Assembly (NCBI GenBank): GCA_041308845.1
Contig: JBFZAT010000059.1
Span: 3,378-67,377, forward strand
Source: Candidatus Omnitrophota bacterium
GTDB taxonomy: Bacteria; Omnitrophota; Gorgyraeia; Gygaellales; Profunditerraquicolaceae
Reading direction: 5' to 3'
Length of the DNA stretch: 64,000 bases
Shown here piece by piece: positions 1-64,000 of this stretch (position 1 is the stretch's first letter; the number at the start of each line of letters is the position of its first letter). Both the position numbers and the translations under genes were made by a program. Below the pieces are notes generated by a model. That model saw nothing but the letters and a program-made list of their open reading frames with translations, searched no databases and was not told the origin of the DNA.

Positions 1-1
1 G

Positions 2-2155
2 GCCAACAATAAACATCTTTTCCATACCGATATTCCAGATAGCGTTAAACTCTGGACCGGCACCCGGCTAAATAATAACGGTACCCCGAATGACCCCGAT
101 GATGATTATGAAGAAACGCGTAGCATGGAGGATGTGATCGCTGATTGCGCTGCCTATAAGACTGGAGAATCGCCGATTCCAGCCCAATTTAACGGATTCT
201 TTACCCAGGTCTGGTCACCGACTAATTATTCTGCCGCTGCCACTTATCCTAAGTTACAATCTGGTAAGGTTTATACCGTAGCCAGTTATGTGGCTTTAGC
301 TACCGGAGCTACTTTTACTACTCCGGTTTCTTTCTCCGTAACTATCCCGCAGACCATGAGCGATATGAAGGCATCTTTGGATACCGTGCAAGCTACAGTT
401 GAAAGTACATTGAACATGCCGATTGCGACCATGGAGTCTAACTTACGCCGGATTCTGGCTGGAGATGATGCTGACCCGGATGAAATTGCCGCCCAAGGAG
501 GGATCAAAGGAATTGTAGAGCAGAAACTTGATGATCAGGAAGCGATTATCCGTGCGGCAACTGCGGATATGATGGCAGCTTTTGCTGCTGTTTTAGTGAG
601 CTTTGAGTCTAAGACCCAGGCGGCAGTAGACTTATTGGATGCCAGCTCTAAGACCGCCGAGATTGCCGGCCAAACCCTTAAAGCGACAGCTGAGAAATAT
701 TCTTGGCGTATTGCCCTTTCACCTGATCCAGCTTTACCCGGAGATGAAATAACTTTAACGGCCACCGGATTACCGAATAAAAACCCAGTATTAAGTATTT
801 ATAGTTGGGATAATAAAATCCTTTTTAATAATCAAAAATTAAAAGAGGTTGCTGCTACTCCGGGTGTTTATACTTATAAGTTTGATGTAAACAATAGATT
901 TGCTAGCGGCAAGGCTTATAGTTTTATTATGACTGAGCCGGATAGTGACGCTTTTGAAATCGGATCCGGGATGGTAGAGTCAATGAGCTTAACTACGATT
1001 GCTGGGTTGGCTTCTGCTGCTCCCGGAGCTGAGCGGGCAGCTAAGAAGGCCTTAGATGCGATTAAGGCTGTAGAAGCAGTATTAGTCAGCGGAGAGAATA
1101 TTAATATTGCCCTCACCCTGAAGAACCTGAGAGATTCCGTAGATGCCTTGCCCGGAGAGTTAGCCAAAGAAGGTCCTTCTTCACGTTTAAATAACACTGT
1201 GGATGAAATATCCGACCGATTAAAGGCTCTCGGTGGTAAAGAGGGATTGGACTTAAGCGCTTTGTTCGAAAAAGCCCTGTCTACCTCGCCGACGGTTAGA
1301 GATATGCGCGTCAAGACCGATGAGATCGGGTCAGTGATTGAGATCTTAAAACAAATCTTTGAGGCTAAGTTCGGCGGTAAAGATGCGCCGGTAGTTTCGG
1401 CCACCTTGGCTCCGGGAAGCGTAAAGTTCCGGATCATCGCGGTCAATCCTTCCTCGGATAAAACCCAATTTGTCCAGGTTAAGTATGATTTACCCGAGGA
1501 GGTTAAGCCTCAAGATATTGCAGATTTAGGGGGCCTAGACTTAGAGTATGACTCGGCCCGGTCAATCCATTATGTTTATAAAGCAGATCTTGAATTGGCT
1601 CCGAATGAAGTGCGGGTATTTGAAGTAGATGTAGAAGATATCTGGTTAATCGCCCAGGACAAAATCACGGATCTGAAATTCCGGGTAGACCAAATCCTGT
1701 CTCGCCTTGAACAAACTGCTTACTATCCTAAGGCCAAGGAAATATCAGATACCATCTATCCTAAGCTAAACGAAATTCTGGTTTCTCAGGCGGATGATAC
1801 AGTCAGCCGGGAACGGCATATTGGTGTTTACCGTCAGAATTTATTAGTGCTTGGTCAGGTTAAGGAAGATATCGCCAGGATGGAAAAGATTTTGGTAACT
1901 GCCGGCGGCCCGGCGTCTCCGGAGATGTTGGCTAAGACTAAGATTAAAGCTGATGAGCCGAATAAAACAATGACTTGGATTATTATTTTTGTTATAATCA
2001 TATTTACAGGGCTGCTGGCGGGTGTACTGTTCTTCAGCTGGAATCGTCAGTCGCGTATGGTTAAAGATGAACTCGCAGAAGCTAAAAACTCCGCCTTTCC
2101 TGAGTCCGGATTCGGGCCTGAAGAAAAAAATAAGCCCGCGGAAGGTCAATCTTAA
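2..2155 (+). CDS. Large protein of unknown function (>717 aa, 5'-partial), Ala-rich with coiled-coil-like stretches and a single C-terminal TM helix followed by a basic tail. Its stop overlaps the atpC start (TAATG)
   Basis: The reading frame stays open from position 2 to the listed ORF at 125, with no stop, so the gene runs off the window. The C-terminal hydrophobic helix IIIFVIIIFTGLLAGVLFF resembles the b-subunit anchor FIIFEIIVFTGLIFIL encoded at 2626. I recognise no catalytic motif. Confidence 0.5.
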   Translation, partial: ANNKHLFHTDIPDSVKLWTGTRLNNNGTPNDPDDDYEETRSMEDVIADCAAYKTGESPIPAQFNGFFTQVWSPTNYSAAATYPKLQSGKVYTVASYVALATGATFTTPVSFSVTIPQTMSDMKASLDTVQATVESTLNMPIATMESNLRRILAGDDADPDEIAAQGGIKGIVEQKLDDQEAIIRAATADMMAAFAAVLVSFESKTQAAVDLLDASSKTAEIAGQTLKATAEKYSWRIALSPDPALPGDEITLTATGLPNKNPVLSIYSWDNKILFNNQKLKEVAATPGVYTYKFDVNNRFASGKAYSFIMTEPDSDAFEIGSGMVESMSLTTIAGLASAAPGAERAAKKALDAIKAVEAVLVSGENINIALTLKNLRDSVDALPGELAKEGPSSRLNNTVDEISDRLKALGGKEGLDLSALFEKALSTSPTVRDMRVKTDEIGSVIEILKQIFEAKFGGKDAPVVSATLAPGSVKFRIIAVNPSSDKTQFVQVKYDLPEEVKPQDIADLGGLDLEYDSARSIHYVYKADLELAPNEVRVFEVDVEDIWLIAQDKITDLKFRVDQILSRLEQTAYYPKAKEISDTIYPKLNEILVSQADDTVSRERHIGVYRQNLLVLGQVKEDIARMEKILVTAGGPASPEMLAKTKIKADEPNKTMTWIIIFVIIIFTGLLAGVLFFSWNRQSRMVKDELAEAKNSAFPESGFGPEEKNKPAEGQS

Positions 2156-2388
2156 TGCTGTTAAACGTTTCAATTTTAAACACTAGCCGGGTAGTTTTTG
2201 AGGGGCAAGCCGGCAGTGTAATTGTAACCGGAGAGGAGGGGGTTTTTGAAATTCTCCCTTTTCATAAGCGTATTATGAGCCGTTTGATTACCGGTTCGGT
2301 TATTGTGGATCAGCAGAGTTTTCCGATCCGCCGGGGGATTATTAAAGCTGATCAAAATACAGTAACTATTATTATGGAAGAAAAATGA
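2155..2388 (+). CDS. atpC: F-type ATPase epsilon subunit, N-terminal beta-sandwich domain only (77 aa)
   Basis: VVFEGQAGSVIVTGEEGVFEILPFHKRIMSRLITGSVIV aligns to the epsilon N-domain ([29 protein letters not shown]...). There is no C-terminal helical hairpin. The stop overlaps the atpE start (ATGA). Confidence 0.7.
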   Translation: MLLNVSILNTSRVVFEGQAGSVIVTGEEGVFEILPFHKRIMSRLITGSVIVDQQSFPIRRGIIKADQNTVTIIMEEK

Positions 2389-2603
2389 GTAAAAATATTG
2401 CTTTAGTCATTATTTTTGCTTTATCTATATTAGGGCCCTGCGCAGTTTTTGCCGCAGGCAGCTTTGCTAGTATTAATGCTTTGGGCCGGAACCCTTCGAG
2501 TGCCCCGAAAATTTTTACGGCTATGATTATCGGGTTAGTTTTTGCGCAGTCTTTGGCTATTGTAGCGATGTTAATTGTATTCCAATTATTCGGAGCCTCT
2601 TAA
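2385..2603 (+). CDS. atpE: F-type ATPase c subunit (proteolipid), atypical because it has no acidic residue
   Basis: It is a 72-aa two-helix hairpin with a GRNP polar loop (canonical ARQP). Helix 2, IIGLVFAQSLAIVAM, aligns to G-ALVEALPIIG, with Gln at the ion-binding Glu/Asp position. Confidence 0.7.
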   Translation: MSKNIALVIIFALSILGPCAVFAAGSFASINALGRNPSSAPKIFTAMIIGLVFAQSLAIVAMLIVFQLFGAS

Positions 2604-2625
2604 TACTGGATAAGGAGACAATAAG

Positions 2626-3336
2626 ATGTTGATGGTTTCATTTATAATTTTTGAAATTATCGTTTTTACCGGTTTGATTTTTATCTTACGTAAAATCATG
2701 ACCCAGAATGTAATTTCGGCGACCCAGCACATCGACGAATTAAACCAGGATTATACTAAGAAAGATGAAGATATCCACCGCCGTTGGGAGGAAGTTAAGC
2801 GGCAAGCTGAGCAAATTATCCGCCAGGCTCAAGAAGAAGCTGAAAAGACCAAATCGGAGTTGATGGCTGCCGGTCAAGCCGAAAAAGATCAGATTTTAAA
2901 ACAGGCCCGCGCTAAAAGCGAAGAGATGGTTGCTCAAGCGGACAAATCTTGTCAAGCGATGCTTGCGGAAATAGAGGCGCGGGTTAGCCGGGAGGCGATG
3001 AATAAAGCAGCAGATTTAATTCATGATGTTTTGCCCGATAAATTTAAGCAGAGCGTGCATAATGAATGGGTAGAAGGGTTGATTGCCCATGGGTTTAGCC
3101 ATTTGAATAATATCAGTATTCCGGATAATGTCTTCGAAGTTTTGATTGTTTCCGCATTTCCACTTACTGCTGCCCAGCGCCAGGAGTTGACGCAAAAGCT
3201 TTCCCGGGTTTTAGAGAGAACAATTACCTTAAAAGAAGAAGTAGAACCTAAGCTTGTTGCCGGACTAATTATTAAGATTGCCAGCCTGGTTTTTGATGGA
3301 ACTTTAAAAAATAAAATTATGGAGAAGGCCCGCTAA
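2626..3336 (+). CDS. atpF: ATP synthase b subunit fused to the delta (OSCP) C-terminal domain
   Basis: It has an N-terminal TM helix and a charged coiled coil typical of b. The C-terminus, LTAAQRQELTQKLSRVLERTITLKEEVEPKLVAGLIIKIASLVFDGTLKNKIMEKAR, matches the delta C-terminus (...[34 protein letters not shown]). Confidence 0.65.
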   Translation: MLMVSFIIFEIIVFTGLIFILRKIMTQNVISATQHIDELNQDYTKKDEDIHRRWEEVKRQAEQIIRQAQEEAEKTKSELMAAGQAEKDQILKQARAKSEEMVAQADKSCQAMLAEIEARVSREAMNKAADLIHDVLPDKFKQSVHNEWVEGLIAHGFSHLNNISIPDNVFEVLIVSAFPLTAAQRQELTQKLSRVLERTITLKEEVEPKLVAGLIIKIASLVFDGTLKNKIMEKAR

Positions 3337-4820
3337 TGTCCAGCGAGATAAAATTCCCGGATCCCGGAACAGTTTTTGAGATTCGCGAGGTAGGTTTTGT
3401 GCAGAGCGTGCGTAAATTCATTGTCGTGGCTAAAGGCATGCCCAGCTGTATTAATGGCCAGATTGTTGAGTTTGCTAACGGTATTCCGGGTTTAGTGATG
3501 GGGTTTACCGAGGAAAAAGTCCAGATTTTAGTTTTAGGGGACCCGGTGGGCATTCGTGCCGGAGATGAAGTTTATAACAAGGGGAAATCTCTTAGTCTTC
3601 CGGTAGGGGAGGCTTTCGTCGGCAGGCTTGTAGATGCGCTTTGCCGTCCCCTGGATGGTTTAGGCCCAATCCAAGCCACTACCCAATTACCAGCATTTAT
3701 TGTTGCTCCCGGAGTTATGGATCGGCAGCCGGTAAATCAAACTCTGGAATCTGGTACTCTGATTATCGATGCGATTATTCCTCTGGCCAAAGGCCAGAGG
3801 CAGCTTTTAATCGGCGACCGAATTACCGGTAAAACCTCGGTAGCCTTGGATGCGATTATTAACCAGAAAGGTAAAGATGTAGTTTGTATTTATTGTTGCA
3901 TCGGTAAGCCATACTCAAGTTTAGTAAAAGTGATCAATGTTTTACGCGAAAAAGAAGCTTTGGATTACGTGATTATTGTCTCTGGCGTAGCCAGTGTTTC
4001 TACCGGAGAACAGTATTTAGCCCCCTATACTGCCTGTACTTTAGGGGAATATTTTATGAGCCAGGGTAAGGATGTATTATTGGTGGCGGATGATTTAACC
4101 AAACATGCCTGGGTGTATCGGCAAATATCTCTTTTACTAGAGCGGGCACCCGGGCGAGAAGCCTACCCGGGAGACATTTTTTATTTACACTCTCAAATGA
4201 TGGAGCGGGCCGGACTGCTTAAAAAAGAGTTAGGCGGAGGCTCAATGACCTTTTTACCGATCGTCGAAATTCTGCAGGGAGACCTTACCGGTTATATTCC
4301 GACCAACTTGATTTCGATGACCGACGGGCAGCTGTATTTCTCTACGGGGCTTTTTAATAAAGGGGTTAAGCCGGCGATTGATTTTGGTTTATCGGTCTCC
4401 CGTATTGGTAATAAAGCGCAGTGGCCGGCGATGAAGGCCTCCAGTAAATCTTTGCGGCTGGACTACCTACAGTATAAGGAACTACTGCAGATGACCCAAC
4501 TGCGCACCGCCGGACTTTCTAAAGAGGCCGAAGAGCGCCTGCGCCGGGGGGAGGCGATCAGCCAATTGATTACTCAGGATAAAAACCGTCCGGTTTCTAT
4601 CGAAGAGCAGATTATTTATTTATATTCCTTAAACCAGGGTTGGTTAGATAATTTATCGACGCAGCAGATTCGGCAATTCCGGTTGGGCATTCTGAATTAT
4701 TTCCAACAGAAAAAGCCTGCATTCTGCCAACAGATCCGCCAGAGCAAAATGCTTAGCGAAGATTTACGTTTGATGTTAGAGGAAACATTAACCGCATACT
4801 TACAGCAAGAGGTAAAGTAG
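3336..4820 (+). CDS. atpA: F-type ATPase alpha subunit
   Basis: It carries the alpha P-loop GDRITGKTS with QRQLLIGD, and the overall alpha architecture. Confidence 0.85.
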   Translation: MSSEIKFPDPGTVFEIREVGFVQSVRKFIVVAKGMPSCINGQIVEFANGIPGLVMGFTEEKVQILVLGDPVGIRAGDEVYNKGKSLSLPVGEAFVGRLVDALCRPLDGLGPIQATTQLPAFIVAPGVMDRQPVNQTLESGTLIIDAIIPLAKGQRQLLIGDRITGKTSVALDAIINQKGKDVVCIYCCIGKPYSSLVKVINVLREKEALDYVIIVSGVASVSTGEQYLAPYTACTLGEYFMSQGKDVLLVADDLTKHAWVYRQISLLLERAPGREAYPGDIFYLHSQMMERAGLLKKELGGGSMTFLPIVEILQGDLTGYIPTNLISMTDGQLYFSTGLFNKGVKPAIDFGLSVSRIGNKAQWPAMKASSKSLRLDYLQYKELLQMTQLRTAGLSKEAEERLRRGEAISQLITQDKNRPVSIEEQIIYLYSLNQGWLDNLSTQQIRQFRLGILNYFQQKKPAFCQQIRQSKMLSEDLRLMLEETLTAYLQQEVK

Positions 4821-4824
4821 ATTT

Positions 4825-5688
4825 ATGCAGACGATGGCGGTAATTAAAAAAGATATGGATTTTAACCGCGGCCTTTCTTCATTGATCGAAGTATTAAAAA
4901 ATATCGCTGTGTCACAATATCGTTCGCTAGAGCATAAATTCACTGTTTTTGATAAACTGATGAACGCCATTGAAAGCTGTTTTGAATTTATTGACCTTTC
5001 AGCTTTCCGGCACCAGTTTTTAACGCCGGCTAATCCGGCGCAATTAATTGTGGTGATTACCAGCGATAGCGGACTTTTGGGCGGTTTAAATATGCAGGTA
5101 GTTACCCGGGCCCTGGCCGGATTAGGGAATACTTCTGGTGGTCAATTGGTAGTCATTGGCGAAAGAGGAAAGATGTATGCCCGGGAAAGCCAGGTACCCT
5201 TTGTGGCCTATCCCGGAATTAGCGACGATAACCGCCTTACCCAGGCTTTGCAACTAAGAGATTATTTATTCTCCGGAATCCTGCAGAAGAAGTTCGGTGC
5301 TTTAAAAGTGGTTTATCCTCATCCGGTGTCTTTTACAGTGCAACGGGTGGAGACGGTGAATTTTCTCCCTTTTTCTATGGATTTCTTATCGAACCAACCT
5401 CAGGCCGCCGGTCAGGCCCGAATTATCAAAGAGGTTATTTTCGAATCTAAGATGGCAGATATTTTTGAATATTTGATTTATCTCTGGATGGGGCAGAAGC
5501 TTTATGACATTTTCGGCTTGAGCCGTTTATCAGAATTTGCCGCCCGCTATGTTCATCTCGAGGATAGTTTGCGCCGGCTTAAAGAGATGGATAGTAAACT
5601 AAAATTACAGTATTTTCGCATCCGGCATGAAATCATTGATCAAAGCATGCGTGAACTTTTTAGCGCCCGGTTATTGTATAATTCTTAA
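4825..5688 (+). CDS. atpG: F-type ATPase gamma subunit (divergent)
   Basis: LIVVITSDSGLLGGLNMQV matches gamma YLVVSTDRGLCGGLNINL, and the C-terminal helix aligns to the gamma C-terminus. Confidence 0.65.
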   Translation: MQTMAVIKKDMDFNRGLSSLIEVLKNIAVSQYRSLEHKFTVFDKLMNAIESCFEFIDLSAFRHQFLTPANPAQLIVVITSDSGLLGGLNMQVVTRALAGLGNTSGGQLVVIGERGKMYARESQVPFVAYPGISDDNRLTQALQLRDYLFSGILQKKFGALKVVYPHPVSFTVQRVETVNFLPFSMDFLSNQPQAAGQARIIKEVIFESKMADIFEYLIYLWMGQKLYDIFGLSRLSEFAARYVHLEDSLRRLKEMDSKLKLQYFRIRHEIIDQSMRELFSARLLYNS

Positions 5689-5719
5689 CAGTTAGAGGAG
5701 TTTATCAGGGGAATATTTT

Positions 5720-7120
5720 ATGGTTAAGGAAAAAATAAAAGGAAAAATTACTGCCGTGCAGGGGCCGGTGGTGGATGTAAAATTTGCCAGCTCTGATGAG
5801 GTACCGAATATTTATGCGATGCTCTTGACGCATACCATTGATGGTAGTGAGGTTTTTTTAGAGGTTGCTGAGCACCTGCCGGGGAACCTAGCTCGTTGTA
5901 TCTCAATTAACTCTACTACTAATATCCAACGCTATGCGCAGGCAGTTTTCTACGGCCCGTCTATCCAGATACCGGTGGGAGATGGCCTTTATGGACGTTT
6001 AATTAATGTGGTTGGTCAGGCGATTGACCAGGGCGGGGCGATCCCTTACCAGGAAAAAAATTCGATCAGGAAAACCGATATGGGCAGCCGGATGACAATT
6101 AGTAAGAATAAAGATGAGCGGCGTAGTTTTGAGGTAATGGAAACCGGTATTAAGATTATCGATTTACTGGCTCCTTTAGTTAAAGGCAGTAAAACCGGTA
6201 TTTTAGGGGGCGCCGGATTAGGCAAGAGCGTGTTAACCTTGGAAATTATCCAGCATATCGTTAAACGCTATCAGGGTAGTTGCGTTTTTGTCGGTATCGG
6301 GGAGCGTATTCGTGAAGGAAATGAGCTATATTATGAATTAAAGAATCATGATGTGTTATCTAAAACAATGATGGTTTTTGGCCAGATGAATGAGCCTCCC
6401 GGAGCGCGTTTTGCCGTGGCGATGACCGGCATTACCATGGCCGAGGCGGTGCAGAAGAAGAATCAGGATGTGTTGATGTTTTGCGATAATATCTTTCGTT
6501 TTGTGCAAGCCGGAAGTGAAATTTCTACACTCTTAGGCCGGGTGCCTTCAGAAACCGGTTATCAGCCTACCTTACTTTCGGAGGTGAGTGAGTTTCATGA
6601 GCGTATTCGCACAACTAAAGATTCGGGAGGTTCCATTACTTCTATTGAGGCGGTCTATGTGCCGGCTGATGATTTAACTGATCCAGCGGTTGTGGCGATT
6701 TTTAGTTTTCTAGATTCAGTTCTGGTTTTATCCCGCGAGCGTATCCAATTAGGTTTATATCCGGCGATTGATCCGCTTTTATCCAGTTCTTCTAATTTGG
6801 ATATCGATATCGTCGGTAAACGTCATTTCGATGTTGCCCAGGATGTCATCAGAATGTTTCAACGCTATGAAGAGTTACGCCGGATTGTTTTAGTTGTGGG
6901 TATCGATGAACTTTCTTCAAGCGACCGGATTATTTATGAGCGGGCCAGAAAAATGCAGAATTTCCTCACTCAACCGTTTTTTGTCGGAGAAGCTTATACC
7001 GGTAAAAAGGGGGTTTATGTAACCATTGAACAAACTTTGGATGGATGTGAAAGAATTATTTCTGGTAGAATGGATAATCAGCCGGAGGAAGGTTTTTATT
7101 TAATCGGAGCTTTATCATAA
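5720..7120 (+). CDS. atpD: F-type ATPase beta subunit
   Basis: It has the P-loop GGAGLGKSV, the catalytic GERIREG, MNEPPGAR, FRFVQAGSEISTLLGRVPSETGYQPTL and YVPADDLTDPA motifs. The DELSEED loop reads DELSSSD. Confidence 0.85.
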   Translation: MVKEKIKGKITAVQGPVVDVKFASSDEVPNIYAMLLTHTIDGSEVFLEVAEHLPGNLARCISINSTTNIQRYAQAVFYGPSIQIPVGDGLYGRLINVVGQAIDQGGAIPYQEKNSIRKTDMGSRMTISKNKDERRSFEVMETGIKIIDLLAPLVKGSKTGILGGAGLGKSVLTLEIIQHIVKRYQGSCVFVGIGERIREGNELYYELKNHDVLSKTMMVFGQMNEPPGARFAVAMTGITMAEAVQKKNQDVLMFCDNIFRFVQAGSEISTLLGRVPSETGYQPTLLSEVSEFHERIRTTKDSGGSITSIEAVYVPADDLTDPAVVAIFSFLDSVLVLSRERIQLGLYPAIDPLLSSSSNLDIDIVGKRHFDVAQDVIRMFQRYEELRRIVLVVGIDELSSSDRIIYERARKMQNFLTQPFFVGEAYTGKKGVYVTIEQTLDGCERIISGRMDNQPEEGFYLIGALS

Positions 7121-7147
7121 TAAAATATATTAAAAAGCGAGTAAAAG

Positions 7148-9298
7148 ATGTCTAAAAAAATCGATTTGCAGTTAGCCGAAGTATTGGTGGAAAAGAAATT
7201 GATTAACCGGGAGGATATCGGAAAATTTTTACAGGAAGCCGCAACGCTCAGCCATGATTTAAAACAGGTTTTAATCAAGCACAATTTGTTTTCTGAAAAA
7301 GAACTGCTGGATATCTTGGCCGAGAAGCTAAAATTAAGCTGCGTTAACCTTAAGGAGCTGCTGATTGATAAATCGATTATTACTAAAGTTCCTTTGAAGA
7401 TCGCTTCTTATTATAAATTTATTCCTTTGGCGCTGCGCGGCCGGACACTGACGATTGCCGTGGCTTATCCTTTAGACATTCAGACCTTGGATGAAATTAG
7501 GACTCAGCTGGGTCTGGACCTGGAGATGTCTTTGGCCTGCTCGGCGGATGTTTTAGATGATTTAAAGAAATATTACGGTTTGGCCGCCGATACCCTGGAA
7601 AAAATAAGCTCCCAGAGTCCTGCGGGGAACTTTAGCGAACAGACTAAAGTGCAAGAAGGAGTGGAAGATATTGAAAAACAGGCCACGGATGCTTCAGTGA
7701 TTAAATTAGTTAACCAGATAATTCTAGAGGGTTGGCGGAAACGGGCTACCGATATCCATATTGAGCCTTATCGCCAAGGCTTATCTTTACGCTACCGGAT
7801 TGACGGTTTACTTTACGATGCTAATGTGCCAGGGGAAATAAAAAATTTTCTTAATGCCATTGTTTCCCGGATTAAAATCATGTCGAACCTGAATATCGTT
7901 GAACGCCGCCTGCCCCAGGACGGCCGGGCGATTGTTAGGGTCCAAGATCAGGTCTTAGACCTGCGTATTTCCACTATTCCTACTCCTTTTGGAGAAAGCT
8001 TGGTGATCAGAATTCTGCCTACCCAGATGCTCTTTAGCCTGGAGAAACTGGGTTTAGCCAAGAGTGAATTGCAGATCTTTGAAAAATTAGTTCAGAAGCC
8101 GCACGGTATAATATTCGTTACCGGCCCCACTGGCAGCGGTAAGACGACCACCCTTTATTCTTGCCTGACCAGGATTAACACCAAAGACCGTAAAATTATT
8201 ACCATCGAAGACCCGATCGAATATGAGATGAGCGGGATTACGCAGATCCAGGTAATGCCGGAGATCGGGCTGGATTTTGCCCGCGGCCTGCGCAGCATTT
8301 TAAGGCATGATCCGGATGTAATTATGGTGGGAGAAGTAAGGGATTTTGAAACTGCTGAAACAGCCATCCGGGTGGCTTTAACCGGGCATTTAGTATTTTC
8401 TTCTTTACATACTAACGATGCCGCCAGCGGAATCGCCCGCCTGCAGGATATCGGAGTAGAACCTTACTTGATTGCTTCTAGCGTGGAGGCTTTTATTGCT
8501 CAACGTTTGATCCGGGTGATTTGTCCGGAATGCCGTTTTGAAGATAAAAATGCGCCTTTAGAATTAAGGGAGTTGATTGCTAAAGATTTGGGAATTAAAT
8601 TAGAAGAGGTAAAAATATTCCGGGGTAAAGGTTGTGCCCATTGTAACGCTACCGGGTTTTTTGGCCGTACGGCTATCTACGAAATCCTAATCGTCGATGA
8701 TCTAACTAAGGAGATGATTTTAAAGAAAGCTTCTTCGGATCAAATTAAAAGGCTGGCTTTATCCAAAGGCATGCGGACTTTGCGCCAGGACGGTTGGAAA
8801 AAAACGATCAGCGGGATTACTACTTTTGAAGAAGTAATCCGGGTAACTTCGGCTCAACAGGAGGATCTTTTGGTCAAAGAGACTCCGGCTCAAGAGCGCG
8901 GATATACTAAATCGGAGCTGCCGCCGCAGCCGGAAGGATCAAATAAACGTATTTATCAACGTTTAGATAATAAAGTTAAAGTGCGCTATAAAGTTTTTGA
9001 AACCGAAAAAGAATTGATTAAGCGTAAAGAAATCACTGAGGAAATCAGCGCGACAAAAAATATTTCTGCCGGAGGTTTACTTTTTATTGCTCAGGAGCAG
9101 TTAACTATAGGTGCAATATTAGAGCTTAAGATTCAATTACCTAGCAGCCAGGAGTTGGTTGAATGCTTAGCCAGGGTGACTAGGGTGGAGGAAATGCTTG
9201 AGCCGGGAGAATATGATATTGCAGTTTGTTTCCTGGATTTAACCAGCGCTGATAGGATTAGATTAGATAAATTCGTGAAGCTAGAAAGCGGAGGTTAA
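7148..9298 (+). CDS. gspE: Type II secretion / type IV pilus assembly ATPase (GspE/PilB family) with an N-terminal T2SSE_N/MshEN-like domain and a C-terminal PilZ domain
   Basis: Walker A is GPTGSGKTTT. The tetracysteine motif is CPEC...CAHC. The C-terminal ~140 aa carry RIYQR (RxxxR) and NISAGGLLF ((D/N)xSxGG), which are PilZ c-di-GMP-binding signatures. Confidence 0.8.
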   Translation: MSKKIDLQLAEVLVEKKLINREDIGKFLQEAATLSHDLKQVLIKHNLFSEKELLDILAEKLKLSCVNLKELLIDKSIITKVPLKIASYYKFIPLALRGRTLTIAVAYPLDIQTLDEIRTQLGLDLEMSLACSADVLDDLKKYYGLAADTLEKISSQSPAGNFSEQTKVQEGVEDIEKQATDASVIKLVNQIILEGWRKRATDIHIEPYRQGLSLRYRIDGLLYDANVPGEIKNFLNAIVSRIKIMSNLNIVERRLPQDGRAIVRVQDQVLDLRISTIPTPFGESLVIRILPTQMLFSLEKLGLAKSELQIFEKLVQKPHGIIFVTGPTGSGKTTTLYSCLTRINTKDRKIITIEDPIEYEMSGITQIQVMPEIGLDFARGLRSILRHDPDVIMVGEVRDFETAETAIRVALTGHLVFSSLHTNDAASGIARLQDIGVEPYLIASSVEAFIAQRLIRVICPECRFEDKNAPLELRELIAKDLGIKLEEVKIFRGKGCAHCNATGFFGRTAIYEILIVDDLTKEMILKKASSDQIKRLALSKGMRTLRQDGWKKTISGITTFEEVIRVTSAQQEDLLVKETPAQERGYTKSELPPQPEGSNKRIYQRLDNKVKVRYKVFETEKELIKRKEITEEISATKNISAGGLLFIAQEQLTIGAILELKIQLPSSQELVECLARVTRVEEMLEPGEYDIAVCFLDLTSADRIRLDKFVKLESGG

Positions 9299-9303
9299 AG
9301 TTA

Positions 9304-10521
9304 ATGGTAAAGTATAATTATCGGGCCAAGAAAGGGCTCCAGGAGATAGTCAGCGGTACGATAGAAGCTGCTTCGGAAAAAGAGGCCATTGAAAAAATCA
9401 GTGCTTTAGGGTATCTGCCCGTGCACCTGGAAGAGAATAAGGGTCCTGCTCAGGCCTCGATTTTAACCACGCCTAAATCTTACGGCAGGATAGGTTCCGG
9501 TCAGATTACTATTTTTAGCCGGCAGTTGGCCAGCCTTTTAAAATCCGGGGTTCCGATATTATCCGCGATAAATATTATTAAAGAACAATCGGAAAACATG
9601 AATTTAAAAGCGGTGCTGGTTGATATCTATAATGAGATTAAGAATGGAGGTACTTTTTCGTCTTCCCTGGAGGCTCACCCCAAATATTTTTCTGTTTTGT
9701 ACGTAGCGATGGTGCGCACCGGGGAGAATAGCGGAGCTTTAGCTGGTTCGCTTTTAAGGATTGCGGATTACCGGGCTAAACAAGAAGAATTGCTTTCGCG
9801 TTTGCGCATGGCGATGGCTTATCCGCTACTTATGGCTTTAGTCGGAGTGGCTACGGTGGTATTTATGCTTACTTTTGTGATGCCTAGGTTAATGGGGATA
9901 TTTTCTAGTCTGGGCCAGAATCTCCCGCTGCCGACTAAGATTTTATTGGCTATCAGCCAAGGTCTGCGCCAGTGGTGGCCGGGAATAATCTTAAGTCTGG
10001 GGGTAGTGGTTTTTTTGATCAAACAGCAGTTAAAAACTAAAATTGGTAAAATTTCCTGGAGCATTCTAAAATTGCATATACCGATTTTTGGGAAATTCGT
10101 GTTAAAAGCGGATCTGGCTTGTTTTAGCCGGACTTTAGAGCTGTTAATTAAAAGCGGCCTGCCGATACTTAGGGCGCTGCAGATATCCGTTCAGGTATTA
10201 AGCAATGAAGTGATCAAGGAAAAGTTAATTAAAAGCCATCGTGATCTGGAACAGGGGGGATCTTTTGGCCAGAGCATGAAAGATTCTAAATTGCTGCCTT
10301 TGTTTATGGTGAACTTAATCAGCGTCGGCGAAGAATCCGGTAACCTGGCTGCGGCCTTAGGAGAAGTAGCGGATTGCTATGAACGTGATACCGATGAAAC
10401 CGTCAGGATAATGAGCAGCTTACTTGAACCACTAATGATCTTGGTTATGGGTTTAATCGTGGGTTTTATTGTGGTAGCCATGTTATTGCCGATATTTGAA
10501 ATTAACATGATGGCTAAATAA
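9304..10521 (+). CDS. gspF: T2SS/T4P inner-membrane platform protein (GspF/PilC family)
   Basis: It has the duplicated T2SSF-like architecture, 405 aa, three TM segments, and sits immediately downstream of the ATPase. Confidence 0.75.
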   Translation: MVKYNYRAKKGLQEIVSGTIEAASEKEAIEKISALGYLPVHLEENKGPAQASILTTPKSYGRIGSGQITIFSRQLASLLKSGVPILSAINIIKEQSENMNLKAVLVDIYNEIKNGGTFSSSLEAHPKYFSVLYVAMVRTGENSGALAGSLLRIADYRAKQEELLSRLRMAMAYPLLMALVGVATVVFMLTFVMPRLMGIFSSLGQNLPLPTKILLAISQGLRQWWPGIILSLGVVVFLIKQQLKTKIGKISWSILKLHIPIFGKFVLKADLACFSRTLELLIKSGLPILRALQISVQVLSNEVIKEKLIKSHRDLEQGGSFGQSMKDSKLLPLFMVNLISVGEESGNLAAALGEVADCYERDTDETVRIMSSLLEPLMILVMGLIVGFIVVAMLLPIFEINMMAK

Positions 10522-10526
10522 ATCCT

Positions 10527-11387
10527 ATGACGAATATAAGAATGAAGCTATTTTTAGTTATTTTATTGGGTCTATGTTCTTTGGCCGCCGGTTACCCCGG
10601 GAACTGGTCAGAGAAAAAAAGCGAGCATTTTATCGTCTATTTCACCCAGGATGAAAAGTTCGCCCAGGATGTATTGCATAGAGCAGAGCAGGATTACCGC
10701 CGTATCGCTCACGATTTAGGGTATGCGCGGTATTCGGAATTTTGGACCTGGGATAAAAGAGTGAAAATTTACATCTATCCAGAGCGGAATGCTTTCTTAA
10801 AAGCGACCAACCAACCTTCTTGGTCAGAAGGGATGGCTGATTATACCAATAAGCATATCGTCAGCTATGCCTGGGGCAAAGGGTTTGTAGAGTCGCTTCT
10901 ACCGCATGAGATTGCGCATTTAGTTTTCCGCGATTTTGTAGGCTTTAAGGGAGAGATTCCTCTTTGGCTGGATGAAGGTGTAGCGCAGTGGGCCGAAGAA
11001 GCTAAACGTAAGGAGATTAAGAGCCTGATACAGCGATATTTTCAGCAGGATAATTTACTTTTAGTGAGCGATATCATGAAACTGAATATTGAGAATCTTA
11101 AAGGTAAACAGGGGTTATTGATCCGGGCCACCCGGACCAAAGACGATAAAGACGGAGTACTTTTCTTAAGCGCTAACAATTTAATCGAAATTTATTATCT
11201 TCAATCTGTTTCGCTGGTGGGTTATTTAATTGAGAAATTCGGCTCTACCGCTTTTTCCGGGTTTTGCCGTGAACTACGCGATGGGCGCAGCGTAGAGGAA
11301 GCTTTGAGGGTTGCCTATCCTTTACGCATCCGTGATATTAAAGAGTTCGAGGATGGCTGGAGGGAATATTTAAAGACAGGTAATTGA
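10527..11387 (+). CDS. Secreted putative zinc metallopeptidase, MA clan (Peptidase_MA_2-like)
   Basis: It has a signal peptide, HEIAH (HExxH) and a downstream WLDEGVAQW (third-ligand Glu in the WxxEGxAxY/W context). It is embedded between gspF and gspG. Confidence 0.45.
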   Translation: MTNIRMKLFLVILLGLCSLAAGYPGNWSEKKSEHFIVYFTQDEKFAQDVLHRAEQDYRRIAHDLGYARYSEFWTWDKRVKIYIYPERNAFLKATNQPSWSEGMADYTNKHIVSYAWGKGFVESLLPHEIAHLVFRDFVGFKGEIPLWLDEGVAQWAEEAKRKEIKSLIQRYFQQDNLLLVSDIMKLNIENLKGKQGLLIRATRTKDDKDGVLFLSANNLIEIYYLQSVSLVGYLIEKFGSTAFSGFCRELRDGRSVEEALRVAYPLRIRDIKEFEDGWREYLKTGN

Positions 11388-11402
11388 GTAATTGAAGAAA
11401 GG

Positions 11403-11834
11403 ATGATCATGAATAAAGCGCAAAAAGGTAGAGTTCAATCAAATGGTTTTACGCTGATCGAATTAATGTTGGTAGTGGTAATTATCGGGGCATTGGTAGC
11501 GATGGTCATGCCTAGGCTTACCGGTAGAGGAGAACAGGCCCGGGTGGCAGCAGCTAGCGCGGATATTAATGCTAATATTGCTACTGCTTTAAAACTTTAC
11601 GAATTGGATAATGGCAATTTTCCCAGTTCCTCTGAAGGGTTAAAGGCTTTATTAGTTAAACCTTCATCAGTGAAGAATTGGAATGGGCCTTATTTAGAAA
11701 GAAAACCGGTTGATCCTTGGGGCCGGGAATATGAATATAAATCTCCGGGTGAGCATCGCAAAGCCGATTATGATTTATACTCTTTAGGTAAGGATGGGGT
11801 AGAGAGTGTTGATGATGTTACAAACTGGGAATAA
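11403..11834 (+). CDS. gspG: T2SS major pseudopilin GspG
   Basis: It has the prepilin leader SNG|FTLIELMLVVVIIG and the GspG C-terminal signature NWNGPY...DPWGREYEYKSPG...DYDLYSLGKDG. Confidence 0.85.
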   Translation: MIMNKAQKGRVQSNGFTLIELMLVVVIIGALVAMVMPRLTGRGEQARVAAASADINANIATALKLYELDNGNFPSSSEGLKALLVKPSSVKNWNGPYLERKPVDPWGREYEYKSPGEHRKADYDLYSLGKDGVESVDDVTNWE

Positions 11835-12228
11835 GGCAAGCATAAAGAGTCCTGTTAGAGGCTTTAGTCTGCTGGAGGTGATGATTGCCGCAGCGGTGCT
11901 GGCTTTGGGGGCGACATTAATTTATCAGTCTTTTTTTACCGCGGTTGATTCTTTTAATTATTATTCCGCTCTTTTAAAAATAACCCCTTGGATGGATGAG
12001 CAGATTTGGCAAGCCCAGAATGAGCTTAGCCGTCCGGGTTCAGGAGCTAATCTGCCCTCCGGCGGTCGGCTGGAAATTAATAATAAGGTTGTGGATTGGA
12101 GTTTAACTTACCATGCTCTAGATCAATCTATGAACCTTTACCAGATTGACTTGGCTCTTTTCTGGCCGCAAGGGGCCAGGCAAGTCAAATTATCGAGATC
12201 CGCTTATGCGATTCATACGCAAGAATAA
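11806..12228 (+). CDS. Minor pseudopilin (GspH/GspI-like)
   Basis: It has the prepilin-type N-terminus RG|FSLLEVMIAAAVLALG and is of small size. Confidence 0.55.
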   Translation: MLMMLQTGNKASIKSPVRGFSLLEVMIAAAVLALGATLIYQSFFTAVDSFNYYSALLKITPWMDEQIWQAQNELSRPGSGANLPSGGRLEINNKVVDWSLTYHALDQSMNLYQIDLALFWPQGARQVKLSRSAYAIHTQE

Positions 12229-12790
12229 TTCAGGTTTTAGTCTGGTTGAGCTTCTGGTAGTCATGGTTATGCTCAGCGTAATTTCTTTAGCTATCTATTC
12301 AACCTTTAATAATGGTTTTAAAATATGGCAAAAGGTTAATCAGCCTTTAGAGCAGCAAGATTTGGGTATTTTCTTTGATAAGTTGGCTCAAGATTTAAGC
12401 AACTGCTTGCATTCTGCCAATATCCCTTTTTCCGGTAGCCTGAATACCCTGACTATACCGACCTTAGTTTTTAGCCCGCGCTTAAAGATAAAAAGTTTAG
12501 GTTCGGTAGATTATTTTTACGATCCGCAAGCCGGATTTGTGTATCGTCAAACTAAGGATTTCAGCCAGCTTTATAACCGGCAACAAGAGAGTCCGGTGCT
12601 CCTATTAAAGGAGATTAGATTTTTTAGATTTGAATATTATTACTTTGACGCAGAGAAACAAACTTATTTGTGGCAAGAAGAATGGTTAAGCACGGGTTTA
12701 CCTCTGGCGGTTAGGGTAGTGCTAGGTTTTAATGATTCCGATGAGAATAACCAATTTATCCGGACAATCAGTGTTCCGATCGGCGCTTAA
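12206..12790 (+). CDS. Minor pseudopilin (GspJ-like)
   Basis: It has the prepilin-type N-terminus NSG|FSLVELLVVMVMLS, reached from the internal ATG at 12206. The listed ORF start at 12146 is probably too far upstream. Confidence 0.55.
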   Translation: MRFIRKNNSGFSLVELLVVMVMLSVISLAIYSTFNNGFKIWQKVNQPLEQQDLGIFFDKLAQDLSNCLHSANIPFSGSLNTLTIPTLVFSPRLKIKSLGSVDYFYDPQAGFVYRQTKDFSQLYNRQQESPVLLLKEIRFFRFEYYYFDAEKQTYLWQEEWLSTGLPLAVRVVLGFNDSDENNQFIRTISVPIGA

Positions 12791-13784
12791 GTCCAAAGGA
12801 AGTATTTTAATTCTGGCTTTATGGTCGCTTTGTTTATTATCGGCGTTTGCCGTTATTTTAAATTATCAAATTCGCCAAGCGCTGGTTTTAGCCAGCCGGA
12901 TTGATCAGAAAGATAAAATGCGCTGGATTGCCGCTGCCGGGGTAGCTAAGGTTATGGCGGAATTAAAGCATAGCCCAGCGCAGACCTACGATTATTTAGC
13001 TGACCCCTGGAGTAATAATCCTGCCGCTTTCCGGGATATTCCGGTAGGAGACGGCGAATTTACCCTAGAATATTTTTATCCAGATACCTACTCTGCTGTT
13101 GCCCAAGCAGGTTACGGTTGTGTGGATGAAGAACGTAAGCTTAATATTAATCAGGTTGAGCCGGAAGTTTTAACCCGTTTTTTCCGGGTAGTTTTATCGG
13201 TTGATGAATCGCTGGCTCAAGAATTAGCCGCTTGCATTGTGGATTGGAGGGATGCAGATAGCCAGCTTTCTATTCCTACCGGGAGTGCGGAATATTTTTA
13301 TTATAGCAGCCTGCCTTTTTCTTATCCGGCTAAAAATGCCGATTTTGAGGTTCTAGAGGAGTTGTTGCTGGTTAAAGGTTTTAGCGAGAATGTTTTTGAA
13401 AAAATAAAAGACTATGTTACTATTTATGGATCCGGCCGGGTGAATATTAATACCACTACGCAGGTTATCTTATTTGCCCTGGGGTTAGATGAAGATTTGG
13501 CGGCCAAGATTATTTTATACCGCATGGGTCCGGACGGATTGGGCCAGACACCGGATGATAACGTTTTTGTTTCTCAATCGGAGATTGTGCCCAAGTTAAG
13601 TCAATTTTATGCTTTCAGTTCTGCACAGATTGATCAGTTGAATCGGATAGTTTCTCAGTATATCGCGGTTGGCTCCAATAACTTTTTGATTAAGTCTACG
13701 GCTAAATTGTCCGGAAAGAATACTTTAACTGTATTTAGTGTAGTTAATCGAGATGGCAAAGTTCTTTACTGGCGGGAAAATTGA
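12732..13784 (+). CDS. gspK: T2SS minor pseudopilin GspK-like
   Basis: It has a hydrophobic N-terminal segment, 350 aa, a GRVNINTTT (xNxNTA-like) motif and a helix-hairpin-helix-like region typical of GspK. Confidence 0.55.
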   Translation: MIPMRITNLSGQSVFRSALKSKGSILILALWSLCLLSAFAVILNYQIRQALVLASRIDQKDKMRWIAAAGVAKVMAELKHSPAQTYDYLADPWSNNPAAFRDIPVGDGEFTLEYFYPDTYSAVAQAGYGCVDEERKLNINQVEPEVLTRFFRVVLSVDESLAQELAACIVDWRDADSQLSIPTGSAEYFYYSSLPFSYPAKNADFEVLEELLLVKGFSENVFEKIKDYVTIYGSGRVNINTTTQVILFALGLDEDLAAKIILYRMGPDGLGQTPDDNVFVSQSEIVPKLSQFYAFSSAQIDQLNRIVSQYIAVGSNNFLIKSTAKLSGKNTLTVFSVVNRDGKVLYWREN

Positions 13785-13787
13785 TAA

Positions 13788-15269
13788 ATGTTTAAAATTA
13801 AAATGAAAAAGTTTAAATTTTTTTCCAGGCTTGCCCACCAGGAAATGGTCGGGGTTAATCTCAGCGGGAATAATTTAAAAATCTCTCATCTAAAGATTTC
13901 TCCGAACAAGAAAGAGGTAGTTAATCTTTTGAATTTAGATATTACCGCGCTTAACGATATTGAGATCGCTAAAAAAATCCAGGTAGCTATCGGGGCTCTC
14001 CGGGGTAAAGCGGTGGAGATTATTGATTTGCTTCCTACGCATTTGGTAATTACCAAAAATATCGAAGTTCCTTCTATCGAAAAAAAAGAGATTAAGGAGA
14101 TTCTCAACCTGCAGGCCGGCCGGCATACTCCTTATTCCCGAGAAGAAATAATCGTAGATTATGTTGAAATCGGTACCTATAAAAATAGCTATACTAAGGT
14201 ACTTTTAGTGATTGTGGCTCGCAGCGTTGTTAAGCGGCATTATGAAATATTGGAACGGGCAGGTTTTAGGCTTAAGCAGGCTCTTCTGGCTTCGGAAGGA
14301 ATGGCTTTGGCTGTTTTTAAAACTTTAAGGCTGGAGAATGAAAGCGCGCCGGTCAACATTCTGCATGTTGATGAAAACTTTACGGATTTTAGCGTCGTTT
14401 TTAAAAACCGGGTTATTTTTATCCGTTCTATCCCGATCGGGGCCTCTCAGCTCAAACAAGAAAAAGAAGTTTACCAGCTGAAGTTTATCGACGAGCTTAA
14501 AAGATCGTTGGAGGCTTATTTAGGCGGAGATATTGAAATCAGCCCGAATATGCTTATTTTAACCGGAGCCGAGGACGGCCTGAAAGAAATTGAAACTTTG
14601 CTTAACAGCACAATGCATTTACCGATTAAAACCTTGTCGTATTCCGGTATGTTTAATATTTCAGAGCTAGCCCGCGGAGCAATGTTTAAATCCCGGCAAA
14701 TATCTTTTTTTGATGTAATTGCTCCGCTTTTAAACTGTCCGGAGCTCAAGATTGATCTGGTGCCGGAGGAAGCCCGGGTGCGCCGCTCACTTGAGGAAAG
14801 AGGCAAAGATTTGATTAAAACCGGTATTTTTATCTTAAGTATTTTTATTATTGTTTTCTTTATTCTAGCCAGTAAAATCTATTTCCATGGTGTTCAGCTA
14901 AACAGGTTAGAACGTAAATATTCTACGGTTAACCGGGAAGCCAAAGAGCTAGAGAAAGACCTGGTTAAAATAGGGTTGGTGAAGAATTATCTGACTAATC
15001 GGGGCTATTCTTTAGAAATTTTGACTCAGTTACACGGTTTAGTTTCTGCTGATATTGAGTTGAGCGAAATTCGCTATGACCTAGATAAATTCTCCATTAA
15101 AGGTTCGGCGGATGCCATGAGTTCGGTTTTTTCATTTGTCGACCGGCTGGAAAAGTCCGAATATTTCAAGGAGGTTAAAACCCGCTATACCACTAAGCGC
15201 AAAGACGGTTTGAGGGATTTAACGGATTTCGAAATTATTACTTTGACCGAAAGGCCTAAGGATCGATGA
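13788..15269 (+). CDS. GspL-like protein: a PilM-type actin-like cytoplasmic domain, a TM helix, and a PilN-like periplasmic domain
   Basis: The N-terminal ~350 aa resemble PilM. A single TM helix follows (IFILSIFIIVFFILA), then a ~120-aa periplasmic segment. Confidence 0.6.
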   Translation: MFKIKMKKFKFFSRLAHQEMVGVNLSGNNLKISHLKISPNKKEVVNLLNLDITALNDIEIAKKIQVAIGALRGKAVEIIDLLPTHLVITKNIEVPSIEKKEIKEILNLQAGRHTPYSREEIIVDYVEIGTYKNSYTKVLLVIVARSVVKRHYEILERAGFRLKQALLASEGMALAVFKTLRLENESAPVNILHVDENFTDFSVVFKNRVIFIRSIPIGASQLKQEKEVYQLKFIDELKRSLEAYLGGDIEISPNMLILTGAEDGLKEIETLLNSTMHLPIKTLSYSGMFNISELARGAMFKSRQISFFDVIAPLLNCPELKIDLVPEEARVRRSLEERGKDLIKTGIFILSIFIIVFFILASKIYFHGVQLNRLERKYSTVNREAKELEKDLVKIGLVKNYLTNRGYSLEILTQLHGLVSADIELSEIRYDLDKFSIKGSADAMSSVFSFVDRLEKSEYFKEVKTRYTTKRKDGLRDLTDFEIITLTERPKDR

Positions 15270-15832
15270 AGCTGCCTAATTTACAGTTTTTACAGGTATT
15301 TGTAGGGAAGTTATCTAAAAAAGACCGTTTGATTTTTTACCTTACGGTTTTTATGGTTTCATTATTGATTTTAGACCGGGCAATTGTTTCTCCCGTTTTT
15401 TCTAAAATCAAATCCTTAAATAATCAGGTCCGCGATAAGCAGGCCGAGATTAAAAAAAATTTACGGCTGCTAGCGCAGAAAGACAGAATTATTACCGGAA
15501 GTGTTAAATACAGCTCTTTTTTAGGTGATGCCCGGCTGAGCGATGACCAGCAGGTCACTTTAGTACTGAAAGAATTGGAAAGTCTAGCTAGCAAGAGTTC
15601 GGTATATTTAGTAGATATGAAACCGGCGGGGGTCAAAACATCGGGTTCTTCAAAAATAATCATGATCAATCTGAATTGTGAAGCCCAAATGGAGCAGTTG
15701 GTGAATTTTATGTATAATCTAGAGAATTCCAATAGTTTGATTTCGATAGAGAAATATCAACTGGTTCCTAAAACCAGAGAATCCAGCGTAGCTAAATGCA
15801 GCATATCTGTGTATAAGATCGTAGCGCTATAA
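15266..15832 (+). CDS. GspM/PilO-like bitopic membrane protein
   Basis: It has an N-proximal TM helix, is 188 aa, and its position after the GspL-like gene matches canonical T2SS order. Confidence 0.45.
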   Translation: MKLPNLQFLQVFVGKLSKKDRLIFYLTVFMVSLLILDRAIVSPVFSKIKSLNNQVRDKQAEIKKNLRLLAQKDRIITGSVKYSSFLGDARLSDDQQVTLVLKELESLASKSSVYLVDMKPAGVKTSGSSKIIMINLNCEAQMEQLVNFMYNLENSNSLISIEKYQLVPKTRESSVAKCSISVYKIVAL

Positions 15833-15880
15833 TTTCTAGGTGGATTAGCGATAGAGGGTGAAAAAGAAAGGGGTGAGTAG

Positions 15881-16354
15881 ATGAAAAGGATATTTTTATT
15901 GGCGTTGAGTTTAGTCCTCTTGTGGAGTTTTACCGCGCAGGCCTTAGAAACTACATTGATCGACGTGCGTAACGAAATACTAAAGAATGCCCAGGGGATA
16001 AAACCTTACTTTGAGAAATCTCGGGACCCGCTTTTATTAAATAGTTTGTGGGGTTCTTCGATTATGGCGGTTTCACAATTAGACGCTTATTTTTCGATGT
16101 TGGGGATCATAAACGGCATTAAAAATGAAGATTTACAAACAGCCCAGATTGGTTATTTGGTCAGTTGGCTGAACCAAATTAAAGATACAACGGAATTAAA
16201 TATTAAAAGTTTAGAGGCGATTAAATCGACTAGTGATGCCCGTAGCCGGGCGATGGCTTTAAAGTTAAGGGACATTTTTAATAATTTAAAAACCCGGGTA
16301 GTTAAAGAGCTGGGGACGGTTACGCAGCTGCAGCAGTCGCAGGCTAAGAACTAA
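15881..16354 (+). CDS. Small secreted/periplasmic helical protein of unknown function, last gene of the T2SS-like cluster
   Basis: It has a signal peptide (LALSLVLLWSFTAQA), no recognisable motifs, and is followed by a terminator. Confidence 0.4.
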   Translation: MKRIFLLALSLVLLWSFTAQALETTLIDVRNEILKNAQGIKPYFEKSRDPLLLNSLWGSSIMAVSQLDAYFSMLGIINGIKNEDLQTAQIGYLVSWLNQIKDTTELNIKSLEAIKSTSDARSRAMALKLRDIFNNLKTRVVKELGTVTQLQQSQAKN

Positions 16355-16400
16355 GCCGGAAAAATTTTAAAAGCGCTAAATCTTAAATACTCAAAATCAC

Positions 16401-16434
16401 CAGCTCTATTTTATTTAAATAGGGCTGTTTTTTT
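16401..16434 (+). terminator. Rho-independent terminator after the T2SS-like cluster
   Basis: An inverted repeat, cagctctattt...aaatagggctg, is followed by TTTTTTT. Confidence 0.6.
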
Positions 16435-16445
16435 ACCTTTATCTG

Positions 16446-16475
16446 TTGGAAGATCCGGGGGTTTTGCGGTATAAT
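16446..16475 (+). promoter_or_regulatory. Putative sigma70-type promoter for purU
   Basis: TTGGAA, an 18-nt spacer, then TATAAT, lying ~20 nt upstream of the purU RBS. Confidence 0.35.
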
Positions 16476-16496
16476 AATTTATCCAAAGGGGGGAGT

Positions 16497-17339
16497 ATGC
16501 ATAAATTTATCCTATTGTTTCAATGCCAGGATCGTCAGGGTATCGTAGCTAAAATTTCCCAATTTATTTTTAAGATTGGTGGCAATATTATTACTGCTGA
16601 TCAGCATAGCACGAATCCGCAGGGAGGGTATTTTTTTATGCGGGTAGAGTTTGTTTTGGGAGACCAACAGTATAATCTTCAGAGCTTAATTTTGGCTTTT
16701 AAGCCGGTAGCTGATGAATTCCAAGCTAGCTGGAATTTATACGACCGGTCAGAGATTTTACGCATGGGAATTTTTGTTTCAGAGCCGGATCATTGCCTGG
16801 TGGATTTATTGTATTTATGGTCTGCTGGAGAGTTGAAGGTGAAGATTCCCTTTGTCCTGAGTAATTGCGAAAAACACCGTAAATTGGTAGCTGGATATGA
16901 TCTACCGTTTTATTACGTTCCGGCGGATAAAGATAACCGCCGGGAGCCGGAATTGCTGTCTTATGCTTGCGGGGCGACGGATTTTTTGGTGTTGGCCCGT
17001 TATATGCTGGTGCTTTCGCAGGATTTCTTACAAAAGTATAACCGCGACATTATCAATATTCACCACGGCTTTCTGCCTTCTTTTAAGGGGGCTGATCCTT
17101 ATGGCCAGGCACTTAAAAAAGGGGTTAAGGTTATCGGTTCTACCGCTCATTTTGTCAATAACCAGCTGGATGAAGGGCCGATTATCGCTCAAGAGGTCGA
17201 ATATGTATCGCATAAAGATAATGTTCAAGATTTAATCCGTAAAGGCAAAGATGCGGAAAAAAAAGCATTAGCGCAGGCCTTAGTTAGTTATATCGATTAT
17301 CGGATTATTAAGCATGAAAGTAAGACTATAGTTTTCTGA
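16497..17339 (+). CDS. purU: Formyltetrahydrofolate deformylase
   Basis: It has an N-terminal ACT domain plus a formyltransferase domain. Start is set at MHKF, which follows an AAAGGGGGG RBS; the listed ORF start is further upstream. Confidence 0.75.
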   Translation: MHKFILLFQCQDRQGIVAKISQFIFKIGGNIITADQHSTNPQGGYFFMRVEFVLGDQQYNLQSLILAFKPVADEFQASWNLYDRSEILRMGIFVSEPDHCLVDLLYLWSAGELKVKIPFVLSNCEKHRKLVAGYDLPFYYVPADKDNRREPELLSYACGATDFLVLARYMLVLSQDFLQKYNRDIINIHHGFLPSFKGADPYGQALKKGVKVIGSTAHFVNNQLDEGPIIAQEVEYVSHKDNVQDLIRKGKDAEKKALAQALVSYIDYRIIKHESKTIVF

Positions 17340-17377
17340 AATTTAATTTAACTTACGGATTAAAAAAGGAGGGGATT

Positions 17378-18823
17378 CTGGCTAAGAAAGTAGCGATCGT
17401 AGGAGCAGGGGTGGGTGGATTAGCTACCGCTGCCCGGTTAGCCAAGGATGGTTTTGCAGTGGAGGTGTTTGAAAAACTATCCGCATGCGGAGGACGTAAT
17501 AATCTGATTCTGGACCGGGGTTTTAAATTTGATACCGGTCCGTCTTTTGTACTGATGCCGGATTTCTTTGCTGAGGTTTTTAGCTATTGCGGCCGGGAAA
17601 TTAAAGATTACCTGGATTTACGGTTCTTGGATCCTAGTTATAAAATTTTTTATGCTGACCAGACAACTGTACTTAATGTTTGTCGGGATAGCCAGCAGAC
17701 TAAAGAAGAGTTGGAAAAAATCGAGCCCGGCAGTGCCAAACAATTTGATAAGTTTATCCGGGAAACCGCCCGGATCTATGCTCTGGTTAAACCGCTGCTT
17801 TATAAATGCGTAACTTTAAAAAACCTGGCTAATCCTTATTACTGGCCACTGGCTTTAAAGATCCGGGCTTTTGAATCATATTGGCACCTGGCGCGTAAGT
17901 ATTTTAAAAGCGAAAAACTCTGTTATGCTTTTACTTTTGAAGCCATGTTTATGGGGGTTTCTCCTTATCAGGCCCCGGCCTTTTATAGCGTGATTACTTA
18001 TACTGATCATGTACAGAAAGTCGCGCATCCGATGGGGGGGATGTATCAAATTCCCCTGGCTTTGGAAAAATTAGCTAAACAACTGGGGGTTAAATTCAAT
18101 TATAATTGCGCCGTAGAAAGCATCGAACAGAAAAATTCAAAAATTTTCCTTTCTTTGGCCCAGCAGCGCAGCGTTGCCGATTATGCCGTAGTCAACGCGG
18201 ATTACGCTTATGCCCAAACAAAGTTACTTAATCGCCGGATTCCCGATTTTAAGTATTCTTGCTCTACCTATTTAATTTACCTGGGGCTTAAAAAGAAACT
18301 TGATTCATTGGCTCACCACAATTTATTCTTTAGCCGCGATTTGGATAAAAATTTAGAGCAGATATTTAATGAAAAAACCATTCCCCTTGATCCATCTTTT
18401 TATATCCATCTGCCTACAGTTACCGATTTAAGCTTAGCCCCACCGGGTAAGGAGATATTGTATTTACTGATTCCGATTCCTAATCTGAAAAATGCTCATG
18501 ATCATCTGCAGGAGCATATCGGCCGGTTAAGGGAACTGATTTTTGCTAAAATCAATCAGGTTTGCGGATGTGACCTAGAGGAATTAATTGAGGTAGAGCA
18601 TCATTTTCTCCCAGAAGATTTTATTGACCGCTATAATATTAAATACGGAGCGACCTTTGGCCTGGCGCACAATCTAACCCAAAGCGCATTTTTCCGTCCG
18701 CCTAACCGGGATAGAAAAATTAAGAATTTATATTATGTCGGAGCCAGTACCCAGCCGGGAGGGGGGTTACCGGTGGTGATCGCCGGTTCACGGATTGTCG
18801 CTGAGATGATTAAACAGCACTGA
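17378..18823 (+). CDS. crtI: Phytoene desaturase family flavoprotein (CrtI/CrtN-like); the true start lies upstream of the listed GTG and has no canonical start codon
   Basis: The FAD motif AIVGAGVGGLATAARLA needs translation to start near 17375-17378 (ATT/CTG), after the RBS AAAGGAGGGG. The C-terminal motif YYVGASTQPGGGLPVV is typical of the CrtI family. Confidence 0.7.
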   Translation: MAKKVAIVGAGVGGLATAARLAKDGFAVEVFEKLSACGGRNNLILDRGFKFDTGPSFVLMPDFFAEVFSYCGREIKDYLDLRFLDPSYKIFYADQTTVLNVCRDSQQTKEELEKIEPGSAKQFDKFIRETARIYALVKPLLYKCVTLKNLANPYYWPLALKIRAFESYWHLARKYFKSEKLCYAFTFEAMFMGVSPYQAPAFYSVITYTDHVQKVAHPMGGMYQIPLALEKLAKQLGVKFNYNCAVESIEQKNSKIFLSLAQQRSVADYAVVNADYAYAQTKLLNRRIPDFKYSCSTYLIYLGLKKKLDSLAHHNLFFSRDLDKNLEQIFNEKTIPLDPSFYIHLPTVTDLSLAPPGKEILYLLIPIPNLKNAHDHLQEHIGRLRELIFAKINQVCGCDLEELIEVEHHFLPEDFIDRYNIKYGATFGLAHNLTQSAFFRPPNRDRKIKNLYYVGASTQPGGGLPVVIAGSRIVAEMIKQH

Positions 18824-19655
18824 TAACTTTGATTTTTGCGATTACCGCTTGAATACTTGATTCCGGGGTAGAAGCTCCGGCGGTAATTCCGATGTTGTCC
18901 GCATTATTCAGCCAACTTTTCTTAATTTCTTGGGCGCTATTTACCCAGTAACTATTTTTATTTAAGGCTTTGGATATTTCGTAAATACGTTTAGTATTGG
19001 CGCTGGTTTTTGATCCGATAATAATCATCACTGAATTTTTTAAGGGCATAGTTTTGACTTCATTTTGCTTTATCCGGGTAGGGTTACAGATAGTATTATG
19101 GAAGGCAATTTGGGGAATATATTTACGTAGTGATTTTACAATGGCTAGCACATTATCCAGGTTTTGAGTGGATTGTACGACAATTCCGGCCCGGGTAATG
19201 TTTTTTATTTTTTTCCAGGGTATATTCCTGGGCTGGTCGATTACTAGCGCTTTGGAGCGGAGTTGTCCGATTATCCCCCGTACTTCATCATGATCTTGGT
19301 CTCCGATGATGATTATGCGGTAGCCGTCAGTTTCTAACCGGTGAGCGAGCTTGTGTATTTCTTTGACCATCGGGCAAGTAGCATCCACGATGCGGTAGCC
19401 TAATTTTAAAGCTCGTTGCAGAGTTTTTTGGCTTGATCCGTGCGCTCGGATGAGCAGGGTTTTATTCCGGCCAGCTGAAAGCCGAGTGATTTTTTTAACC
19501 CCGGCGGTGCGGATTTGTTTGACCACCGTTTCATTATGCACAATATCTCCCAGCATATAGACGGGTTTCTGAGTGTGAGCGGTTTTTAAGGCGGTATTGA
19601 TAGCTTGCCTTACCCCAAAACAGAAACCTGCAGATTTTGCTAAATTAATCTTCAT
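18810..19655 (-). CDS. ispH: 4-hydroxy-3-methylbut-2-enyl diphosphate reductase
   Basis: Its N-terminus, AGFCFGVRQAINTA...GDIVHNETV, is characteristic of LytB/IspH. Confidence 0.8.
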   Translation of the reverse strand: MKINLAKSAGFCFGVRQAINTALKTAHTQKPVYMLGDIVHNETVVKQIRTAGVKKITRLSAGRNKTLLIRAHGSSQKTLQRALKLGYRIVDATCPMVKEIHKLAHRLETDGYRIIIIGDQDHDEVRGIIGQLRSKALVIDQPRNIPWKKIKNITRAGIVVQSTQNLDNVLAIVKSLRKYIPQIAFHNTICNPTRIKQNEVKTMPLKNSVMIIIGSKTSANTKRIYEISKALNKNSYWVNSAQEIKKSWLNNADNIGITAGASTPESSIQAVIAKIKVISAV

Positions 19656-20515
19656 AAATACTTCCTTTCCCAGAGAATTCTGAGGATCATCCTGATTTTT
19701 TTGATCGTATTCACTTGAGCACGCTTAGTGAAAACATTATAGTTGTTATCCCGGATTGCATCTAATATCCCCTGATAAACTTCGTGCATTACTAAGGCTA
19801 CTAATCTGGCGCAGCGATTACCGATTAACTTGATCCCGGGTAGGCTTTCGGCATACAACTTATGGCAGCGCTGGATTTGGAAACGCATGAGATTTTTGAA
19901 CGCTTCGTTATTCTGAGCCAGGGCTAGCTGTTTTTCATTCACTGCGAAGGCCAGGAGTTCATCTTGCGGAAGATAGATTCTATTGCGTAGTAAATCTTCG
20001 TTGATGTCGCGTAAGATGTTAGTCAGCTGCATGGCTACACCAAGTTTTACCGCGTAGGGCTGGGCAGCTTGGTTTTGGCAGCCGAAGATTTTTAGCATAA
20101 TTAAGCCGACTACCCCGGCGGCCCGGTAGCAGTATTCATAAAGCTCCGGAAAGCTTGCGTAGCGTTTTGATTCCAGATCCATGCGCATCCCCTGGATCAG
20201 CGTATCAAAATATTCTTTAGGTATTCGATAAGTAGTGACCGTATGTTTAAAAGCGGCCAATAGCGGCCGGGTAAGTACTTTTTGCGTGTAAACTTCATGG
20301 ATGTTTTGTTCTAGTTTTTGCAGGCTTTGCGCCGGGTGAGCAGCGGTTAGATTATCGACGGCTTCATCGCTTAAACGGCAGAGCGCATAAACTGCATAGC
20401 TGGCATTTTTTTTGCCCGGAGGCAGAAAAAGAGAGGCTAAATAAAAGCTTTTAGCGAATTGTTTAGTAATTTTTTTAGCTTGGCGGAACCCCGCTTTTAA
20501 TGGCGATTGATTCAT
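19652..20515 (-). CDS. crtB: Phytoene/squalene synthase family (head-to-head prenyl-diphosphate synthase)
   Basis: It carries the YAVYALCRLSDEAVD, YCYRAAGVVGLIM and QLTNILRDINEDL motifs. Confidence 0.75.
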   Translation of the reverse strand: MNQSPLKAGFRQAKKITKQFAKSFYLASLFLPPGKKNASYAVYALCRLSDEAVDNLTAAHPAQSLQKLEQNIHEVYTQKVLTRPLLAAFKHTVTTYRIPKEYFDTLIQGMRMDLESKRYASFPELYEYCYRAAGVVGLIMLKIFGCQNQAAQPYAVKLGVAMQLTNILRDINEDLLRNRIYLPQDELLAFAVNEKQLALAQNNEAFKNLMRFQIQRCHKLYAESLPGIKLIGNRCARLVALVMHEVYQGILDAIRDNNYNVFTKRAQVNTIKKIRMILRILWERKYL

Positions 20516-20658
20516 ATGAGCATTTTACCTTTAAATATGGTAAATGCCAAGTGTCTTATGGTTCTTTCCAGTTGTAATTTTTTATGGAAATTAGCTAGCG
20601 TAAAGTTACCGGATTAATAATTATTGAAAAAAGGTCAGCTCGGTAATAGAATAAAGCC

Positions 20659-20967
20659 ATGTCTAAATATATGGTAGTTTTAATTTTATCCGGATTTATA
20701 CCGTTGTTATGCAGTTTTTATCCGCCGCTTAAGTTTTGGCGTAAATTTAAGGCCTTAATTCTTACTTTAGGCATACTCCTGGTTATTTTCGGCTCCTGGG
20801 ATGTTTTTGCGGTTTGGCGCGGCCATTGGTATTTTGATCCCGCCGGAATCATCGGCGTAGAAATAATTAATTTACCGATTGAAGAATGGCTATTTTTTTT
20901 AATCATACCTTTTTGTTGTATTTTTACCTGGGAGGCATTAAATTTTATTCGGGGAAAACTTAAATGA
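20659..20967 (+). CDS. Lycopene cyclase domain protein (heterodimeric-type half, CrtYc-like)
   Basis: It is a ~100-aa three-TM protein with a PIEEW (PxE(E/D)) motif and is paired with a second half gene. Confidence 0.5.
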   Translation: MSKYMVVLILSGFIPLLCSFYPPLKFWRKFKALILTLGILLVIFGSWDVFAVWRGHWYFDPAGIIGVEIINLPIEEWLFFLIIPFCCIFTWEALNFIRGKLK

Positions 20968-21260
20968 AAGAATATACTTTGATCGCCGTCTTCTGGGCGG
21001 CGCTGACCCTCTGCATTGACCGTTGGACCGGGGCCAACATTTTAAGAAAAAAAATATTTTATTTTTTTTTGGCACTGATCCTGGGTTTTAAATTCCTGGT
21101 AAACGGCTATCTTACCCAGAGCAAGATTGTTGTATACAATCCGGAATTTTTTTTAGGTATCAGATTAGGCAGTATTCCGCTTGAAGATTTTTTATTTGGT
21201 TTTAGCATGGTTAGTTTAGGAATTATTTTTTGGGAATTTTTCAAAAAGCCGCACCACTAA
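20964..21260 (+). CDS. Lycopene cyclase domain protein (second half, CrtYd-like)
   Basis: It is a ~98-aa membrane protein with a PLEDF motif, translationally coupled to the preceding half. Confidence 0.5.
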   Translation: MKEYTLIAVFWAALTLCIDRWTGANILRKKIFYFFLALILGFKFLVNGYLTQSKIVVYNPEFFLGIRLGSIPLEDFLFGFSMVSLGIIFWEFFKKPHH

Positions 21261-22141
21261 TGGCTAAAACAACTATCCTATTGATTTTAGCCGTATTTAA
21301 TTTCCTGAACCCGCTCTATGCTTTAGATTACAAAGATTTGCATAACCGGGCTATTCAGCTCACCTTAAATGCAGCGCAGAATGAAGTAATTAAACAACCC
21401 GATGTTTATAATCAGTATCTTTTAGCTTTAGTTTATCTTAATTCGCATCAGGATCAGGCTGCCGGAGAGATTTTTAGCCAATTGTTGAGAGCTGATCCGG
21501 ATTTTATTCCGGCCCGTTGGGGCCAGGCTGAAGTTTTACGGCGCCGTCATGCTACTGCTCAGGCGGAGCACTTGTTAAATCAGGTGCTTGCAGTTGATCC
21601 GCGATTTGCACCGGCGTTAATCAGTCTGGCTTATTTAAAATACTTCCAACAGGATTTTAAGGGGTCGATTCATCTGGCGCGTAGAGTTATCGCGCAGGGG
21701 CTTGATGCGGTGGATCTGAATAATTTTGCGCAGGCATATTCGATGTATGCCGGGGCCAAGGGCATGTTGGCTCACTACGGAGGGGTTTTATCTAAAGCGG
21801 TCGACGGTTTAGCGGTTAAGGTCAATCTAGATAAAGCTTATAAGCTGCAACCCAACTCTGCGGCGGTTTTATTTGGCCTAGGAAGTTTTTATTTACTGGC
21901 TCCGGTAATTGCCGGGGGAGATAAGCTTAAGGCTCAAGATTTTCTCACCCGGGCAATCCAGGCGGATCCTTATTTTGCCGATGTGTATGTACGCCTGGGG
22001 CAGTTAGCTCAAGCCAATGGCGATCTGAAGCAATACGATTTTTATCTGCAAAAGGCTTTAACCATTGATCCTCAAAACCAGTTAGCTCAGGATGTTTTGA
22101 GCCGGCGTTGTAATTTTATCTGTTTGGACACACTTGATTAA
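21230..22141 (+). CDS. Secreted TPR-repeat protein
   Basis: It has a signal peptide and multiple TPR-like A/L/Y-rich repeats. Confidence 0.5.
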   Translation: MGIFQKAAPLMAKTTILLILAVFNFLNPLYALDYKDLHNRAIQLTLNAAQNEVIKQPDVYNQYLLALVYLNSHQDQAAGEIFSQLLRADPDFIPARWGQAEVLRRRHATAQAEHLLNQVLAVDPRFAPALISLAYLKYFQQDFKGSIHLARRVIAQGLDAVDLNNFAQAYSMYAGAKGMLAHYGGVLSKAVDGLAVKVNLDKAYKLQPNSAAVLFGLGSFYLLAPVIAGGDKLKAQDFLTRAIQADPYFADVYVRLGQLAQANGDLKQYDFYLQKALTIDPQNQLAQDVLSRRCNFICLDTLD

Positions 22142-23182
22142 TTAAATGCTGAGGGTTTTCAGAGTAAATTCATCTAGGGCTTGAAAGTATTCTGTGCGTA
22201 TCTTTAAGCCCCGGATTTTATCCGTTGCCTGATTGTAGAGGCAGGTGATCTGTCTTTGAGCGTAAGCTAAAGCTCCGCTGGCGGTAATGATCGAACGTAT
22301 TCTAAGCAATTCGCTGTCTTTAGCCGTTTTATTTTCCATGATTTGCTGAATTATTAGGCGGTCGGCTTTAGCGGAGTGGTTAAAAGCATACCAGATAAGC
22401 AGGGTTCTTTTGGCTTCTTTAATATCCGTGAGATTGGATTTACCGGTTTCTTTAATTGTCCCGAAAGTTCCGATAATATCATCTTTGATCTGAAAGGCCC
22501 TACCTAGCAGCAAGCCATAATCATGTAATTTTTTGATTTGACCGGCGCTGGCCCCTGCCAGAGTAGCCCCCATGGTTAGCGGAGAAGCGAAGGTATAATT
22601 GGCAGTTTTGTAATCATAAATTTTATAAATATCCTCCCGGGAAACGCAAGCGATAGGTTTAGTCCCCAGCAATAACTCGATAAATTCTCCACTGCCGGTG
22701 TATAAAGCTGCCAAGAATAATTTTTTTAAGGCCGCTTCTTTGCGGCTGGGATCCTCCTGGATAGCCAAGAAAGCATCAAGGGCCATCGCGTACATGACGT
22801 CGCCGACTACGATGGCTAAATCTTCCCCGTTGAATTTAAGTTTATTATTTCTTCCTAAGGCATTGTTAAGTAAAGTATGCATCGCCGGTTTACCGCGCCG
22901 CTGTTGGCTTTTATCAATGATATCATCATGCACCAGCATGAAGTCGTGCAGCAGTTCTAAAGATAAAGCGCTGCGGTAAAGGCCCGGGGCTGTTTTTTTA
23001 GTAAAACCCAGATAACCGATACAGAATAATATCGGCCGGATCCTTTTACCGTCCCGGCTGATAAATTCCTTAATATTCTTAAAAAGTAAAGGAGAGAGCT
23101 GGTTGAGGGAGTATAATTTATTAATTGAGCTAAGATAGAGGTCTAGCTGGCGCTCGATTTTATTTTTTATTTCCAAAAACAT
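22142..23182 (-). CDS. Polyprenyl diphosphate synthase (GGPP/FPP synthase family)
   Basis: The first Asp-rich motif is LHDFMLVHDDIID and the second is FQIKDDIIG. Confidence 0.7.
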   Translation of the reverse strand: MFLEIKNKIERQLDLYLSSINKLYSLNQLSPLLFKNIKEFISRDGKRIRPILFCIGYLGFTKKTAPGLYRSALSLELLHDFMLVHDDIIDKSQQRRGKPAMHTLLNNALGRNNKLKFNGEDLAIVVGDVMYAMALDAFLAIQEDPSRKEAALKKLFLAALYTGSGEFIELLLGTKPIACVSREDIYKIYDYKTANYTFASPLTMGATLAGASAGQIKKLHDYGLLLGRAFQIKDDIIGTFGTIKETGKSNLTDIKEAKRTLLIWYAFNHSAKADRLIIQQIMENKTAKDSELLRIRSIITASGALAYAQRQITCLYNQATDKIRGLKIRTEYFQALDEFTLKTLSI

Positions 23183-23236
23183 ATTTTATGTTAACATATA
23201 AATAGCAATTATGCAATTAATTTGGATAAATAAACG

Positions 23237-24361
23237 ATGAAAAAAATCATTATTATCGGCGCTGGTTTCGCGGGTTTAAGCTGTGCTAGAAGATTGTCCG
23301 GCTGTAGCTTAGATCTGGAAGTCATTTTATTAGATAGTAAGGGGGAATTTAATTTTTTACCCCTGCTGCCGGATTGTCTGGGCCGGGGGATTAATCCGGC
23401 CTGGCTGGCCAAGAAAGTCAGCGAACTTTGCCGCGGCCGAAAAATCTGTTTTATTCAGCAGAAGGTTAACCGGCTAGATTTAGATTCCGGACAGCTAAGT
23501 ACTGATCTGGCGGACTATACTTATGATTATTTAGTGATTGCCAGCGGCAGCCAAACGAATTTTTTTTCTAATGCCCAGGCAGCCGCCTATGGTTATCCGT
23601 TAAATAATCTCAAAGATTTAGCGGTGATTAAGCGTTCTGTAGAAGAAAATAAATTTGATAATTTGGTCATCTGTGGGGCCGGGTACACCGGAGTGGAGGC
23701 AGCGACTAACCTTAAGCGTTATTTTAAAAACCGGGGGATCTCTAAAAAAATTATCCTGGTTGAACGGGCGCCGGCGATCCTGGGAGCGTTGCCGGATTGG
23801 ATGAGGGAGTATGTGGCTGGAAACTTAAAAGTTATGGGGATTGAGGTTTTGACCAATACCGTGATTGAAAAAATTTATCCGGATAGAATTTCGCTCTCTG
23901 GTAACCGGGAACTCCTCAACTGCCTGTTAATCTGGGTGCCGGGGGTCAGCACCGCCGATTTTATTCAAAAGCTTAATCTGCCTAAAAACCCGCAAGGCCG
24001 CCTAGTCGTAGATAAATACTTAAGGATCAGGAATAATTGTTTCTGCGCTGGCGATGCCGCTTTCTTTAGCTTTAACAATAACACTCTAAGGATGGCGGTT
24101 CAGTTTGCGCTGACCCAGGGTGAACAGGTGGCCAGAAATATAATCGCAAGCATAAAGCGAACTCAGCTTAAGGTTTACCGGCCTGTGGATTTAGGCTATA
24201 TTATTCCTCTGGCGAATAATCATTCTTGCGGCCGGGTCCTTGGTTTAAATATTTCTGGTCCGCTGGCTACTTTTTTACATTTCAGTATGTGCATTTTTCG
24301 GACTCCGGGATTAAAAAATAAACTCGGGATTATCAACCATTTAATCAAAGGAGGTAAATGA
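23237..24361 (+). CDS. FAD/NAD(P)-binding oxidoreductase, NDH-2-like
   Basis: It has two Rossmann motifs, IIIIGAGFAGL and VICGAGYTGVEAA, plus FLPLLP. Confidence 0.5.
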   Translation: MKKIIIIGAGFAGLSCARRLSGCSLDLEVILLDSKGEFNFLPLLPDCLGRGINPAWLAKKVSELCRGRKICFIQQKVNRLDLDSGQLSTDLADYTYDYLVIASGSQTNFFSNAQAAAYGYPLNNLKDLAVIKRSVEENKFDNLVICGAGYTGVEAATNLKRYFKNRGISKKIILVERAPAILGALPDWMREYVAGNLKVMGIEVLTNTVIEKIYPDRISLSGNRELLNCLLIWVPGVSTADFIQKLNLPKNPQGRLVVDKYLRIRNNCFCAGDAAFFSFNNNTLRMAVQFALTQGEQVARNIIASIKRTQLKVYRPVDLGYIIPLANNHSCGRVLGLNISGPLATFLHFSMCIFRTPGLKNKLGIINHLIKGGK

Positions 24362-24756
24362 TGTTAGACTGGGGGATTTTAGTTTTACGTTTAGGTATCG
24401 GTATTATGTTTAGCGCGCACGGTTTACAAAAAGTTTTTGGTCTTTTCGGCGGATCGGGGATCAGTGGGTTCTCCCAAATGCTTTCCGGGATGGGGTTTAC
24501 TCCACCGATTTTTTGGGCTTATCTGGCCGCTTATATTGAATTATTAGGGGGAGTATCCTTGATTATCGGATTATTTAGCCGGTTTTCCGCAGGTATGCTT
24601 TTGGCGGTTATTCTTACTGCCGGGATCAAGGTGCATCTGATTAACGGGTTCTTTTTATCAGCCGGAGGCTTTGAATATACTTTTGTAATTGCCTCTGCCT
24701 GTTTAGCTTTAGTTTTATTGGGTTCCGGTAAATACAGCATTTTTAGTTTAATGTAA
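24358..24756 (+). CDS. DoxX family membrane protein
   Basis: It is a ~130-aa four-TM protein with a DoxX-like N-terminus LRLGIGIMFSAHGLQKVFG. Confidence 0.5.
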   Translation: MMLDWGILVLRLGIGIMFSAHGLQKVFGLFGGSGISGFSQMLSGMGFTPPIFWAYLAAYIELLGGVSLIIGLFSRFSAGMLLAVILTAGIKVHLINGFFLSAGGFEYTFVIASACLALVLLGSGKYSIFSLM

Positions 24757-24807
24757 GTTCGATCTTGGTTGAAGATTAAGTTGATCGCCGTTATTAAGAT
24801 GTTATAG

Positions 24808-26037
24808 TTGTTACCACATCTTTTTCGCTGGCCGGTTACGGTTTTGATGATAAAAGACATAATTCTGAGGTGTGAAATTAAACGTTATCTAGGGGCTCTA
24901 ATATTTTTGTTTTTACTATTACCCGGGCAACTGCCAGCTGTTCAGCAGGAGGCTTTGGATAAATTGGTTATTTTTTATTCACCCGGCTGTCATTATTGTA
25001 TCCAAATCAAGCAGAAAATTATGCCGGAGATTGAGCAGGAATTTAAGGGTAAAATTAATTTTGAATATCGGGATATTAGTCAGCTTGAAGATTATAAGCT
25101 GCTGTTGGGATTGTTACCGGACAACTCGAAATTCGAAATACCTCTTTTTTATTTTAAAGGCGAGTTTATTACTCCTGGGAAGGTGCAGGCCCGGTTAGAG
25201 CTGCGCAGTTTTATTTATTCCGGCATAAATAATAAGTTCGCTGGCCAGGGTTTCCGGCCGGTAGATTTGGTGTCGCATTTTAAGAATTTTATTCCGGCGG
25301 CGATTATTTTTGCTGGGTTAAGTGACGGAGTTAATCCTTGCGCTTTTACGGTGATAGTTTTTTTTATCTCTTTTTTAGCTTTGCAGGGGTATCGTAAAAG
25401 AGAGCTTATTTTAATCGGATTAGGTTTTATTCTTGCGGTTTTTTTGACTTATTTAGGGTTAGGTTTAGGAGTTTTTAATTTCTTTTATCGTTTCTCGGGT
25501 TTCTGGGCGGTAGCGCGTTTATTTAATCTGACGTTGGGAGTTTTAAGTATTGTGTTTGGCGTTCTGGCGGTTTATGATTTTATAAAATTTAAACAAACTG
25601 CTTCTACTGAAGGATTAATTTTACAGCTCCCCAAACCGGTTAAGGAGCGCATCCATCAGGTGGTCGGATTTTTTTACCGCAGAAGCCTTCAGGAAAAAAA
25701 GGAAAAATTTAAACCGGCACTCGGCAAACTTTTAGCGAGTGCTTTGCTTACTGGTTTCTTAGTTTCACTCTTAGAAGCAGTTTGTACCGGACAAGTGTAT
25801 TTACCGACGCTGTCTTTTATCCTTAAATCTACCGAATTTAAATTGGCTGCGCTGGGCTATCTTTTATTATATAATTTTATGTTTATTGTGCCTTTAATCG
25901 TGATTTTTGTCTTAGCGCTTTTAGGCACTAGCAGCCAGCAGTTTTCCGGTTTTTTAAAGAAATACCTGGGATTAATTAAGATAATGATGGCAATTTTATT
26001 TTTTAGCTTGGGAGTTTATCTGCTTTGGAGGGGTTAA
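24808..26037 (+). CDS. Thioredoxin-like domain (CHYC) fused to a DsbD/CcdA-like thiol-disulfide membrane domain
   Basis: The N-terminal domain has a CxxC motif (SPGCHYC). The membrane domain has conserved Cys in two TM helices (GVNPCAF, EAVCTGQ). Confidence 0.4.
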   Translation: MLPHLFRWPVTVLMIKDIILRCEIKRYLGALIFLFLLLPGQLPAVQQEALDKLVIFYSPGCHYCIQIKQKIMPEIEQEFKGKINFEYRDISQLEDYKLLLGLLPDNSKFEIPLFYFKGEFITPGKVQARLELRSFIYSGINNKFAGQGFRPVDLVSHFKNFIPAAIIFAGLSDGVNPCAFTVIVFFISFLALQGYRKRELILIGLGFILAVFLTYLGLGLGVFNFFYRFSGFWAVARLFNLTLGVLSIVFGVLAVYDFIKFKQTASTEGLILQLPKPVKERIHQVVGFFYRRSLQEKKEKFKPALGKLLASALLTGFLVSLLEAVCTGQVYLPTLSFILKSTEFKLAALGYLLLYNFMFIVPLIVIFVLALLGTSSQQFSGFLKKYLGLIKIMMAILFFSLGVYLLWRG

Positions 26038-26426
26038 TGTCTAAAAAGATTATGTTTTTACTACTGAGTTTTTTTATTCTGCAGACTGCTTGTGCTCAAA
26101 CAGAGAAGGCCAATCCTTATGAGTGGGATTTTGGGCAGGTTGTTTCCGGAGAGCTTGCAGAACATGATTTCGTAATTAAAAATTCCACTAGCGATATTTT
26201 AGAAATTAGCAATATACATAATTCTTGTGGATGCGTAGTCTCTCAACCGGCTAAAAAGTCTTTACTGCCGGAAGAAAGTGCAGCGGTGAAAGTAACATTT
26301 AATTCTAGCGGGTATGCCGGGCCGATTACCCAATTTGTATATGTGCATACCGATAATGCGGATCTGGCGATAATAAAACTTACAATTAAAGCCAATGTGG
26401 TATCTGAAAATAAGCCGTTAATTTAA
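26037..26426 (+). CDS. DUF1573-family secreted protein
   Basis: It has a signal peptide, the WDFGQV motif and a terminal NSCGCVVS motif characteristic of DUF1573. Confidence 0.45.
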   Translation: MSKKIMFLLLSFFILQTACAQTEKANPYEWDFGQVVSGELAEHDFVIKNSTSDILEISNIHNSCGCVVSQPAKKSLLPEESAAVKVTFNSSGYAGPITQFVYVHTDNADLAIIKLTIKANVVSENKPLI

Positions 26427-26441
26427 AGGAGGGTTAATTAA

Positions 26442-27404
26442 ATGTGGTCATTACAATTAAGAATGTGGTTATTGGTTACTTTGTTGTTCGGGATTATTTA
26501 TGCTTTAGTGGTGATCGTCGGGACCACTGTTTTGCAGGTTACGGATTTCAGTTTTTATTTAATTATCTCTTTGGCGATGATGGTCCTCCAGTATATGCTG
26601 GGGCCTAAAATTGTCGAATGGAGCATGCGGATAAAATATATCAGCCGGGATCAAAATCCGCGCCTTTTTCAAATCGTGGAGAGTTTAAGCGTGCGCGCCA
26701 ATATTCCGATGCCTAGAATCGGCATAGCTCAAATTGATATTCCTAATGCTTTTGCTTTCGGGCGTAGCTTAAAAGACGGCAGGGTTTGCGTAACCGGCGG
26801 CATTATTAATTTGCTTGATGAAGAAGAATTAAAAGCGGTGCTCGGCCATGAAATAAGCCACCTGAAAAACCGGGATGTGCTAACCATTACTTTGCTTTCT
26901 GTGATCCCGATGGTTATGTACCGCATTGCCTGGCAGTTTCTGTTTTTTGGCCGCCGCAGGGATGAGCGCAGCGGCAATACTATGTTAATTGGCCTGGCGG
27001 CTTTCTTTTTCTACTTTTTGACTAATCTTTTGGTGCTTTATGCTTCACGTATCCGGGAGTATTTTGCAGACCGGGGCTCGGTGCTCTTAGGTAATCAACC
27101 TAAAGCCTTGGCTTCCAGTCTTTATAAATTGGCTTATGGATCGGCCAGATTGAAACCGGAGTCTTTAAAACAATCGGAAGGGTTAAAAGCCTTTTTTATC
27201 AATGACCCATCAGCCGGCCGCAAAGAAGTTTTGGAGTTGGCGCAGTTGGATTTAGACAAGAGCGGCACCATTGATTCTGCCGAGCTGGAATTATTGAGGC
27301 AGTCCCGGATCCGTTTAAATTTAGGGGATAAGATGCTGGAGCTTTTAAGCACGCATCCAAACATGCTTAAACGGATTAAAAAGCTTTCAGAATACCGGGC
27401 TTAA
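26442..27404 (+). CDS. htpX: M48 family zinc metalloprotease HtpX-like
   Basis: It has N-terminal TM helices and HEISHLKNRD (HExxH), with the M48 fold layout. Confidence 0.7.
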   Translation: MWSLQLRMWLLVTLLFGIIYALVVIVGTTVLQVTDFSFYLIISLAMMVLQYMLGPKIVEWSMRIKYISRDQNPRLFQIVESLSVRANIPMPRIGIAQIDIPNAFAFGRSLKDGRVCVTGGIINLLDEEELKAVLGHEISHLKNRDVLTITLLSVIPMVMYRIAWQFLFFGRRRDERSGNTMLIGLAAFFFYFLTNLLVLYASRIREYFADRGSVLLGNQPKALASSLYKLAYGSARLKPESLKQSEGLKAFFINDPSAGRKEVLELAQLDLDKSGTIDSAELELLRQSRIRLNLGDKMLELLSTHPNMLKRIKKLSEYRA

Positions 27405-27429
27405 AAAGGTTCAATAGTAGCAGAAAAAA

Positions 27430-27470
27430 GGGGGGGTTTCAGCGATATGGAAGCGCCCCCGTTTTCTTTT
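27430..27470 (+). terminator. Rho-independent terminator after htpX
   Basis: A GGGGGG...CCCCC stem is followed by GTTTTCTTTT. Confidence 0.5.
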
Positions 27471-27506
27471 GACATAACCTCAAATATACTATATAATTAC
27501 TAAACT

Positions 27507-28961
27507 ATGGATATTAACGAAATTATACAGCAGAGAATTGCTAAATTGGATGCTTTGGGCAGTAAAAATGTGGCTGCTTATCCGTCAAATGTGCCTGCGC
27601 ATATTGCAATCGGTGCAGCTTTGGCTGATTTTCAGGAAGGTAAAAAAATTACTCTCTGCGGCAGGGTTACGGCTAACCGCGCGCACGGTAAAGTTAATTT
27701 TATGGACTTAAAGGACTCTAGTGGCAAGATCCAGCTTTATATTAAGCGGGATATTCTTGGCCAGGAAAAGTCGGCCTGGCTCGCAGACCTGGATATTGCC
27801 GATATTTTAAGCGTAAGCGGTGAACTTTTTAAAACCCATACCGGAGAATTAACGCTGAAAGTCCAGGATCTTACGGTATTAGCTAAAGCTTTACGGCCGC
27901 TTCCAGAGAAATGGCATGGTTTAAAGGACGTTGAGCTGCGCTATAGGCAGCGTTATCTTGACCTGCTTTCTAATGAAGAGGTAAAAAAGGTATTTTTATT
28001 GCGCGCTAAGATTATTCAGGCGGTGCGCAGTTTCTTGGATGCCCGGGGATTTTTAGAAGTGGAGACTCCGATGATGCATGATATTGCCGGAGGTGCCGCC
28101 GGCCGGCCATTTAAGACTTTCCATAATGAATATAGCATGGATTTATATTTGCGCATTGCCCCGGAGCTCTATTTAAAACGTTTACTGGTAGCCGGCCTGG
28201 ATCGGGTTTATGAAATCAACCGTTCATTTCGTAATGAAGGTGTTTCAACCCGGCATAATCCGGAGTTTACCATGCTAGAGGTTTATCAGGCTTACGCCGA
28301 TTATGAAGACATGATTAATTTGACCCAAGATTTAATTTGTTATATAGCGAAAGAGGTTCTAGGCAAAGAGCAGCTGCTTTATCAGGGTAAAACCATTGAC
28401 CTGAAAACTCCCTGGAACAGGCAGTCATTTGCCGGATTAGTTAAATCTAAATTTGGCATAGAGCCCCAAGATGAACCGGCGGTGATGTTGACTAAATTGC
28501 AGGCTAAGGGCCTGGCTCAGGAGAAGAGCCGCTTGAGCCGCTCTCAAATCAATAAGATTGTGGAAGATGCTTTGGAGCAGGAGCTGCAGGTTAACCCGAC
28601 TTTTATTACCGATTATTTCACTGCCTTATGCCCTTTAGCTAAAACGAAAAAAGATAATCCTTTGATTTCTGAAAGATTCGAGCTTTACCTGGCGGGGATG
28701 GAAGTAGCGAATGCTTATTCAGAGCTAAATGATCCCCGGGAACAACGCCGGCGTTTTGAAGAAGAAATCAAGGGGTTAAATGCCGATGAACAAAAGAATG
28801 TGGATGAAGAATACCTTTTAGCTTTAGAGCATGGTATGCCTCCGGCCGGAGGGTTGGGGATTGGTATTGACCGGCTGGTGATGCTGCTTTGCGATCAGCC
28901 ATCGATCAGGGATGTAATTTTGTTCCCTCTGCTGCGCTGCCAAGAGGAACAAAAGGTTTAA
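27507..28961 (+). CDS. lysS: Lysyl-tRNA synthetase (class II)
   Basis: It has an OB-fold N-domain and class II core motifs (FRNEG, GGLGIGIDRLVMLL). Confidence 0.9.
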   Translation: MDINEIIQQRIAKLDALGSKNVAAYPSNVPAHIAIGAALADFQEGKKITLCGRVTANRAHGKVNFMDLKDSSGKIQLYIKRDILGQEKSAWLADLDIADILSVSGELFKTHTGELTLKVQDLTVLAKALRPLPEKWHGLKDVELRYRQRYLDLLSNEEVKKVFLLRAKIIQAVRSFLDARGFLEVETPMMHDIAGGAAGRPFKTFHNEYSMDLYLRIAPELYLKRLLVAGLDRVYEINRSFRNEGVSTRHNPEFTMLEVYQAYADYEDMINLTQDLICYIAKEVLGKEQLLYQGKTIDLKTPWNRQSFAGLVKSKFGIEPQDEPAVMLTKLQAKGLAQEKSRLSRSQINKIVEDALEQELQVNPTFITDYFTALCPLAKTKKDNPLISERFELYLAGMEVANAYSELNDPREQRRRFEEEIKGLNADEQKNVDEEYLLALEHGMPPAGGLGIGIDRLVMLLCDQPSIRDVILFPLLRCQEEQKV

Positions 28962-28962
28962 T

Positions 28963-30174
28963 ATGTTTTCAGAATTATGGCTTAGCCAGAGATACCTGCG
29001 GGCAGGTAAAAAAGAAAAAATTATTTCGATCACCGCATTGATTTCTATTATCGGAATCGCCATCGGAGTAATGGTTTTAATCGTGGTGATTTCGGTGATG
29101 AGTGGATTCGACCGGTTCTTAGAGGATAAGATGGTGGGTACTAATGCCCATCTCTCGCTGGAATTTTATAACGGTACCCAGGATTCCCGCAGGGTCATTG
29201 ATAAACTTAAAACTTTGCCCTACGTAAAGGGGGTTTCACCTTTTATTGACGGGCAGGCCCTGGTCAAGACCGGTACATCAGTCTTCGGGGTTCAGGTGCG
29301 CGGGATTGATCCTCAATTGCAGGCGCAGACCTCTAAGCTTAATGAGTATTTGCAAGCCGGCAGCTATGAGTTAGCTGCTGACGAAGTGGCTTTAGGTAGC
29401 GAGCTAGCTTTTCGTCTGGGGTTGGAACCGGGTAAAGTTTTTAGCATGATTTCTCCGGTAACTTTAGCTAAAACCGATTTTTTGGTCAGAGGAATTTTTA
29501 ATAGCGGCATGTACCTGTATGACTCTAGTTTAATTTTGATGAGCATCCAGGGTGCGCAAGATTTCTACCAGATGTCCGGCTCGGTTAGCGGGGTTGCGGT
29601 TTCGGTAGCCGACATTTATAGAGTCGAGAATATTAAAGAGCGGCTATACCGGGATTTGACCGGTTTTGGGCCTTACCAGGTGCGTACCTGGATTGATGCC
29701 AATAAGAATTTTCTCGAAGCCTTAAAGCTAGAGAAAATTATTATGTTTATTGTGGTGACGATGACCACGGTAGTTGCGGCATTTGGGATCGTGAGCACCC
29801 TGATTATGTCGGTAATGAGCCGGATTAAAGATATCGGTATCTTGCGTTCAGTGGGGGCTAAGACTAAAAGCATTCTGCAGATTTTTATTTTTCAGGGGAT
29901 GGCCATCGGTACAATCGGAATTCTTTTAGGTTTTTTTTCGGGGGTCGGCTTGGCGCTTTCTCTGGATAAAGTAGTGAACTTGATCTCTAAGATTATCGGC
30001 CGTAGCTTGATTCCTAAAGATATTTACTACTTTGATCGTATTCCGGTCAATATTAATCTCGGGGATATCAGCGTGATTGTTATTTCGGCGCTGGTGATTA
30101 CTTTAGCGGCCAGTATTTATCCGGCATATTATGCCAGCCGGATAATTCCCAGTGAGGCGGTTAGGCATGAATAG
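28963..30174 (+). CDS. Lipoprotein-releasing system permease LolC/LolE (FtsX-like/MacB-type)
   Basis: It has four TM segments, a large periplasmic loop, FtsX-family C-terminal TMs, and an adjacent LolD-like ATPase. Confidence 0.6.
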   Translation: MFSELWLSQRYLRAGKKEKIISITALISIIGIAIGVMVLIVVISVMSGFDRFLEDKMVGTNAHLSLEFYNGTQDSRRVIDKLKTLPYVKGVSPFIDGQALVKTGTSVFGVQVRGIDPQLQAQTSKLNEYLQAGSYELAADEVALGSELAFRLGLEPGKVFSMISPVTLAKTDFLVRGIFNSGMYLYDSSLILMSIQGAQDFYQMSGSVSGVAVSVADIYRVENIKERLYRDLTGFGPYQVRTWIDANKNFLEALKLEKIIMFIVVTMTTVVAAFGIVSTLIMSVMSRIKDIGILRSVGAKTKSILQIFIFQGMAIGTIGILLGFFSGVGLALSLDKVVNLISKIIGRSLIPKDIYYFDRIPVNINLGDISVIVISALVITLAASIYPAYYASRIIPSEAVRHE

Positions 30175-30847
30175 GCAGATACTGAAGGTTAGCGCTATTG
30201 GTAAAATTTATAAAGATAATTCCAGTAACTTGGAGGTATTAAAGGATATTAATTTTAGCGTTGCCCAGGGTGAGTTTTTAGTTATCCAGGGGCCTTCGGG
30301 GGCGGGTAAATCCACGCTTTTGCATATTTTAGGCGGCCTGGATAATCCGACCGGCGGAGCGGTTTATTTTCAAGGTAAAGATATTTATACTTTGGATGAA
30401 AATGCGCGCAGTGCTTTCCGTAATCAACAGATCGGTTTTGTTTTTCAGTTCTTCCACCTTTTACCAGAATTAAGCGCCCTGGAAAATGTTTTGTTGCCGG
30501 GGATCTTAAGATCTTGGTGGGAAAGGAAAAAAAGTCTCGGGGCAGCGATTGAACTTTTAGCTAAGTTGGGATTATCCGCCAGGCTTAAACACCGCCCTAG
30601 CGCTTTAAGCGGAGGAGAGCAGCAAAGAGTAGCTTTGGCCCGGGCTTTGATTAACCGTCCCCAGCTTTTGCTTTGTGATGAACCGACGGGAAACCTGGAT
30701 TCAGAAAACGGCAAAAAGATCCTGCAGCTTTTAGTAGAGTTGAACCAGAGCCAAAAGATCACCCTAGTGATGGTCACTCATGATCCGGATATCGCCGGCC
30801 AGGCGCAAAGAGTGATGCATCTGAAGGATGGAATGATTTTAAACTAG
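30152..30847 (+). CDS. lolD: ABC transporter ATP-binding protein LolD-like
   Basis: Walker A is GPSGAGKST, the signature is LSGGEQQRVALARAL, and Walker B is LLLCDEPT. Confidence 0.7.
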   Translation: MRRLGMNRQILKVSAIGKIYKDNSSNLEVLKDINFSVAQGEFLVIQGPSGAGKSTLLHILGGLDNPTGGAVYFQGKDIYTLDENARSAFRNQQIGFVFQFFHLLPELSALENVLLPGILRSWWERKKSLGAAIELLAKLGLSARLKHRPSALSGGEQQRVALARALINRPQLLLCDEPTGNLDSENGKKILQLLVELNQSQKITLVMVTHDPDIAGQAQRVMHLKDGMILN

Positions 30848-30922
30848 GCATACAGCTATTGGGCAGATAACTACCGGGAATCCAGCTTTAGCCCGGGGTG
30901 CATTTTAGCGAAAGGAATAAAT

Positions 30923-31792
30923 ATGAAAATTTATATCAACGGAAAATTTTATGATAAAAACAATGCCAAGATTTCGGTGTTCGATCATGGTCTACTCTAC
31001 GGTGACGGGGTTTTTGAAGGGATCCGTTCCTATAATCGCCGGGTGTTTAAATTAAAGGAGCATGTTGACCGGCTTTTTGAATCTGCCCAGAGCATTATGT
31101 TAAATATCCCTTTGACCAGAGAGCAGCTGATTAAGGCGGTGGTTGCTACATTGAAAGCTAATAAATTAGCCGATGGCTATATTCGTCTGGTGGTGACTCG
31201 CGGAGCAGGGGATTTAGGTTTGGATCCGCGTAAATGTAATCAGGGCTCGACGGTTATTATCATTGCCGATAAGATTGCTTTGTATCCGCAGAAACTCTAT
31301 CGCGAGGGGTTAAGCATTGTTACCGTGCCTACGGTACGGAATTTGCCGGAAGCGCTTAATCCGCAGATTAAGTCTTTGAATTATTTGAATAATATTCTGG
31401 CTAAGATCGAAGCGGCTAACGCCGGCTGCGATGAAGCAATTATGCTGGATTCTTTAGGGTATGTAGCCGAGTGTACTGGAGATAATATTTTTGTGGTCAA
31501 AAACGGCCATCTTTACACTCCTCCGCAGTGTATGGGGACTTTACGCGGGATTACCCGTGATTCTATCCTAGAGATCGCCCGCAGGTATAAGATTGCTGCG
31601 CACGAACATGTAATTACGCGCCATGAAGTTTATATTTCAGATGAATGTTTCCTGACCGGAACTGCTGCTGAGGTGATCCCGGTTGTGAAAGTCGACGGCC
31701 GGATGATCGGGCGGGGTGTGCCCGGTAAGCTTACCTTGAGTCTGATGAAGAAGTTTAAACAGCTGACGGTTAAAAACGGAGTAAAATATTAA
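30923..31792 (+). CDS. ilvE: Class IV aminotransferase (branched-chain amino acid or D-amino acid aminotransferase)
   Basis: The N-terminus FDHGLLYGDGVFEGIRSY and the fold IV layout fit this class. Confidence 0.7.
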   Translation: MKIYINGKFYDKNNAKISVFDHGLLYGDGVFEGIRSYNRRVFKLKEHVDRLFESAQSIMLNIPLTREQLIKAVVATLKANKLADGYIRLVVTRGAGDLGLDPRKCNQGSTVIIIADKIALYPQKLYREGLSIVTVPTVRNLPEALNPQIKSLNYLNNILAKIEAANAGCDEAIMLDSLGYVAECTGDNIFVVKNGHLYTPPQCMGTLRGITRDSILEIARRYKIAAHEHVITRHEVYISDECFLTGTAAEVIPVVKVDGRMIGRGVPGKLTLSLMKKFKQLTVKNGVKY

Positions 31793-31794
31793 AA

Positions 31795-32310
31795 ATGCTT
31801 TGTGACATTTGTAATAAAAATCCGGCTACTGTGCATTTAACTGAGATCATCGATGAGCAGATGAATGAGTTACATTTATGCGAAGATTGCGCCCGGCATA
31901 AGAGTGCAGCGATGGAGCAACAGTTTGGTTTAAGCGACCTGCTTGCCGGCATGGCGGATTTTGAAAAACCTACAAACAAAGAAGAAGAACTGGTAACGAC
32001 TAAATGCCCGTCTTGCGGTTTAACTTACGCGGATTTTAAGAAGATCGGCCGGCTGGGCTGCGGAGACTGCTATAATACTTTCCGTAAATACCTGGCCCCT
32101 CTACTAAAACGTATCCACGGTTCTAACCAGCATATCGGTAAAAACCCGGCGAAAGCCAAGGTGGCGGTTAGGTCTTATAAAAAGAAGAACGGTTTAGCGG
32201 AATTAAAAATCCAATTACAGAAAGCTATCCAACAGGAGGCTTTTGAAGAAGCAGCGCGCTTACGGGATCAGATTAAAGCAGTAGAATCGCAGAAAGAAAA
32301 AGAAGAATAA
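31795..32310 (+). CDS. mcsA: McsA-like protein (zinc-finger/UVR-domain activator of the McsB arginine kinase)
   Basis: It has two CxxC pairs, CDIC...CEDC and CPSC...CGDC, and a C-terminal UVR motif LQKAIQQEAFEEAARLRDQI. Confidence 0.7.
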   Translation: MLCDICNKNPATVHLTEIIDEQMNELHLCEDCARHKSAAMEQQFGLSDLLAGMADFEKPTNKEEELVTTKCPSCGLTYADFKKIGRLGCGDCYNTFRKYLAPLLKRIHGSNQHIGKNPAKAKVAVRSYKKKNGLAELKIQLQKAIQQEAFEEAARLRDQIKAVESQKEKEE

Positions 32311-32311
32311 T

Positions 32312-33364
32312 ATGCAGATTAATGATTTGATCAACCATACTAGTGAGTGGCTCAAAGGGACCGGCCCGCATTCGGACGTAGTTATTTCCAGCCGGATCCG
32401 GCTGGCCAGGAATCTTAATAAATTTCCTTTTCCGCATTGGGCTTCTAAGGCACAGTTAAATAACGTTCTGGAGCTGACTCACCAGGCGCTGGAGAAGATA
32501 GAGCTACTGAAGCATTCCACGCTTTTTGTTCTGGCAGACTTAGATAGTATTGATAAGCAGTTTTTAGTAGAGCGGCACTTGATGTCTATCGAACATACCC
32601 AGAAAACAGAGCAGAAGGCGGTATCGGTTAATGATGAAGAAAATATCGCCGTGATGATTAACGAGGAGGACCATTTACGCATTCAATTGATGCAGTCGGG
32701 GTTTAATCTTTTTGAAGCCTGGGAGATTATTAACGGTATCGACGATGCTTTAGCCAAGCTTCTGGATTATGCTTATCTGGCTGATTTTGGCTATCTTACT
32801 GCTTGCCCGACGAATACCGGCACCGGTATGCGCGGGTCGGTTATGCTGCATTTACCGGCGCTGGTAATGAGCCGGCAGATCGAACGAGTTTTGGCGGCTA
32901 TTGCCAAGCTAAGTTTTACTACCCGTGGACTCTACGGAGAGGGTACCCAGGCCAGCGGTAATTTTTTCCAGATTTCTAATCAAGTCTCATTGGGGCATAG
33001 CGAAACCGAAATTATCGAGAACATTAATGGTTTAATTCGCCAGATTATTGAACAGGAAACTCAGGCTCGGGAAATTATGTTGACCAAAAGCAAGGAAATT
33101 CTGGAAGACAGGATTAACCGTTCTTTGGGTATTTTAAAAAGCGCCCGGATTATTACTAGCCAGGAAACAATTGAATTATTGTCTATGGTTAGGCTGGGCA
33201 GTGATTTAGGGATGATCAAAGGTATTGACCGGTTGACGATCAATGAGCTTTTTATTATTACTCAACCGGCGCATTTACAGAAACTGGAGAAGGTTAAGCT
33301 TTCATCAGATCAGCGGGATCTTAAAAGGGCAGAGTTAATTCGTAAGAAACTTAACTTTTTATAA
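32312..33364 (+). CDS. mcsB: Protein arginine kinase McsB (ATP:guanido phosphotransferase)
   Basis: It carries the CPTNTGTGMRGS active-site motif. Confidence 0.8.
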   Translation: MQINDLINHTSEWLKGTGPHSDVVISSRIRLARNLNKFPFPHWASKAQLNNVLELTHQALEKIELLKHSTLFVLADLDSIDKQFLVERHLMSIEHTQKTEQKAVSVNDEENIAVMINEEDHLRIQLMQSGFNLFEAWEIINGIDDALAKLLDYAYLADFGYLTACPTNTGTGMRGSVMLHLPALVMSRQIERVLAAIAKLSFTTRGLYGEGTQASGNFFQISNQVSLGHSETEIIENINGLIRQIIEQETQAREIMLTKSKEILEDRINRSLGILKSARIITSQETIELLSMVRLGSDLGMIKGIDRLTINELFIITQPAHLQKLEKVKLSSDQRDLKRAELIRKKLNFL

Positions 33365-33379
33365 TTATGAGGAGAGATT

Positions 33380-35800
33380 ATGTTTAATCGTTTTACGGAG
33401 CGGGCCAGGAAAGTTATCATTTTAGCTAAGGAAGAAGCCAGACGTTTTAATCATGACTATATCGGTACTGAACATATACTTCTGGGTTTAATCCGCGAAG
33501 GAGAAGGTGTAGCGGCAGCAGTTTTACAAAAATTGGAGATTTCGCTGGAAAATATCCGGTTGGAGATTGAAAAATTGGTGCAGCCTGGGCCGACTACCCA
33601 GATTATCGGAGATATTCCTTTCACCCCGCGGGCCAAAAAGGCTTTAGAGTTGGCTGCTGAGGAAGCGCGTTCCCTGGGGCATAATTATATCGGTACGGAA
33701 CATCTTTTGTTGGGTTTAATCCGCGAAGGAGAAGGGATTGCTTCGCAGGTGTTATTGAATTTAGGTATGGATTTAAATTCTGTACGCAATGAGGTGATGA
33801 ACCTTTTAGGTTCTGCTTTACCGGGGATGAGTCCGCAAGGGGCGCAAGCGACCAAATCTAAAACTCCGGCTTTGGATGCTTTCGGCCGGGACCTGACGGC
33901 TTTGGCCCGCGATAATAAATTAGATCCGGTTATTGACCGCACCCAGGAAATCGAACGGGTAGTTCAGATTTTAAGCCGGCGCACGAAAAATAATCCCGTG
34001 CTTTTAGGAGAAGCCGGCGTAGGTAAAACCGCTATTGTTGAAGGCTTAGCTCAGCTGATTATTATCGGCAATATCCCGGAAGTCTTGCGGGGTAAACGGA
34101 TTGTTGTCCTGGATTTAGCTTTGATGGTAGCTGGGACTAAATACCGCGGCCAGTTCGAGGAGAGGATTAAAGCAATTATGGAGGAGATTAAGCGCTCTCA
34201 GGATGTGATTATTTTTATTGATGAGTTGCATACTTTAGTGGGTGCCGGAGCAGCTGAGGGAGCAATTGACGCCTCTAATATTATGAAACCGGCGCTTTCC
34301 CGCGGGGAAATGCAGTGCATCGGGGCCACGACGATCAATGAATATCGTAAATACATTGAAAAAGACGCTGCTTTAGAGCGCCGTTTTCAAACGATTATGG
34401 TCGAGCCGCCGACGGTTGAGCAGACGGTGGAAATTTTGAAAGGCCTGCGCGATAAATACGAAGCCCACCACCGGGTTACTTTTAAGGATGAATCATTAGA
34501 GGCAGCAGCGCTTTTAAGCGATCGCTACATTACCGGAAGATTTATGCCGGATAAGGCGATTGATTTAATTGATGAAGCCGGCTCGCGGGCGCGGTTAAAT
34601 GTTTTAATTGTCCCGGAGAACATTAAAACTATTGAGGCTAATGTCGAATCTTTAAGGAAGGAAAAAGAGGCTTATATTAAAAGCCAGGATTTTGAAAAGG
34701 CCGCTTCGCTTAGGGACCAGGAGCGTACTGCCCGTCAGGAATTAGAAAGGCTGAATAAGGAATGGAGTCAGGCTAAAGATAAAATGCGTCCGGAGGTGAC
34801 CGCCGAAGACATCGCTAAAATTTTAGCGCAATGGACAGGTATTCCGATTTTCAGGTTGGAAGAAAAAGAAAGTGAAAAACTGCTTAAGATTGAAGAGGAA
34901 TTGCACAAGCGGGTGGTTGGTCAGAACGAGGCGATTGCGGCTATTGCGCATGCGGTACGGCGTTCGCGGGCCGGGATTAAAGATCCGAAACGGCCGATCG
35001 GTTCATTCATATTCTTGGGCCCCACCGGCGTAGGTAAAACTTTGCTTGCCCGGGCACTGGCGGAGTTTATGTTTGGCGATGAAGATGCGTTGTTGCAGAT
35101 AGACATGTCTGAATATATGGAAAAATTTAATGTCTCACGGTTAATCGGGGCTCCTCCGGGTTATGTCGGATATGAAGAAGGAGGCCAGTTGACCGAACGG
35201 GTCCGCCGCCGTCCTTATGCGGTTATACTGCTGGATGAAATTGAAAAAGCGCATCCGGACGTTTTTAGTTTATTGCTGCAAGTTTTCGAAGAGGGGCGAT
35301 TGACCGATAGTTTCGGCCGTAAGGTTAACTTTAAAAATACCATTATTATTATGACTTCAAACGTTGGTGCAGAATTAATCCGCAAGACCGGCTCGCTGGG
35401 TTTTAAATCCCAGAAAGAAGAAGGCACCTACCAGGAGATGAAAGATAAATTGCTGGAAGCGGTCAAGCATGCTTTTAAGCCGGAGTTTCTCAACCGGATC
35501 GATGATATTATTGTCTTTAAGCAATTAATCCGGGAGGATCTGGCTAAGATTATCGATATCGAAGTTGGTTATGTGATTCAACGCTTGAAAGAGCAAAAAA
35601 TATTTTTGGAAGTCAGCCAGGAAGCTAAGGATTTATTGATTGAGAAAGGGTTTGATCCGGTTTTCGGGGCCCGGCCGTTAAAAAGGACGATCCAGAGATT
35701 CCTGGAAGATTCGCTAGCTAATGAGATTATTTCCAAGAAATATAAGGAGGGCTCGGTGATTAAAGTCACCCGGAAGAACGAAGAGCTGATTTTCGAATAA
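33380..35800 (+). CDS. clpC: Clp ATPase ClpC
   Basis: It has two Clp_N repeats, two AAA+ modules ([16 protein letters not shown]) and a middle UVR-like coiled coil. Confidence 0.9.
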
Positions 35801-36585
35801 TGCTTAATTTATTTTTTATCGATCTGGGCCGCAAGGTGCTTTCTTTTATGTATTTCTGCGGTGGCCTGGCTAATCTGACTATTCAGACCGTCCACCAGAC
35901 ATTGAAGCCTCCTTATAAGCCTGGTCCAATCTTTGAGCAGTCTAAGAAAGCCGGTTATGACAGTTTGCCGATCGTTTCGGTGGTGGCTCTGTTTATCGGT
36001 TTTATCTTTGCGTTGCAATTTGGCTATTTTATGCAGCGTATCGGCTCGGAGATGTATATTGCCAGTTTAGTGGCGTTAGCCATTGTGCGGGAATTAGGGC
36101 CGGTAATTACCGCTTTAATTGTTGCCGGAAGAGTCGGAGCGGCTAATACCGCAGAGTTAGGCTCGATGCAGGTAACCGAACAGATCGACGCTTTGGAAAC
36201 ATTGGCGACTAATCCGGTAAAATATTTAGTTGTGCCGCGTTTTGTAGCCTTGGGGGTTATGTTGCCCTTGCTTACTTTGTATGCCAATATTATCGGCATC
36301 CTGGGTAGCTACCTGATTTGCGTATTGAAGTTAGGAATTACCGGCAGGATGTATATGAATATGACTTTTTCTGCTTTGTTTTACAAAGATTTATTCACCG
36401 GTTTATTTAAAGCCGGTATTTTTGGCATGGTGATTGCTCTGGTCAGTTGTTATGAAGGTTTTAATGTTGAAGGCGGAGCGGTGGGGGTAGGCAGAGCCAC
36501 GACGCGTTCGGTGGTTTTTAGTTTTCTGATGATTTTGGCAGCGGATTGTTTCTTTACTGCTTTATTCTATTTTATTTTTCCTTAA
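35800..36585 (+). CDS. mlaE: Phospholipid ABC transporter permease MlaE
   Basis: It has MlaE/Ttg2B-family TM topology and is followed by mlaF and mlaD. Confidence 0.7.
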   Translation: MLNLFFIDLGRKVLSFMYFCGGLANLTIQTVHQTLKPPYKPGPIFEQSKKAGYDSLPIVSVVALFIGFIFALQFGYFMQRIGSEMYIASLVALAIVRELGPVITALIVAGRVGAANTAELGSMQVTEQIDALETLATNPVKYLVVPRFVALGVMLPLLTLYANIIGILGSYLICVLKLGITGRMYMNMTFSALFYKDLFTGLFKAGIFGMVIALVSCYEGFNVEGGAVGVGRATTRSVVFSFLMILAADCFFTALFYFIFP

Positions 36586-36587
36586 CA

Positions 36588-37367
36588 ATGATTGAGATTA
36601 AAAATTTAAATAAAAAATTTAACAATAACTTAGTGTTAAATGAACTAAGTTTAAATATTGAAACCGGACAAACCTGTGTGATTATCGGCCGCAGCGGTTG
36701 CGGAAAATCAGTTTTACTTAAACATATTGTCGGCCTGTTGAAACCGGATAGCGGTAAAGTCCTAGTCGAAGGCAAAGAGGTGGCCAGCCTGAGGGAATTA
36801 GAATTAGCAGCCTTGCGTGCAAAAATCAGCATGGTTTTTCAGGGCGGGGCGCTTTTTGATTCAATGGACGTTAGCGGAAATGTCGGCTTTAGTTTAAGTG
36901 AGCATACCCGTTTGGGCCCCAAAGAGATTGCAGCGCGGGTAGAGGAATCTTTATCTTTAGTTGGTTTGTCAGGGATCGGTAACCTTTTGCCTTCGGAATT
37001 AAGCGGTGGAATGAAGAAGCGCGTCGCTTTAGCCCGGGCGATCTGTATTAAGCCGGAGATTATCTTGTATGATGAACCGACTACCGGAGTGGATCCGATC
37101 ACTGCCGATAGCATCAATGAATTAATCCGGTCTTTACACGATAAATTAAAAGTTACCTCTTTAGTGGTCACCCACGATATGAAAAGCGCCTATCACATTG
37201 CCGATAAAATTGCCATGATGTATAAAGGGAAAATAATTTTGGAAGGCACGCCTAAGCAGATTCAGGAGACGCAGGATCCGGTTGTACATCAGTTTATTAA
37301 CGGGCTCTCTCGGGGGCCGATTACTGAAGATACAGGTACTTTTAAATTTAAACTAGCGGAGGCTTAA
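36588..37367 (+). CDS. mlaF: Phospholipid ABC transporter ATPase MlaF
   Basis: It has Walker A GRSGCGKS and the LSGGMKKRVALARA signature. Start is set at MIEIKNL, right after the mlaE stop. Confidence 0.75.
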   Translation: MIEIKNLNKKFNNNLVLNELSLNIETGQTCVIIGRSGCGKSVLLKHIVGLLKPDSGKVLVEGKEVASLRELELAALRAKISMVFQGGALFDSMDVSGNVGFSLSEHTRLGPKEIAARVEESLSLVGLSGIGNLLPSELSGGMKKRVALARAICIKPEIILYDEPTTGVDPITADSINELIRSLHDKLKVTSLVVTHDMKSAYHIADKIAMMYKGKIILEGTPKQIQETQDPVVHQFINGLSRGPITEDTGTFKFKLAEA

Positions 37368-37982
37368 ATGATTTTTGGTAAAACTAAATTAGAATTGAAA
37401 GTGGGAACTTTTGTTTTTATCGGGCTAATTATTCTGGTGGTTTTCGTATTATCAATCGGAGGTTTTAAAACCTGGAGTTCGGGGTACCGGTTTAATATTA
37501 TTTTTCAATTTATTAACGGAGTTAAGGTGGGAGCGCCTGTGCGTTTTGCCGGCGTGGATGTCGGTGAGGTTAAGAAGATCAACTTGCGTTTTATACCCGA
37601 GCAAAACCAGACGGAGGTCTGCCTGGAGGTTTGGGTCAGGGATTTTGTGCGCGTGCCTGGCGATTCGATGGTCTGGGTGAATACCTTGGGGTTATTGGGT
37701 GAAAAATATATCGAAATTATCCCCGGCCAAGATTACGTCAATCTATTGAAAACCGGGCAGACTTTAGCCGGTATTGATCCTGTGCCTACTCATGACTTAT
37801 TCAGCAAGGCGGAAAGCATTATGGGTAACCTGGACAGCGGGATCAGCAGAATCATTAATCAGGAAGGCTCTTTAGGTAAGCTGCTTTACGATGATACGAT
37901 TTATAATGAATTAGAAGCTTTGGTTGCGGATGTGCGTAAACATCCCTGGAAGCTTTTAATTAAAACTAAAGAAAAGAAATGA
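37368..37982 (+). CDS. mlaD: MCE-domain protein MlaD
   Basis: It has an N-terminal TM helix plus an MCE domain, and sits in the mlaEFD operon position. Confidence 0.65.
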   Translation: MIFGKTKLELKVGTFVFIGLIILVVFVLSIGGFKTWSSGYRFNIIFQFINGVKVGAPVRFAGVDVGEVKKINLRFIPEQNQTEVCLEVWVRDFVRVPGDSMVWVNTLGLLGEKYIEIIPGQDYVNLLKTGQTLAGIDPVPTHDLFSKAESIMGNLDSGISRIINQEGSLGKLLYDDTIYNELEALVADVRKHPWKLLIKTKEKK

Positions 37983-39364
37983 AGACGCGATCAGTCTTTA
38001 GTTGTTCGGTTTGCGGTAATCAGTCCCCTAAATGGTTAGGCCGTTGTCCGGATTGTAACAGCTGGAATTCTTTTAGTGAAGAGAATTACACCCCGCTTGC
38101 CTGCGCCGCCAAGGAAAAGGTTTCTTTGTATAAAGACGGGCCGGTTTTACTCAAAGATGTTGTTGTCCAAGACCAGGACCGGTTAAAAACTGAAATTACT
38201 GAGTTAGACCGGGTATTAGGAGGCGGGATTGTTAAGGGGTCGGTAATCTTAATCGGCGGGGATCCCGGGGTCGGTAAATCCACGATTTCCTTACAAGTCT
38301 CTAATCATCTGACTAAGCAGGGCATCGGGGTGCTTTATGTCAGCGGCGAAGAATCAGTAGCTCAGACTAAATTGCGCGCAAGGCGTTTAGGTGAATCCGG
38401 ATCTGATTGTCTTTATATTGTTAATCAGACTGATTTGTCTTTAATCCTTGAATATATAAAAAAACTAAAACCCCAGGTAGTGATTATTGATTCTATCCAG
38501 GTAATTTTTGATCCCGGAATTAGCTCTTCAGCCGGCAGTGTCAGTCAAGTCAGAGAATGTGCCGGGGCCTTGACCCAATTAGCTAAAACTACCGGCACCT
38601 CTATTTTTATTATCGGGCATGTAACTAAAGAAGGAACTTTGGCTGGTCCGCGGGTCTTAGAGCATATTGTCGATACGGTTCTGTATTTTGAAGGAGACCG
38701 TTTTGCTATCTATCGGATATTGCGGGCGGTAAAAAACCGGTTTGGTTCAACTAATGAAATCGGGGTTTTTGAAATGGCGGCTACGGGTTTAGCGGAGGTG
38801 AAAAATCCTTCCGAAATTTTTCTTTCGGAGCGGCCGAACAATGTTTCCGGCACGATCGTGACTTCTGTCTTGGAAGGAACGCGTCCGCTTTTAGTAGAAA
38901 TCCAATCCTTGGTTTCCCGGAGCAGTTTTGGTTATGCCCGCCGCCGGGCGCAGGGTTTTGATTTTAACCGGCTTTCTTTGCTGGTGGCAGTTTTAGAGAA
39001 ACGCCTGGGGTTAGCTTTGGAGGCCGAAGATATATTTATTAATGTGACCGGGGGGATAAAAATTGAAGATCCGGCGGCAGACCTAGCGGTATGCGCAGTT
39101 ATCGCTTCTAGTTTTCGCGATCAGCCGGTATTACCCAGATCAGTAATTTTAGGTGAGGTTGGTTTAAGCGGGGAAATCAGAAGTATTGCTCAGGTATTAA
39201 CCCGGATTAATGAGGCGGAAAAATTAGGGTTCAAGCAGTGCATTTTACCCAAAAATAGCATCAAGAACCTTAAACTTAAAACATCAGAGATGGAGATTAT
39301 TGCTGTTTCTACTTTAAAAGAAGCTTTAGATATTATACTGTGTAGTTCAAATAAGCAAGTTTAA
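37979..39364 (+). CDS. radA: DNA repair protein RadA/Sms
   Basis: It has an N-terminal zinc finger CSVCGNQSPKWLGRCPDC, a RecA-like GDPGVGKST motif and a Lon-like C-terminal domain. Confidence 0.9.
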   Translation: MKTRSVFSCSVCGNQSPKWLGRCPDCNSWNSFSEENYTPLACAAKEKVSLYKDGPVLLKDVVVQDQDRLKTEITELDRVLGGGIVKGSVILIGGDPGVGKSTISLQVSNHLTKQGIGVLYVSGEESVAQTKLRARRLGESGSDCLYIVNQTDLSLILEYIKKLKPQVVIIDSIQVIFDPGISSSAGSVSQVRECAGALTQLAKTTGTSIFIIGHVTKEGTLAGPRVLEHIVDTVLYFEGDRFAIYRILRAVKNRFGSTNEIGVFEMAATGLAEVKNPSEIFLSERPNNVSGTIVTSVLEGTRPLLVEIQSLVSRSSFGYARRRAQGFDFNRLSLLVAVLEKRLGLALEAEDIFINVTGGIKIEDPAADLAVCAVIASSFRDQPVLPRSVILGEVGLSGEIRSIAQVLTRINEAEKLGFKQCILPKNSIKNLKLKTSEMEIIAVSTLKEALDIILCSSNKQV

Positions 39365-39450
39365 ACTGCTGCTAAAGGATGTCGTTGGTAAAAAAGTTTC
39401 AACGGGCTTAATTTTAAACCCAACAATTAAATAGCAGGGGGGATAAGAGG

Positions 39451-40437
39451 ATGAATTTATTATTAGCGCGGATTTTATTTATTTTAGGCAGCATGCTGAT
39501 CGGTTATCAATCTGGATTGACTAAAGGTAGTGGCTTGGTCGGTATCTCTATCGGAGGACTGGCAGCGTTGATAATGATTCTGGTTGAAGTGGGCCTGCGC
39601 AAAGTTTCAGTCAGCGGGTTATCTAGCGCGGTATTCGGGTTGATCCTGGGGTTGATTATGGCTAAGCTGGTGGGGGATGCTTTCAGCCTGGCTCCTATGG
39701 AGGCGAGCGTACTTTCCCGGATCAGGGTGGGGTTGACTTTGGTTTTTTGTTATCTGGGGATGGTGATGGCTTTGCGCGGGAAAGATGAATTTAACATTAT
39801 TATTCCTTATGTGCGACTGCGCCGGCAGGACCAGAGCCAGGATGTGATTCTTTTAGATACTAGTGTGATTATCGATGGCCGGATTGTTGATATCTGCAAG
39901 ACGCGTTTTTTAGGCGGTAAAGTGATTATTCCGAAGTTTGTGCTTAGGGAATTGCAGCAGATTGCTGATTCTACCGATCCGATTAAACGTCAAAGAGGCC
40001 GGCGGGGTTTAGAGATCTTAAATACAATTCAGAATGAACCGGGGATGGATATTACCATCCACGAGCAGGATTTTGTGGAGACTTCGGAAGTGGATGCTAA
40101 ATTAGTTTTATTGGCTAAATTACTGGAAGCTAAGATTTTGACCGTAGATTTTAATTTAAACCGGGTAGCCAGTATCCAGGGAATCAAAGTTCTAAATATC
40201 AATGAATTAGCGAATGCCTTGAAACCGGTTGTTTTCCCCGGCGAAGAGATGCATATTAAATTGATTAAAGAGGGTAAAGAGCATAACCAGGCAGTGGGTT
40301 ATCTGGACGACGGCACAATGGTGGTAGTTGAAGATGCCCGGCGTTTAATCGGGCAGGATGTGAAAGTAGCGGTCACCAGTGTTCTGCAGACCCAAGCCGG
40401 CAGGATGATTTTTACCAAAGTTGAGAAGAATGCTTAG
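39451..40437 (+). CDS. PIN/TRAM-domain membrane protein (YacL-like)
   Basis: It has N-terminal TM helices, a PIN domain ([13 protein letters not shown]) and a C-terminal TRAM-like domain. Confidence 0.55.
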
Positions 40438-41119
40438 TGTAATTATTGTTGCAGCCGGAGAGGGGCTACGTTTAAAGGCAGCAGTGCCTAAACCTTTAGT
40501 CAAAATTGGTAAAACTCCGGCAATTATTTATTCTTTGCAGGCTTTCCAGAAACATCCGGAGGTCAGCGAGATTATCCTGGTGCTTAATGCAAAAAACCAG
40601 CCGGCAATTAAACGGTTAATCCGTAACTATCATTTTAAAAAGATTAAAAATATAGTTTTAGGCGGGCGTCTGCGCCAGGATTCGGTTTATAACGGCTTAA
40701 AAGCGGTCAGCCCGGAGAGTGCTTGGGTATTGATTCATGATTCTGCCCGGCCGTTTATTGATCAACAGATAATTACCCGGGTTATCCGGGGGGCCAGGCA
40801 AACCGGTGCGGCGATTGCGGCTGTTACACCTAAGGCTACGCTGAAATCTTCCCGGGGTAATAGCCGGTGGGTAGAGAAAACCTTAGATCGCCGTAAGCTT
40901 TGGGAAATACAAACCCCCCAGGTGTTTAGGAAAGATTTGATCTTGCGGGCTTACGCTAAATATTCTGCTGCTTTGGTGACCGATGATGCGGCTTTGGTGG
41001 AAAAGTTAGCTCAGCCGGTAAAACTTATTCCGGGCAGCTATAGTAACATTAAGATTACTACCGGCGAAGATCTGCTGTTGGCCGGATTGATTGCTAAAAG
41101 GTTTAACTATGCAATATAA
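40421..41119 (+). CDS. ispD: 2-C-methyl-D-erythritol 4-phosphate cytidylyltransferase
   Basis: [11 protein letters not shown] and the overall IspD fold are present, with ispF adjacent. Confidence 0.8.
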
Positions 41120-41591
41120 AGTTGGCATCGGTTATGATATCCACCGTTTGGTCCGGGGGAGAAAACTTTTCCTGGGGGCAGTAGAAATTCCTTATGCTAA
41201 AGGGCTGCTCGGACATTCCGACGGGGATGTATTGTTGCATGCGTTGATTGACGCTTTGCTGGGGGCCTTGGGAGCGGGTGATATCGGAGAGCATTTTCCG
41301 GATAGCGACCCGCAATATCAGGGGATGGCCAGCAGCCTATTAGTGAGCAAGGTCAGGCAACTTATAGATAGAAGCGGCTACCGTATCAATAATCTGGATG
41401 CCATTATCATCGCCCAGCAACCTAAGCTTACGCCTTTTAAACAGCAGATCAAAGAAAAAATCTGCGCGTTGTTGAATCTCCGCCCGGAAATTTTAAATAT
41501 TAAGGCTAAAACTAATGAAGGGTTAGGCCCTTTGGGGCGAGGGCAAGGGATCAGTTCCTGGGTGAGCGTTTCTTTAATTAAGGGAGACTAG
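41091..41591 (+). CDS. ispF: 2-C-methyl-D-erythritol 2,4-cyclodiphosphate synthase
   Basis: It carries GIGYDIHRL and [19 protein letters not shown]. Confidence 0.85.
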
Positions 41592-41592
41592 T

Positions 41593-42273
41593 ATGGAGTA
41601 CTTGATCAGTATTTTAATTATTCTATTAGTAATCTTTATTATTAAATTGGCGTTGATTTCGATATTTTTCTATGCCGATATCCGGGCGGCGCAGAAAAGA
41701 GACCCGGCGGCTAAAAGTTTCTTTGAAATAATTTTACTATATCCCGGGCTGCACGCTTTGGTTTATTATCGGCTGGCGCACGCTTTGTATAACATAAAGT
41801 TATTTTTCTCGGCCCGTTTATTATCGCAGGCCGGCAGATTCTTTACCGGAATCGAGATCCACCCGGGGGCTAAAATCGGTAAGCGTTTCTTCATTGATCA
41901 TGGCCTGGGGGTGGTAATCGGAGAAACTTCAGTTGTGGGGGATGATGTTTTACTTTACCAGGGCGTGACTTTAGGAGGAACCGGGGTGGTCAAAGGCAAA
42001 CGGCATCCGACCATCGGTAATAATGTAGTCATCGGAGCCGGGGCTAAAGTGTTAGGCAATATTGTTATCGGGGATAACTCTTATATTGGAGCTAATGCGG
42101 TGGTGATTAAAGATGTGCCGCCTAATTCTACGGTCGTCGGGGTCCCCGGCCGGATTACCAAGCAAGACGGTAAAAAGATGGATGTTAATCTGGATCATGC
42201 GCGCATGCTGGATCCGATTATGCAGACAATCGAAGAACTGCAGGATAGAGTTAAGGATTTAGAGCAGAAATAA
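41593..42273 (+). CDS. cysE: Serine O-acetyltransferase
   Basis: It has hexapeptide repeats and the CysE core [26 protein letters not shown]. Confidence 0.75.
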
Positions 42274-42399
42274 TTTTTTGGTAGATACTGTTTTAGCTGT
42301 ATTTTTTTAAGGGCAGCGGTAGCGGGTCCTGCCAGAAGCTCGCCTGATCATCCGCTAAACAAAATATTAATTTTATACTAAAAATTTCCGGCCTTTAAT

Positions 42400-43878
42400 A
42401 TGGAAAATAAAATTTTTATATATAATTCTCTTACCAGGAAAAAAGAAGAGTTTATCCCTTTAAAAGCTAAAGCGGTTAAAATTTATGTTTGCGGCCCGAC
42501 CGTTTATGACCAGGCGCATATTGGCCATGCCCGCAGCGCTTACGTATTTGATTTAGTCAGGAGGTATCTAACTTACCGGGGCTATCAGGTTAAGTTTGTC
42601 CGGAACGTTACGGATGTCGATGATAAAATCATTAATAAGGCTCAGGAAGAATTTAAGGGGCAGGATTTAAATATGGCGGTTAAAGCCATCTCAGCCAAAT
42701 ACCTTGAGCTTTACCATCAAGATATGCAGAGTTTAGGGATTCCGGATCCGGATGTTGAACCAAAAGCTACCGAGTATGTCGGTCCAGATAACCCTCGGAT
42801 GCAGGAGTTTATTCAGCAACTGATTGATCAGGGGAAGGCCTATGTTTCTGAAGGGGATGTGTATTTCGATATTAAAAAAGCAAAAAATTACGGGAAATTA
42901 TCCAATCAGGCCTTAGATAAAATGGAGGCCGGCGCCAGAATTGCCCTGGGTGAGAAAAAGAAGGATCCCCTGGATTTTGCATTATGGAAATCAGCTAAGG
43001 CCGGTGAGCCTAGCTGGGATAGCCCGTGGGGACGCGGCCGGCCGGGTTGGCATATTGAGTGTTCAGTGATGAGTTCGGATATCTTAGGAGACCAGTTCGA
43101 TATCCATGGCGGCGGCCTGGATCTTATTTTTCCCCATCATGAAAATGAAATCGCCCAATCTGAAGGTGCGGGTAAAAAATTCGCCCGTTACTGGATGCAT
43201 CATGGTTTATTGACGATCAACGGCCAGAAAATGTCCAAGTCCCTGGGGAATTTCGTGACCGTAAAGGACTTTCTGGCTAAATATAAGGATGCTGATCTAC
43301 TTAAATTATTATTTTTGTCTACTCATTATTTACATCCTGTTGATTATACTAACGAGAAGATCGAAGAAGCTAAGAAACAACTAAGTAATTTTACGATTTT
43401 CTTTTTAATGGTAGATGCTTGGAGAAAATTTTGGGATCGTTGGTTTAGTGATCCTGAATTACTAAACTTGAAAAGAATGAGAAAAGTTGATTTTTCCGAG
43501 AAAGAAAAAGATAAGATTGATAAGCTTTGTATTCAATTTGAAGAAGCGATGGGTAATGATTTTAATACTCCTCAAGCTTTAAGCTTTCTATTTGAGCTTG
43601 CGAATTATGGCGCCACCCTTGTTTCTATGGATAAGGAAGAAGGTTTTACCTATATTGAATCAAGATTAATGATACTTCTTAAATTGTTAGGTCTTGGAAT
43701 TACCCGCATTCCTATAACTCAGGCCTTATTGGATGAATTGGTTGCGTTTGCAAAATCGAAAGTTAAGAAAGATTTTGTAGAATCAGATAAGAAGCGTGAG
43801 GAAATCAGTAGTATATATAATTTAGTTGTGTGCACTACTGCTTCTAGTGTAAGTCTTAGTGCTGCTAAAAGAAAATAG
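42400..43878 (+). CDS. cysS: Cysteinyl-tRNA synthetase
   Basis: It has HIGH (HIGHARSA), the zinc ligand CGPTVYD, and KMSKS. Confidence 0.9.
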   Translation: MENKIFIYNSLTRKKEEFIPLKAKAVKIYVCGPTVYDQAHIGHARSAYVFDLVRRYLTYRGYQVKFVRNVTDVDDKIINKAQEEFKGQDLNMAVKAISAKYLELYHQDMQSLGIPDPDVEPKATEYVGPDNPRMQEFIQQLIDQGKAYVSEGDVYFDIKKAKNYGKLSNQALDKMEAGARIALGEKKKDPLDFALWKSAKAGEPSWDSPWGRGRPGWHIECSVMSSDILGDQFDIHGGGLDLIFPHHENEIAQSEGAGKKFARYWMHHGLLTINGQKMSKSLGNFVTVKDFLAKYKDADLLKLLFLSTHYLHPVDYTNEKIEEAKKQLSNFTIFFLMVDAWRKFWDRWFSDPELLNLKRMRKVDFSEKEKDKIDKLCIQFEEAMGNDFNTPQALSFLFELANYGATLVSMDKEEGFTYIESRLMILLKLLGLGITRIPITQALLDELVAFAKSKVKKDFVESDKKREEISSIYNLVVCTTASSVSLSAAKRK

Positions 43879-43880
43879 CG

Positions 43881-43949
43881 GGTGGCTTGGGGGTGGTTTC
43901 GCAGCGCGTAATAGCGCAAGAAACTACCCCCAAGACAGGACCCGCTATT
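43881..43949 (+). other. Long imperfect hairpin (~69 nt) between cysS and tmk; possibly a terminator or regulatory RNA structure
   Basis: tagcgggtGGCTTGGGGGTGGTTTC...GAAACTACCCCCAAGacaggacccgcta; the outer arms acccgcta/tagcgggt pair, and an inner GCGC...GCGC mini-hairpin sits in the loop. Confidence 0.4.
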
Positions 43950-43963
43950 GAGTAAAGGAAAAG

Positions 43964-44572
43964 TTGATGAAAGGTAAATTCATTACATTCGAAGGATCCG
44001 AGGGCTGCGGTAAAAGTACGCATTCCAGTTTGCTCTTCAGGTATTTGAAGTCGAAAGGAGCCAGGGTTATCTATTTACGTGAACCAGGCGGAGTCAGGCT
44101 CAGCGAAATGATCAGGTCAATACTTCTGGATCCGGTTAATAGCATTTGCGCTCAAGCTGAAACCCTGCTTTATATGGCTGCCCGGGCCCAAGTAGTCGAG
44201 CAGATAATTAAGCCGGCGTTGGAGGCAGGCAAAACAGTAATTTGCGATAGATTTCTTGACTCTACTCTTGCTTATCAGGGATTTGGTTTAGGGGTGGATA
44301 TAAAATTAATTCAATCTCTGGGTAATTTTGCTACGCAAGGTATTAAACCGGATCTAACTATTTTTCTGGATTTGCCGGTAAAAAGCGGGCTCAAGCACCG
44401 TCGAGATTGCTGCGACCGGATTGAACAGCGTTCAATAAATTATCATCAAAAAGTCAGGCAGGGGTATCTGAAGTTAGCCCGCCAGGAGCCGCAAAGAATT
44501 AAGATCGTTAAAGTGTTAAAAGATAGGTTAGAGACGCAAAAGAAAATTAGGGAGATAGTTGATGCGTTTTAG
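43964..44572 (+). CDS. tmk: Thymidylate kinase
   Basis: It has the P-loop FEGSEGCGKST and the LID region. Confidence 0.85.
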   Translation: MMKGKFITFEGSEGCGKSTHSSLLFRYLKSKGARVIYLREPGGVRLSEMIRSILLDPVNSICAQAETLLYMAARAQVVEQIIKPALEAGKTVICDRFLDSTLAYQGFGLGVDIKLIQSLGNFATQGIKPDLTIFLDLPVKSGLKHRRDCCDRIEQRSINYHQKVRQGYLKLARQEPQRIKIVKVLKDRLETQKKIREIVDAF

Positions 44573-45521
44573 CGATTTGTTAGGCCAACAACAGGCACTC
44601 AGTGTTCTGCAGGCTCATCTGGAAGGAAATCGTTTTTCCGGGACTTATCTTTTCAGCGGCGCGGAGGGAATCGGCAAGTTCCTTACGGCGATGATTATTG
44701 CTCAGCAGGTTAACTGTCTGGTGCAGTCGCTTCGGCCCTGCGGTAGCTGCAGTGCGTGTTTAAAGATTCAACGCCAGGAACATCCGGATCTGCATATCAT
44801 TCAAAAAGGGCAATCACAGATCAAGATTGAAGAGATTCGCGATATTTTAAGACAGGCCAGCTTTAGGCCTTACGAAGGCGCTTTTAAAGTTTTTATTATT
44901 GATCAGGCGCATAAACTTAATCCGGAGGCAGCCAATGCTTTGCTTAAAATTTTAGAAGAACCTCCGGCGGATGCTTTATTTATCCTAATTACCGATAAAC
45001 CGCAAAATATTATTAAAACTGTGCTCAGCCGCTGTAAGGTGATTAAATTTTCTCCTCTGCCCCGTGCCCAGCTAGAGTCGATTTTAATTAAAAATTACGC
45101 TTTGGATAAAACCACTGCGCATTTTTTGGCTTTTTATGCGGAGGGCCGGTTAGGTTTAGCTTTAAGATTGAAAGACACCCCTTTAATACAGGAAAAAAAC
45201 AGGATACTGGATACTTTTATTTTTTCGGCTAAACCCTGGGACCGCAATATTATGGGCCAGAGTAAAGAGCAGCTGCAAATTTGTTTAAATATCCTGGCCT
45301 CCTGGTTTAGGGATGTATATTTATTAAAGGCCGGCTTAAGCGATCAGGAAACTATTCATTCAGACCGGCAGAGCGATTTACTGAAAATAATCCCACGTTT
45401 TTCTTTTAAGCAGCTGGATGATATTCTGTCCAGTCTTTCGGAGAGCTCGCTCTATCTAGAGAAAAATATTAATAGTAAACTACTTTTGCATAATTTAGGA
45501 GCGCAACTATGGAAGGTTTAA
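44559..45521 (+). CDS. holB: DNA polymerase III delta' subunit
   Basis: It has a clamp-loader AAA+ fold with a CGSCSAC zinc module, in the conserved tmk-holB context. Confidence 0.75.
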   Translation: MMRFSDLLGQQQALSVLQAHLEGNRFSGTYLFSGAEGIGKFLTAMIIAQQVNCLVQSLRPCGSCSACLKIQRQEHPDLHIIQKGQSQIKIEEIRDILRQASFRPYEGAFKVFIIDQAHKLNPEAANALLKILEEPPADALFILITDKPQNIIKTVLSRCKVIKFSPLPRAQLESILIKNYALDKTTAHFLAFYAEGRLGLALRLKDTPLIQEKNRILDTFIFSAKPWDRNIMGQSKEQLQICLNILASWFRDVYLLKAGLSDQETIHSDRQSDLLKIIPRFSFKQLDDILSSLSESSLYLEKNINSKLLLHNLGAQLWKV

Positions 45522-46315
45522 TTTTAGTTCAATTAAATAATTCTGGTATTGTGCAGTTTTATCAGGCCGGTAATTTAATTTTGAAAGTCGGCGATTATGT
45601 TATTGTTGAGCATGACCGGGGATTAGATTGCGGTTGCGTGATCCCTTCTTGCCAGGCGCATTGCGCCCCGGAAGATGCCCCTAAAGAACCGCCGAAAAAA
45701 ATAATCCGCCTGGCTAAAGATAGTGATTTAAAGCAAGTGCAAGATAATGCGCTTAAAGCTAAGGAAGCCTTTGGGGCCTGTGAAAAGAAAATTTTTGAGC
45801 ATAAACTAGATATGAAGCTGGTGAAAGCGGAATATTCTTTTGATCGCTCAAAAATCCTGTTTTATTTTACTTCCGACGGTCGGGTAGATTTCCGCAATTT
45901 AGTGAAAGACTTGGCTAAAGTCTTTAAGGCGCGTATTGAATTAAGGCAGATTGGGGTCAGGGATGAGGCCAGGTTGTTCGGCGGCTATGGCTCCTGCGGC
46001 CGAGAACTTTGCTGTAAAAAATTCTTAAAAGATTTCGAGCCGGTCACTATTAAAATGGCTAAAGAGGAAGGGCTACCGCTAAATCCGCCTAAAATTTCCG
46101 GATTATGCGGAAGGTTGATGTGTTGTTTATCTTACGAATATGAAACTTATAAAATACTTTCTAAAGGCCTGCCGCGCGAAGGGGAGCATTTGAATACTCC
46201 GGAAGGCAAAGGTAAGGTCATTAATGTCAATGTCTTCAAGCGTTTAGTCAGCGTGCAGCTGGATGAGGGCGGTTATGTGGAGGTTAGTTACAAGGAAAGG
46301 GATTATGACAAATAA
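45509..46315 (+). CDS. PSP1 C-terminal domain protein (YaaT/RicT-like)
   Basis: It has a PSP1 domain, and a tmk-holB-PSP1-metG neighbourhood is typical. Confidence 0.6.
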   Translation: MEGLILVQLNNSGIVQFYQAGNLILKVGDYVIVEHDRGLDCGCVIPSCQAHCAPEDAPKEPPKKIIRLAKDSDLKQVQDNALKAKEAFGACEKKIFEHKLDMKLVKAEYSFDRSKILFYFTSDGRVDFRNLVKDLAKVFKARIELRQIGVRDEARLFGGYGSCGRELCCKKFLKDFEPVTIKMAKEEGLPLNPPKISGLCGRLMCCLSYEYETYKILSKGLPREGEHLNTPEGKGKVINVNVFKRLVSVQLDEGGYVEVSYKERDYDK

Positions 46316-47807
46316 ATTTTATATTACCACGCCCATTTATTATGTTAATGCCTCTCCGCATATCGGGCATTCTTATACTACAATCGCTGCCGATTGTTTA
46401 GCCAGATTTAAGCGCCGGACTCTAGGCCCAGAGCAGGTGCGTTTTCTTACCGGTAGCGATGAACACGGCCAGAAAATCCAGAAAGCTGCGGATGCAGTTA
46501 AGCTTTCTGCCCAGAGTTTTGTCGACCAAACCAGTGAGCAGTTTAAAGCTCTCTGGAAATCTCTAGATGTGTCCTATGATGATTTTATCCGGACTACCCA
46601 ACAGCGCCATGTGCAAGTGGTGCAGAAGAGCCTAGAGATTCTTTTTAAAAAAGGCGATATTTATAAAGGACAATATGAGGGGTTGTATTGTACGCCTTGT
46701 GAAACATTCTGGCTTGAGTCTCAGGCCAGCGCAGGATTATGCCCGGATTGCCAAAGGCCGGTTGAGCGGATCCTAGAAACTAACTATTTTTTTAAATTAT
46801 CTAAATATCAGGCCTGGCTTTTGGGTTTCTTAAAGCAACGGCCGGATTTTATTAAACCGGCCAGTCGTTATGAAGAAACTTTAAGGTTCTTGGAATTAAA
46901 CCAATTGAATGACCTGTGTATTTCACGCCCAAAGGAAAGATTGAATTGGGGGATTGCTTTACCTTTTGCCCCCGAACATGTAACCTATGTTTGGTTTGAT
47001 GCTTTAATTAATTATATTAGCGCGGTAGGTGAGTTTGATAGTCAGGATCATTATGTTTCCTCGTGGTGGCCGGCGGAATTACATCTGATGGCTAAAGATA
47101 TTTTAAGGCAGCATACGGTCTATTGGCCGATTATGTTGCATGCTTTAGATATCCGGCTGCCTCAGGCGGTTTTTGCGCATGGTTGGTGGATGTTTAACCA
47201 GGATAAAATGTCTAAATCCCGCGGCAATGTGGTGAACCCGCTGGAGATGGTGGAAAAATATGGTTTGGATGCGTACCGCTATTTTCTTTTGCGGGATGTC
47301 CCCTTTGGTTTAGACGGTAATTTTTCAGAAGAAGGGATTATTAAGCGTTACAATAGTGACCTGGCTAATGATTTAGGGAATTTAGTTTATCGCACCTTGA
47401 CCATGGTTGAGAAGTATTTTGCGGGGGATATTCCGGTTATTGAGCTGGGTCAGCTTAAAAATAACCAAAAAGTTACGGATATCTTAGCCAAGCTAGCAGG
47501 CCTGGAGCTGCGGGTTTCTGCGGCTTTAGAGGAGCAAAGTTTCAGCCTGGCGCTGGAAGCCATCTGGGAATTAATCGGCATGGCCAATAAGCATGTCGAA
47601 GAAACCAAGCCCTGGAATCTGGCTAAAGAAAACAAGCAACAAGAGCTAAAAGAATTTATCCGGTTATTAGTGGATGTAATCCGGGCTGTTAGTGGGCAGC
47701 TGGAAATTTTTATTCCTCAGACTGCCCGGTTGATCCAGGAACAGTTTGCCGGCGCTAAGGTCAAAAAAGGCGATCCGTTATTCCCGCGCATCGAAATTAA
47801 AAAATAG
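46305..47807 (+). CDS. metG: Methionyl-tRNA synthetase
   Basis: It has HIGH (PHIGHSYT), a zinc knuckle CTPCE...CPDC, and KMSKS. Start is set at MTNKFYIT; the listed ORF start is further upstream. Confidence 0.9.
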   Translation: MTNKFYITTPIYYVNASPHIGHSYTTIAADCLARFKRRTLGPEQVRFLTGSDEHGQKIQKAADAVKLSAQSFVDQTSEQFKALWKSLDVSYDDFIRTTQQRHVQVVQKSLEILFKKGDIYKGQYEGLYCTPCETFWLESQASAGLCPDCQRPVERILETNYFFKLSKYQAWLLGFLKQRPDFIKPASRYEETLRFLELNQLNDLCISRPKERLNWGIALPFAPEHVTYVWFDALINYISAVGEFDSQDHYVSSWWPAELHLMAKDILRQHTVYWPIMLHALDIRLPQAVFAHGWWMFNQDKMSKSRGNVVNPLEMVEKYGLDAYRYFLLRDVPFGLDGNFSEEGIIKRYNSDLANDLGNLVYRTLTMVEKYFAGDIPVIELGQLKNNQKVTDILAKLAGLELRVSAALEEQSFSLALEAIWELIGMANKHVEETKPWNLAKENKQQELKEFIRLLVDVIRAVSGQLEIFIPQTARLIQEQFAGAKVKKGDPLFPRIEIKK

Positions 47808-47813
47808 CCAATC

Positions 47814-48575
47814 ATGCTGATCGATACACACTGTCATCTTGATTTTCCCGCCTTTGCTGCAGATCGACCGCAAGTGATCCAGCGGGCTCTGGAAGCGCAA
47901 GTCAATTATTTTATTAATGTCGGAGCCACCTTGGAATCCTCGGCAGCAGCCGTTAAGCTGGCGGCTGAATATCCGCAAGTTTATGCCAGCGTAGGCCTGC
48001 ACCCGCACGATGCGCATACTTTTAATCAGCAGGCAGAAGCTGACCTAAGGCAGTTGGCTTCGGTCGAGAAAGTAGTAGCTATCGGGGAAACCGGCCTGGA
48101 TTATTACCGGAATTTATCTGCTCCAGAAGATCAAAAACAGGCATTCTTAAAACAAATTGCTTTAGCTAAGGCAATGAATCTGCCGCTGGTTATTCATTGC
48201 CGGCAAGCAGAGCAGGATTTATTAGAAATTTTAAAGACAGCTTTGCCGTTATCGGCGGTGATACATTGTTTTTCCGGAGATGAAAAATTTTTAAATTCCT
48301 GCCTGGATTGCGGATTTTTTATTTCTTATACCTGCAATATAACCTATCCGAAAGCTGTGGTTTTAAGAGCTTTGGTCGCTTTGACTCCGCTGGATAAATT
48401 AATGTTGGAAACCGACGCGCCGTATTTATCCCCGCAGGGTTTCCGGGGGAAACGCAATGAACCGGCGCAGATAAAATTATTGGCTCAGGAAGTGAGCCGG
48501 ATCAAAGGGGTGAGTTTTAAGCAGCTGGCTGAATACACTACGCAAAACGCCCAAAAATTCTTTAAATTAAGATGA
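47814..48575 (+). CDS. tatD: TatD family metal-dependent hydrolase (DNase)
   Basis: It has MLIDTHCHLDF and the TatD fold. Confidence 0.8.
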   Translation: MLIDTHCHLDFPAFAADRPQVIQRALEAQVNYFINVGATLESSAAAVKLAAEYPQVYASVGLHPHDAHTFNQQAEADLRQLASVEKVVAIGETGLDYYRNLSAPEDQKQAFLKQIALAKAMNLPLVIHCRQAEQDLLEILKTALPLSAVIHCFSGDEKFLNSCLDCGFFISYTCNITYPKAVVLRALVALTPLDKLMLETDAPYLSPQGFRGKRNEPAQIKLLAQEVSRIKGVSFKQLAEYTTQNAQKFFKLR

Positions 48576-49693
48576 ACGCTAAAATTTCCGTAGTTAAATG
48601 TCAGGGGTATGATCCGCAGTTGGTTGAATCAGCGGTTAGAAGATCCCTGGAGCTTTTAGGAGGAATTGGTGGTTTTGTCAAACCCGGCTCCCGGGTATTG
48701 ATTAAACCTAATCTTTTAATGTCTAAAGCTCCGGAATGCGCCATTACTACTCATCCTCAGGTTGTCAGGGCGGTAATTCGGATATTAAAAGAGATCAATT
48801 GCCAGATTACCGTTGGCGACGGACCCAGCGCTTGGGCCCAGTACGTCGAAAATGTGGATGAGGTTTACCAGGTTACCGGGATTAAAGAGGTTTGCCGCCG
48901 GGAAGATGTGCGGTTGGTAAATTTTGATAAACGCCGGATGCATGATAAGTTTCCGTTGGCAGCGGCCCTGGATGAATGCGATTATTTAATTAACCTGCCG
49001 AAATTTAAAACCCATGAATTAACCTTAATTACCGGAGCAATCAAAAATCTTTTTGGCTTGGTTTCCGGCACCTATAAAATCGAACTGCATAAGAATTATT
49101 TTCCGCCTCCTGAATTTGCCAAGATTCTAGTAGACATTTACCAAAAGGTCCGGCCGCAATTAACGATCATCGACGGAATATTAGCGCTGGAAGGGGATGG
49201 CCCGGCGACTAGCGGTTCTGTCCGCCAGCTTAATCTTATCTTAGCCGGAGCCGATGGAGTGGCTTTAGATACGGTGATGGCTAAAATAATGGGTATTACT
49301 CAACAAGAGGTTTTAACCACTAAAGAAGCCGCTTTGCGCGGTTTGGGGCAAGGGCAGTTGAGTAAGATCGAAATAAAAGGAGAGGATATTAACAAGTTAG
49401 AGATCGCTCCGTTTAGCCTGCCGAAAAATTATGCCAAAGTAATTCATTTACCTCCGGTAGTCAAAAGAATATTCAGGTCCTTAATTAAATATTATCCTTA
49501 TTCGCTGTCTGGAAAATGTACGCATTGCGGACATTGCCTTAAAATTTGTCCGCACCAATGTATCGGCTTTAAACCCAAAGGCATCAAGATTAACTATCGT
49601 AAATGTATCGCTTGTTTTTGTTGCCAGGAGGCTTGTCCGGAGGCAGCCATTGGAGTGAAAAAGAGTTTATTGGCTAAAATAATCGGATTATAA
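48572..49693 (+). CDS. DUF362 domain protein with C-terminal 2x[4Fe-4S] ferredoxin motifs
   Basis: It has a DUF362 N-terminus and the cysteine clusters CTHCGHCLKICP and CIACFCCQEACP. Confidence 0.6.
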   Translation: MNAKISVVKCQGYDPQLVESAVRRSLELLGGIGGFVKPGSRVLIKPNLLMSKAPECAITTHPQVVRAVIRILKEINCQITVGDGPSAWAQYVENVDEVYQVTGIKEVCRREDVRLVNFDKRRMHDKFPLAAALDECDYLINLPKFKTHELTLITGAIKNLFGLVSGTYKIELHKNYFPPPEFAKILVDIYQKVRPQLTIIDGILALEGDGPATSGSVRQLNLILAGADGVALDTVMAKIMGITQQEVLTTKEAALRGLGQGQLSKIEIKGEDINKLEIAPFSLPKNYAKVIHLPPVVKRIFRSLIKYYPYSLSGKCTHCGHCLKICPHQCIGFKPKGIKINYRKCIACFCCQEACPEAAIGVKKSLLAKIIGL

Positions 49694-49697
49694 TTTT

Positions 49698-50759
49698 GTG
49701 GATATGAATATTCGCACACTAGACTGGAAAAATAATAAAATTCGGATTATCGATCAGACTAAGCTTCCGCTTAAACTGTGTTATATTAATCTTAAGAATT
49801 TAAAGGAGCTGTGGCAGGCGATTAAGATGTTAAAGGTGCGGGGAGCTCCGGCTTTAGGGGCAGCCGCTGGGTTGGGGATGTATTTAGGGATCAAGGATTA
49901 TCGCTGTTCGGATTGGAATAAGTTTAACCGTAAGTTGGCTGGCCTGGCAAAATACATTGCCAGTTCCCGCCCGACCGCCCGGAATCTATTTTGGGGCCTA
50001 GAAAAAATATCTGCCGTGGCTTTAGTCAATAAAAATCAGCCGCTGGCTAAGATTAAACAAAAGATTCTGGACCAGGCCAAGTTGATTATGCGCCAGGATA
50101 TGGCAGCCTGCCGTCAGATCGGTTTCCACGGGGCCAAATTACTGAAAAACCACAGCCGGATATTGACTATTTGTAATGCCGGGATATTGGCGAGCATTGA
50201 TTACGGGACGGCCCTGGGGGTGATCTACCGGGCCAAAGAAGATGGCAAAGTGATCAAAGTTTTTGTTTCTGAAACGCGCCCCCTATTGCAGGGGGCACGT
50301 TTATCAACTTGGGAGTTGCTTAGGCAGGGCATAGATGTTACTTTAATTGCTGATAATACCGCGGCTAAACTGATGCAGGAGGGCCGGATTGATCTGGTGA
50401 TTGCCGGGGCCGACCGCATTGCGGCTAACGCCGATACGGCGAACAAAATCGGGACTTTTAACCTGGCGGTCTTAGCAAAGTATCACCGCTTGCCTTTCTA
50501 TATCGCTGCCCCCGAAAGCACTTTTGATCTGCAGATAAAAAATCAGGCTGGGATAAAAATTGAAATGCGCCAGGAGGCAGAAGTGGCTGAAATTTTATTT
50601 AAAAAAAAGGTAGCCCCCCCGGGGGTAAAAATAATTAATCCGGCTTTTGATATTACTCCGCATCAGTTAATCAGCGGGATTATTACCGAACAGGGGATTA
50701 TCGGTCCACCGTATGCAAAAAATATCCGGAAAATTTTCAGGGTGGGAAAATGCGCTTAA
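49698..50759 (+). CDS. mtnA: S-methyl-5-thioribose-1-phosphate isomerase (eIF-2B alpha/beta/delta family)
   Basis: It has the N-terminus IRIIDQTKLP...VRGAPALGAAAG and C-terminal family motifs. Confidence 0.7.
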   Translation: MDMNIRTLDWKNNKIRIIDQTKLPLKLCYINLKNLKELWQAIKMLKVRGAPALGAAAGLGMYLGIKDYRCSDWNKFNRKLAGLAKYIASSRPTARNLFWGLEKISAVALVNKNQPLAKIKQKILDQAKLIMRQDMAACRQIGFHGAKLLKNHSRILTICNAGILASIDYGTALGVIYRAKEDGKVIKVFVSETRPLLQGARLSTWELLRQGIDVTLIADNTAAKLMQEGRIDLVIAGADRIAANADTANKIGTFNLAVLAKYHRLPFYIAAPESTFDLQIKNQAGIKIEMRQEAEVAEILFKKKVAPPGVKIINPAFDITPHQLISGIITEQGIIGPPYAKNIRKIFRVGKCA

Positions 50760-51646
50760 AAGATCTCGGTGAGTTTGAATTAATCGAAAGATTCCGTAAA
50801 CAGATTAAACTTGATTCTTCAGTGGTTTATGGCAGCGGGGATGATTGCGCGGTTTTAGAGTTTAATCAGCGCTGTTATCAATTACTGACTTGTGATATGT
50901 TAGTCCAGGGGGTAGATTTCTATAAAACCACAGACCTTAAACTGGTCGGCAGAAAAGCTCTGGGCCAATCAATTAGCGATATTGCTGCCTGCGGAGGGAT
51001 TCCCCAGCAGGCATTAGTGGCTTTGGGGTTGCCTGGGACAATGCCGGTTAAACAGCTGGACCGTCTGGCTAAAGGGATCTTTGATCTGGCCCGGGAATTT
51101 AAAATTAATATTGTCGGAGGAGATATTTCGACTGCTGCTAAGCTGGTTATTGATGTCAGTTTGCTGGGCCAGGTGGATAAAAATAAACTTTGTTTACGCC
51201 GGGGGGCAGAACCCGGGGATTTAATCATGGTTACCGGCGAGTTTGGCAAAGCGATTAAAGGCAAGCATTTAAGATTTACCCCGCGCTTAAAAGAAGCGCA
51301 ATTTTTAGTGAATAATTTTAAGATTAACTCGATGATTGATGTTTCAGACGGGTTAGTGCAGGATTTAGGGCATATTCTCAAGCAGAGCGCCAAGGGTGCG
51401 GTTTTATACGAAAGCCTCATTCCCTTAAGCCGCCAGGCTGTTGATCCAGCTGAGGCCCTTTGCTCGGGTGAAGAGTTCGAATTGCTTTTTACCGCCGCGC
51501 GCCAGCAGGCTAGCAAAATCATTCAAAGCACTAGATACCGTTATAAAGTAATCGGCGAAATCATGCCAGAGTCATTTGGCTTAAGAATAATTAATTATAA
51601 AAACCGGTATTCCCGGCTTAAGCTCCAGGGTTACCGTCATTTTTAA
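50750..51646 (+). CDS. thiL: Thiamine-monophosphate kinase
   Basis: The N-terminus LGEFELIERF...GDDCAVL fits the AIR-synthase-related fold. Confidence 0.7.
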   Translation: MRLKDLGEFELIERFRKQIKLDSSVVYGSGDDCAVLEFNQRCYQLLTCDMLVQGVDFYKTTDLKLVGRKALGQSISDIAACGGIPQQALVALGLPGTMPVKQLDRLAKGIFDLAREFKINIVGGDISTAAKLVIDVSLLGQVDKNKLCLRRGAEPGDLIMVTGEFGKAIKGKHLRFTPRLKEAQFLVNNFKINSMIDVSDGLVQDLGHILKQSAKGAVLYESLIPLSRQAVDPAEALCSGEEFELLFTAARQQASKIIQSTRYRYKVIGEIMPESFGLRIINYKNRYSRLKLQGYRHF

Positions 51647-52113
51647 TGGAAAAATTATCTTTATCGGTTCAGCAGACCTTAAAATTAGGCCAGCAGATTG
51701 CCGCTAAATTGTCCGGAGGGGAGATTATTCTTTTATCCGGTTCTTTGGGTGCCGGTAAAACGGTTTTGGCTAAAGGCATCGCTCAAGGTTTAGGCATTGA
51801 TAAAAATGATGTAGTCAGCCCAACTTTTGTTTTACTGCGCACCTATGCAGGAAAACATCTGTTGCAGCACTTTGATTTCTACCGGATCAGTTCTGTGGAT
51901 GAGGTTTTAGCTTTGGGTTATCAGGAATACCTATATTCTGAGGCGGTAACCGTGATTGAATGGCCGGAACGCTTAAAATTCCTCTTGCCAAAGGAATTTT
52001 TACAGATTAAGCTATCTGCAAAGGCCGAAAATCAACGTTGTTTTAAATTTAAAGCTAAAGGCCGGCGCTATAAAAAATTATTGGAGAGCATCGATGAAGA
52101 TTCTGGCAATTGA
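51646..52113 (+). CDS. tsaE: tRNA t6A biosynthesis ATPase TsaE
   Basis: It has the P-loop GSLGAGKT and the YjeE-family layout. Confidence 0.75.
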   Translation: MEKLSLSVQQTLKLGQQIAAKLSGGEIILLSGSLGAGKTVLAKGIAQGLGIDKNDVVSPTFVLLRTYAGKHLLQHFDFYRISSVDEVLALGYQEYLYSEAVTVIEWPERLKFLLPKEFLQIKLSAKAENQRCFKFKAKGRRYKKLLESIDEDSGN

Positions 52114-52768
52114 TACTTCTACTAGCCGTCTTTGCCTGGGTTTACATATTGACGGTAAATTCTATGAATATAACCTGCAGGTTGGCCGGCGGCTTTCGGA
52201 ATTATTGGTTCCGACTATCCAGCGGCTTACCGCTGCCTTAGGCGTAGCGGTGAGTGAGATCGATTATTTGGCCTGCGGTTTAGGGCCGGGTTCTTTTACC
52301 GGAATGCGCATTGGTCTGGCCACGATTAAAGGTTTAAGCGTAATCAGAGATACGCCGGTAATCGGGATTCCCAGCCTGGATATTTTGGCTAAGAATGCCC
52401 CGCTTACCGACCGATTGATCCTAACGGTCGTGGATGCCAGAAGGTCATTGATTTATTGCAGCGCTTATCGATATAAACAAGGCGGTTTAAAGCGGCAGAG
52501 CGGATACCTGCTGGTTACTTTAGATGAATTAATTAAAAAGTTTTCTGCTAAAGCAGTAATTTTAGGTGACGCAGTTGGTTTATACGGTGATGCGTTTTTG
52601 GCGCGGTTTAAAAACGCTAGGCTTTTAGACAAAGATTATTGGCTGCCCCAGGCCCACAACCTTATGGAGTTGGCGCTGGCTAAGATTAAAGCTAAACAGT
52701 TTACTTCGGTTTTAACCATTAAACCTATTTATCTATACCCTAAAGAATGCCAAATAAAAAAGCGATAG
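52094..52768 (+). CDS. tsaB: tRNA t6A biosynthesis protein TsaB
   Basis: It has the N-terminus ILAIDTSTS and a YeaZ-like fold, and is adjacent to tsaE. Confidence 0.7.
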   Translation: MKILAIDTSTSRLCLGLHIDGKFYEYNLQVGRRLSELLVPTIQRLTAALGVAVSEIDYLACGLGPGSFTGMRIGLATIKGLSVIRDTPVIGIPSLDILAKNAPLTDRLILTVVDARRSLIYCSAYRYKQGGLKRQSGYLLVTLDELIKKFSAKAVILGDAVGLYGDAFLARFKNARLLDKDYWLPQAHNLMELALAKIKAKQFTSVLTIKPIYLYPKECQIKKR

Positions 52769-53868
52769 GCTACCGGCCGACCTGGGCCCAAGTCAATTTA
52801 GATTATTTGGAGCATAATTATTTTGCAGTTAAATCTTTGTTGCCAGCGCAGACTAAAATGCTGGTAACAGTCAAAGCCGACGCCTACGGCCACGGTTTAA
52901 TCGAAGTTTCCACTAGGTTGATGCTTTGCGGAGTAGATTATTTAGGGGTGGCTTCGATTGATGAGGGGATAAAATTAAGAAAAGCCGGTATTAAGATTCC
53001 GATTCTGCTTTTAGGGTTAATGCTTCAAGAAGATATCGGGCCGCTTTTTACCTACCGGTTAATTCCGACGGTCTGTGATTTTAAGCTGGCCACTGCCCTG
53101 CAGAAAAAAGCCGCCAGTCTAAAACAAAAAATACCCGTGCATATCAAAGTGGATACCGGGATGGGAAGGATCGGGGTATTGCCTGCGGCGGCTTTTAAAC
53201 TGGTAACTGAAATTCATCAGTTAAAAAATATCTGCCTCCAGGGAATTTTTACGCATTTCGCCTTAGCCGATACTGACCGTAAATTTACTGTTGGACAGAT
53301 AAAAATATTTAATCAATTAGTAGCTGATTTAAAAAAGAGCGGAATCTCTATCCCCCTGGTGCATGCTGCCAATAGTATAGGGTTGATCCGCTACCAAAAC
53401 AGCCATTTTACAATGGTGCGCCCGGGGCTGATTATTTATGGGCTGCATCCAAAGAAAAATTTAGGCATTAATTTAAAACCGGTGTTAAGCCTTAAAACCC
53501 GGGTGGTTTTTGTGAAGCGGGTGGGTTCAGGCTGCGGTTTGAGCTATGGTTTGACTTATGTCACTAAGCGTCCGGCCTATATCATTACTTTGCCTGTTGG
53601 CTATGGTGACGGATACCCGCGTAACCTTTCTAACCTAGGCTGGGTGCTTATCGGGGGCCGGCGTTTCCGGATCAGCGGCCGGATTTGCATGGATCAGATT
53701 ATGGTAGATGTAGGGAATTTTAAACCGCGAATCGGCCAGGAGGTAGTGTTAATCGGAAGGCAGGGCCAGCAGAAAATTACTGCTGAAGAGTTAGCGGATC
53801 TGGCCGGAACCATCTCTTACGAAATTGTTTGCGGCTTAGGGAATCGTATTCCCCGGGTATACCGATAG
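52747..53868 (+). CDS. alr: Alanine racemase
   Basis: It has the PLP-Lys motif VKADAYGHG and the overall Alr architecture. Confidence 0.85.
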   Translation: MPNKKAIGYRPTWAQVNLDYLEHNYFAVKSLLPAQTKMLVTVKADAYGHGLIEVSTRLMLCGVDYLGVASIDEGIKLRKAGIKIPILLLGLMLQEDIGPLFTYRLIPTVCDFKLATALQKKAASLKQKIPVHIKVDTGMGRIGVLPAAAFKLVTEIHQLKNICLQGIFTHFALADTDRKFTVGQIKIFNQLVADLKKSGISIPLVHAANSIGLIRYQNSHFTMVRPGLIIYGLHPKKNLGINLKPVLSLKTRVVFVKRVGSGCGLSYGLTYVTKRPAYIITLPVGYGDGYPRNLSNLGWVLIGGRRFRISGRICMDQIMVDVGNFKPRIGQEVVLIGRQGQQKITAEELADLAGTISYEIVCGLGNRIPRVYR

Positions 53869-53886
53869 GTCTAGTGGTTATTGGGC

Positions 53887-54987
53887 TTAAGGCAGTTTAG
53901 AGATTAGATAGAGGCTGCCTGAGAGTACAATTACATGACTAAGCGCAGCCGCCAAGCCAGGCATAATTAATCCGGATTTTCCTACCGCCAGGCAGACAGC
54001 GTCTAACACATAATAGAAAAATCCTACGATAATTGAGACCCCGATCGCTGACATGCCGGTAGCGCGTTTACGCATCAGCAGCGAAAAAGGAATGCCCAGG
54101 AATATAATAATAATACTGGTAAACGGTGAGCTAAACCGTTGATAGAGATCCACCTTTAAGTTCCGGATGACGCTGGTGGCACCGCTTTTTGAAAGAATCC
54201 AGATATAATCCTGCATTTGACGGATATTCATCTGTTCGGGTTTCTGCCTTAAAGAGGCCAAATGCTCCGGGGTCTCCGGAATGCTCATAATTTCTTCTTC
54301 CATATAAATCGGCTCATCAATTACCTGTCCGTTACGGTCGAATTTATAAGTAATGCTTTGGAAGAATTTCCACAATCCATCCTGATAAATGCCCCGGGTA
54401 GCGATAATTTTTTTAGTCAGATTTTGGTTTTCATCTTGCTCTAGAATAGTAATCCCGTCCATAGTTTTGCTGGCCGGAGTAAACTTGCTGATAAAGAACA
54501 GCCGGTTTCTTAAACCGTAAAGGGTTAGATTAATAATTATTTCGTTTTTCTTAGGTTTAATTTTTCCGGAGCCCTCTTCGATTTGCAGCTTAATTTTTTG
54601 GTTAGCAGCCAGGGAAACGGGCACAAAACTATCATTGACCCAAAAGACTGTCAGGCTGACCAGTAATCCGAAAATCAGGGCTTGGCGGGCAATGGCAAAT
54701 ATGCTTAAACCGCTGGAACGCATGGCAATGATTTCGTTATTGTGGTTTAGTTTTCCAAAAGTATATACCGTGCTTAACAGGCAAGCAAACGGAGAGACTT
54801 GCACAAACATAATCGGCAGATAAGTGAAGTAGTAACGGGCTAAAAGCGCCAGGCTAGCCTGATGTTTTAATATTTCATCTAAATTCGACAATAGATCGAT
54901 CACCACATAGAGGAACAGGAAGACAAAGATGCAGGAGAAAAATATATAGATTACCGATTTTAAGATGTAGCGGTCTAAGATGCGCAT
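53887..54987 (-). CDS. LPS export permease, YjgP/YjgQ family (LptG-like)
   Basis: It has six-TM YjgP/YjgQ topology with a periplasmic beta-jellyroll insert, and is paired with the upstream homologue. Confidence 0.65.
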   Translation of the reverse strand: MRILDRYILKSVIYIFFSCIFVFLFLYVVIDLLSNLDEILKHQASLALLARYYFTYLPIMFVQVSPFACLLSTVYTFGKLNHNNEIIAMRSSGLSIFAIARQALIFGLLVSLTVFWVNDSFVPVSLAANQKIKLQIEEGSGKIKPKKNEIIINLTLYGLRNRLFFISKFTPASKTMDGITILEQDENQNLTKKIIATRGIYQDGLWKFFQSITYKFDRNGQVIDEPIYMEEEIMSIPETPEHLASLRQKPEQMNIRQMQDYIWILSKSGATSVIRNLKVDLYQRFSSPFTSIIIIFLGIPFSLLMRKRATGMSAIGVSIIVGFFYYVLDAVCLAVGKSGLIMPGLAAALSHVIVLSGSLYLISKLP

Positions 54988-56078
54988 AGTTTAAAGGTTA
55001 GGTATCCTCCGATTGCGGAAAAAATTATGTTGGGCAGCCATAAAGCCCAGGCTGCCGGCAGCACTCCTTCCATCGCCAGCGCGGTTAAGCCGATATATAA
55101 AGGATAATAGCAGACAATGATCAATACAGCAATTCCAATGTTGATAGATTTTTCGCGGCGGCGGGTAATGATCCCCAGGGAAGAGCCCAGGAGCATAAAG
55201 GTAAAACAAGAAAAAGCCAAAGCCAGCTTTTCATGAATTTTGGTTACCAACGGCGCCGGGCTGATGCCTTCGGCCTGTAATTTAGCTGCCTGTTTCTTTA
55301 GCTCCTGGATAGTCATTTCTTTATATTTTTTTTCCACGACTCTATTTTGTATTTGGGCCATATCCAGATTCATAAAATAAGTCCGGAAATTAAGTTTATA
55401 AAAACTGGTGGGATTTTCCGGATCCGGTTCATCGCTGGTTCCGTCAATCAGCTTTAATTTAATCGCGTTTTGTCCGGGGATAGCGATAAACTCTCCGGCT
55501 TTAGCGACAATCGTGCGGGTCGGCCGGTCTTCTCCTTGCGGTTCATAGATCCGGATGTTATTAAGCCGGTTTTTCTTTTGGTCTACATTATAGATAAACA
55601 GAATATATTTCTTAAAAGCATCGATGAACACCCCTTCTTCGAAAGCGGCGGTAGGATTTTTAATACCCATTTGCTGTAAAGTCTTGCGGTAAGCAAAATG
55701 GGAATAGGAAGCGGCGCGATCATTAAAAACTGCCAGAGCCAGACTGAAAGCTAGTCCGATGGTTAATAAAGGCAATACCAACCTGAAGAGATTGATACCG
55801 CTGGAACGAATAGCGATGATTTCATTGTCTCCGCTTAATCTGCCCAGGGCCAGTAAAACCGCCACCAGTATCGAAATAGGTAGGGTGTAGGTGACAATAT
55901 AAGGGGTAAGATAAATAAAAATCTGGATTACGCTAAAGATATCTACTCCTTTATTGATCACCAAGTCGGCAATGCGTTTTAAATTCCCGATAAGTACCAT
56001 GACAAAGGTCAATACCCCCAGACACAATAGCAACGGGCCGAAAAATTCTTTTAGGATATAATTACGTAGGATTTTCAT
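54975..56078 (-). CDS. LPS export permease, YjgP/YjgQ family (LptF-like)
   Basis: Same family as the preceding gene, forming a tandem pair. Confidence 0.65.
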   Translation of the reverse strand: MKILRNYILKEFFGPLLLCLGVLTFVMVLIGNLKRIADLVINKGVDIFSVIQIFIYLTPYIVTYTLPISILVAVLLALGRLSGDNEIIAIRSSGINLFRLVLPLLTIGLAFSLALAVFNDRAASYSHFAYRKTLQQMGIKNPTAAFEEGVFIDAFKKYILFIYNVDQKKNRLNNIRIYEPQGEDRPTRTIVAKAGEFIAIPGQNAIKLKLIDGTSDEPDPENPTSFYKLNFRTYFMNLDMAQIQNRVVEKKYKEMTIQELKKQAAKLQAEGISPAPLVTKIHEKLALAFSCFTFMLLGSSLGIITRRREKSINIGIAVLIIVCYYPLYIGLTALAMEGVLPAAWALWLPNIIFSAIGGYLTFKLCAS

Positions 56079-56082
56079 TCGC

Positions 56083-56814
56083 TTAACAGGCTAAAGTTAA
56101 AAGAAGCACTTTTTTTGCCCCGGATGCCTTCAAGCATTTAGCGGCCTGGGTGGCCGTGGCCCCGGTGGTTAAAACATCATCAATCAGCAGTAAATTAGTA
56201 TCTTTGAATATTTCGGGTTTAGGGACAGAGAAACTTTGCTCCATATTCTGACAACGTTGAGCAAAAGTCAATTCAGTTTGAGTCCGCGTCGGTTTAATCC
56301 GAGTGAGGTTGTCGGTTAAGACTGTTTTGGTGAATTCTTGGGCGATCTGCCGGCTTAAGATCTCTGCCTGGTTAAACTCTCTTTGCCTTAAACGGCTTTT
56401 ATGCAGCGGAACGGGGATAATAAAATCAAGATGTTCGATCGGTAAACGGTAATCTCGGATAAATTCATTCATTAGTTTTCCTAAGGGTTTGCCCAGATAT
56501 TTTTTACCGGAGTATTTAAATTCATGGATCAATCTTTTTACTGATCCAGTATAAATACAAGGGCTGAAAGCATGGTCAAAATAAAAACTTTTCCTGGATT
56601 TTGAGCAGCCCGGACAAGTTTGTTTTTTGATCGCTTCGATATCCAGGTGTCTGCCGCAGCCGGAGCAGAAGGGAGGCAGATTTTTTTCCAGCTTTTCCCA
56701 ACAGCCAGCGCAAATAAATTTTTCTTGGTCGGTATCGAGGACTCGTTTCTTACAAATTATACAGCAGTTAGGATAGAATAAATCCTTTAATCCCTTCCAC
56801 CACCCCTGTAACAT
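56083..56814 (-). CDS. comF: ComF family protein (phosphoribosyltransferase domain with N-terminal zinc ribbon)
   Basis: It has the N-terminal cysteine pairs CCIIC...CAGC...CSGC...CPGC and a C-terminal PRTase motif LLIDDVLTTGAT. Confidence 0.65.
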   Translation of the reverse strand: MLQGWWKGLKDLFYPNCCIICKKRVLDTDQEKFICAGCWEKLEKNLPPFCSGCGRHLDIEAIKKQTCPGCSKSRKSFYFDHAFSPCIYTGSVKRLIHEFKYSGKKYLGKPLGKLMNEFIRDYRLPIEHLDFIIPVPLHKSRLRQREFNQAEILSRQIAQEFTKTVLTDNLTRIKPTRTQTELTFAQRCQNMEQSFSVPKPEIFKDTNLLLIDDVLTTGATATQAAKCLKASGAKKVLLLTLAC

Positions 56815-56890
56815 AAAGATATAATATCAATGAAAATCAGGTTTGTCAAAGTAATTGACAGTTGGCTTTATCGAGAGTAAAATACAAATC

Positions 56891-57451
56891 ATGGAAAAAC
56901 TTAGTACTGCACAAAAAAAAGAAAAACTATTCGATTTATTAAACCGGGAGGCCTTAAAAAGAGGTAAATTTGTGCTTTCTTCTGGCCTGGAAAGTAATTA
57001 TTATCTGGATGGCCGTATAATTACTTTAACTCCCGCCGGTGCTTATTTAGTGGCCAGCTTAATTTTAGATATGATTGCCAAAGAAGCCTGGGATGCGGTG
57101 GGTGGGCCGACCCTGGGGGCGGATCCTATTGTGGGGGCCTTGGCAGCAGTGAGCTATATTAACCAACAGCCGATTAAGACTTTTATCGTGCGTAAGCAGG
57201 CCAAAGAACATGGAACCCAGCAGCAGTTAGAGGGTCCGGAGCTGAAAAAAGGCGCGCGGGTTATTCTGGTGGATGACGTAGCTACCAGTGGGAAGGCAAT
57301 TTTAGAAGCCAAACAGGCTTTGGATAAAATCGGAGTAATCGCCCAGAACGCTATCGTGATTGTCGACCGTAACCAGGGGGCTGCGGATAATTTAGCCAAG
57401 GCGGGAATAAAACTGGAATCAATCTTTAAAATCGCGGATTTCGGCCTCTAA
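56891..57451 (+). CDS. pyrE: Orotate phosphoribosyltransferase
   Basis: It has the PRTase motif VILVDDVATSGKA. Start is set at MEKLST; the listed ORF start is further upstream. Confidence 0.75.
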   Translation: MEKLSTAQKKEKLFDLLNREALKRGKFVLSSGLESNYYLDGRIITLTPAGAYLVASLILDMIAKEAWDAVGGPTLGADPIVGALAAVSYINQQPIKTFIVRKQAKEHGTQQQLEGPELKKGARVILVDDVATSGKAILEAKQALDKIGVIAQNAIVIVDRNQGAADNLAKAGIKLESIFKIADFGL

Positions 57452-57460
57452 GATATTCTT

Positions 57461-58723
57461 GTGGAAAATTTAAAAATTGTAGTAGTCGGCGGCGGGCCAA
57501 GCGGCATGATGGCGGCAATCCGGGCAAAGGCTCTGGGCCGGGAGGTAATCCTCCTGGAAAAAAAGAGCGCCCTGGGTAATAAGCTATTGTTAAGCGGCAA
57601 AGGCCGTTGCAATCTTACCAATAACCAAGACCTTCCTGATTTTCTGAAACGTTTCTCCAAAAATGGCGATTTTTTAAGGGATGCTTTTAAACTTTTTTTT
57701 AACCAGGAATTAATTGCGTTTTTCCAAAAACGTGGTTTAAAGCTTAAAATCGAACGTCAGCAGCGGGTCTTCCCGGAAACCGACAATTCAGCTAGTATCC
57801 TTAAGATTCTAGAAAACGAGATGTTTAAGTCTGGAGTAAAGTTGTTCTGTCGCAGTCAAGTTGCGGCTGTTCTGGTTTCCGCCGGAAAGGTTCAAGGGGT
57901 AGGTTTAGAAAATGGGCAGGATATTTCCAGCTCCCGGGTTATTTTGGCTACCGGAGGTGCCAGTTATAGTTTTACCGGTTCGGATGCCTCCGGAATTAAT
58001 ATCGCCAGAAGATTAGGCCATACAATCATTCCTCTGCAGGCCGGTTTAATTCCCTTGGATGTAAAAGAAAAATACGTGCAAAAGTTAGAAGGGTTAGCTC
58101 TACGCAACATCCGGCTTAGGTTTTCGGATGGCTCTCGGGTGATTGACTCAGAGATTGGTGAATTGATTTTTACCTCTAGCGGCATCTCCGGCCCGCTAGT
58201 GATTACTTTAAGCGCTAAGGTCATCGATTTATTAGCGCCTAACAAAAACGTTTTTGTTGACCTAGATTTAAAACCGGCTTTATCCACTCAGCAGCTGGAT
58301 GCCCGTCTATTGCGGGAGTTTAAATTGAATTCTAAAAAGAGTATCAAAAATACGCTCAAAACTCTGCTGCCTTTACGCTTAATTACAGTTTTTAGTCAGG
58401 AGTCCGGAATCGATCCTTTAAAAAAATGCAGCCAGATTACTCAGAAGGAAAGAGAAAAGATTGTTGCTTTATTGAAAGGTTTTCGTTTAGAAATCGCTTG
58501 CGCCCGCCCGTTAGAAGAAGGGATGATTACCCGCGGGGGAGTAAGCTTAAAAGAGATTAATCCGCGCACCATGGAGTCGCGTCTGATTAAGGGGCTGTAT
58601 TTTTGCGGAGAGATGATGGATGTAGATGCAGACACCGGAGGATTTAATCTCCAGGCTGCATTCTCTACTGGATATCTGGCCGGAGAAAGCGCAGCAGTAA
58701 GCTCTACCGTTGGCGGATATTAA
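57461..58723 (+). CDS. HI0933-like FAD-dependent flavoprotein
   Basis: It has the N-terminus VVVGGGPSGMMAAIRA, is 420 aa, and has the HI0933/aminoacetone-oxidase family layout. Confidence 0.65.
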   Translation: MENLKIVVVGGGPSGMMAAIRAKALGREVILLEKKSALGNKLLLSGKGRCNLTNNQDLPDFLKRFSKNGDFLRDAFKLFFNQELIAFFQKRGLKLKIERQQRVFPETDNSASILKILENEMFKSGVKLFCRSQVAAVLVSAGKVQGVGLENGQDISSSRVILATGGASYSFTGSDASGINIARRLGHTIIPLQAGLIPLDVKEKYVQKLEGLALRNIRLRFSDGSRVIDSEIGELIFTSSGISGPLVITLSAKVIDLLAPNKNVFVDLDLKPALSTQQLDARLLREFKLNSKKSIKNTLKTLLPLRLITVFSQESGIDPLKKCSQITQKEREKIVALLKGFRLEIACARPLEEGMITRGGVSLKEINPRTMESRLIKGLYFCGEMMDVDADTGGFNLQAAFSTGYLAGESAAVSSTVGGY

Positions 58724-58735
58724 AAAAAATAAATT

Positions 58736-60073
58736 ATGGAAATTTATTTAGCCTCAAAATCTAAAGCTAGAAAGAAACTCTTAGAGAAATTCGGCCTGAA
58801 ATTCAAAGTCTTACCGGCTAAAGTTAAAGAGCAATCCCGGCGGGGTAATTTATCATATGCTAAGCTTGTCCAGTATAATGCCCGTCAGAAAGCCGAAGCA
58901 GTAGCTGCCCGGCTGCCGGCGGGAATCATTATCGCTGCTGACACTATCTGCGTTCAGGACGGCAAGATCTTCGGCAAACCGAAAAATTTAGTCAATGCTG
59001 CCGGGATGCTTAAGCGATTATCCAGTAAACCGCAATGGCTTTATACCGGCTTGGCAGTGATTAAAAAAACCAGTACTCAGCAGAAACTGATCCTGGATTA
59101 TGAAAAAACTAAAGTTTATATGGATAAATTAAGCCCCCAGCAGATTAGCCGGTATTTTAAACAGGTTTCTCCTCTGGATAAAGCCGGCAGTTTTGATATC
59201 CAGGGTAAGGGGGCATTCTTTATTAAAAAGATCGAAGGTTGTTTCTATAATGTGGTCGGCCTACCTTTAAGAAAACTTTATCGGATTTTTCAGCGCCTGG
59301 GACTCTGGTTAATCCTCTGTACGTTTTTTGGCCTGGCTGGTTGCGCTACGGAATATAATCTGGCCACTAAACAAGAGGAAAAGTATTACTACAGTACGGA
59401 TAAAGAGGTACAGATGGGCCGGTCGATTAACCGCAGAATAGAAAAAGAATTAAAATTTTCCGATGATCTTTTGCAGCAAAAACGCCTGGAGGATATCGGC
59501 AAGAAAATCGCCGCAGTCAGCGACCGCCAGGAAATTGATTACCATTTCCGTGTTTTAGATGATCCAGAAGTTAACGCTGTCTCTTTGCCCGGAGGCTATG
59601 TTTACGTTAATAGCGGATTATTAGATAAGCTAGCTAATGATGATGAGCTGGCCTGTGTTTTAGCCCATGAAATAGGGCATATTGTTGCTCGGCACAGCAT
59701 TAAAAAACTTCAGGCTCTGCAAAGCTACTCTGTTTTAAGGGTGCTGGTGGCGGTGGCACCCGGGTCCGCAGAAGTAGGCAATGCCGCGGACGCTGCTTTT
59801 ACTCAATTTTTATTAGGTTATAGCCGTCAAGATGAGTTGTTAGCCGACCAGCTGGGAGCCCGTTATGCTAAACTGGCAGGTTATAATCCGCAGGGCATGA
59901 TTACTTTTCTGATGAAATTACAGGAGTCTAACCGCCGGATGCCGATTCGGGGGCGGTCCTATTATAAAACTCATCCTTATGTTGCTGATCGGATCAGAGT
60001 AGTTAAGCAGGAATTAAATCAACCGCTTAATTTCGGGGATTATATTAATATCGAACAGCAAACCTATGAATAA
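58736..60073 (+). CDS. maf: Maf nucleotide pyrophosphatase domain fused in-frame to a lipobox/TM segment and an M48-type zinc metallopeptidase domain
   Basis: Residues 1-190 form a Maf fold (IYLASKSKARKKLL...AADTI...GLPL). Next comes LWLILCTFFGLAGC (a lipobox-like LAGC), then HEIGHIVARH (HExxH) with a downstream Glu, typical of M48. Confidence 0.55.
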   Translation: MEIYLASKSKARKKLLEKFGLKFKVLPAKVKEQSRRGNLSYAKLVQYNARQKAEAVAARLPAGIIIAADTICVQDGKIFGKPKNLVNAAGMLKRLSSKPQWLYTGLAVIKKTSTQQKLILDYEKTKVYMDKLSPQQISRYFKQVSPLDKAGSFDIQGKGAFFIKKIEGCFYNVVGLPLRKLYRIFQRLGLWLILCTFFGLAGCATEYNLATKQEEKYYYSTDKEVQMGRSINRRIEKELKFSDDLLQQKRLEDIGKKIAAVSDRQEIDYHFRVLDDPEVNAVSLPGGYVYVNSGLLDKLANDDELACVLAHEIGHIVARHSIKKLQALQSYSVLRVLVAVAPGSAEVGNAADAAFTQFLLGYSRQDELLADQLGARYAKLAGYNPQGMITFLMKLQESNRRMPIRGRSYYKTHPYVADRIRVVKQELNQPLNFGDYINIEQQTYE

Positions 60074-61184
60074 AATATTTTGTTTTTTAGTTTCCAGTTT
60101 ATTAATTGTTTTTAACCTGCAAGCAGCAGAAATCTTGCCTAAGGAAAATATGGAAAATAAAACGCTAGCTTTGAGTAAAGCCAATTTTAATAATCCGTTT
60201 GGAGTTTTAGAATTCTTGCATTGGAACCATGCTTGGAATAATTATAAATATTCACGGGATAGCGAATTAAAGAAAGCTATTGGTTTAATGCAAAACGCCG
60301 GAGTAGGCTGGATAAGATTAGATTTTTTGTGGGAGGATATCGAGCCAAAAGAAGGGGAGTTTGATTTTGCCAAATATGATAATCTGGTTAGGCTGCTCCG
60401 GGATAAAGGAATCCATATTCTAGGCATTTTACATTACAGCGCAACTTGGGCTTCTTCCTGCGGGGAATGGAATTGTGCGCCTAAAGATAATGCCTTATTT
60501 GTTAATTATGCCACTCAAGTGATAAAACGTTATAAGGACCAGGTTAAGCATTGGGAAATCTGGAATGAGCCAGATTCTTCAACTTATTGGAAGCAGCAGG
60601 ATAGCTTGAAATCCTATTGCGGCTTACTCCAAAAAGTTTATTTAGCGGCAAAAAAAATTGATCCGGATTGCAAGATCCTCAACGGTGGAATTGCCAATGG
60701 CCTAGGCAGCATTAACCATCTTTATGATAACGGAGCTAAAGATTATTTTGATATTTTAAATATCCATTATTTCCAAAGCCCTTTATTAGGGAAAAATGCT
60801 GTAAAAGCCGTGGCTAGTTATCCTAAGCTAGCCTATAAAATAATGGCGCGTAATGGGGACGGCGATAAGAAGATATGGATTACAGAAATCGGTTGTCCCG
60901 GGGTCAAGCCGGTGCTGGGCGCGGGTAATTGGTGGATGGGAAAAAATCCCAATGAGGTTGAGCAAGCCGCTTGGGTTAAAGAGGTATATACTGAATTATT
61001 ACAGGATCCCAAAGTAGAAAAGATTTTCTGGGCTTTTTTCCGGGATACAAAAAAACATTGGGATAACGGAGTAGATTATTTTGGTTTAGTGCGCTGGGAT
61101 TATTCAATTAAGCCATCTTTTAAGGCTTACCGGGCCAGTTATCGTCAGTGGCAGAAAAATAAAACTAGAAAAAATAAGCAGTAG
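60066..61184 (+). CDS. Secreted glycoside hydrolase, clan GH-A-like
   Basis: It has a signal peptide, an acid/base motif HWEIWNEPD and a candidate nucleophile ITEIGC. Confidence 0.5.
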   Translation: MNKIFCFLVSSLLIVFNLQAAEILPKENMENKTLALSKANFNNPFGVLEFLHWNHAWNNYKYSRDSELKKAIGLMQNAGVGWIRLDFLWEDIEPKEGEFDFAKYDNLVRLLRDKGIHILGILHYSATWASSCGEWNCAPKDNALFVNYATQVIKRYKDQVKHWEIWNEPDSSTYWKQQDSLKSYCGLLQKVYLAAKKIDPDCKILNGGIANGLGSINHLYDNGAKDYFDILNIHYFQSPLLGKNAVKAVASYPKLAYKIMARNGDGDKKIWITEIGCPGVKPVLGAGNWWMGKNPNEVEQAAWVKEVYTELLQDPKVEKIFWAFFRDTKKHWDNGVDYFGLVRWDYSIKPSFKAYRASYRQWQKNKTRKNKQ

Positions 61185-61210
61185 GTAGCAATGGGTAACT
61201 TTTCCTTGCC

Positions 61211-61270
61211 GGAGGAGTCCCTCCCTGAGGATTTGGTGCGGGAGGAGTCCCTCCCTGAGGATTTGGTGCG
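61211..61270. repeat. Perfect tandem duplication of a 30-bp unit (ggaggagtccctccctgaggatttggtgcg x2) that contains the 3' terminal 14 nt of tRNA-Leu
   Basis: The two copies lie at 61211-61240 and 61241-61270. The reverse complement of each ends in ...ctcctcccgcacca, the tRNA acceptor 3' strand plus CCA. Confidence 0.8.
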
Positions 61271-61347
61271 GGAGGAGGGAGTTGAACCCTCAAGGGTTGC
61301 CCCACACGCTTCTGAGACGTGCGCGTATGCCATTCCGCCACTCCCGC
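61264..61347 (-). tRNA. tRNA-Leu (anticodon CAG) with a long variable arm and encoded CCA
   Basis: The minus-strand sequence is GCGGGAG-TG-GCGG...CACGT-CTCAGAA-GCGTG-TGGGGCAACCCTTGA-GAGGGTTCAACTCCCTC-CTCCCGC-A-CCA. The acceptor stem (7 bp), anticodon stem/loop (anticodon CAG) and T-arm all pair by hand. Confidence 0.75.
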
Positions 61348-61503
61348 AAAAATTAATGAGCGCTTAACTTACGAAGAGAAAGTATGAGTAAGTTAATGTG
61401 TGAACCAAACCCCGCAAGAATTACGGGGGATCTGCAATTAATCAAGTATATCTTAGCCCGTCTTTGCTGTCAATCGGATATCCACTTCTTACTTGGAAAT
61501 GAA

Positions 61504-61532
61504 TTGCGACCGGGTTTTTTTGCTGATATAAT
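61504..61532 (+). promoter_or_regulatory. Sigma70-type promoter upstream of the AEC transporter gene
   Basis: TTGCGA, a 17-nt spacer, then TATAAT. Confidence 0.45.
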
Positions 61533-61579
61533 ATACAATTACAAAAAAGAATGGGTATTAAGCCAGAAGAGAGGAAAAA

Positions 61580-62536
61580 GTGTTTTTAGAACAGTTTAAA
61601 ATTACCGGCTTGGCAATGGTAGAGATCTTTATCCTGGGCGGTTTAGGATATTTTTTGGTCAAAAGAGGCCTGCTTTCTTTAACAGGGCTGGATGCTTTAA
61701 GCCGGTTGCTGATCCAGGTTATTTTTCCGGCCTTTATATTATCCCAGATGCTGCAGAATTTTAGTTTTCAGCTTTATGCCCAGTGGTGGGTCTTCCCTTT
61801 AATTAGCCTATCGATTACCGCTGCGGGTTTAGTGCTAGGCTGGATTTTGTTAAAGTTTGCAAAATTAAAATCGGACCGGTTGCAATTCTTAAGCCTGGTG
61901 GCTTTTCAGAATTCAGGTTATTTGCCTTTGGCCCTAGTGGCTGGGATATTTACCGGCCAGCAAGCCAGCGATATGTTTATTTTTATTTTTTTATTTTTAT
62001 TAGGATTTGATTTGGTAGCTTGGTCATTGGGGATTTATATGCTTACTTATCAGAAGCAGATTAAATTTAAATTCTCTAGTGTCTTTAGCCCACCGGTAAT
62101 TGCTAACCTGGTTAGCCTGGCATTAGTGGCTGTAGGTCTAAATAAGTTGATTCCCCCTGGGGTATTCCGTCCGCTTTCAATGGTGGGTAATTGCACTCTG
62201 CCTTTAGCTATGCTGGTGGTCGGAGGCAACGTCGCTTTGGTGCAATTAAAACAGATTGATAAAAAAACGACTTTTTTATTTTTATTGGGTAAATTAATTA
62301 TTCTGCCGGCCTTAGGAATGGCCCTGGTGTTTAAGCTGGGTTTACCCTATTTATTGGGGTTTTTAATTGTGCTGCAGCTGGCCATGCCTGCGGCTACTTC
62401 TTTATCGGTGATTATCCGTCGCTATAATAAAACTGACCACTTAATCAGCCAAGGGGTATTTTTCAGCCATTTATTGAGCTTGTTAACCATTCCTTTATTT
62501 TTAAGTGTATATTTATACCTGGTTGTGTTAAAATGA
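61580..62536 (+). CDS. AEC family (auxin efflux carrier-like) membrane transporter
   Basis: It has ~10 TM helices in a 5+5 organisation with a central loop, typical of AEC/malate permease family members. Confidence 0.45.
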   Translation: MFLEQFKITGLAMVEIFILGGLGYFLVKRGLLSLTGLDALSRLLIQVIFPAFILSQMLQNFSFQLYAQWWVFPLISLSITAAGLVLGWILLKFAKLKSDRLQFLSLVAFQNSGYLPLALVAGIFTGQQASDMFIFIFLFLLGFDLVAWSLGIYMLTYQKQIKFKFSSVFSPPVIANLVSLALVAVGLNKLIPPGVFRPLSMVGNCTLPLAMLVVGGNVALVQLKQIDKKTTFLFLLGKLIILPALGMALVFKLGLPYLLGFLIVLQLAMPAATSLSVIIRRYNKTDHLISQGVFFSHLLSLLTIPLFLSVYLYLVVLK

Positions 62537-62988
62537 GTACAATTATCGCTACTAACCGTAAAGCTTACCGGGATTATGAGGTCCTGGAATCTTTAGAGTG
62601 CGGGATTGAATTAAAAGGCTCGGAAGTAAAATCTTTACGTGCCGCTAAGATCAATTTAAATGACAGTTTTGCCCGTTTTGAGGGTGATGAAATATTTTTA
62701 TATAACGCCCATATCAGCCATTACGCGCAAGCCAGCTATTTAAATGTTGATCCTGACCGGCAGCGTAAACTACTTTTACATAAGAAGCAGTTGGTTAGAA
62801 TAAGAGGTAAACTTACCCAAAAAGGTTTGACCTTAATTCCGTTAAAGATTTATTTTAATGAACGGGGTTTTGTAAAGATTGATCTTGCTCTTTGCAAAGG
62901 AAAGAAGCTTTACGATAAGCGCGAAGGTATCAGGCGCCGGGAAACCGACCGGGAGCTGCGCAGGATAATAAAAAGTAAACGCCGCTAG
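62533..62988 (+). CDS. smpB: SsrA-binding protein
   Basis: NRKAYRDYEVLESLECGIELKGSEVKSLR and the C-terminal basic tail KRREGIRRRETDRELRRIIKSKRR are canonical SmpB. Confidence 0.9.
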   Translation: MSTIIATNRKAYRDYEVLESLECGIELKGSEVKSLRAAKINLNDSFARFEGDEIFLYNAHISHYAQASYLNVDPDRQRKLLLHKKQLVRIRGKLTQKGLTLIPLKIYFNERGFVKIDLALCKGKKLYDKREGIRRRETDRELRRIIKSKRR

Positions 62989-63041
62989 ACTATCGTCTAT
63001 AGTCTGTTAGACTATCGACCAGTTAGTTCTTTTGAAAACTT

Positions 63042-63448
63042 GGGGGTGAAAGGGTTCGACTTAAGCTATGTCGGATAAGAGCAGCATGCCGCGGAGGTAA
63101 GGTTAGCCGCGTTAACAACCCTTACACAATTTAAACGCAAACACGCAAGTGTCACGTTTAGGAACATTTGTCCAGCCGTCTTTGGCGGCCAGACCGATGT
63201 TCGTACCAGCCTTCGGACTTAATTAAGCCCGAAGCCCCTAACTGTCCTGCCTACGGGATAGATTAGGGCCCAAGTAGGATAGTTCCGGCGGTTAGCCTTC
63301 CAAACCGGGGCGAAATTCTAAAAGGCTGCGCTTTACAAATCCTGCCGGGTAGGAGTTGTAAAGGCTAAGATAAATTACCAGGCTAAGCATGTAGCGGCTT
63401 TTATTTGATTACTTAAGGACCCCGGTTCAATTCCGGGCACCTCCACCA
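63042..63448 (+). ncRNA. ssrA: tmRNA (ssrA)
   Basis: The 5' end GGGGGTGAAAGGGTTCGAC pairs with the 3' end CACCTCCACCA. The 3' T-arm reads GGACCCCGGTTCAATTCCGGG. It lies immediately downstream of smpB and is ~407 nt long. Confidence 0.7.
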
Positions 63449-63450
63449 AT

Positions 63451-63470
63451 CCTGTGCTACCCACAGGATT
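63451..63470 (+). terminator. Hairpin after tmRNA
   Basis: CCTGTGctacccACAGG is followed by ATTTCGC, a weak T-tract. Confidence 0.35.
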
Positions 63471-63504
63471 TCGCTGGATAGAAACTTATTGTGCTCAAAA
63501 TTTT

Positions 63505-64000
63505 ATGAAGATTAATGAACATCTAAAAATATTTCTTGTTGGTATTATTTTGGTTGTTTTGATTGCTGGTTGCGCTACTGTTCCCAGTGGAGAACGGATT
63601 GCTACTTATTCTATTCGGGGAGCAACTTATTATCCTTTGGTTTTGCTGTGTGATTTAGCGGGAGTGCAGATGCGTTATGAGCCACTTTTGCACACCGCTT
63701 TCTTAACTAAAGATAATCAGCAGGTCAGTTTACGGGTGGGCGATGGTCTAGTGTTAGTAAACGCTAACAGCGTGCAGTTGAACTCTCCGATAGATTTATA
63801 TCAAGGGACCATTGCAGTGCCCCGGCAGTTTAAAGAGCAGATTTTTGACCGGTTATTTAAACCGGAGGTTACCACGCCCCGGCATACCGGAGTAGCTAAA
63901 ATTAAATTAAATAAAATAGTGATCGATGCCGGCCACGGGGGCAATGACCCCGGGGCGGTAGGTAGATCCGGCCTAAAAGAAAAAAACGTAAATCTGGATA
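63505..64000 (+). CDS. N-acetylmuramoyl-L-alanine amidase (Amidase_3 family) lipoprotein, 3'-partial
   Basis: It has a lipoprotein signal LVVLIAGC and the amidase_3 motif VIDAGHGGNDPGAVG. The ORF runs off the window end. Confidence 0.65.
   Translation, partial: MKINEHLKIFLVGIILVVLIAGCATVPSGERIATYSIRGATYYPLVLLCDLAGVQMRYEPLLHTAFLTKDNQQVSLRVGDGLVLVNANSVQLNSPIDLYQGTIAVPRQFKEQIFDRLFKPEVTTPRHTGVAKIKLNKIVIDAGHGGNDPGAVGRSGLKEKNVNLD

Follow-up and report, generated by a model that had tools for sequence, protein, structure and literature searches.

At one end of the window, by which we mean the whole 64,000-nucleotide stretch of a Candidatus Omnitrophota chromosome that was analyzed, the genes of an atypical F-type ATPase and of a GspE-driven pseudopilus lie together with that of a large protein. 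We think it rather probable that their products form a composite envelope machine, in which a non-chemiosmotic, ATP-hydrolyzing F-type motor would work with GspE/GspF and the large protein. The evidence comes from the gene arrangement, the subunit sequences and the synteny of the locus.

An operon of more than 16 kb

Gene identities were assigned from Pfam and NCBIfam profile matches. On the + strand the order is the large protein; then epsilon, c, b/delta, alpha, gamma and beta; then GspE-PilZ and GspF; an MA-type peptidase; GspG, H, J and K; GspL and GspM; and a small secreted protein. From the large protein to the last of these, a protein of 157 aa, the genes constitute a predicted operon of >16 kb that is co-directional and tightly packed. 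The single-unit reading rests on gaps that are all ≤48 nt between 2155 and 16354, on several gene overlaps including stop/start overlaps, on a junction between beta and gspE that is free of hairpins, and on one terminator after the last gene. The stop codon of the large-protein gene overlaps the epsilon ATG by one base (TAATG, 2153-2157), and epsilon and c overlap at ATGA (2385-2388).

The beta gene ends with TAA at 7118-7120 and gspE starts with ATG at 7148, exactly the coordinates of the original prediction, leaving a junction of 27 nt (7121-7147). The sequence quoted for that gap does contain these 27 nt, but includes the stop codon as well. The junction had been said to have neither hairpin nor T-tract, and both folding and the terminator scan agree. 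The segment 7080-7180 folds with −11.5 kcal/mol, whereas its shuffles average −14.1 (z = +1.0; 173 of 200 shuffles were at least as stable), and for this reason we predict no hairpin; the terminator scan gave no site at the beta-gspE junction. A promoter scan found no + strand promoter-like site in 6900-7147, but the total number of matches (37) was what chance alone would give (35.1 in shuffles). Within 1-18000 the + strand has a single strong site of this kind, an intrinsic terminator at 16401-16434 (11-bp stem, 5-nt loop, T7 tail, −13.7 kcal/mol), which had been correctly named as the first clear terminator, lying after the last T2SS-like gene.

A single unit from epsilon to gspM had been proposed. 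The single unit and the position of its terminator stand, but both end genes have to be changed. The operon is predicted to begin upstream of epsilon, inside the large-protein gene, the frame of which is open from base 2 of the window. The final gene is not gspM, since the 157-aa ORF (15881-16354) comes after it. This encodes a protein with a signal peptide that is predicted to be helical and has no match in Pfam or NCBIfam; orthologs occupy the same position in many loci.

The F1 head

Beta (5720-7120, 466 aa) matches Pfam and scores 560 bits with the TIGR01039 atpD model (cutoff 463). Its GGAGLGKS (Walker A) and GERIRE motifs and the Walker B Asp are intact, and are kept in 80/80 orthologs. 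Alpha (3336-4820, 494 aa) matches Pfam, NF009884 (572.7 bits, cutoff 554) and TIGR00962 (538.6 bits, cutoff 484). Its Walker A and arginine finger (SVSRIG, present in 70/70 orthologs) are likewise intact. At the level of sequence the alpha3beta3 assembly is shown to be catalytically competent. Both subunits score higher with F1 subunits from solved bacterial structures (473 bits) than with the G1-ATPase of Mycoplasma (347 bits). They do not score as Mycoplasma type 2/3 enzymes; both exceed the cutoffs of the canonical AtpA/AtpD models and stay below those of the Mycoplasma models, where score/cutoff values are 425/850, 412/570, 409/600 and 285/520. By its sequence nothing sets the F1 head apart, and that counts against the motor reading.

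Gamma (4825-5688, 287 aa) is strongly diverged, with a PF00231 E-value of 3.3e-31 and 80 bits with TIGR01146 (cutoff 194). Epsilon (2155-2388, 77 aa, with orthologs of 74-78 aa) matches PF02823 over residues 3-75 (1.1e-11) and reaches 44 bits with TIGR01216 (cutoff 67), covering profile positions 2-79 of 130. It comprises the N-terminal beta-sandwich alone, the C-terminal helical (regulatory) domain being missing. The N-terminus of alpha is ~10-17 residues shorter than those of solved alpha subunits, PDB alignments beginning at residue 14 of the query and at residues 23-31 of the chains.

The membrane part

Subunit c (2385-2603, 72 aa; PF00137, 7.2e-06) has Gln55 at the position of the ion-binding Glu/Asp, and no acidic residue in the whole protein. 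In alignments with solved c subunits Q55 lies opposite the carboxylate, e.g. ‘FTEALAI’ vs ‘VFAQSLAI’ in the window. Across orthologs this position is Q in 25, E in 19, A in 4, V, L and T in 2 each, and F and S in 1 each. In 36 of 55 orthologs positions 5-68 are devoid of Asp and Glu, i.e. there is no membrane carboxylate. The Glu is kept in 19/55, about a third, including the most divergent lineages, and these proteins could still move ions if a subunit a were encoded elsewhere. Acid and non-acid residues have switched at least 10 times at this position on the beta tree, which is a rough neighbor-joining tree. The F1-facing cytoplasmic loop of c, I-x-ALGRNPS-x-APKIFTAM, is almost invariant in the family.

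The b/delta fusion (2626-3336, 236 aa) has an N-terminal TM helix (1-26) and a coiled coil like that of b, with delta represented by its C-terminal domain alone. PF00213 (3.7e-14) covers OSCP profile positions 100-166 of 172, and the PF00430 match is weak. All NCBIfam models for b, delta and b/delta were below cutoff on this protein; the N-ATPase b model TIGR03321 (48.7 bits) had the third-best E-value among the NCBIfam matches. At none of 45 loci is there either a subunit a gene or room for one, and none was found among roughly 50 of the 68 longer ORFs of the window that were scanned.

The ATPase is thus atypical, as predicted, lacking a subunit a gene in its cluster and an ion-binding carboxylate in c, and having a short epsilon and a b/delta fusion. 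The missing parts are the C-terminal domain of epsilon, the N-domain of delta and the N-terminal segment of alpha. The suggestion that the Gsp machinery secretes or assembles it finds no support; its subunits lack signal peptides and have the normal cytoplasmic or inner-membrane features of F1 and c/b.

The pseudopilus machine and the large protein

The assembly ATPase that follows the junction (7148-9298) is of the GspE/PilB family, with an MshEN-T2SSE-PilZ architecture (PF05157, PF00437 at 1.6e-128, PF07238) that is common to all 120 of its best homologs. It scores 586 bits with TIGR02533 (cutoff 630) and 556 bits with the PilB model (cutoff 676), and both PilZ motifs are present, RxxxR as ‘RIYQR’ and (D/N)xSxxG as ‘NISAGG’. 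The GspF/PilC-type inner-membrane platform protein (9304-10521) matches PF00482 at 2.7e-59 and TIGR02120 at 372 bits (cutoff 424). The next gene (10527-11387) encodes a Peptidase_MA_2 zinc metallopeptidase (PF13485, 3.6e-17) with a HEIAH motif and an N-terminal signal-like hydrophobic segment, predicted to be secreted or periplasmic.

The major pseudopilin (11403-11834) is of GspG type (PF08334, 8.5e-32; TIGR01710, 142.5 bits, cutoff 88.85). Three minor pseudopilins with N_methyl motifs span 11806-13784, with approximate start codons. They are H/I-like (11806-12228), GspJ-like (12146-12790; T2SSJ weak) and GspK-like (12732-13784; T2SSK_1st, 9e-14; NF037980, 101.9 bits, cutoff 130). A GspL-like protein with an actin-like PilM domain, a TM helix and a PilN domain (13788-15269; PF11104, PF05137) and GspM (15266-15832; PF10741) complete the set, their NCBIfam scores (pilM 76 bits, GspM 34 bits) both falling below cutoff. 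The cluster lacks a secretin (GspD), GspC and a prepilin peptidase, and none of these was found among the ORFs scanned elsewhere in the window.

The large-protein gene occupies 2-2155, where its C-terminal 717 codons are visible, the 5′ end lying beyond the window. Its orthologs are 2,612-4,308 aa long, and their ORFs extend across the entire upstream flank. Long helices and two Ig-like beta-sandwiches occur in the visible part, which also has a single TM helix at its C-terminal end (about residues 655-698 of 717) and a ~40-aa tail. Its only Pfam match is the Ig-like Kre9_KNH. An AF2 model of this part has a pLDDT of 67, and Foldseek against the PDB gave generic Ig matches only, none with E < 1e-3.

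Conservation across Omnitrophota

To score synteny, tblastn was run against MAG contigs of 80 species-representative genomes, in which beta is 60-94% identical. GspE lies ≤3 kb downstream of beta on the same strand in all 63 testable loci, so that the linkage proposed for related genomes holds with beta identity down to 60%. In 45/45 loci beta comes after epsilon, c, b/delta, alpha and gamma, and the C-terminus of the large protein is upstream of epsilon in 36/36. GspF follows GspE in 52/53, with the Peptidase_MA_2 gene present in 42/48 and GspG in 45/48. Starting from GspE-PilZ orthologs instead, the ATPase was directly upstream in 7/7 examined. The gene order is conserved across the phylum. 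The outer flanks vary, with purU in the window, secE-nusG-rplK and an H+-PPase in two other loci (L096 and L097, respectively), and sensor kinases in L001. Given the invariant linkage of GspE and beta amid these differing flanks, functional coupling of the ATPase and Gsp gene sets, as originally suggested, is well supported.

Most related genomes have, at the site of the junction, a gene for an MshEN-only protein of 152-163 aa, of c-di-GMP-binding type, that passes NF053729 (55.2 bits, cutoff 38). This gene has been lost in the clade of the window. Several genomes have insertions of sensor kinase and response regulator genes within the cluster.

Relation to known systems

The system had been called undescribed, and that claim has to be withdrawn. 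In the available text of Seymour et al. (2023, Nat Microbiol; PMC10066038), every class of Omnitrophota is reported to have non-respiratory F-type ATPase clusters that adjoin type IV-filament clusters, the two being ≤10 kb apart in 57/66 contigs. The cluster in the window is, on that text, their ‘symbiotic’ F-type ATPase/type-4a pilus locus, so the linkage has been known since 2023. The filament genes are called T4aP there, whereas here GspG passes the equivalog cutoff and K, L and M are Gsp-like; alpha was placed with Mycoplasma type 2/3, whereas here it is canonical by NCBIfam AtpA/AtpD. The available text and supplementary files of PMC10066038 do not mention ‘subunit a’, ‘subunit c’ or ‘atpB’, and giant ORFs are handled separately there, with no link to the ATPase/pilus cluster.

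A precedent comes from Mycoplasma with its type 3 ‘F1-like X0’ ATPase, on which the surface MIB-MIP system depends (Berlureau et al. 2026, PMC12994834); the type 2 gliding G1-ATPase of M. mobile is a further close system. Like the window, these have an F1-derived module of alpha, beta, gamma and epsilon; they make no ATP, and are in an operon with a surface system dependent on them (PMC12994834). Alpha lacks the N-terminal helix in Mycoplasma and is similarly short here, and the Mycoplasma cluster, too, includes the gene of a large membrane protein, whose TM helices are C-terminal (PMC12994834). Yet the Mycoplasma clusters lack c and b/delta, in place of which they have a 12-TM protein and further X0 components (PMC12994834), and the partner system is antibody cleavage or gliding legs rather than a pseudopilus.

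Canonical F1Fo shares with the window homologs of alpha, beta, gamma, epsilon, c and b/delta and the intact catalytic residues. The window differs in having no subunit a in the cluster, no carboxylate in c, no C-terminal domain in epsilon, a delta C-terminal domain fused to b, and the order epsilon-c-b/delta-alpha-gamma-beta. The N-ATPase (atpDCQRBEFAG) is similarly an atypical second F-type operon with a long b and no separate delta, but all N-ATPase models are below cutoff on the window proteins. N-ATPases carry subunit a, AtpQ/AtpR and an ion-binding c, none of which is in the window cluster. In Acetobacterium woodii a c hairpin with Gln is part of a mixed ring, and Na+ is bound via the other hairpins. 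That c1 subunit (PDB 4bem) has Gln for the ion-binding Glu, ‘AVAQTTGI’ aligning with ‘VFAQSLAI’; in contrast to the mixed ring, the sole c gene of the window cluster lacks the carboxylate. The T2SS and the MSH-type pilus with MshE have the same GspE, F, G, J, K, L, M order and the MshEN domain, without the extra C-terminal PilZ on the ATPase or the Peptidase_MA_2 gene between F and G.

A possible mechanism and its alternatives

In the reading we prefer, the F-type module would have given up ATP synthesis and ion pumping to become a membrane-anchored motor driven by ATP hydrolysis. The alpha3beta3 head would turn gamma-epsilon and a ‘proton-blind’ c-ring, and the mechanical output might be handed on in the inner membrane to the constant partners in the operon, i.e. 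the large protein through its C-terminal TM helix and tail, the GspE/GspF assembly platform, or the two together. Gating of the pseudopilus motor would probably be by c-di-GMP, given its PilZ domain and the extra MshEN protein of most relatives.

It is very unlikely that this is an ordinary F1Fo ATP synthase or ion pump with subunit a encoded elsewhere, its adjacency to gsp being a lineage-specific operon arrangement or shared regulation. Split atp operons do occur in other bacteria, and the equivalog scores of alpha and beta, the fully conserved catalytic residues and the Glu of 19/55 c orthologs fit such an enzyme. Against these stand the lack of acidic residues in the c of the window and in the membrane positions of 36/55 orthologs, the absence of a subunit a gene from all 45 loci, the truncations of epsilon, delta and alpha, and synteny with GspE in 63/63 loci despite varying flanks. 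The repeated switching at the c position (at least 10 times) would be impossible for a carboxylate-dependent enzyme. The phylum moreover has separate ‘respiratory’ F-type (PMC10066038, available text) or V/A-type ATPases (bioRxiv 10.64898/2026.06.07.730766), the latter in most Gorgyraeia, and most complete Omnitrophota genomes have no complete F1Fo by KEGG criteria (same preprint).

Translational coupling of the large-protein gene to epsilon, and their adjacency in 36/36 loci, would also suit an ATPase devoted to exporting or unfolding the large protein, like the type III FliI/FliJ. The Gsp machine would then handle that protein in the periplasm, where the MA-type peptidase may free it from its C-terminal anchor. 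FliI/SctN is homologous to alpha/beta (NCBIfam matches), and a conserved periplasmic peptidase is in the cluster (42/48 loci). We nevertheless regard this as quite unlikely, as the module still has c and a b/delta anchored in the membrane, both missing from type III ATPases, no export gate is encoded, and what is visible of the large protein shows an anchor at its C-terminus and no recognizable secretion signal. Co-expression of the three modules for one life stage without contact, with the ATPase tuning for example the local ATP/ADP ratio or membrane potential during attack, we judge unlikely. Operon membership does indicate co-expression and not contact, and the inserted sensor kinase and response regulator genes point to stage-specific regulation; yet co-regulation alone rarely fixes gene order at 60% beta identity when every outer flank has changed. 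A role in membrane potential is improbable because the Fo part is degenerate.

For the composite machine, the present analysis adds to the published locus the absence of a subunit a gene, the loss of the c carboxylate, the truncations, the canonical alpha and beta scores, and the start of the operon in the large-protein gene. The machine would probably serve the cell in attaching to other cells or attacking them, the role proposed for the ATPase/pilus loci in the available text of Seymour et al. (PMC10066038).

A packed array of F-type ATPase and gsp genes

The genes form a single tightly packed array on the + strand, bounded by a terminator, in which no intergenic gap exceeds 48 nt. Pfam and NCBIfam models identify the subunits of an F-type ATPase in the order epsilon (2155-2388), c (2385-2603), a fusion of b and delta (2626-3336), alpha (3336-4820), gamma (4825-5688) and beta (5720-7120). 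By the same models these are followed by GspE with MshEN and PilZ domains (7148-9298), GspF (9304-10521), a secreted protein with a Peptidase_MA_2 domain (10527-11387), GspG (11403-11834), three minor pseudopilins of which one is GspK-type (11806-13784), GspL of the PilM-PilN type (13788-15269) and GspM (15266-15832). Positions 15881-16354 encode a protein of 157 aa that has a signal peptide. At the upstream end, the open reading frame listed as 125-2155 is actually open from base 2, and the gene continues off the window. It encodes the C-terminus of a large protein, and its TAA stop codon overlaps the ATG of epsilon.

The original prediction was that the ATPase operon directly abuts the type II secretion-like genes with no hairpin or terminator between them, and the junction is as it described. 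The beta gene ends in TAA, and 27 A/T-rich nucleotides separate it from the GspE-type reading frame. The RNA fold of 7080-7180 is less stable than those of shuffled sequences (z = +1.0), and a terminator scan reported none at the junction. The only strong + strand terminator in 1-18000 lies at 16401-16427, with an 11-bp stem, a T7 tail and a free energy of -13.7 kcal/mol. No promoter was seen at the junction, in a scan that had no power (37 hits vs 35 expected).

Elsewhere the window carries ordinary chromosomal housekeeping genes (purU, ispH, lysS, clpC, radA, cysS, metG, alr, lptFG and tmRNA), so the cluster does not lie on a mobile island. Just downstream of it, genes for a squalene/phytoene synthase, a flavin amine-oxidase-type oxidoreductase, IspH and a polyprenyl synthetase are grouped at 17411-23182, and may constitute an isoprenoid or squalene pathway. 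At 31795-35800 a 171-aa reading frame precedes an McsB-like ATP:guanido phosphotransferase (32312-33364), which is directly ahead of a ClpC-type ATPase (33380-35800). This McsA/McsB/ClpC arrangement is best known in Firmicutes; here it occurs in a diderm, with LptF/LptG at 53887-56078. A single 445-aa reading frame (58736-60073) has Maf-like nucleotide pyrophosphatase and Peptidase_M48 domains, an unusual fusion. A tRNA gene lies at 61267-61347 (- strand), and the tmRNA at 63042-63448 (+ strand) scores 170 bits.

Conservation of the linkage

Close homologs of the beta protein number in the hundreds, and those that carry names are from Candidatus Omnitrophota or Omnitrophica. Three contexts in which beta is 75-81% identical have the same gene order, with a protein of 2,800-4,300 aa ahead. 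We then sampled one genome per species, giving 80 loci with beta 60-94% identical, all from Omnitrophota MAGs or bins sharing the same cluster. Synteny was scored by tblastn with the window proteins. GspE lies <3 kb downstream of beta on the same strand in 63/63 loci that had enough sequence. Epsilon, c, b/delta, alpha and gamma were found in 45/45, the large-protein C-terminus in 36/36, GspF in 52/53, the peptidase in 42/48 and GspG in 45/48. The alpha subunits of the 80 linked loci are 52-91% identical to that of the window. All of the 120 best GspE homologs have the MshEN-T2SSE-PilZ architecture. A reverse search from GspE returned eight metagenome-contig loci, four of which were orthologs (4/4 linked), and with three long contigs the ATPase is directly upstream in 7/7 contexts. 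Genes outside the block vary from genome to genome; the invariant core comprises the large protein, the ATPase, (MshEN), GspE and GspF. Conservation of the linkage in related genomes was the check proposed with the original prediction, and it lends strong support to the functional coupling of the ATPase and gsp genes that was inferred there.

Most loci have a gene for an MshEN-only protein of 152-163 aa between beta and gspE (at 11416-11883 of L001, one of the related loci designated L001-L097, and in most of L014-L086). Beta abuts gspE in the window because this gene has been lost in its clade. The MshEN-only protein passes the c-di-GMP-motif model, and the N-terminal motif of the window GspE falls below the cutoff of that model.

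Genes for a response regulator and a PAS/CHASE histidine kinase interrupt the cluster at differing points (15265-21404 in L001 and L002, 15381-17631 in L005, 14223-16187 in L095 and 9626-9991 in L096), which suggests lineage-specific sensory control. In L001 and L002 no pseudopilin genes were found after GspF in the sequenced stretch, which is occupied by the sensor-kinase genes. In one divergent genome the alpha gene is doubled in tandem (L086, 2874-5804; 53% and 52% identical to the window alpha), followed by gamma and beta. MAG STD1_64 has a full copy of the cluster on each of two contigs (L040 and L041), with coverage of 14.6x vs 49x; these are probably two populations in one bin and not a duplication.

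The F1 head and the membrane part

Alpha and beta score above the canonical AtpA and AtpD equivalog cutoffs of NCBIfam, and their closest solved relatives are ordinary bacterial F1 subunits. The Walker A and B motifs, the catalytic Glu and the arginine finger are kept in every ortholog (70/70 to 80/80). The F1 head thus looks fully functional on the evidence of these residues. The scores of gamma, epsilon, c and b/delta are all far under the respective equivalog cutoffs. Epsilon has 77 aa and retains the beta-sandwich domain only (profile positions 2-79 of 130), delta is reduced to its C-terminal domain (positions 100-166 of 172) fused to b, and alpha starts ~10-17 residues late. Judged from their sequences, the membrane and regulatory parts of the module are degenerate.

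Subunit a (PF00119), which in the canonical enzyme supplies the half-channels and the stator arginine, is not encoded in the cluster of the window or in any of the 45 loci, and was not found in the other window reading frames scanned. The c subunit of the window has no acidic residues at all, and alignment to solved c subunits places Gln55 opposite the ion-binding Glu. Among 56 distinct orthologs this position is Gln in 25, Glu in 19, Ala in 4, Val, Leu and Thr in 2 each, and Phe and Ser in one each; 36/55 have neither Asp nor Glu in positions 5-68. On a neighbor-joining tree of beta the position needs no fewer than 17 changes, and at least 10 of these are switches between acidic and non-acidic residues, with Glu inferred at the root. 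In the same alignment the F1-facing loop of c is nearly invariant (I-x-ALGRNPS-x-APKIFTAM). With the loop so conserved and the carboxylate lost, c is therefore under selection, but not for ion binding. Gln67 of c (2385-2603), in the motif FQLF near the periplasmic end of helix 2, is invariant in 55/55 orthologs, whereas few positions vary more than that of the mid-membrane carboxylate.

These data bear on whether the module might be an ordinary synthase whose gene for subunit a lies elsewhere. About a third of the lineages do keep the Glu, and alpha and beta pass the canonical cutoffs. Yet the ion-binding carboxylate is missing from the c subunits of most of the family, including that of the window, and epsilon, delta and the N-terminus of alpha are shortened. 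An enzyme that depended on the carboxylate could not lose it ten times, which argues that the module is not chemiosmotic in most of the family. With subunit a sought in the cluster and the scanned window reading frames, and Glu kept in a third of lineages, we conclude that in most of the family, including the window organism, the F-type module would be neither a chemiosmotic synthase nor a pump.

The large protein and the pseudopilus machine

The reading frame ahead of epsilon (2-2155) and the upstream flanks of ten related loci (L001-L005, L007, L009 and L095-L097) encode the tail of a protein of 2,600-4,300 aa that is always beside the ATPase genes. Its homologs are confined to Omnitrophota, with almost no Pfam domains besides an Ig-like one; a Pfam search with C-terminal pieces of ~2,100 aa from three orthologs gave only the Kre9_KNH Ig-like domain. 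An AF2 model of the C-terminal 717 aa in the window, of moderate quality (pLDDT 67, pTM 0.35), shows long helices, a pair of Ig-like sandwiches and a TM helix at the C-terminus. Foldseek comparison of this model with the PDB gave generic Ig-like hits, none with E <1e-3, and no functional clue. We considered the large protein as a stand-in for subunit a and rejected it, since it shows a single C-terminal TM helix in the window and no resemblance to subunit a. West-Roberts et al. (2023) associated giant genes with T2SS-like loci and pilZ genes, and made no mention of the ATPase, which here is encoded between the two.

Among the downstream genes there are strong Pfam matches to T2SSE and T2SSF. 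Equivalog scores are just below cutoff (GspE 586 vs 630, GspF 372 vs 424), with the PilB and PilC models close behind. GspG scores 142.5 bits with TIGR01710 (cutoff 88.85), and T2SSK_1st (9e-14) and N_methyl motifs are seen on three genes besides it. On these matches the filament genes resemble a T2SS (GspG equivalog, GspK, GspM) more than a T4aP. The PilZ c-di-GMP motifs of GspE are conserved. The secretin GspD, GspC and the prepilin peptidase GspO are absent from the cluster and from the annotated related loci, and none was found among the other window reading frames scanned; the genome might encode them elsewhere.

Comparison with known systems

The window shares with canonical F1Fo the alpha3beta3 catalytic subunits with Walker A, the catalytic Glu and the arginine finger. 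The canonical c carries a membrane-embedded Glu or Asp that the window c lacks, and the canonical enzyme has a full-length epsilon and a delta N-terminal domain that binds the alpha N-terminus, which are also missing here. Membership of the Mycoplasma type 2/3 families was rejected; the window scores below their NCBIfam cutoffs (425 vs 850, 412 vs 570, 409 vs 600 and 285 vs 520), whereas the canonical models score higher and are passed. Those ATPases have no c, b or delta, and have an X0 part composed of a 12-TM protein and further subunits of its own (PMC12994834), whereas the window has c and b/delta and no 12-TM protein. The nearest precedent is still the Mycoplasma F1-like X0 ATPase, on which the surface MIB-MIP system genetically depends (PMC12994834). 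As in the window, its alpha is without the N-terminal helix and its cluster encodes a large membrane protein. The N-ATPases were rejected on score (TIGR03305 494 vs 752, TIGR03324 508 vs 750, TIGR03323 36 vs 282 and TIGR03321 49 vs 225), and their gene order atpD-C-Q-R-B-E-F-A-G, with subunit a, differs from that of the window.

The original prediction also held that the composite system was undescribed, and this is not so. It is already known, since Seymour et al. (2023; PMC10066038) describe exactly such 'symbiotic' loci, defined by an F-type ATPase within 10 kb of a type IV-filament cluster (GspE/PilB, GspF/PilC, pilin) in an Omnitrophota genome; the window is from such a genome, with a gap of 27 nt. 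Their alpha tree sets a 'symbiotic' clade apart from a 'respiratory' one. They see the role of the loci in attachment to, and motility on, host cells, and the main text and available supplementary files make no mention of subunit a or subunit c. Our assignments differ from theirs on two points. They placed alpha with Mycoplasma type 2/3, whereas alpha and beta are of canonical type by the NCBIfam cutoffs, and they took the filament genes as T4aP, whereas we find them more T2SS-like. A recent preprint (bioRxiv 10.64898/2026.06.07.730766) reports alpha and beta in 125/176 complete genomes and gamma in only 30 at strict thresholds, which fits with the diverged gamma of the window; it also finds that most Gorgyraeia have an ATPase of the V/A type. 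The present analysis appears to add the degenerate Fo, the lost carboxylate and the translational coupling with the large-protein gene. These details sharpen the non-chemiosmotic reading and make it testable.

A proposed mechanical role

The module probably hydrolyses ATP and, within the inner membrane, passes mechanical work to the anchor of the large protein, to the GspE/GspF platform, or to both. Cyclic di-GMP would gate the pseudopilus motor, and the whole machine would serve contact with other cells. In its strongest form this makes the module a genuine rotary motor that is no longer coupled to ions, with no subunit a and a c-ring unable to bind protons, its torque driving the anchored protein of 3,000-4,000 aa, the GspF platform of the pseudopilus, or both. 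We advance that form tentatively, and consider it rather unlikely as it stands. Less probably, the module might act as an ATPase that exports the large protein, or the genes might be neighbors through mere co-regulation.

Were the rotary motor correct, F-type ATPases would have a third use in addition to ATP synthesis and ion pumping, and this would be the first case of a rotary ATPase and a type IV-filament motor forming one machine. The degenerate Fo, if correctly read, would offer a natural experiment on a c-ring that no longer carries ions. Omnitrophota are widespread, ultra-small and probably predatory or host-dependent, and have no pure cultures. The cluster is among their most conserved lineage-specific features. 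Annotations of 'F0F1 ATP synthase' in their genomes should not be taken as evidence of chemiosmotic ATP synthesis. If an ATPase with a degenerate Fo does power a surface protein or a pseudopilus machine, then, taken with the Mycoplasma cases, it would show that rotary ATP synthases were put to use on more than one occasion as mechanical motors of cell-surface systems.

Follow-up and report, generated by a model that had tools for sequence, protein, structure and literature searches.

To our knowledge, direct control of secretion and pilus motors by c-di-GMP has so far run either through an N-terminal MshEN domain or through separate adaptors, as in PilZ-FimX. The MshE-type ATPases (V. cholerae MshE, P. 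aeruginosa PA14_29490/HxrA and T. thermophilus PilF) are motors of the GspE/PilB class that carry a c-di-GMP receptor domain of their own, so that the second messenger acts on the motor directly (PMC4624772, PMC5013675). The ATPase described here, GspE-PilZ, is alike in this respect, and its N-domain fold and ATPase core are homologous to theirs. The difference lies in the receptor: in the MshE type it is the N-terminal MshEN, made of two RLGxxLLxxGLLxxxxLxxxLxxQ repeats, whereas in GspE-PilZ the repeats are degenerate and the putative receptor is a C-terminal PilZ domain. PilZ and MshEN have unrelated folds and different binding modes, and the affinity of PilZ is generally about 10-fold lower, according to PMC5013675.

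A PilZ-fold module is also coupled to a PilB-class motor in the Xanthomonas PilB-PilZ-FimX system, where c-di-GMP ultimately modulates the ATPase (PMC8389850). The Xanthomonas PilZ, however, is a separate protein that has lost the motifs and docks on the PilB N-domain, leaving FimX to read c-di-GMP, whereas in GspE-PilZ the domain is fused C-terminally with both motifs kept. Fusion of a canonical PilZ to the protein that it regulates is known from cellulose synthase BcsA and from Alg44, which likewise have RxxxR on the linker into the barrel and whose structures (4p00 and 4rt0) are among the best matches of our PilZ model. Their regulated part is a membrane glycosyltransferase or co-polymerase, whereas here it is a secretion ATPase of the hexameric class. 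With RxxxR so placed, a bound ligand could shift the domain against the catalytic part. In YcgR and MotI (DgrA), a c-di-GMP-loaded PilZ brakes or clutches a molecular motor, a further likeness to the role proposed for GspE-PilZ; these proteins carry an additional PilZN domain and work in trans, on the stator or rotor of the flagellum, whereas GspE-PilZ has a single PilZ in cis on a pseudopilus ATPase. Finally, canonical T2SS GspE (EpsE, XpsE) shares the ATPase family, the tetracysteine zinc motif, the N-domain fold and the partners GspF, G, J, K, L and M. It ends right past the ATPase domain, whereas GspE-PilZ runs on, and the latter does not reach the GspE equivalog cut-off. The PilZ-fused GspE would be a new form of these known kinds of motor control.

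The gene, its distribution and its ATPase core

The features of the gene and its neighborhood are given in Table 1; by the window we mean the whole 64-kb stretch of DNA that was analysed. A protein identical to the window's GspE-PilZ is present in NCBI (P0001; 68.4-kb contig). Three Pfam domains score over their cut-offs, MshEN, T2SSE and PilZ, all in one ORF, so the initial annotation was right in reading the gene as an ATPase with an added C-terminal PilZ. It had counted about 140 extra residues containing RIYQR and NISAGG; the surplus measures 149 (linker ~33, PilZ ~116) and both motifs lie within it. Mean pairwise identity is 0.82 in the ATPase, 0.59 in the PilZ and 0.58 in the N-domain, and falls to 0.21 in the linker.

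Table 1. Features of the gspE::PilZ gene and of its surroundings in the window (residues are those of GspE-PilZ)
Feature	Position	Strand	Basis or remark
ATP synthase genes (delta-like, alpha, gamma, beta), directly upstream	2626..7120	+	
gspE::PilZ gene	7148..9298	+	716 aa; MshEN-fold N-domain, T2SSE ATPase, linker, PilZ (Pfam)
MshEN-fold N-domain with degenerate c-di-GMP motif, residues 1-146	7148..7585	+	Pfam MshEN
Degenerate MshEN motif I, residues 8-31, QLAEVLVEKKLINREDIGKFLQEA	7169..7240	+	Q, A, K, A in place of R, G, G, Q
Degenerate MshEN motif II, residues 37-60, DLKQVLIKHNLFSEKELLDILAEK	7256..7327	+	D, K, N, K in place of R, G, G, Q
T2SSE (GspE/PilB-class) ATPase, N2 and C-terminal domain, residues 178-565	7679..8842	+	Pfam T2SSE
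Walker A GPTGSGKTTT, residues 326-335	8123..8152	+	Motif search; invariant in relatives
Tetracysteine zinc motif CPEC...CAHC (C459, C462, C496, C499)	8522..8644	+	Motif search
Variable disordered linker, residues 568-599	8849..8944	+	pLDDT <50
PilZ domain, β-barrel and C-terminal helix, residues 600-711	8945..9280	+	Pfam PilZ, AF2, Foldseek
RxxxR motif RIYQR, residues 601-605	8948..8962	+	Junction of linker and barrel
(D/N)xSxxG motif NISAGG, residues 638-643	9059..9076	+	β2-β3 turn in model
gspF (platform protein), 5 bp past gspE::PilZ	9304..10521	+	Pfam T2SSF 199 bits; neighbor kept in related loci
Peptidase_MA_2 family gene, within operon	10527..11387	+	Kept in most related loci
gspG major pseudopilin	11403..11834	+	Pfam T2SSG 110 bits and N_methyl
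Two minor pseudopilins, second GspJ-like	11806..12790	+	N_methyl; weak T2SSJ match
gspK-like minor pseudopilin	12732..13784	+	Pfam T2SSK_1st 52.6 bits
GspL-like protein, PilM-like and PilN-like domains	13788..15269	+	Pfam PilM_2, PilN; NCBIfam pilM subfamily
gspM	15266..15832	+	Pfam T2SSM_b; NCBIfam GspM_XpsM
Last ORF of cluster, 157 aa, without family match	15881..16354	+	Pfam/NCBIfam scan
Terminator-like hairpin after cluster, 11-bp stem and T-run	16401..16437	+	

A joined gene of this kind can arise when mis-assembly, a frameshift or faulty gene calling merges gspE with a separate pilZ, and in some genomes gspE does have a stand-alone PilZ gene of this subfamily next to it. The fusion, however, is one uninterrupted ORF in the window and in 67 of the 74 loci taken from species-representative GTDB genomes, nearly all of them Omnitrophota. 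These loci are independent of one another and come from many studies and assemblers; they were found with family-specific peptide patterns from six closer C-terminal sequences, a scan that independent fusions with another PilZ subfamily escape. The three-domain architecture is also present in all 120 best database matches. We therefore reject an artefact, the chance of which we consider negligible.

The gene order atpG-atpD-gspE::PilZ-gspF is conserved among the fusion loci, and the fusion is found too in a Planctomycetota-labelled clade of MAGs. In Omnitrophota, gspE::PilZ is the standard form of this gene. The description of the architecture as uncommon thus fails for this phylum. No account of a GspE-PilZ fusion, looked for under several names, was found in the searchable part of the literature, outside which lie subscription-only papers and InterPro architecture tables, and the fusion goes unmentioned in the passages searched of reviews on PilZ, MshEN and PilB regulation and of papers on Omnitrophota.

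The ATPase core, called canonical at the outset for its Walker A and CPEC...CAHC motifs, keeps that description. Pfam T2SSE matches with 428.9 bits (E 1.6e-128), and the Walker A, the Asp box (E354-E358), the Walker B (D388...D399), the His box (T412...N423) and all four zinc cysteines are invariant in 40 relatives. Judged by these motifs, the core is complete and catalytically intact. Its closest solved relatives by sequence are Geobacter PilB (5zfr/5tsg) and then GspE (4pht), with 464 bits for the PilB type vs. 382 for the GspE type; no solved chain in the PDB sequence search reaches beyond residue 572. The NCBIfam equivalog models give 586.2 bits for GspE (TIGR02533, cut-off 630.25) and 556.3 bits for PilB (TIGR02538, cut-off 675.65). 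Since neither cut-off is reached, we file the protein at the class level (GspE/PilB), and the name GspE comes from operon context only.

Two candidate receptor domains

c-di-GMP could in principle be read at both ends of the motor, as the initial annotation had proposed in adding the MshEN-like N-domain to the PilZ as a possible sensor. The fold of the N-domain agrees with this. Pfam MshEN (PF05157) matches residues 62-146 with 52.6 bits against a gathering score of 23.1, the domain aligns over its full length to the N-domains of PilB (5tsg), MshE (5htl) and XpsE (2d28), and the hydrophobic skeleton of both 24-residue repeats is kept. The binding residues do not agree. Arg9 of MshE, needed for c-di-GMP binding according to PMC4624772, corresponds to Gln8 here and to I, Q, V or L in the family, and the Gly, Gly and Gln positions are replaced in both repeats. 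The relaxed motif of Wang et al. (2016; PMC5013675), two 24-residue copies of [RKPN]hGxxhhxx[GAS]hhxxxxhxxxhxx[QNKRYWST], is passed by none of 118 relatives, one of 60 GTDB proteins and none of six divergent members. The NCBIfam c-di-GMP_motif model (NF053729) scores 27.5 bits on the N-domain, below its cut-off of 38, vs. 64-65 bits on the stand-alone MshEN proteins of sister operons. By profile and alignment, then, the N-domain retains the MshEN fold and has lost the c-di-GMP motif; sensing at both ends is very improbable. The domain probably keeps a structural or GspL-docking role only.

The C-terminal domain presents the opposite picture. Pfam PilZ (PF07238) matches residues 622-710 with 42.5 bits (E 8.6e-11) against a gathering score of 22.5, the outcome that the initial annotation had looked to in naming this profile, and in relatives the profile scores 37-50 bits, its coverage starting at position 2-3. 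The two motifs hold on alignment as had been anticipated, the key residues being kept in at least 116 of 118 relatives: R601 in 118, R605 in 117, N/D638 in 117, S640 in 116 and G643 in 118. In 23 divergent C-termini, R601, R605, S640 and G643 are all invariant. A family-specific insert, which includes a short helix, brings the spacing between the motifs to 32 residues.

When the PilZ part on its own was searched by sequence against the PDB, nothing matched; the structural relatives come from the fold search only. The AF2 model of the C-terminal piece has strands at positions 47-131 and a helix at 136-149 of the cut sequence, with block-mean pLDDT of 84-93; the predicted fold is thus the six-stranded β-barrel with C-terminal α-helix by which PilZ is recognized. 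The Foldseek top matches are MotI, Alg44, BcsA, MrkH, YcgR and MapZ, with MotI (5vx6) first. The best PDB matches are mostly c-di-GMP-bound PilZ structures (5vx6, 4xrn, 4rt0, 4p00, 5kgo and 5y6f), at probability 1.00. By HMM, motif invariance and predicted fold, the C-terminal extension is a canonical PilZ.

A PilZ need not bind the ligand to be useful. It may serve as a ligand-independent adaptor that tethers the motor to a partner, like the non-binding PilZ that bridges PilB and FimX in Xanthomonas. That protein docks on the MshEN-like N-domain of PilB without binding c-di-GMP itself (PMC8389850; 10.1101/814665), and the long tether of GspE-PilZ (24-47 residues among close family members, as many as 87 among divergent ones) would permit such docking. 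Non-binding PilZ proteins, however, have lost the RxxxR loop and the binding motifs (10.1101/814665), whereas in GspE-PilZ neither motif varies over 118 close and 23 divergent sequences, in contrast to the unconstrained linker around them. Ligand-binding PilZ domains are also the best structural matches, and Xanthomonas-type tetrameric PilZ ranks far lower in Foldseek. We consider a purely adaptor role improbable, and prefer a PilZ that binds c-di-GMP.

Operon context and accessory receptors

By its gene content, gspE::PilZ is at the head of an E-F-G-(H/I)-J-K-L-M T2SS-like operon. GspF, pseudopilins G/H-K, GspL and GspM are co-encoded, in an order repeated in related loci. The spacer between the ATP synthase genes and gspE is 27 nt, without a terminator-like site, and the atpG-atpD-gspE synteny is kept in related loci; the operon and the ATP synthase genes appear to share one transcript. 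Neither secretin GspD nor GspC nor prepilin peptidase GspO turned up among the ~30 window ORFs scanned.

What the machine builds is a question in itself. It may be a T4P-like surface fiber for attachment to prey or host, with the PilZ gating extension, a proposal compatible with PilZ sensing. The nearest solved relatives of the motor are PilB extension motors rather than GspE, and the NCBIfam equivalog scores decide for neither. The L-like protein matches PilM/PilN and the Akkermansia PilM-like pilus protein family, the scanned ORFs lack a secretin, and Omnitrophota have been proposed as predators or epibionts with T2SS/T4P-like loci. Against this are the T2SS-type parts of the operon, GspG with its 110-bit match, GspK, GspM and a fused L-type protein, and the finding of no PilT-like retraction ATPase in the cluster. 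On balance a fiber is possible but on the unlikely side, and we continue to speak of a T2S-like pseudopilus machine.

Related operons carry further candidate receptors, both absent from the window. A stand-alone MshEN protein with its motif intact lies upstream of gspE in 39 related loci. The ~480-bp gap between atpD and gspE in relatives was considered as a site for ATP synthase epsilon; this was rejected, and the gap codes for the stand-alone MshEN protein. GspF_N-PilZ mini-proteins are present in seven related loci, their relationship to GspF being shown by a custom profile from GspF N-termini (cf. T2SSF_N, PF28597). The two kinds of protein are added at the same spot of related operons, and in none of 55 scorable loci do they occur together. 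This use of one spot argues for selection on c-di-GMP control of the machine, and for its action close to the E-F interface.

As to turnover of the signal, the 64-kb window and ~1 Mb of related loci (flanks only) were scanned with crude regex patterns for GG[D/E]EF, EAL and HD-GYP together with a family PilZ profile; the scan gave no candidate diguanylate cyclase or phosphodiesterase, a result that speaks for these stretches only and not for the genomes as wholes. For Omnitrophota in general, GGDEF domains and small pilZ genes have been reported (10.1101/2023.11.21.568195).

Proposed mechanism and its meaning

We propose that GspE-PilZ is a GspE/PilB-class motor of the T2S-like pseudopilus machine of a Candidatus Omnitrophota bacterium, to which a canonical c-di-GMP receptor PilZ is fused C-terminally via a flexible tether, a putative c-di-GMP-gated secretion motor. 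We would put the probability of this reading at roughly 70%. With a PilZ recognized by HMM, motifs and predicted fold, and an apparently intact ATPase at the operon head, c-di-GMP sensing by the motor itself appears to be the best reading. The PilZ motifs are invariant over deep divergence and the tether varies freely.

The opening step would be the binding of c-di-GMP at the RxxxR/(D/N)xSxxG site, exactly where the tether meets the barrel. Binding may order the tether and shift the PilZ barrel relative to the hexamer or to a partner, be it the GspF N-domain, GspL or the motor's own N-domain. The model for tether ordering is provided by BcsA and YcgR-type proteins, where RxxxR is on an inter-domain linker. 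The full-length AlphaFold2 model, made with 40 relatives, is unusable for docking of the PilZ (mean pLDDT 53, pTM 0.28, ATPase core mostly <50). Repositioning of the PilZ would switch ATP turnover or platform engagement, so that pseudopilus assembly and secretion would track the cellular c-di-GMP level. By analogy with MshE, we lean toward activation as the direction of the effect. A hint as to the part of the machine on which the signal may act comes from the accessory genes for stand-alone MshEN and GspF_N-PilZ.

A broader view takes in the related operons as well. In Omnitrophota and part of Planctomycetota, the motor may be wired to c-di-GMP via interchangeable receptor modules round the GspE-GspF interface: the PilZ fusion would be universal, an MshEN protein or a GspF_N-PilZ "decoy" would be added to it, and the motor's own MshEN would have been retired. 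As the operon appears to share its transcript with the ATP synthase genes, c-di-GMP would then be the post-translational master switch of the phylum's main machine for secretion or attachment, and so of the predatory or epibiotic contact with other cells that has been proposed. We regard this view as speculative and, taken whole, unlikely.

In sum, a canonical PilZ fused to the C-terminus of a motor whose MshEN motif has decayed would be a third solution to direct c-di-GMP control, beside the N-terminal MshEN and the separate adaptors. The GspE-PilZ family may thus serve as a natural experiment in receptor replacement, and as a simple single-polypeptide system for how PilZ binding reaches a hexameric ATPase. 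Omnitrophota are described as poorly understood, ultra-small and possibly predatory, with T2SS-like loci linked to prey contact. Since the fusion is standard in the phylum and such loci are linked to prey contact, the finding points to c-di-GMP as a regulator of this lifestyle.

The motor ATPase and its PilZ domain

The gene gspE::PilZ is one ORF encoding 716 aa, and P0001, a protein from an NCBI assembly record (68.4-kb contig), is identical to it over the full length. Every feature listed by the initial annotation (Walker A, CPEC/CAHC, RIYQR and NISAGG) is present in this ORF, and the HMM searches that it suggested, with PilZ and with PF05157 (MshEN/T2SSE_N), both return matches above threshold (Table). 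The Pfam PilZ alignment begins at profile position 22 in the query and at position 2-3 in its relatives, the late start being due to an insert that this family has between β1 and β2.

Table. Positions of gspE::PilZ, its domains and motifs, its neighbors, and putative accessory-receptor genes of related genomic loci (L-numbers)
Feature	Position	Place	Basis
gspE::PilZ	7148..9298, + strand	window	
MshEN	residues 62-146	gspE::PilZ protein	Pfam, 52.6 bits vs threshold 23.1
T2SSE	residues 178-565	gspE::PilZ protein	Pfam, E 1.6e-128, above curated threshold
Walker A GPTGSGKT	residue 326	gspE::PilZ protein	motif search
CPEC	residue 459	gspE::PilZ protein	motif search
CAHC	residue 496	gspE::PilZ protein	motif search
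RIYQR (RxxxR)	residues 601-605	gspE::PilZ protein	motif search
PilZ	residues 622-710	gspE::PilZ protein	Pfam, E 8.6e-11, 42.5 bits vs threshold 22.5
NISAGG ((D/N)xSxxG)	residues 638-643	gspE::PilZ protein	motif search
ATP synthase delta-like, alpha, gamma, beta	2626-7147 (spacer to gspE::PilZ included)	window, 5' of gspE::PilZ	
gspF, Peptidase_MA_2 gene, gspG, two minor pseudopilins (one GspJ-like), in order		window, 3' of gspE::PilZ	
gspK, L-type PilM/PilN fusion, gspM, 157-aa ORF without family, in order		window, further 3'	
Stand-alone MshEN gene	L008 7819-8283; also L013, L014, L031, L036, L067 among 39 loci	between atpD and gspE::PilZ	
GspF_N-PilZ genes	L054 7633-8136; L055 2302-2808; L058 10463-11371 and 11350-11871; L059 10513-11016; L062 6463-7011; L063 10478-10981; L065 4623-5141	between gspE::PilZ and gspF	

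Both PilZ motifs are upheld on alignment. Among 118 full-length relatives (65-100% identity), R601 and G643 are kept in 118, R605 and N/D638 in 117 and S640 in 116; no exception to R601, R605, S640 or G643 occurs in 23 divergent C-termini (25-66% identity to the query). Residues 565-716 were modeled with AlphaFold2 on the alignment of these 23; the model begins with a disordered stretch of 36 residues (pLDDT <50) followed by a β-barrel and a C-terminal helix (block-mean pLDDT 84-93). RxxxR falls exactly at the junction of barrel and tether (the linker from the ATPase core), and (D/N)xSxxG in the β2-β3 turn. A sequence search of the PDB gave no match to the PilZ part; the top Foldseek PDB matches of the model are PilZ domains, mostly in c-di-GMP-bound structures and all at probability 1.00 (MotI 5vx6, PA PilZ 4xrn, Alg44 4rt0, BcsA 4p00, MrkH 5kgo, YcgR 5y6f and MapZ 5xly). 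Pairwise identities within the family average 0.82 over the ATPase, 0.58 over the N-domain and 0.59 over PilZ, against 0.21 over the linker, whose length varies from 24 to 87 residues; the PilZ domain is therefore constrained and the tether is not. Pfam score, motif conservation and predicted barrel agree with the initial reading of the C-terminal extension: judged by its motifs and modeled fold, it is a canonical PilZ domain.

All of 40 relatives keep the Walker A, Asp box, Walker B, His box and four zinc cysteines unchanged. Among solved structures, PilB of Geobacter and Myxococcus and PilF of Thermus are the closest relatives, with Vibrio GspE next; no solved chain in the PDB reaches beyond query residue 572. 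Since the NCBIfam equivalog cut-offs for GspE (586 bits vs. 630) and PilB (556 vs. 676) are both missed, the ATPase is assigned at class level. As far as its sequence tells, the core is intact and part of a T2SS-like operon.

Operon and distribution

The spacer between the atp genes and gspE::PilZ is 27 nt (7121-7147) with no terminator-like site inside, and the strongest + strand terminator-like hairpin lies 3' of the last cluster gene (16401-16427). From the short spacer and the terminator placement, we infer that the operon is probably co-transcribed with the atp genes. The synteny of atp genes directly 5' of the T2SS-like operon is kept across Omnitrophota loci (the window, L001-L068). In the window, no epsilon-subunit gene follows atpD. 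The zinc metallopeptidase (Peptidase_MA_2) gene between gspF and gspG (10527-11387), unusual in a T2SS operon, is at the same place in most related loci. Some 30 ORFs of the window were scanned and include no secretin, GspC or prepilin peptidase; the others are mostly housekeeping (tRNA synthetases, ClpB-like, RadA-like, isoprenoid genes). A 676-aa ORF just 5' of the atp genes (125-2155) has no Pfam or NCBIfam match, and a 445-aa ORF (58736-60073) joins Maf-like nucleotide pyrophosphatase and Peptidase_M48 domains.

In a collection of 5.8 billion proteins, all of the best 120 matches have the three-domain architecture, and the source names of the matches point to Candidatus Omnitrophota. The C-terminal 142 residues of the query, searched alone, matched 750 of 1.84 billion cluster representatives at E ≤ 0.001, and 38 of the best 150 carry T2SSE sequence with PilZ (full-length or contig-edge fragments). 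Scanning a single genome for each GTDB species yielded 74 loci, nearly all labeled Omnitrophota; ATPase core and PilZ form a single uninterrupted ORF in 67, and the neighborhood is conserved in 68 (L001-L068), in the order atpG-atpD-gspE::PilZ-gspF where the contig permits. The related protein P0178 represents a divergent lineage with the same operon. The description of the architecture as uncommon thus holds for the literature, where searchable texts yielded no description of a T2SSE-PilZ fusion, but not for Omnitrophota, in which it is standard; precomputed Pfam annotations in public collections already display it.

A second clade with the fusion is labeled Planctomycetota or Brocadiia by the submitters, and there the gene is an orphan or part of an E-F pair only. 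These relatives (P0282-P0287, P0290-P0294; L077, L078) are 720-770 aa long with no atp genes nearby. All keep RxxxR; in some, GISASG or AISASG replaces (D/N)xSxxG and a precomputed Pfam PilZ call is lacking, but they match the gspE::PilZ family profile (E 1e-21 to 1e-41). Such sequence variants may be PilZ domains on the way to losing ligand binding. One member of the clade, P0306 (582 aa), is without the C-terminal extension.

The N-terminal domain and putative accessory receptors

The N-domain has the MshEN fold, by Pfam and by alignment to Geobacter PilB. The two 24-residue repeats read RLGELLV...Q and RLGSILI...Q in PilB; in the query, their R, G, G and Q are replaced by Q, A, K and A in repeat 1 and by D, K, N and K in repeat 2. 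Binding of c-di-GMP by MshE is reported to require Arg9 (PMC4624772), and at the equivalent position members of the gspE::PilZ family have I, Q, V or L and in no case R. None of 118 relatives passes the relaxed motif of Wang et al. (PMC5013675), and the query scores 27.5 bits on the NCBIfam MshE-related c-di-GMP motif model (cut-off 38). The suggestion that the MshEN-like domain might also sense c-di-GMP is therefore not supported: by its sequence, the motor's own N-domain does not qualify as a receptor for c-di-GMP, its MshEN motif having been retired.

Most relatives have 470-600 bp between atpD and gspE, as against 27 nt in the window, and this gap encodes a stand-alone MshEN protein of ~155 aa with a near-canonical motif (for example, KIGEILIEHGLITAEQLKYALEEQ then FLGSILLKKGQLDEKDLLEALSRQ). 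Their scores are 64-65 bits on NCBIfam NF053729 (c-di-GMP motif, cut-off 38) and 45-51 bits on Pfam MshEN. The gene is present in 39 of 74 loci, directly 5' of gspE in 35, and nowhere in the 64-kb window. Small genes, one or two per locus, lie between gspE::PilZ and gspF in seven loci and encode GspF_N-PilZ mini-proteins, in which a ~50-aa GspF N-terminal-like segment (E 4.5e-12 to 4.6e-07 against a profile of GspF N-termini, among 5,272 ORFs) precedes a single PilZ domain or two, with intact motifs; eight more representatives are found among the nearest PilZ relatives. Across 55 scorable loci, 35 have the MshEN gene, six have GspF_N-PilZ, 14 have neither (the type of the window) and none has both, an exclusivity that may simply follow phylogeny.

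Other arrangements were also seen. The first ~58 residues of P0180 (206 aa) resemble the GspE N-terminal helical segment (33% identity over 51 aa, E 2e-06), with a PilZ of the same subfamily fused directly, and in P0264 (939 aa), among the nearest relatives of this subfamily, an Hsp70/MreB-like ATPase domain comes after three PilZ domains. The Omnitrophota contig L070 carries a second, more distant E-F pair (4199-10399; 42% and 30% identity) without fused PilZ; a few kb 3' of it are two PilZ genes, and upstream an MshEN-like ORF (1681-2130), all three stand-alone.

Proposed mechanism and significance

In PilZ proteins such as BcsA and the YcgR type, RxxxR is reported to lie on the inter-domain linker, and the ligand re-orients the domains (10.1101/814665). 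By analogy with these linkers, we propose that c-di-GMP would bind at the tether-barrel junction of gspE::PilZ and that the bound barrel would move to a new position against the hexamer or its partners. This shift would alter ATP turnover or platform engagement, and pseudopilus assembly would thereby track the c-di-GMP level. The PilB N-domain can be a docking site for a PilZ fold (PMC8389850), which together with the GspF_N-PilZ fusions of sister operons suggests that the signal probably acts on the N-domain or at the E-F interface. Published work on Omnitrophota describes GGDEF domains and small pilZ genes (10.1101/2023.11.21.568195). The main idea of the initial annotation, a motor-borne PilZ as a putative c-di-GMP sensor, stands.

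As in MshE-type ATPases, the second messenger is predicted to be read by the motor itself, but here the putative receptor is of an unrelated type and at the opposite end of the protein. The fused PilZ is shared with BcsA and Alg44, and the proposed action of PilZ on a motor with YcgR and MotI. gspE::PilZ, which is conserved across a little-known phylum, offers a clean and testable example of putative receptor replacement in a secretion motor.
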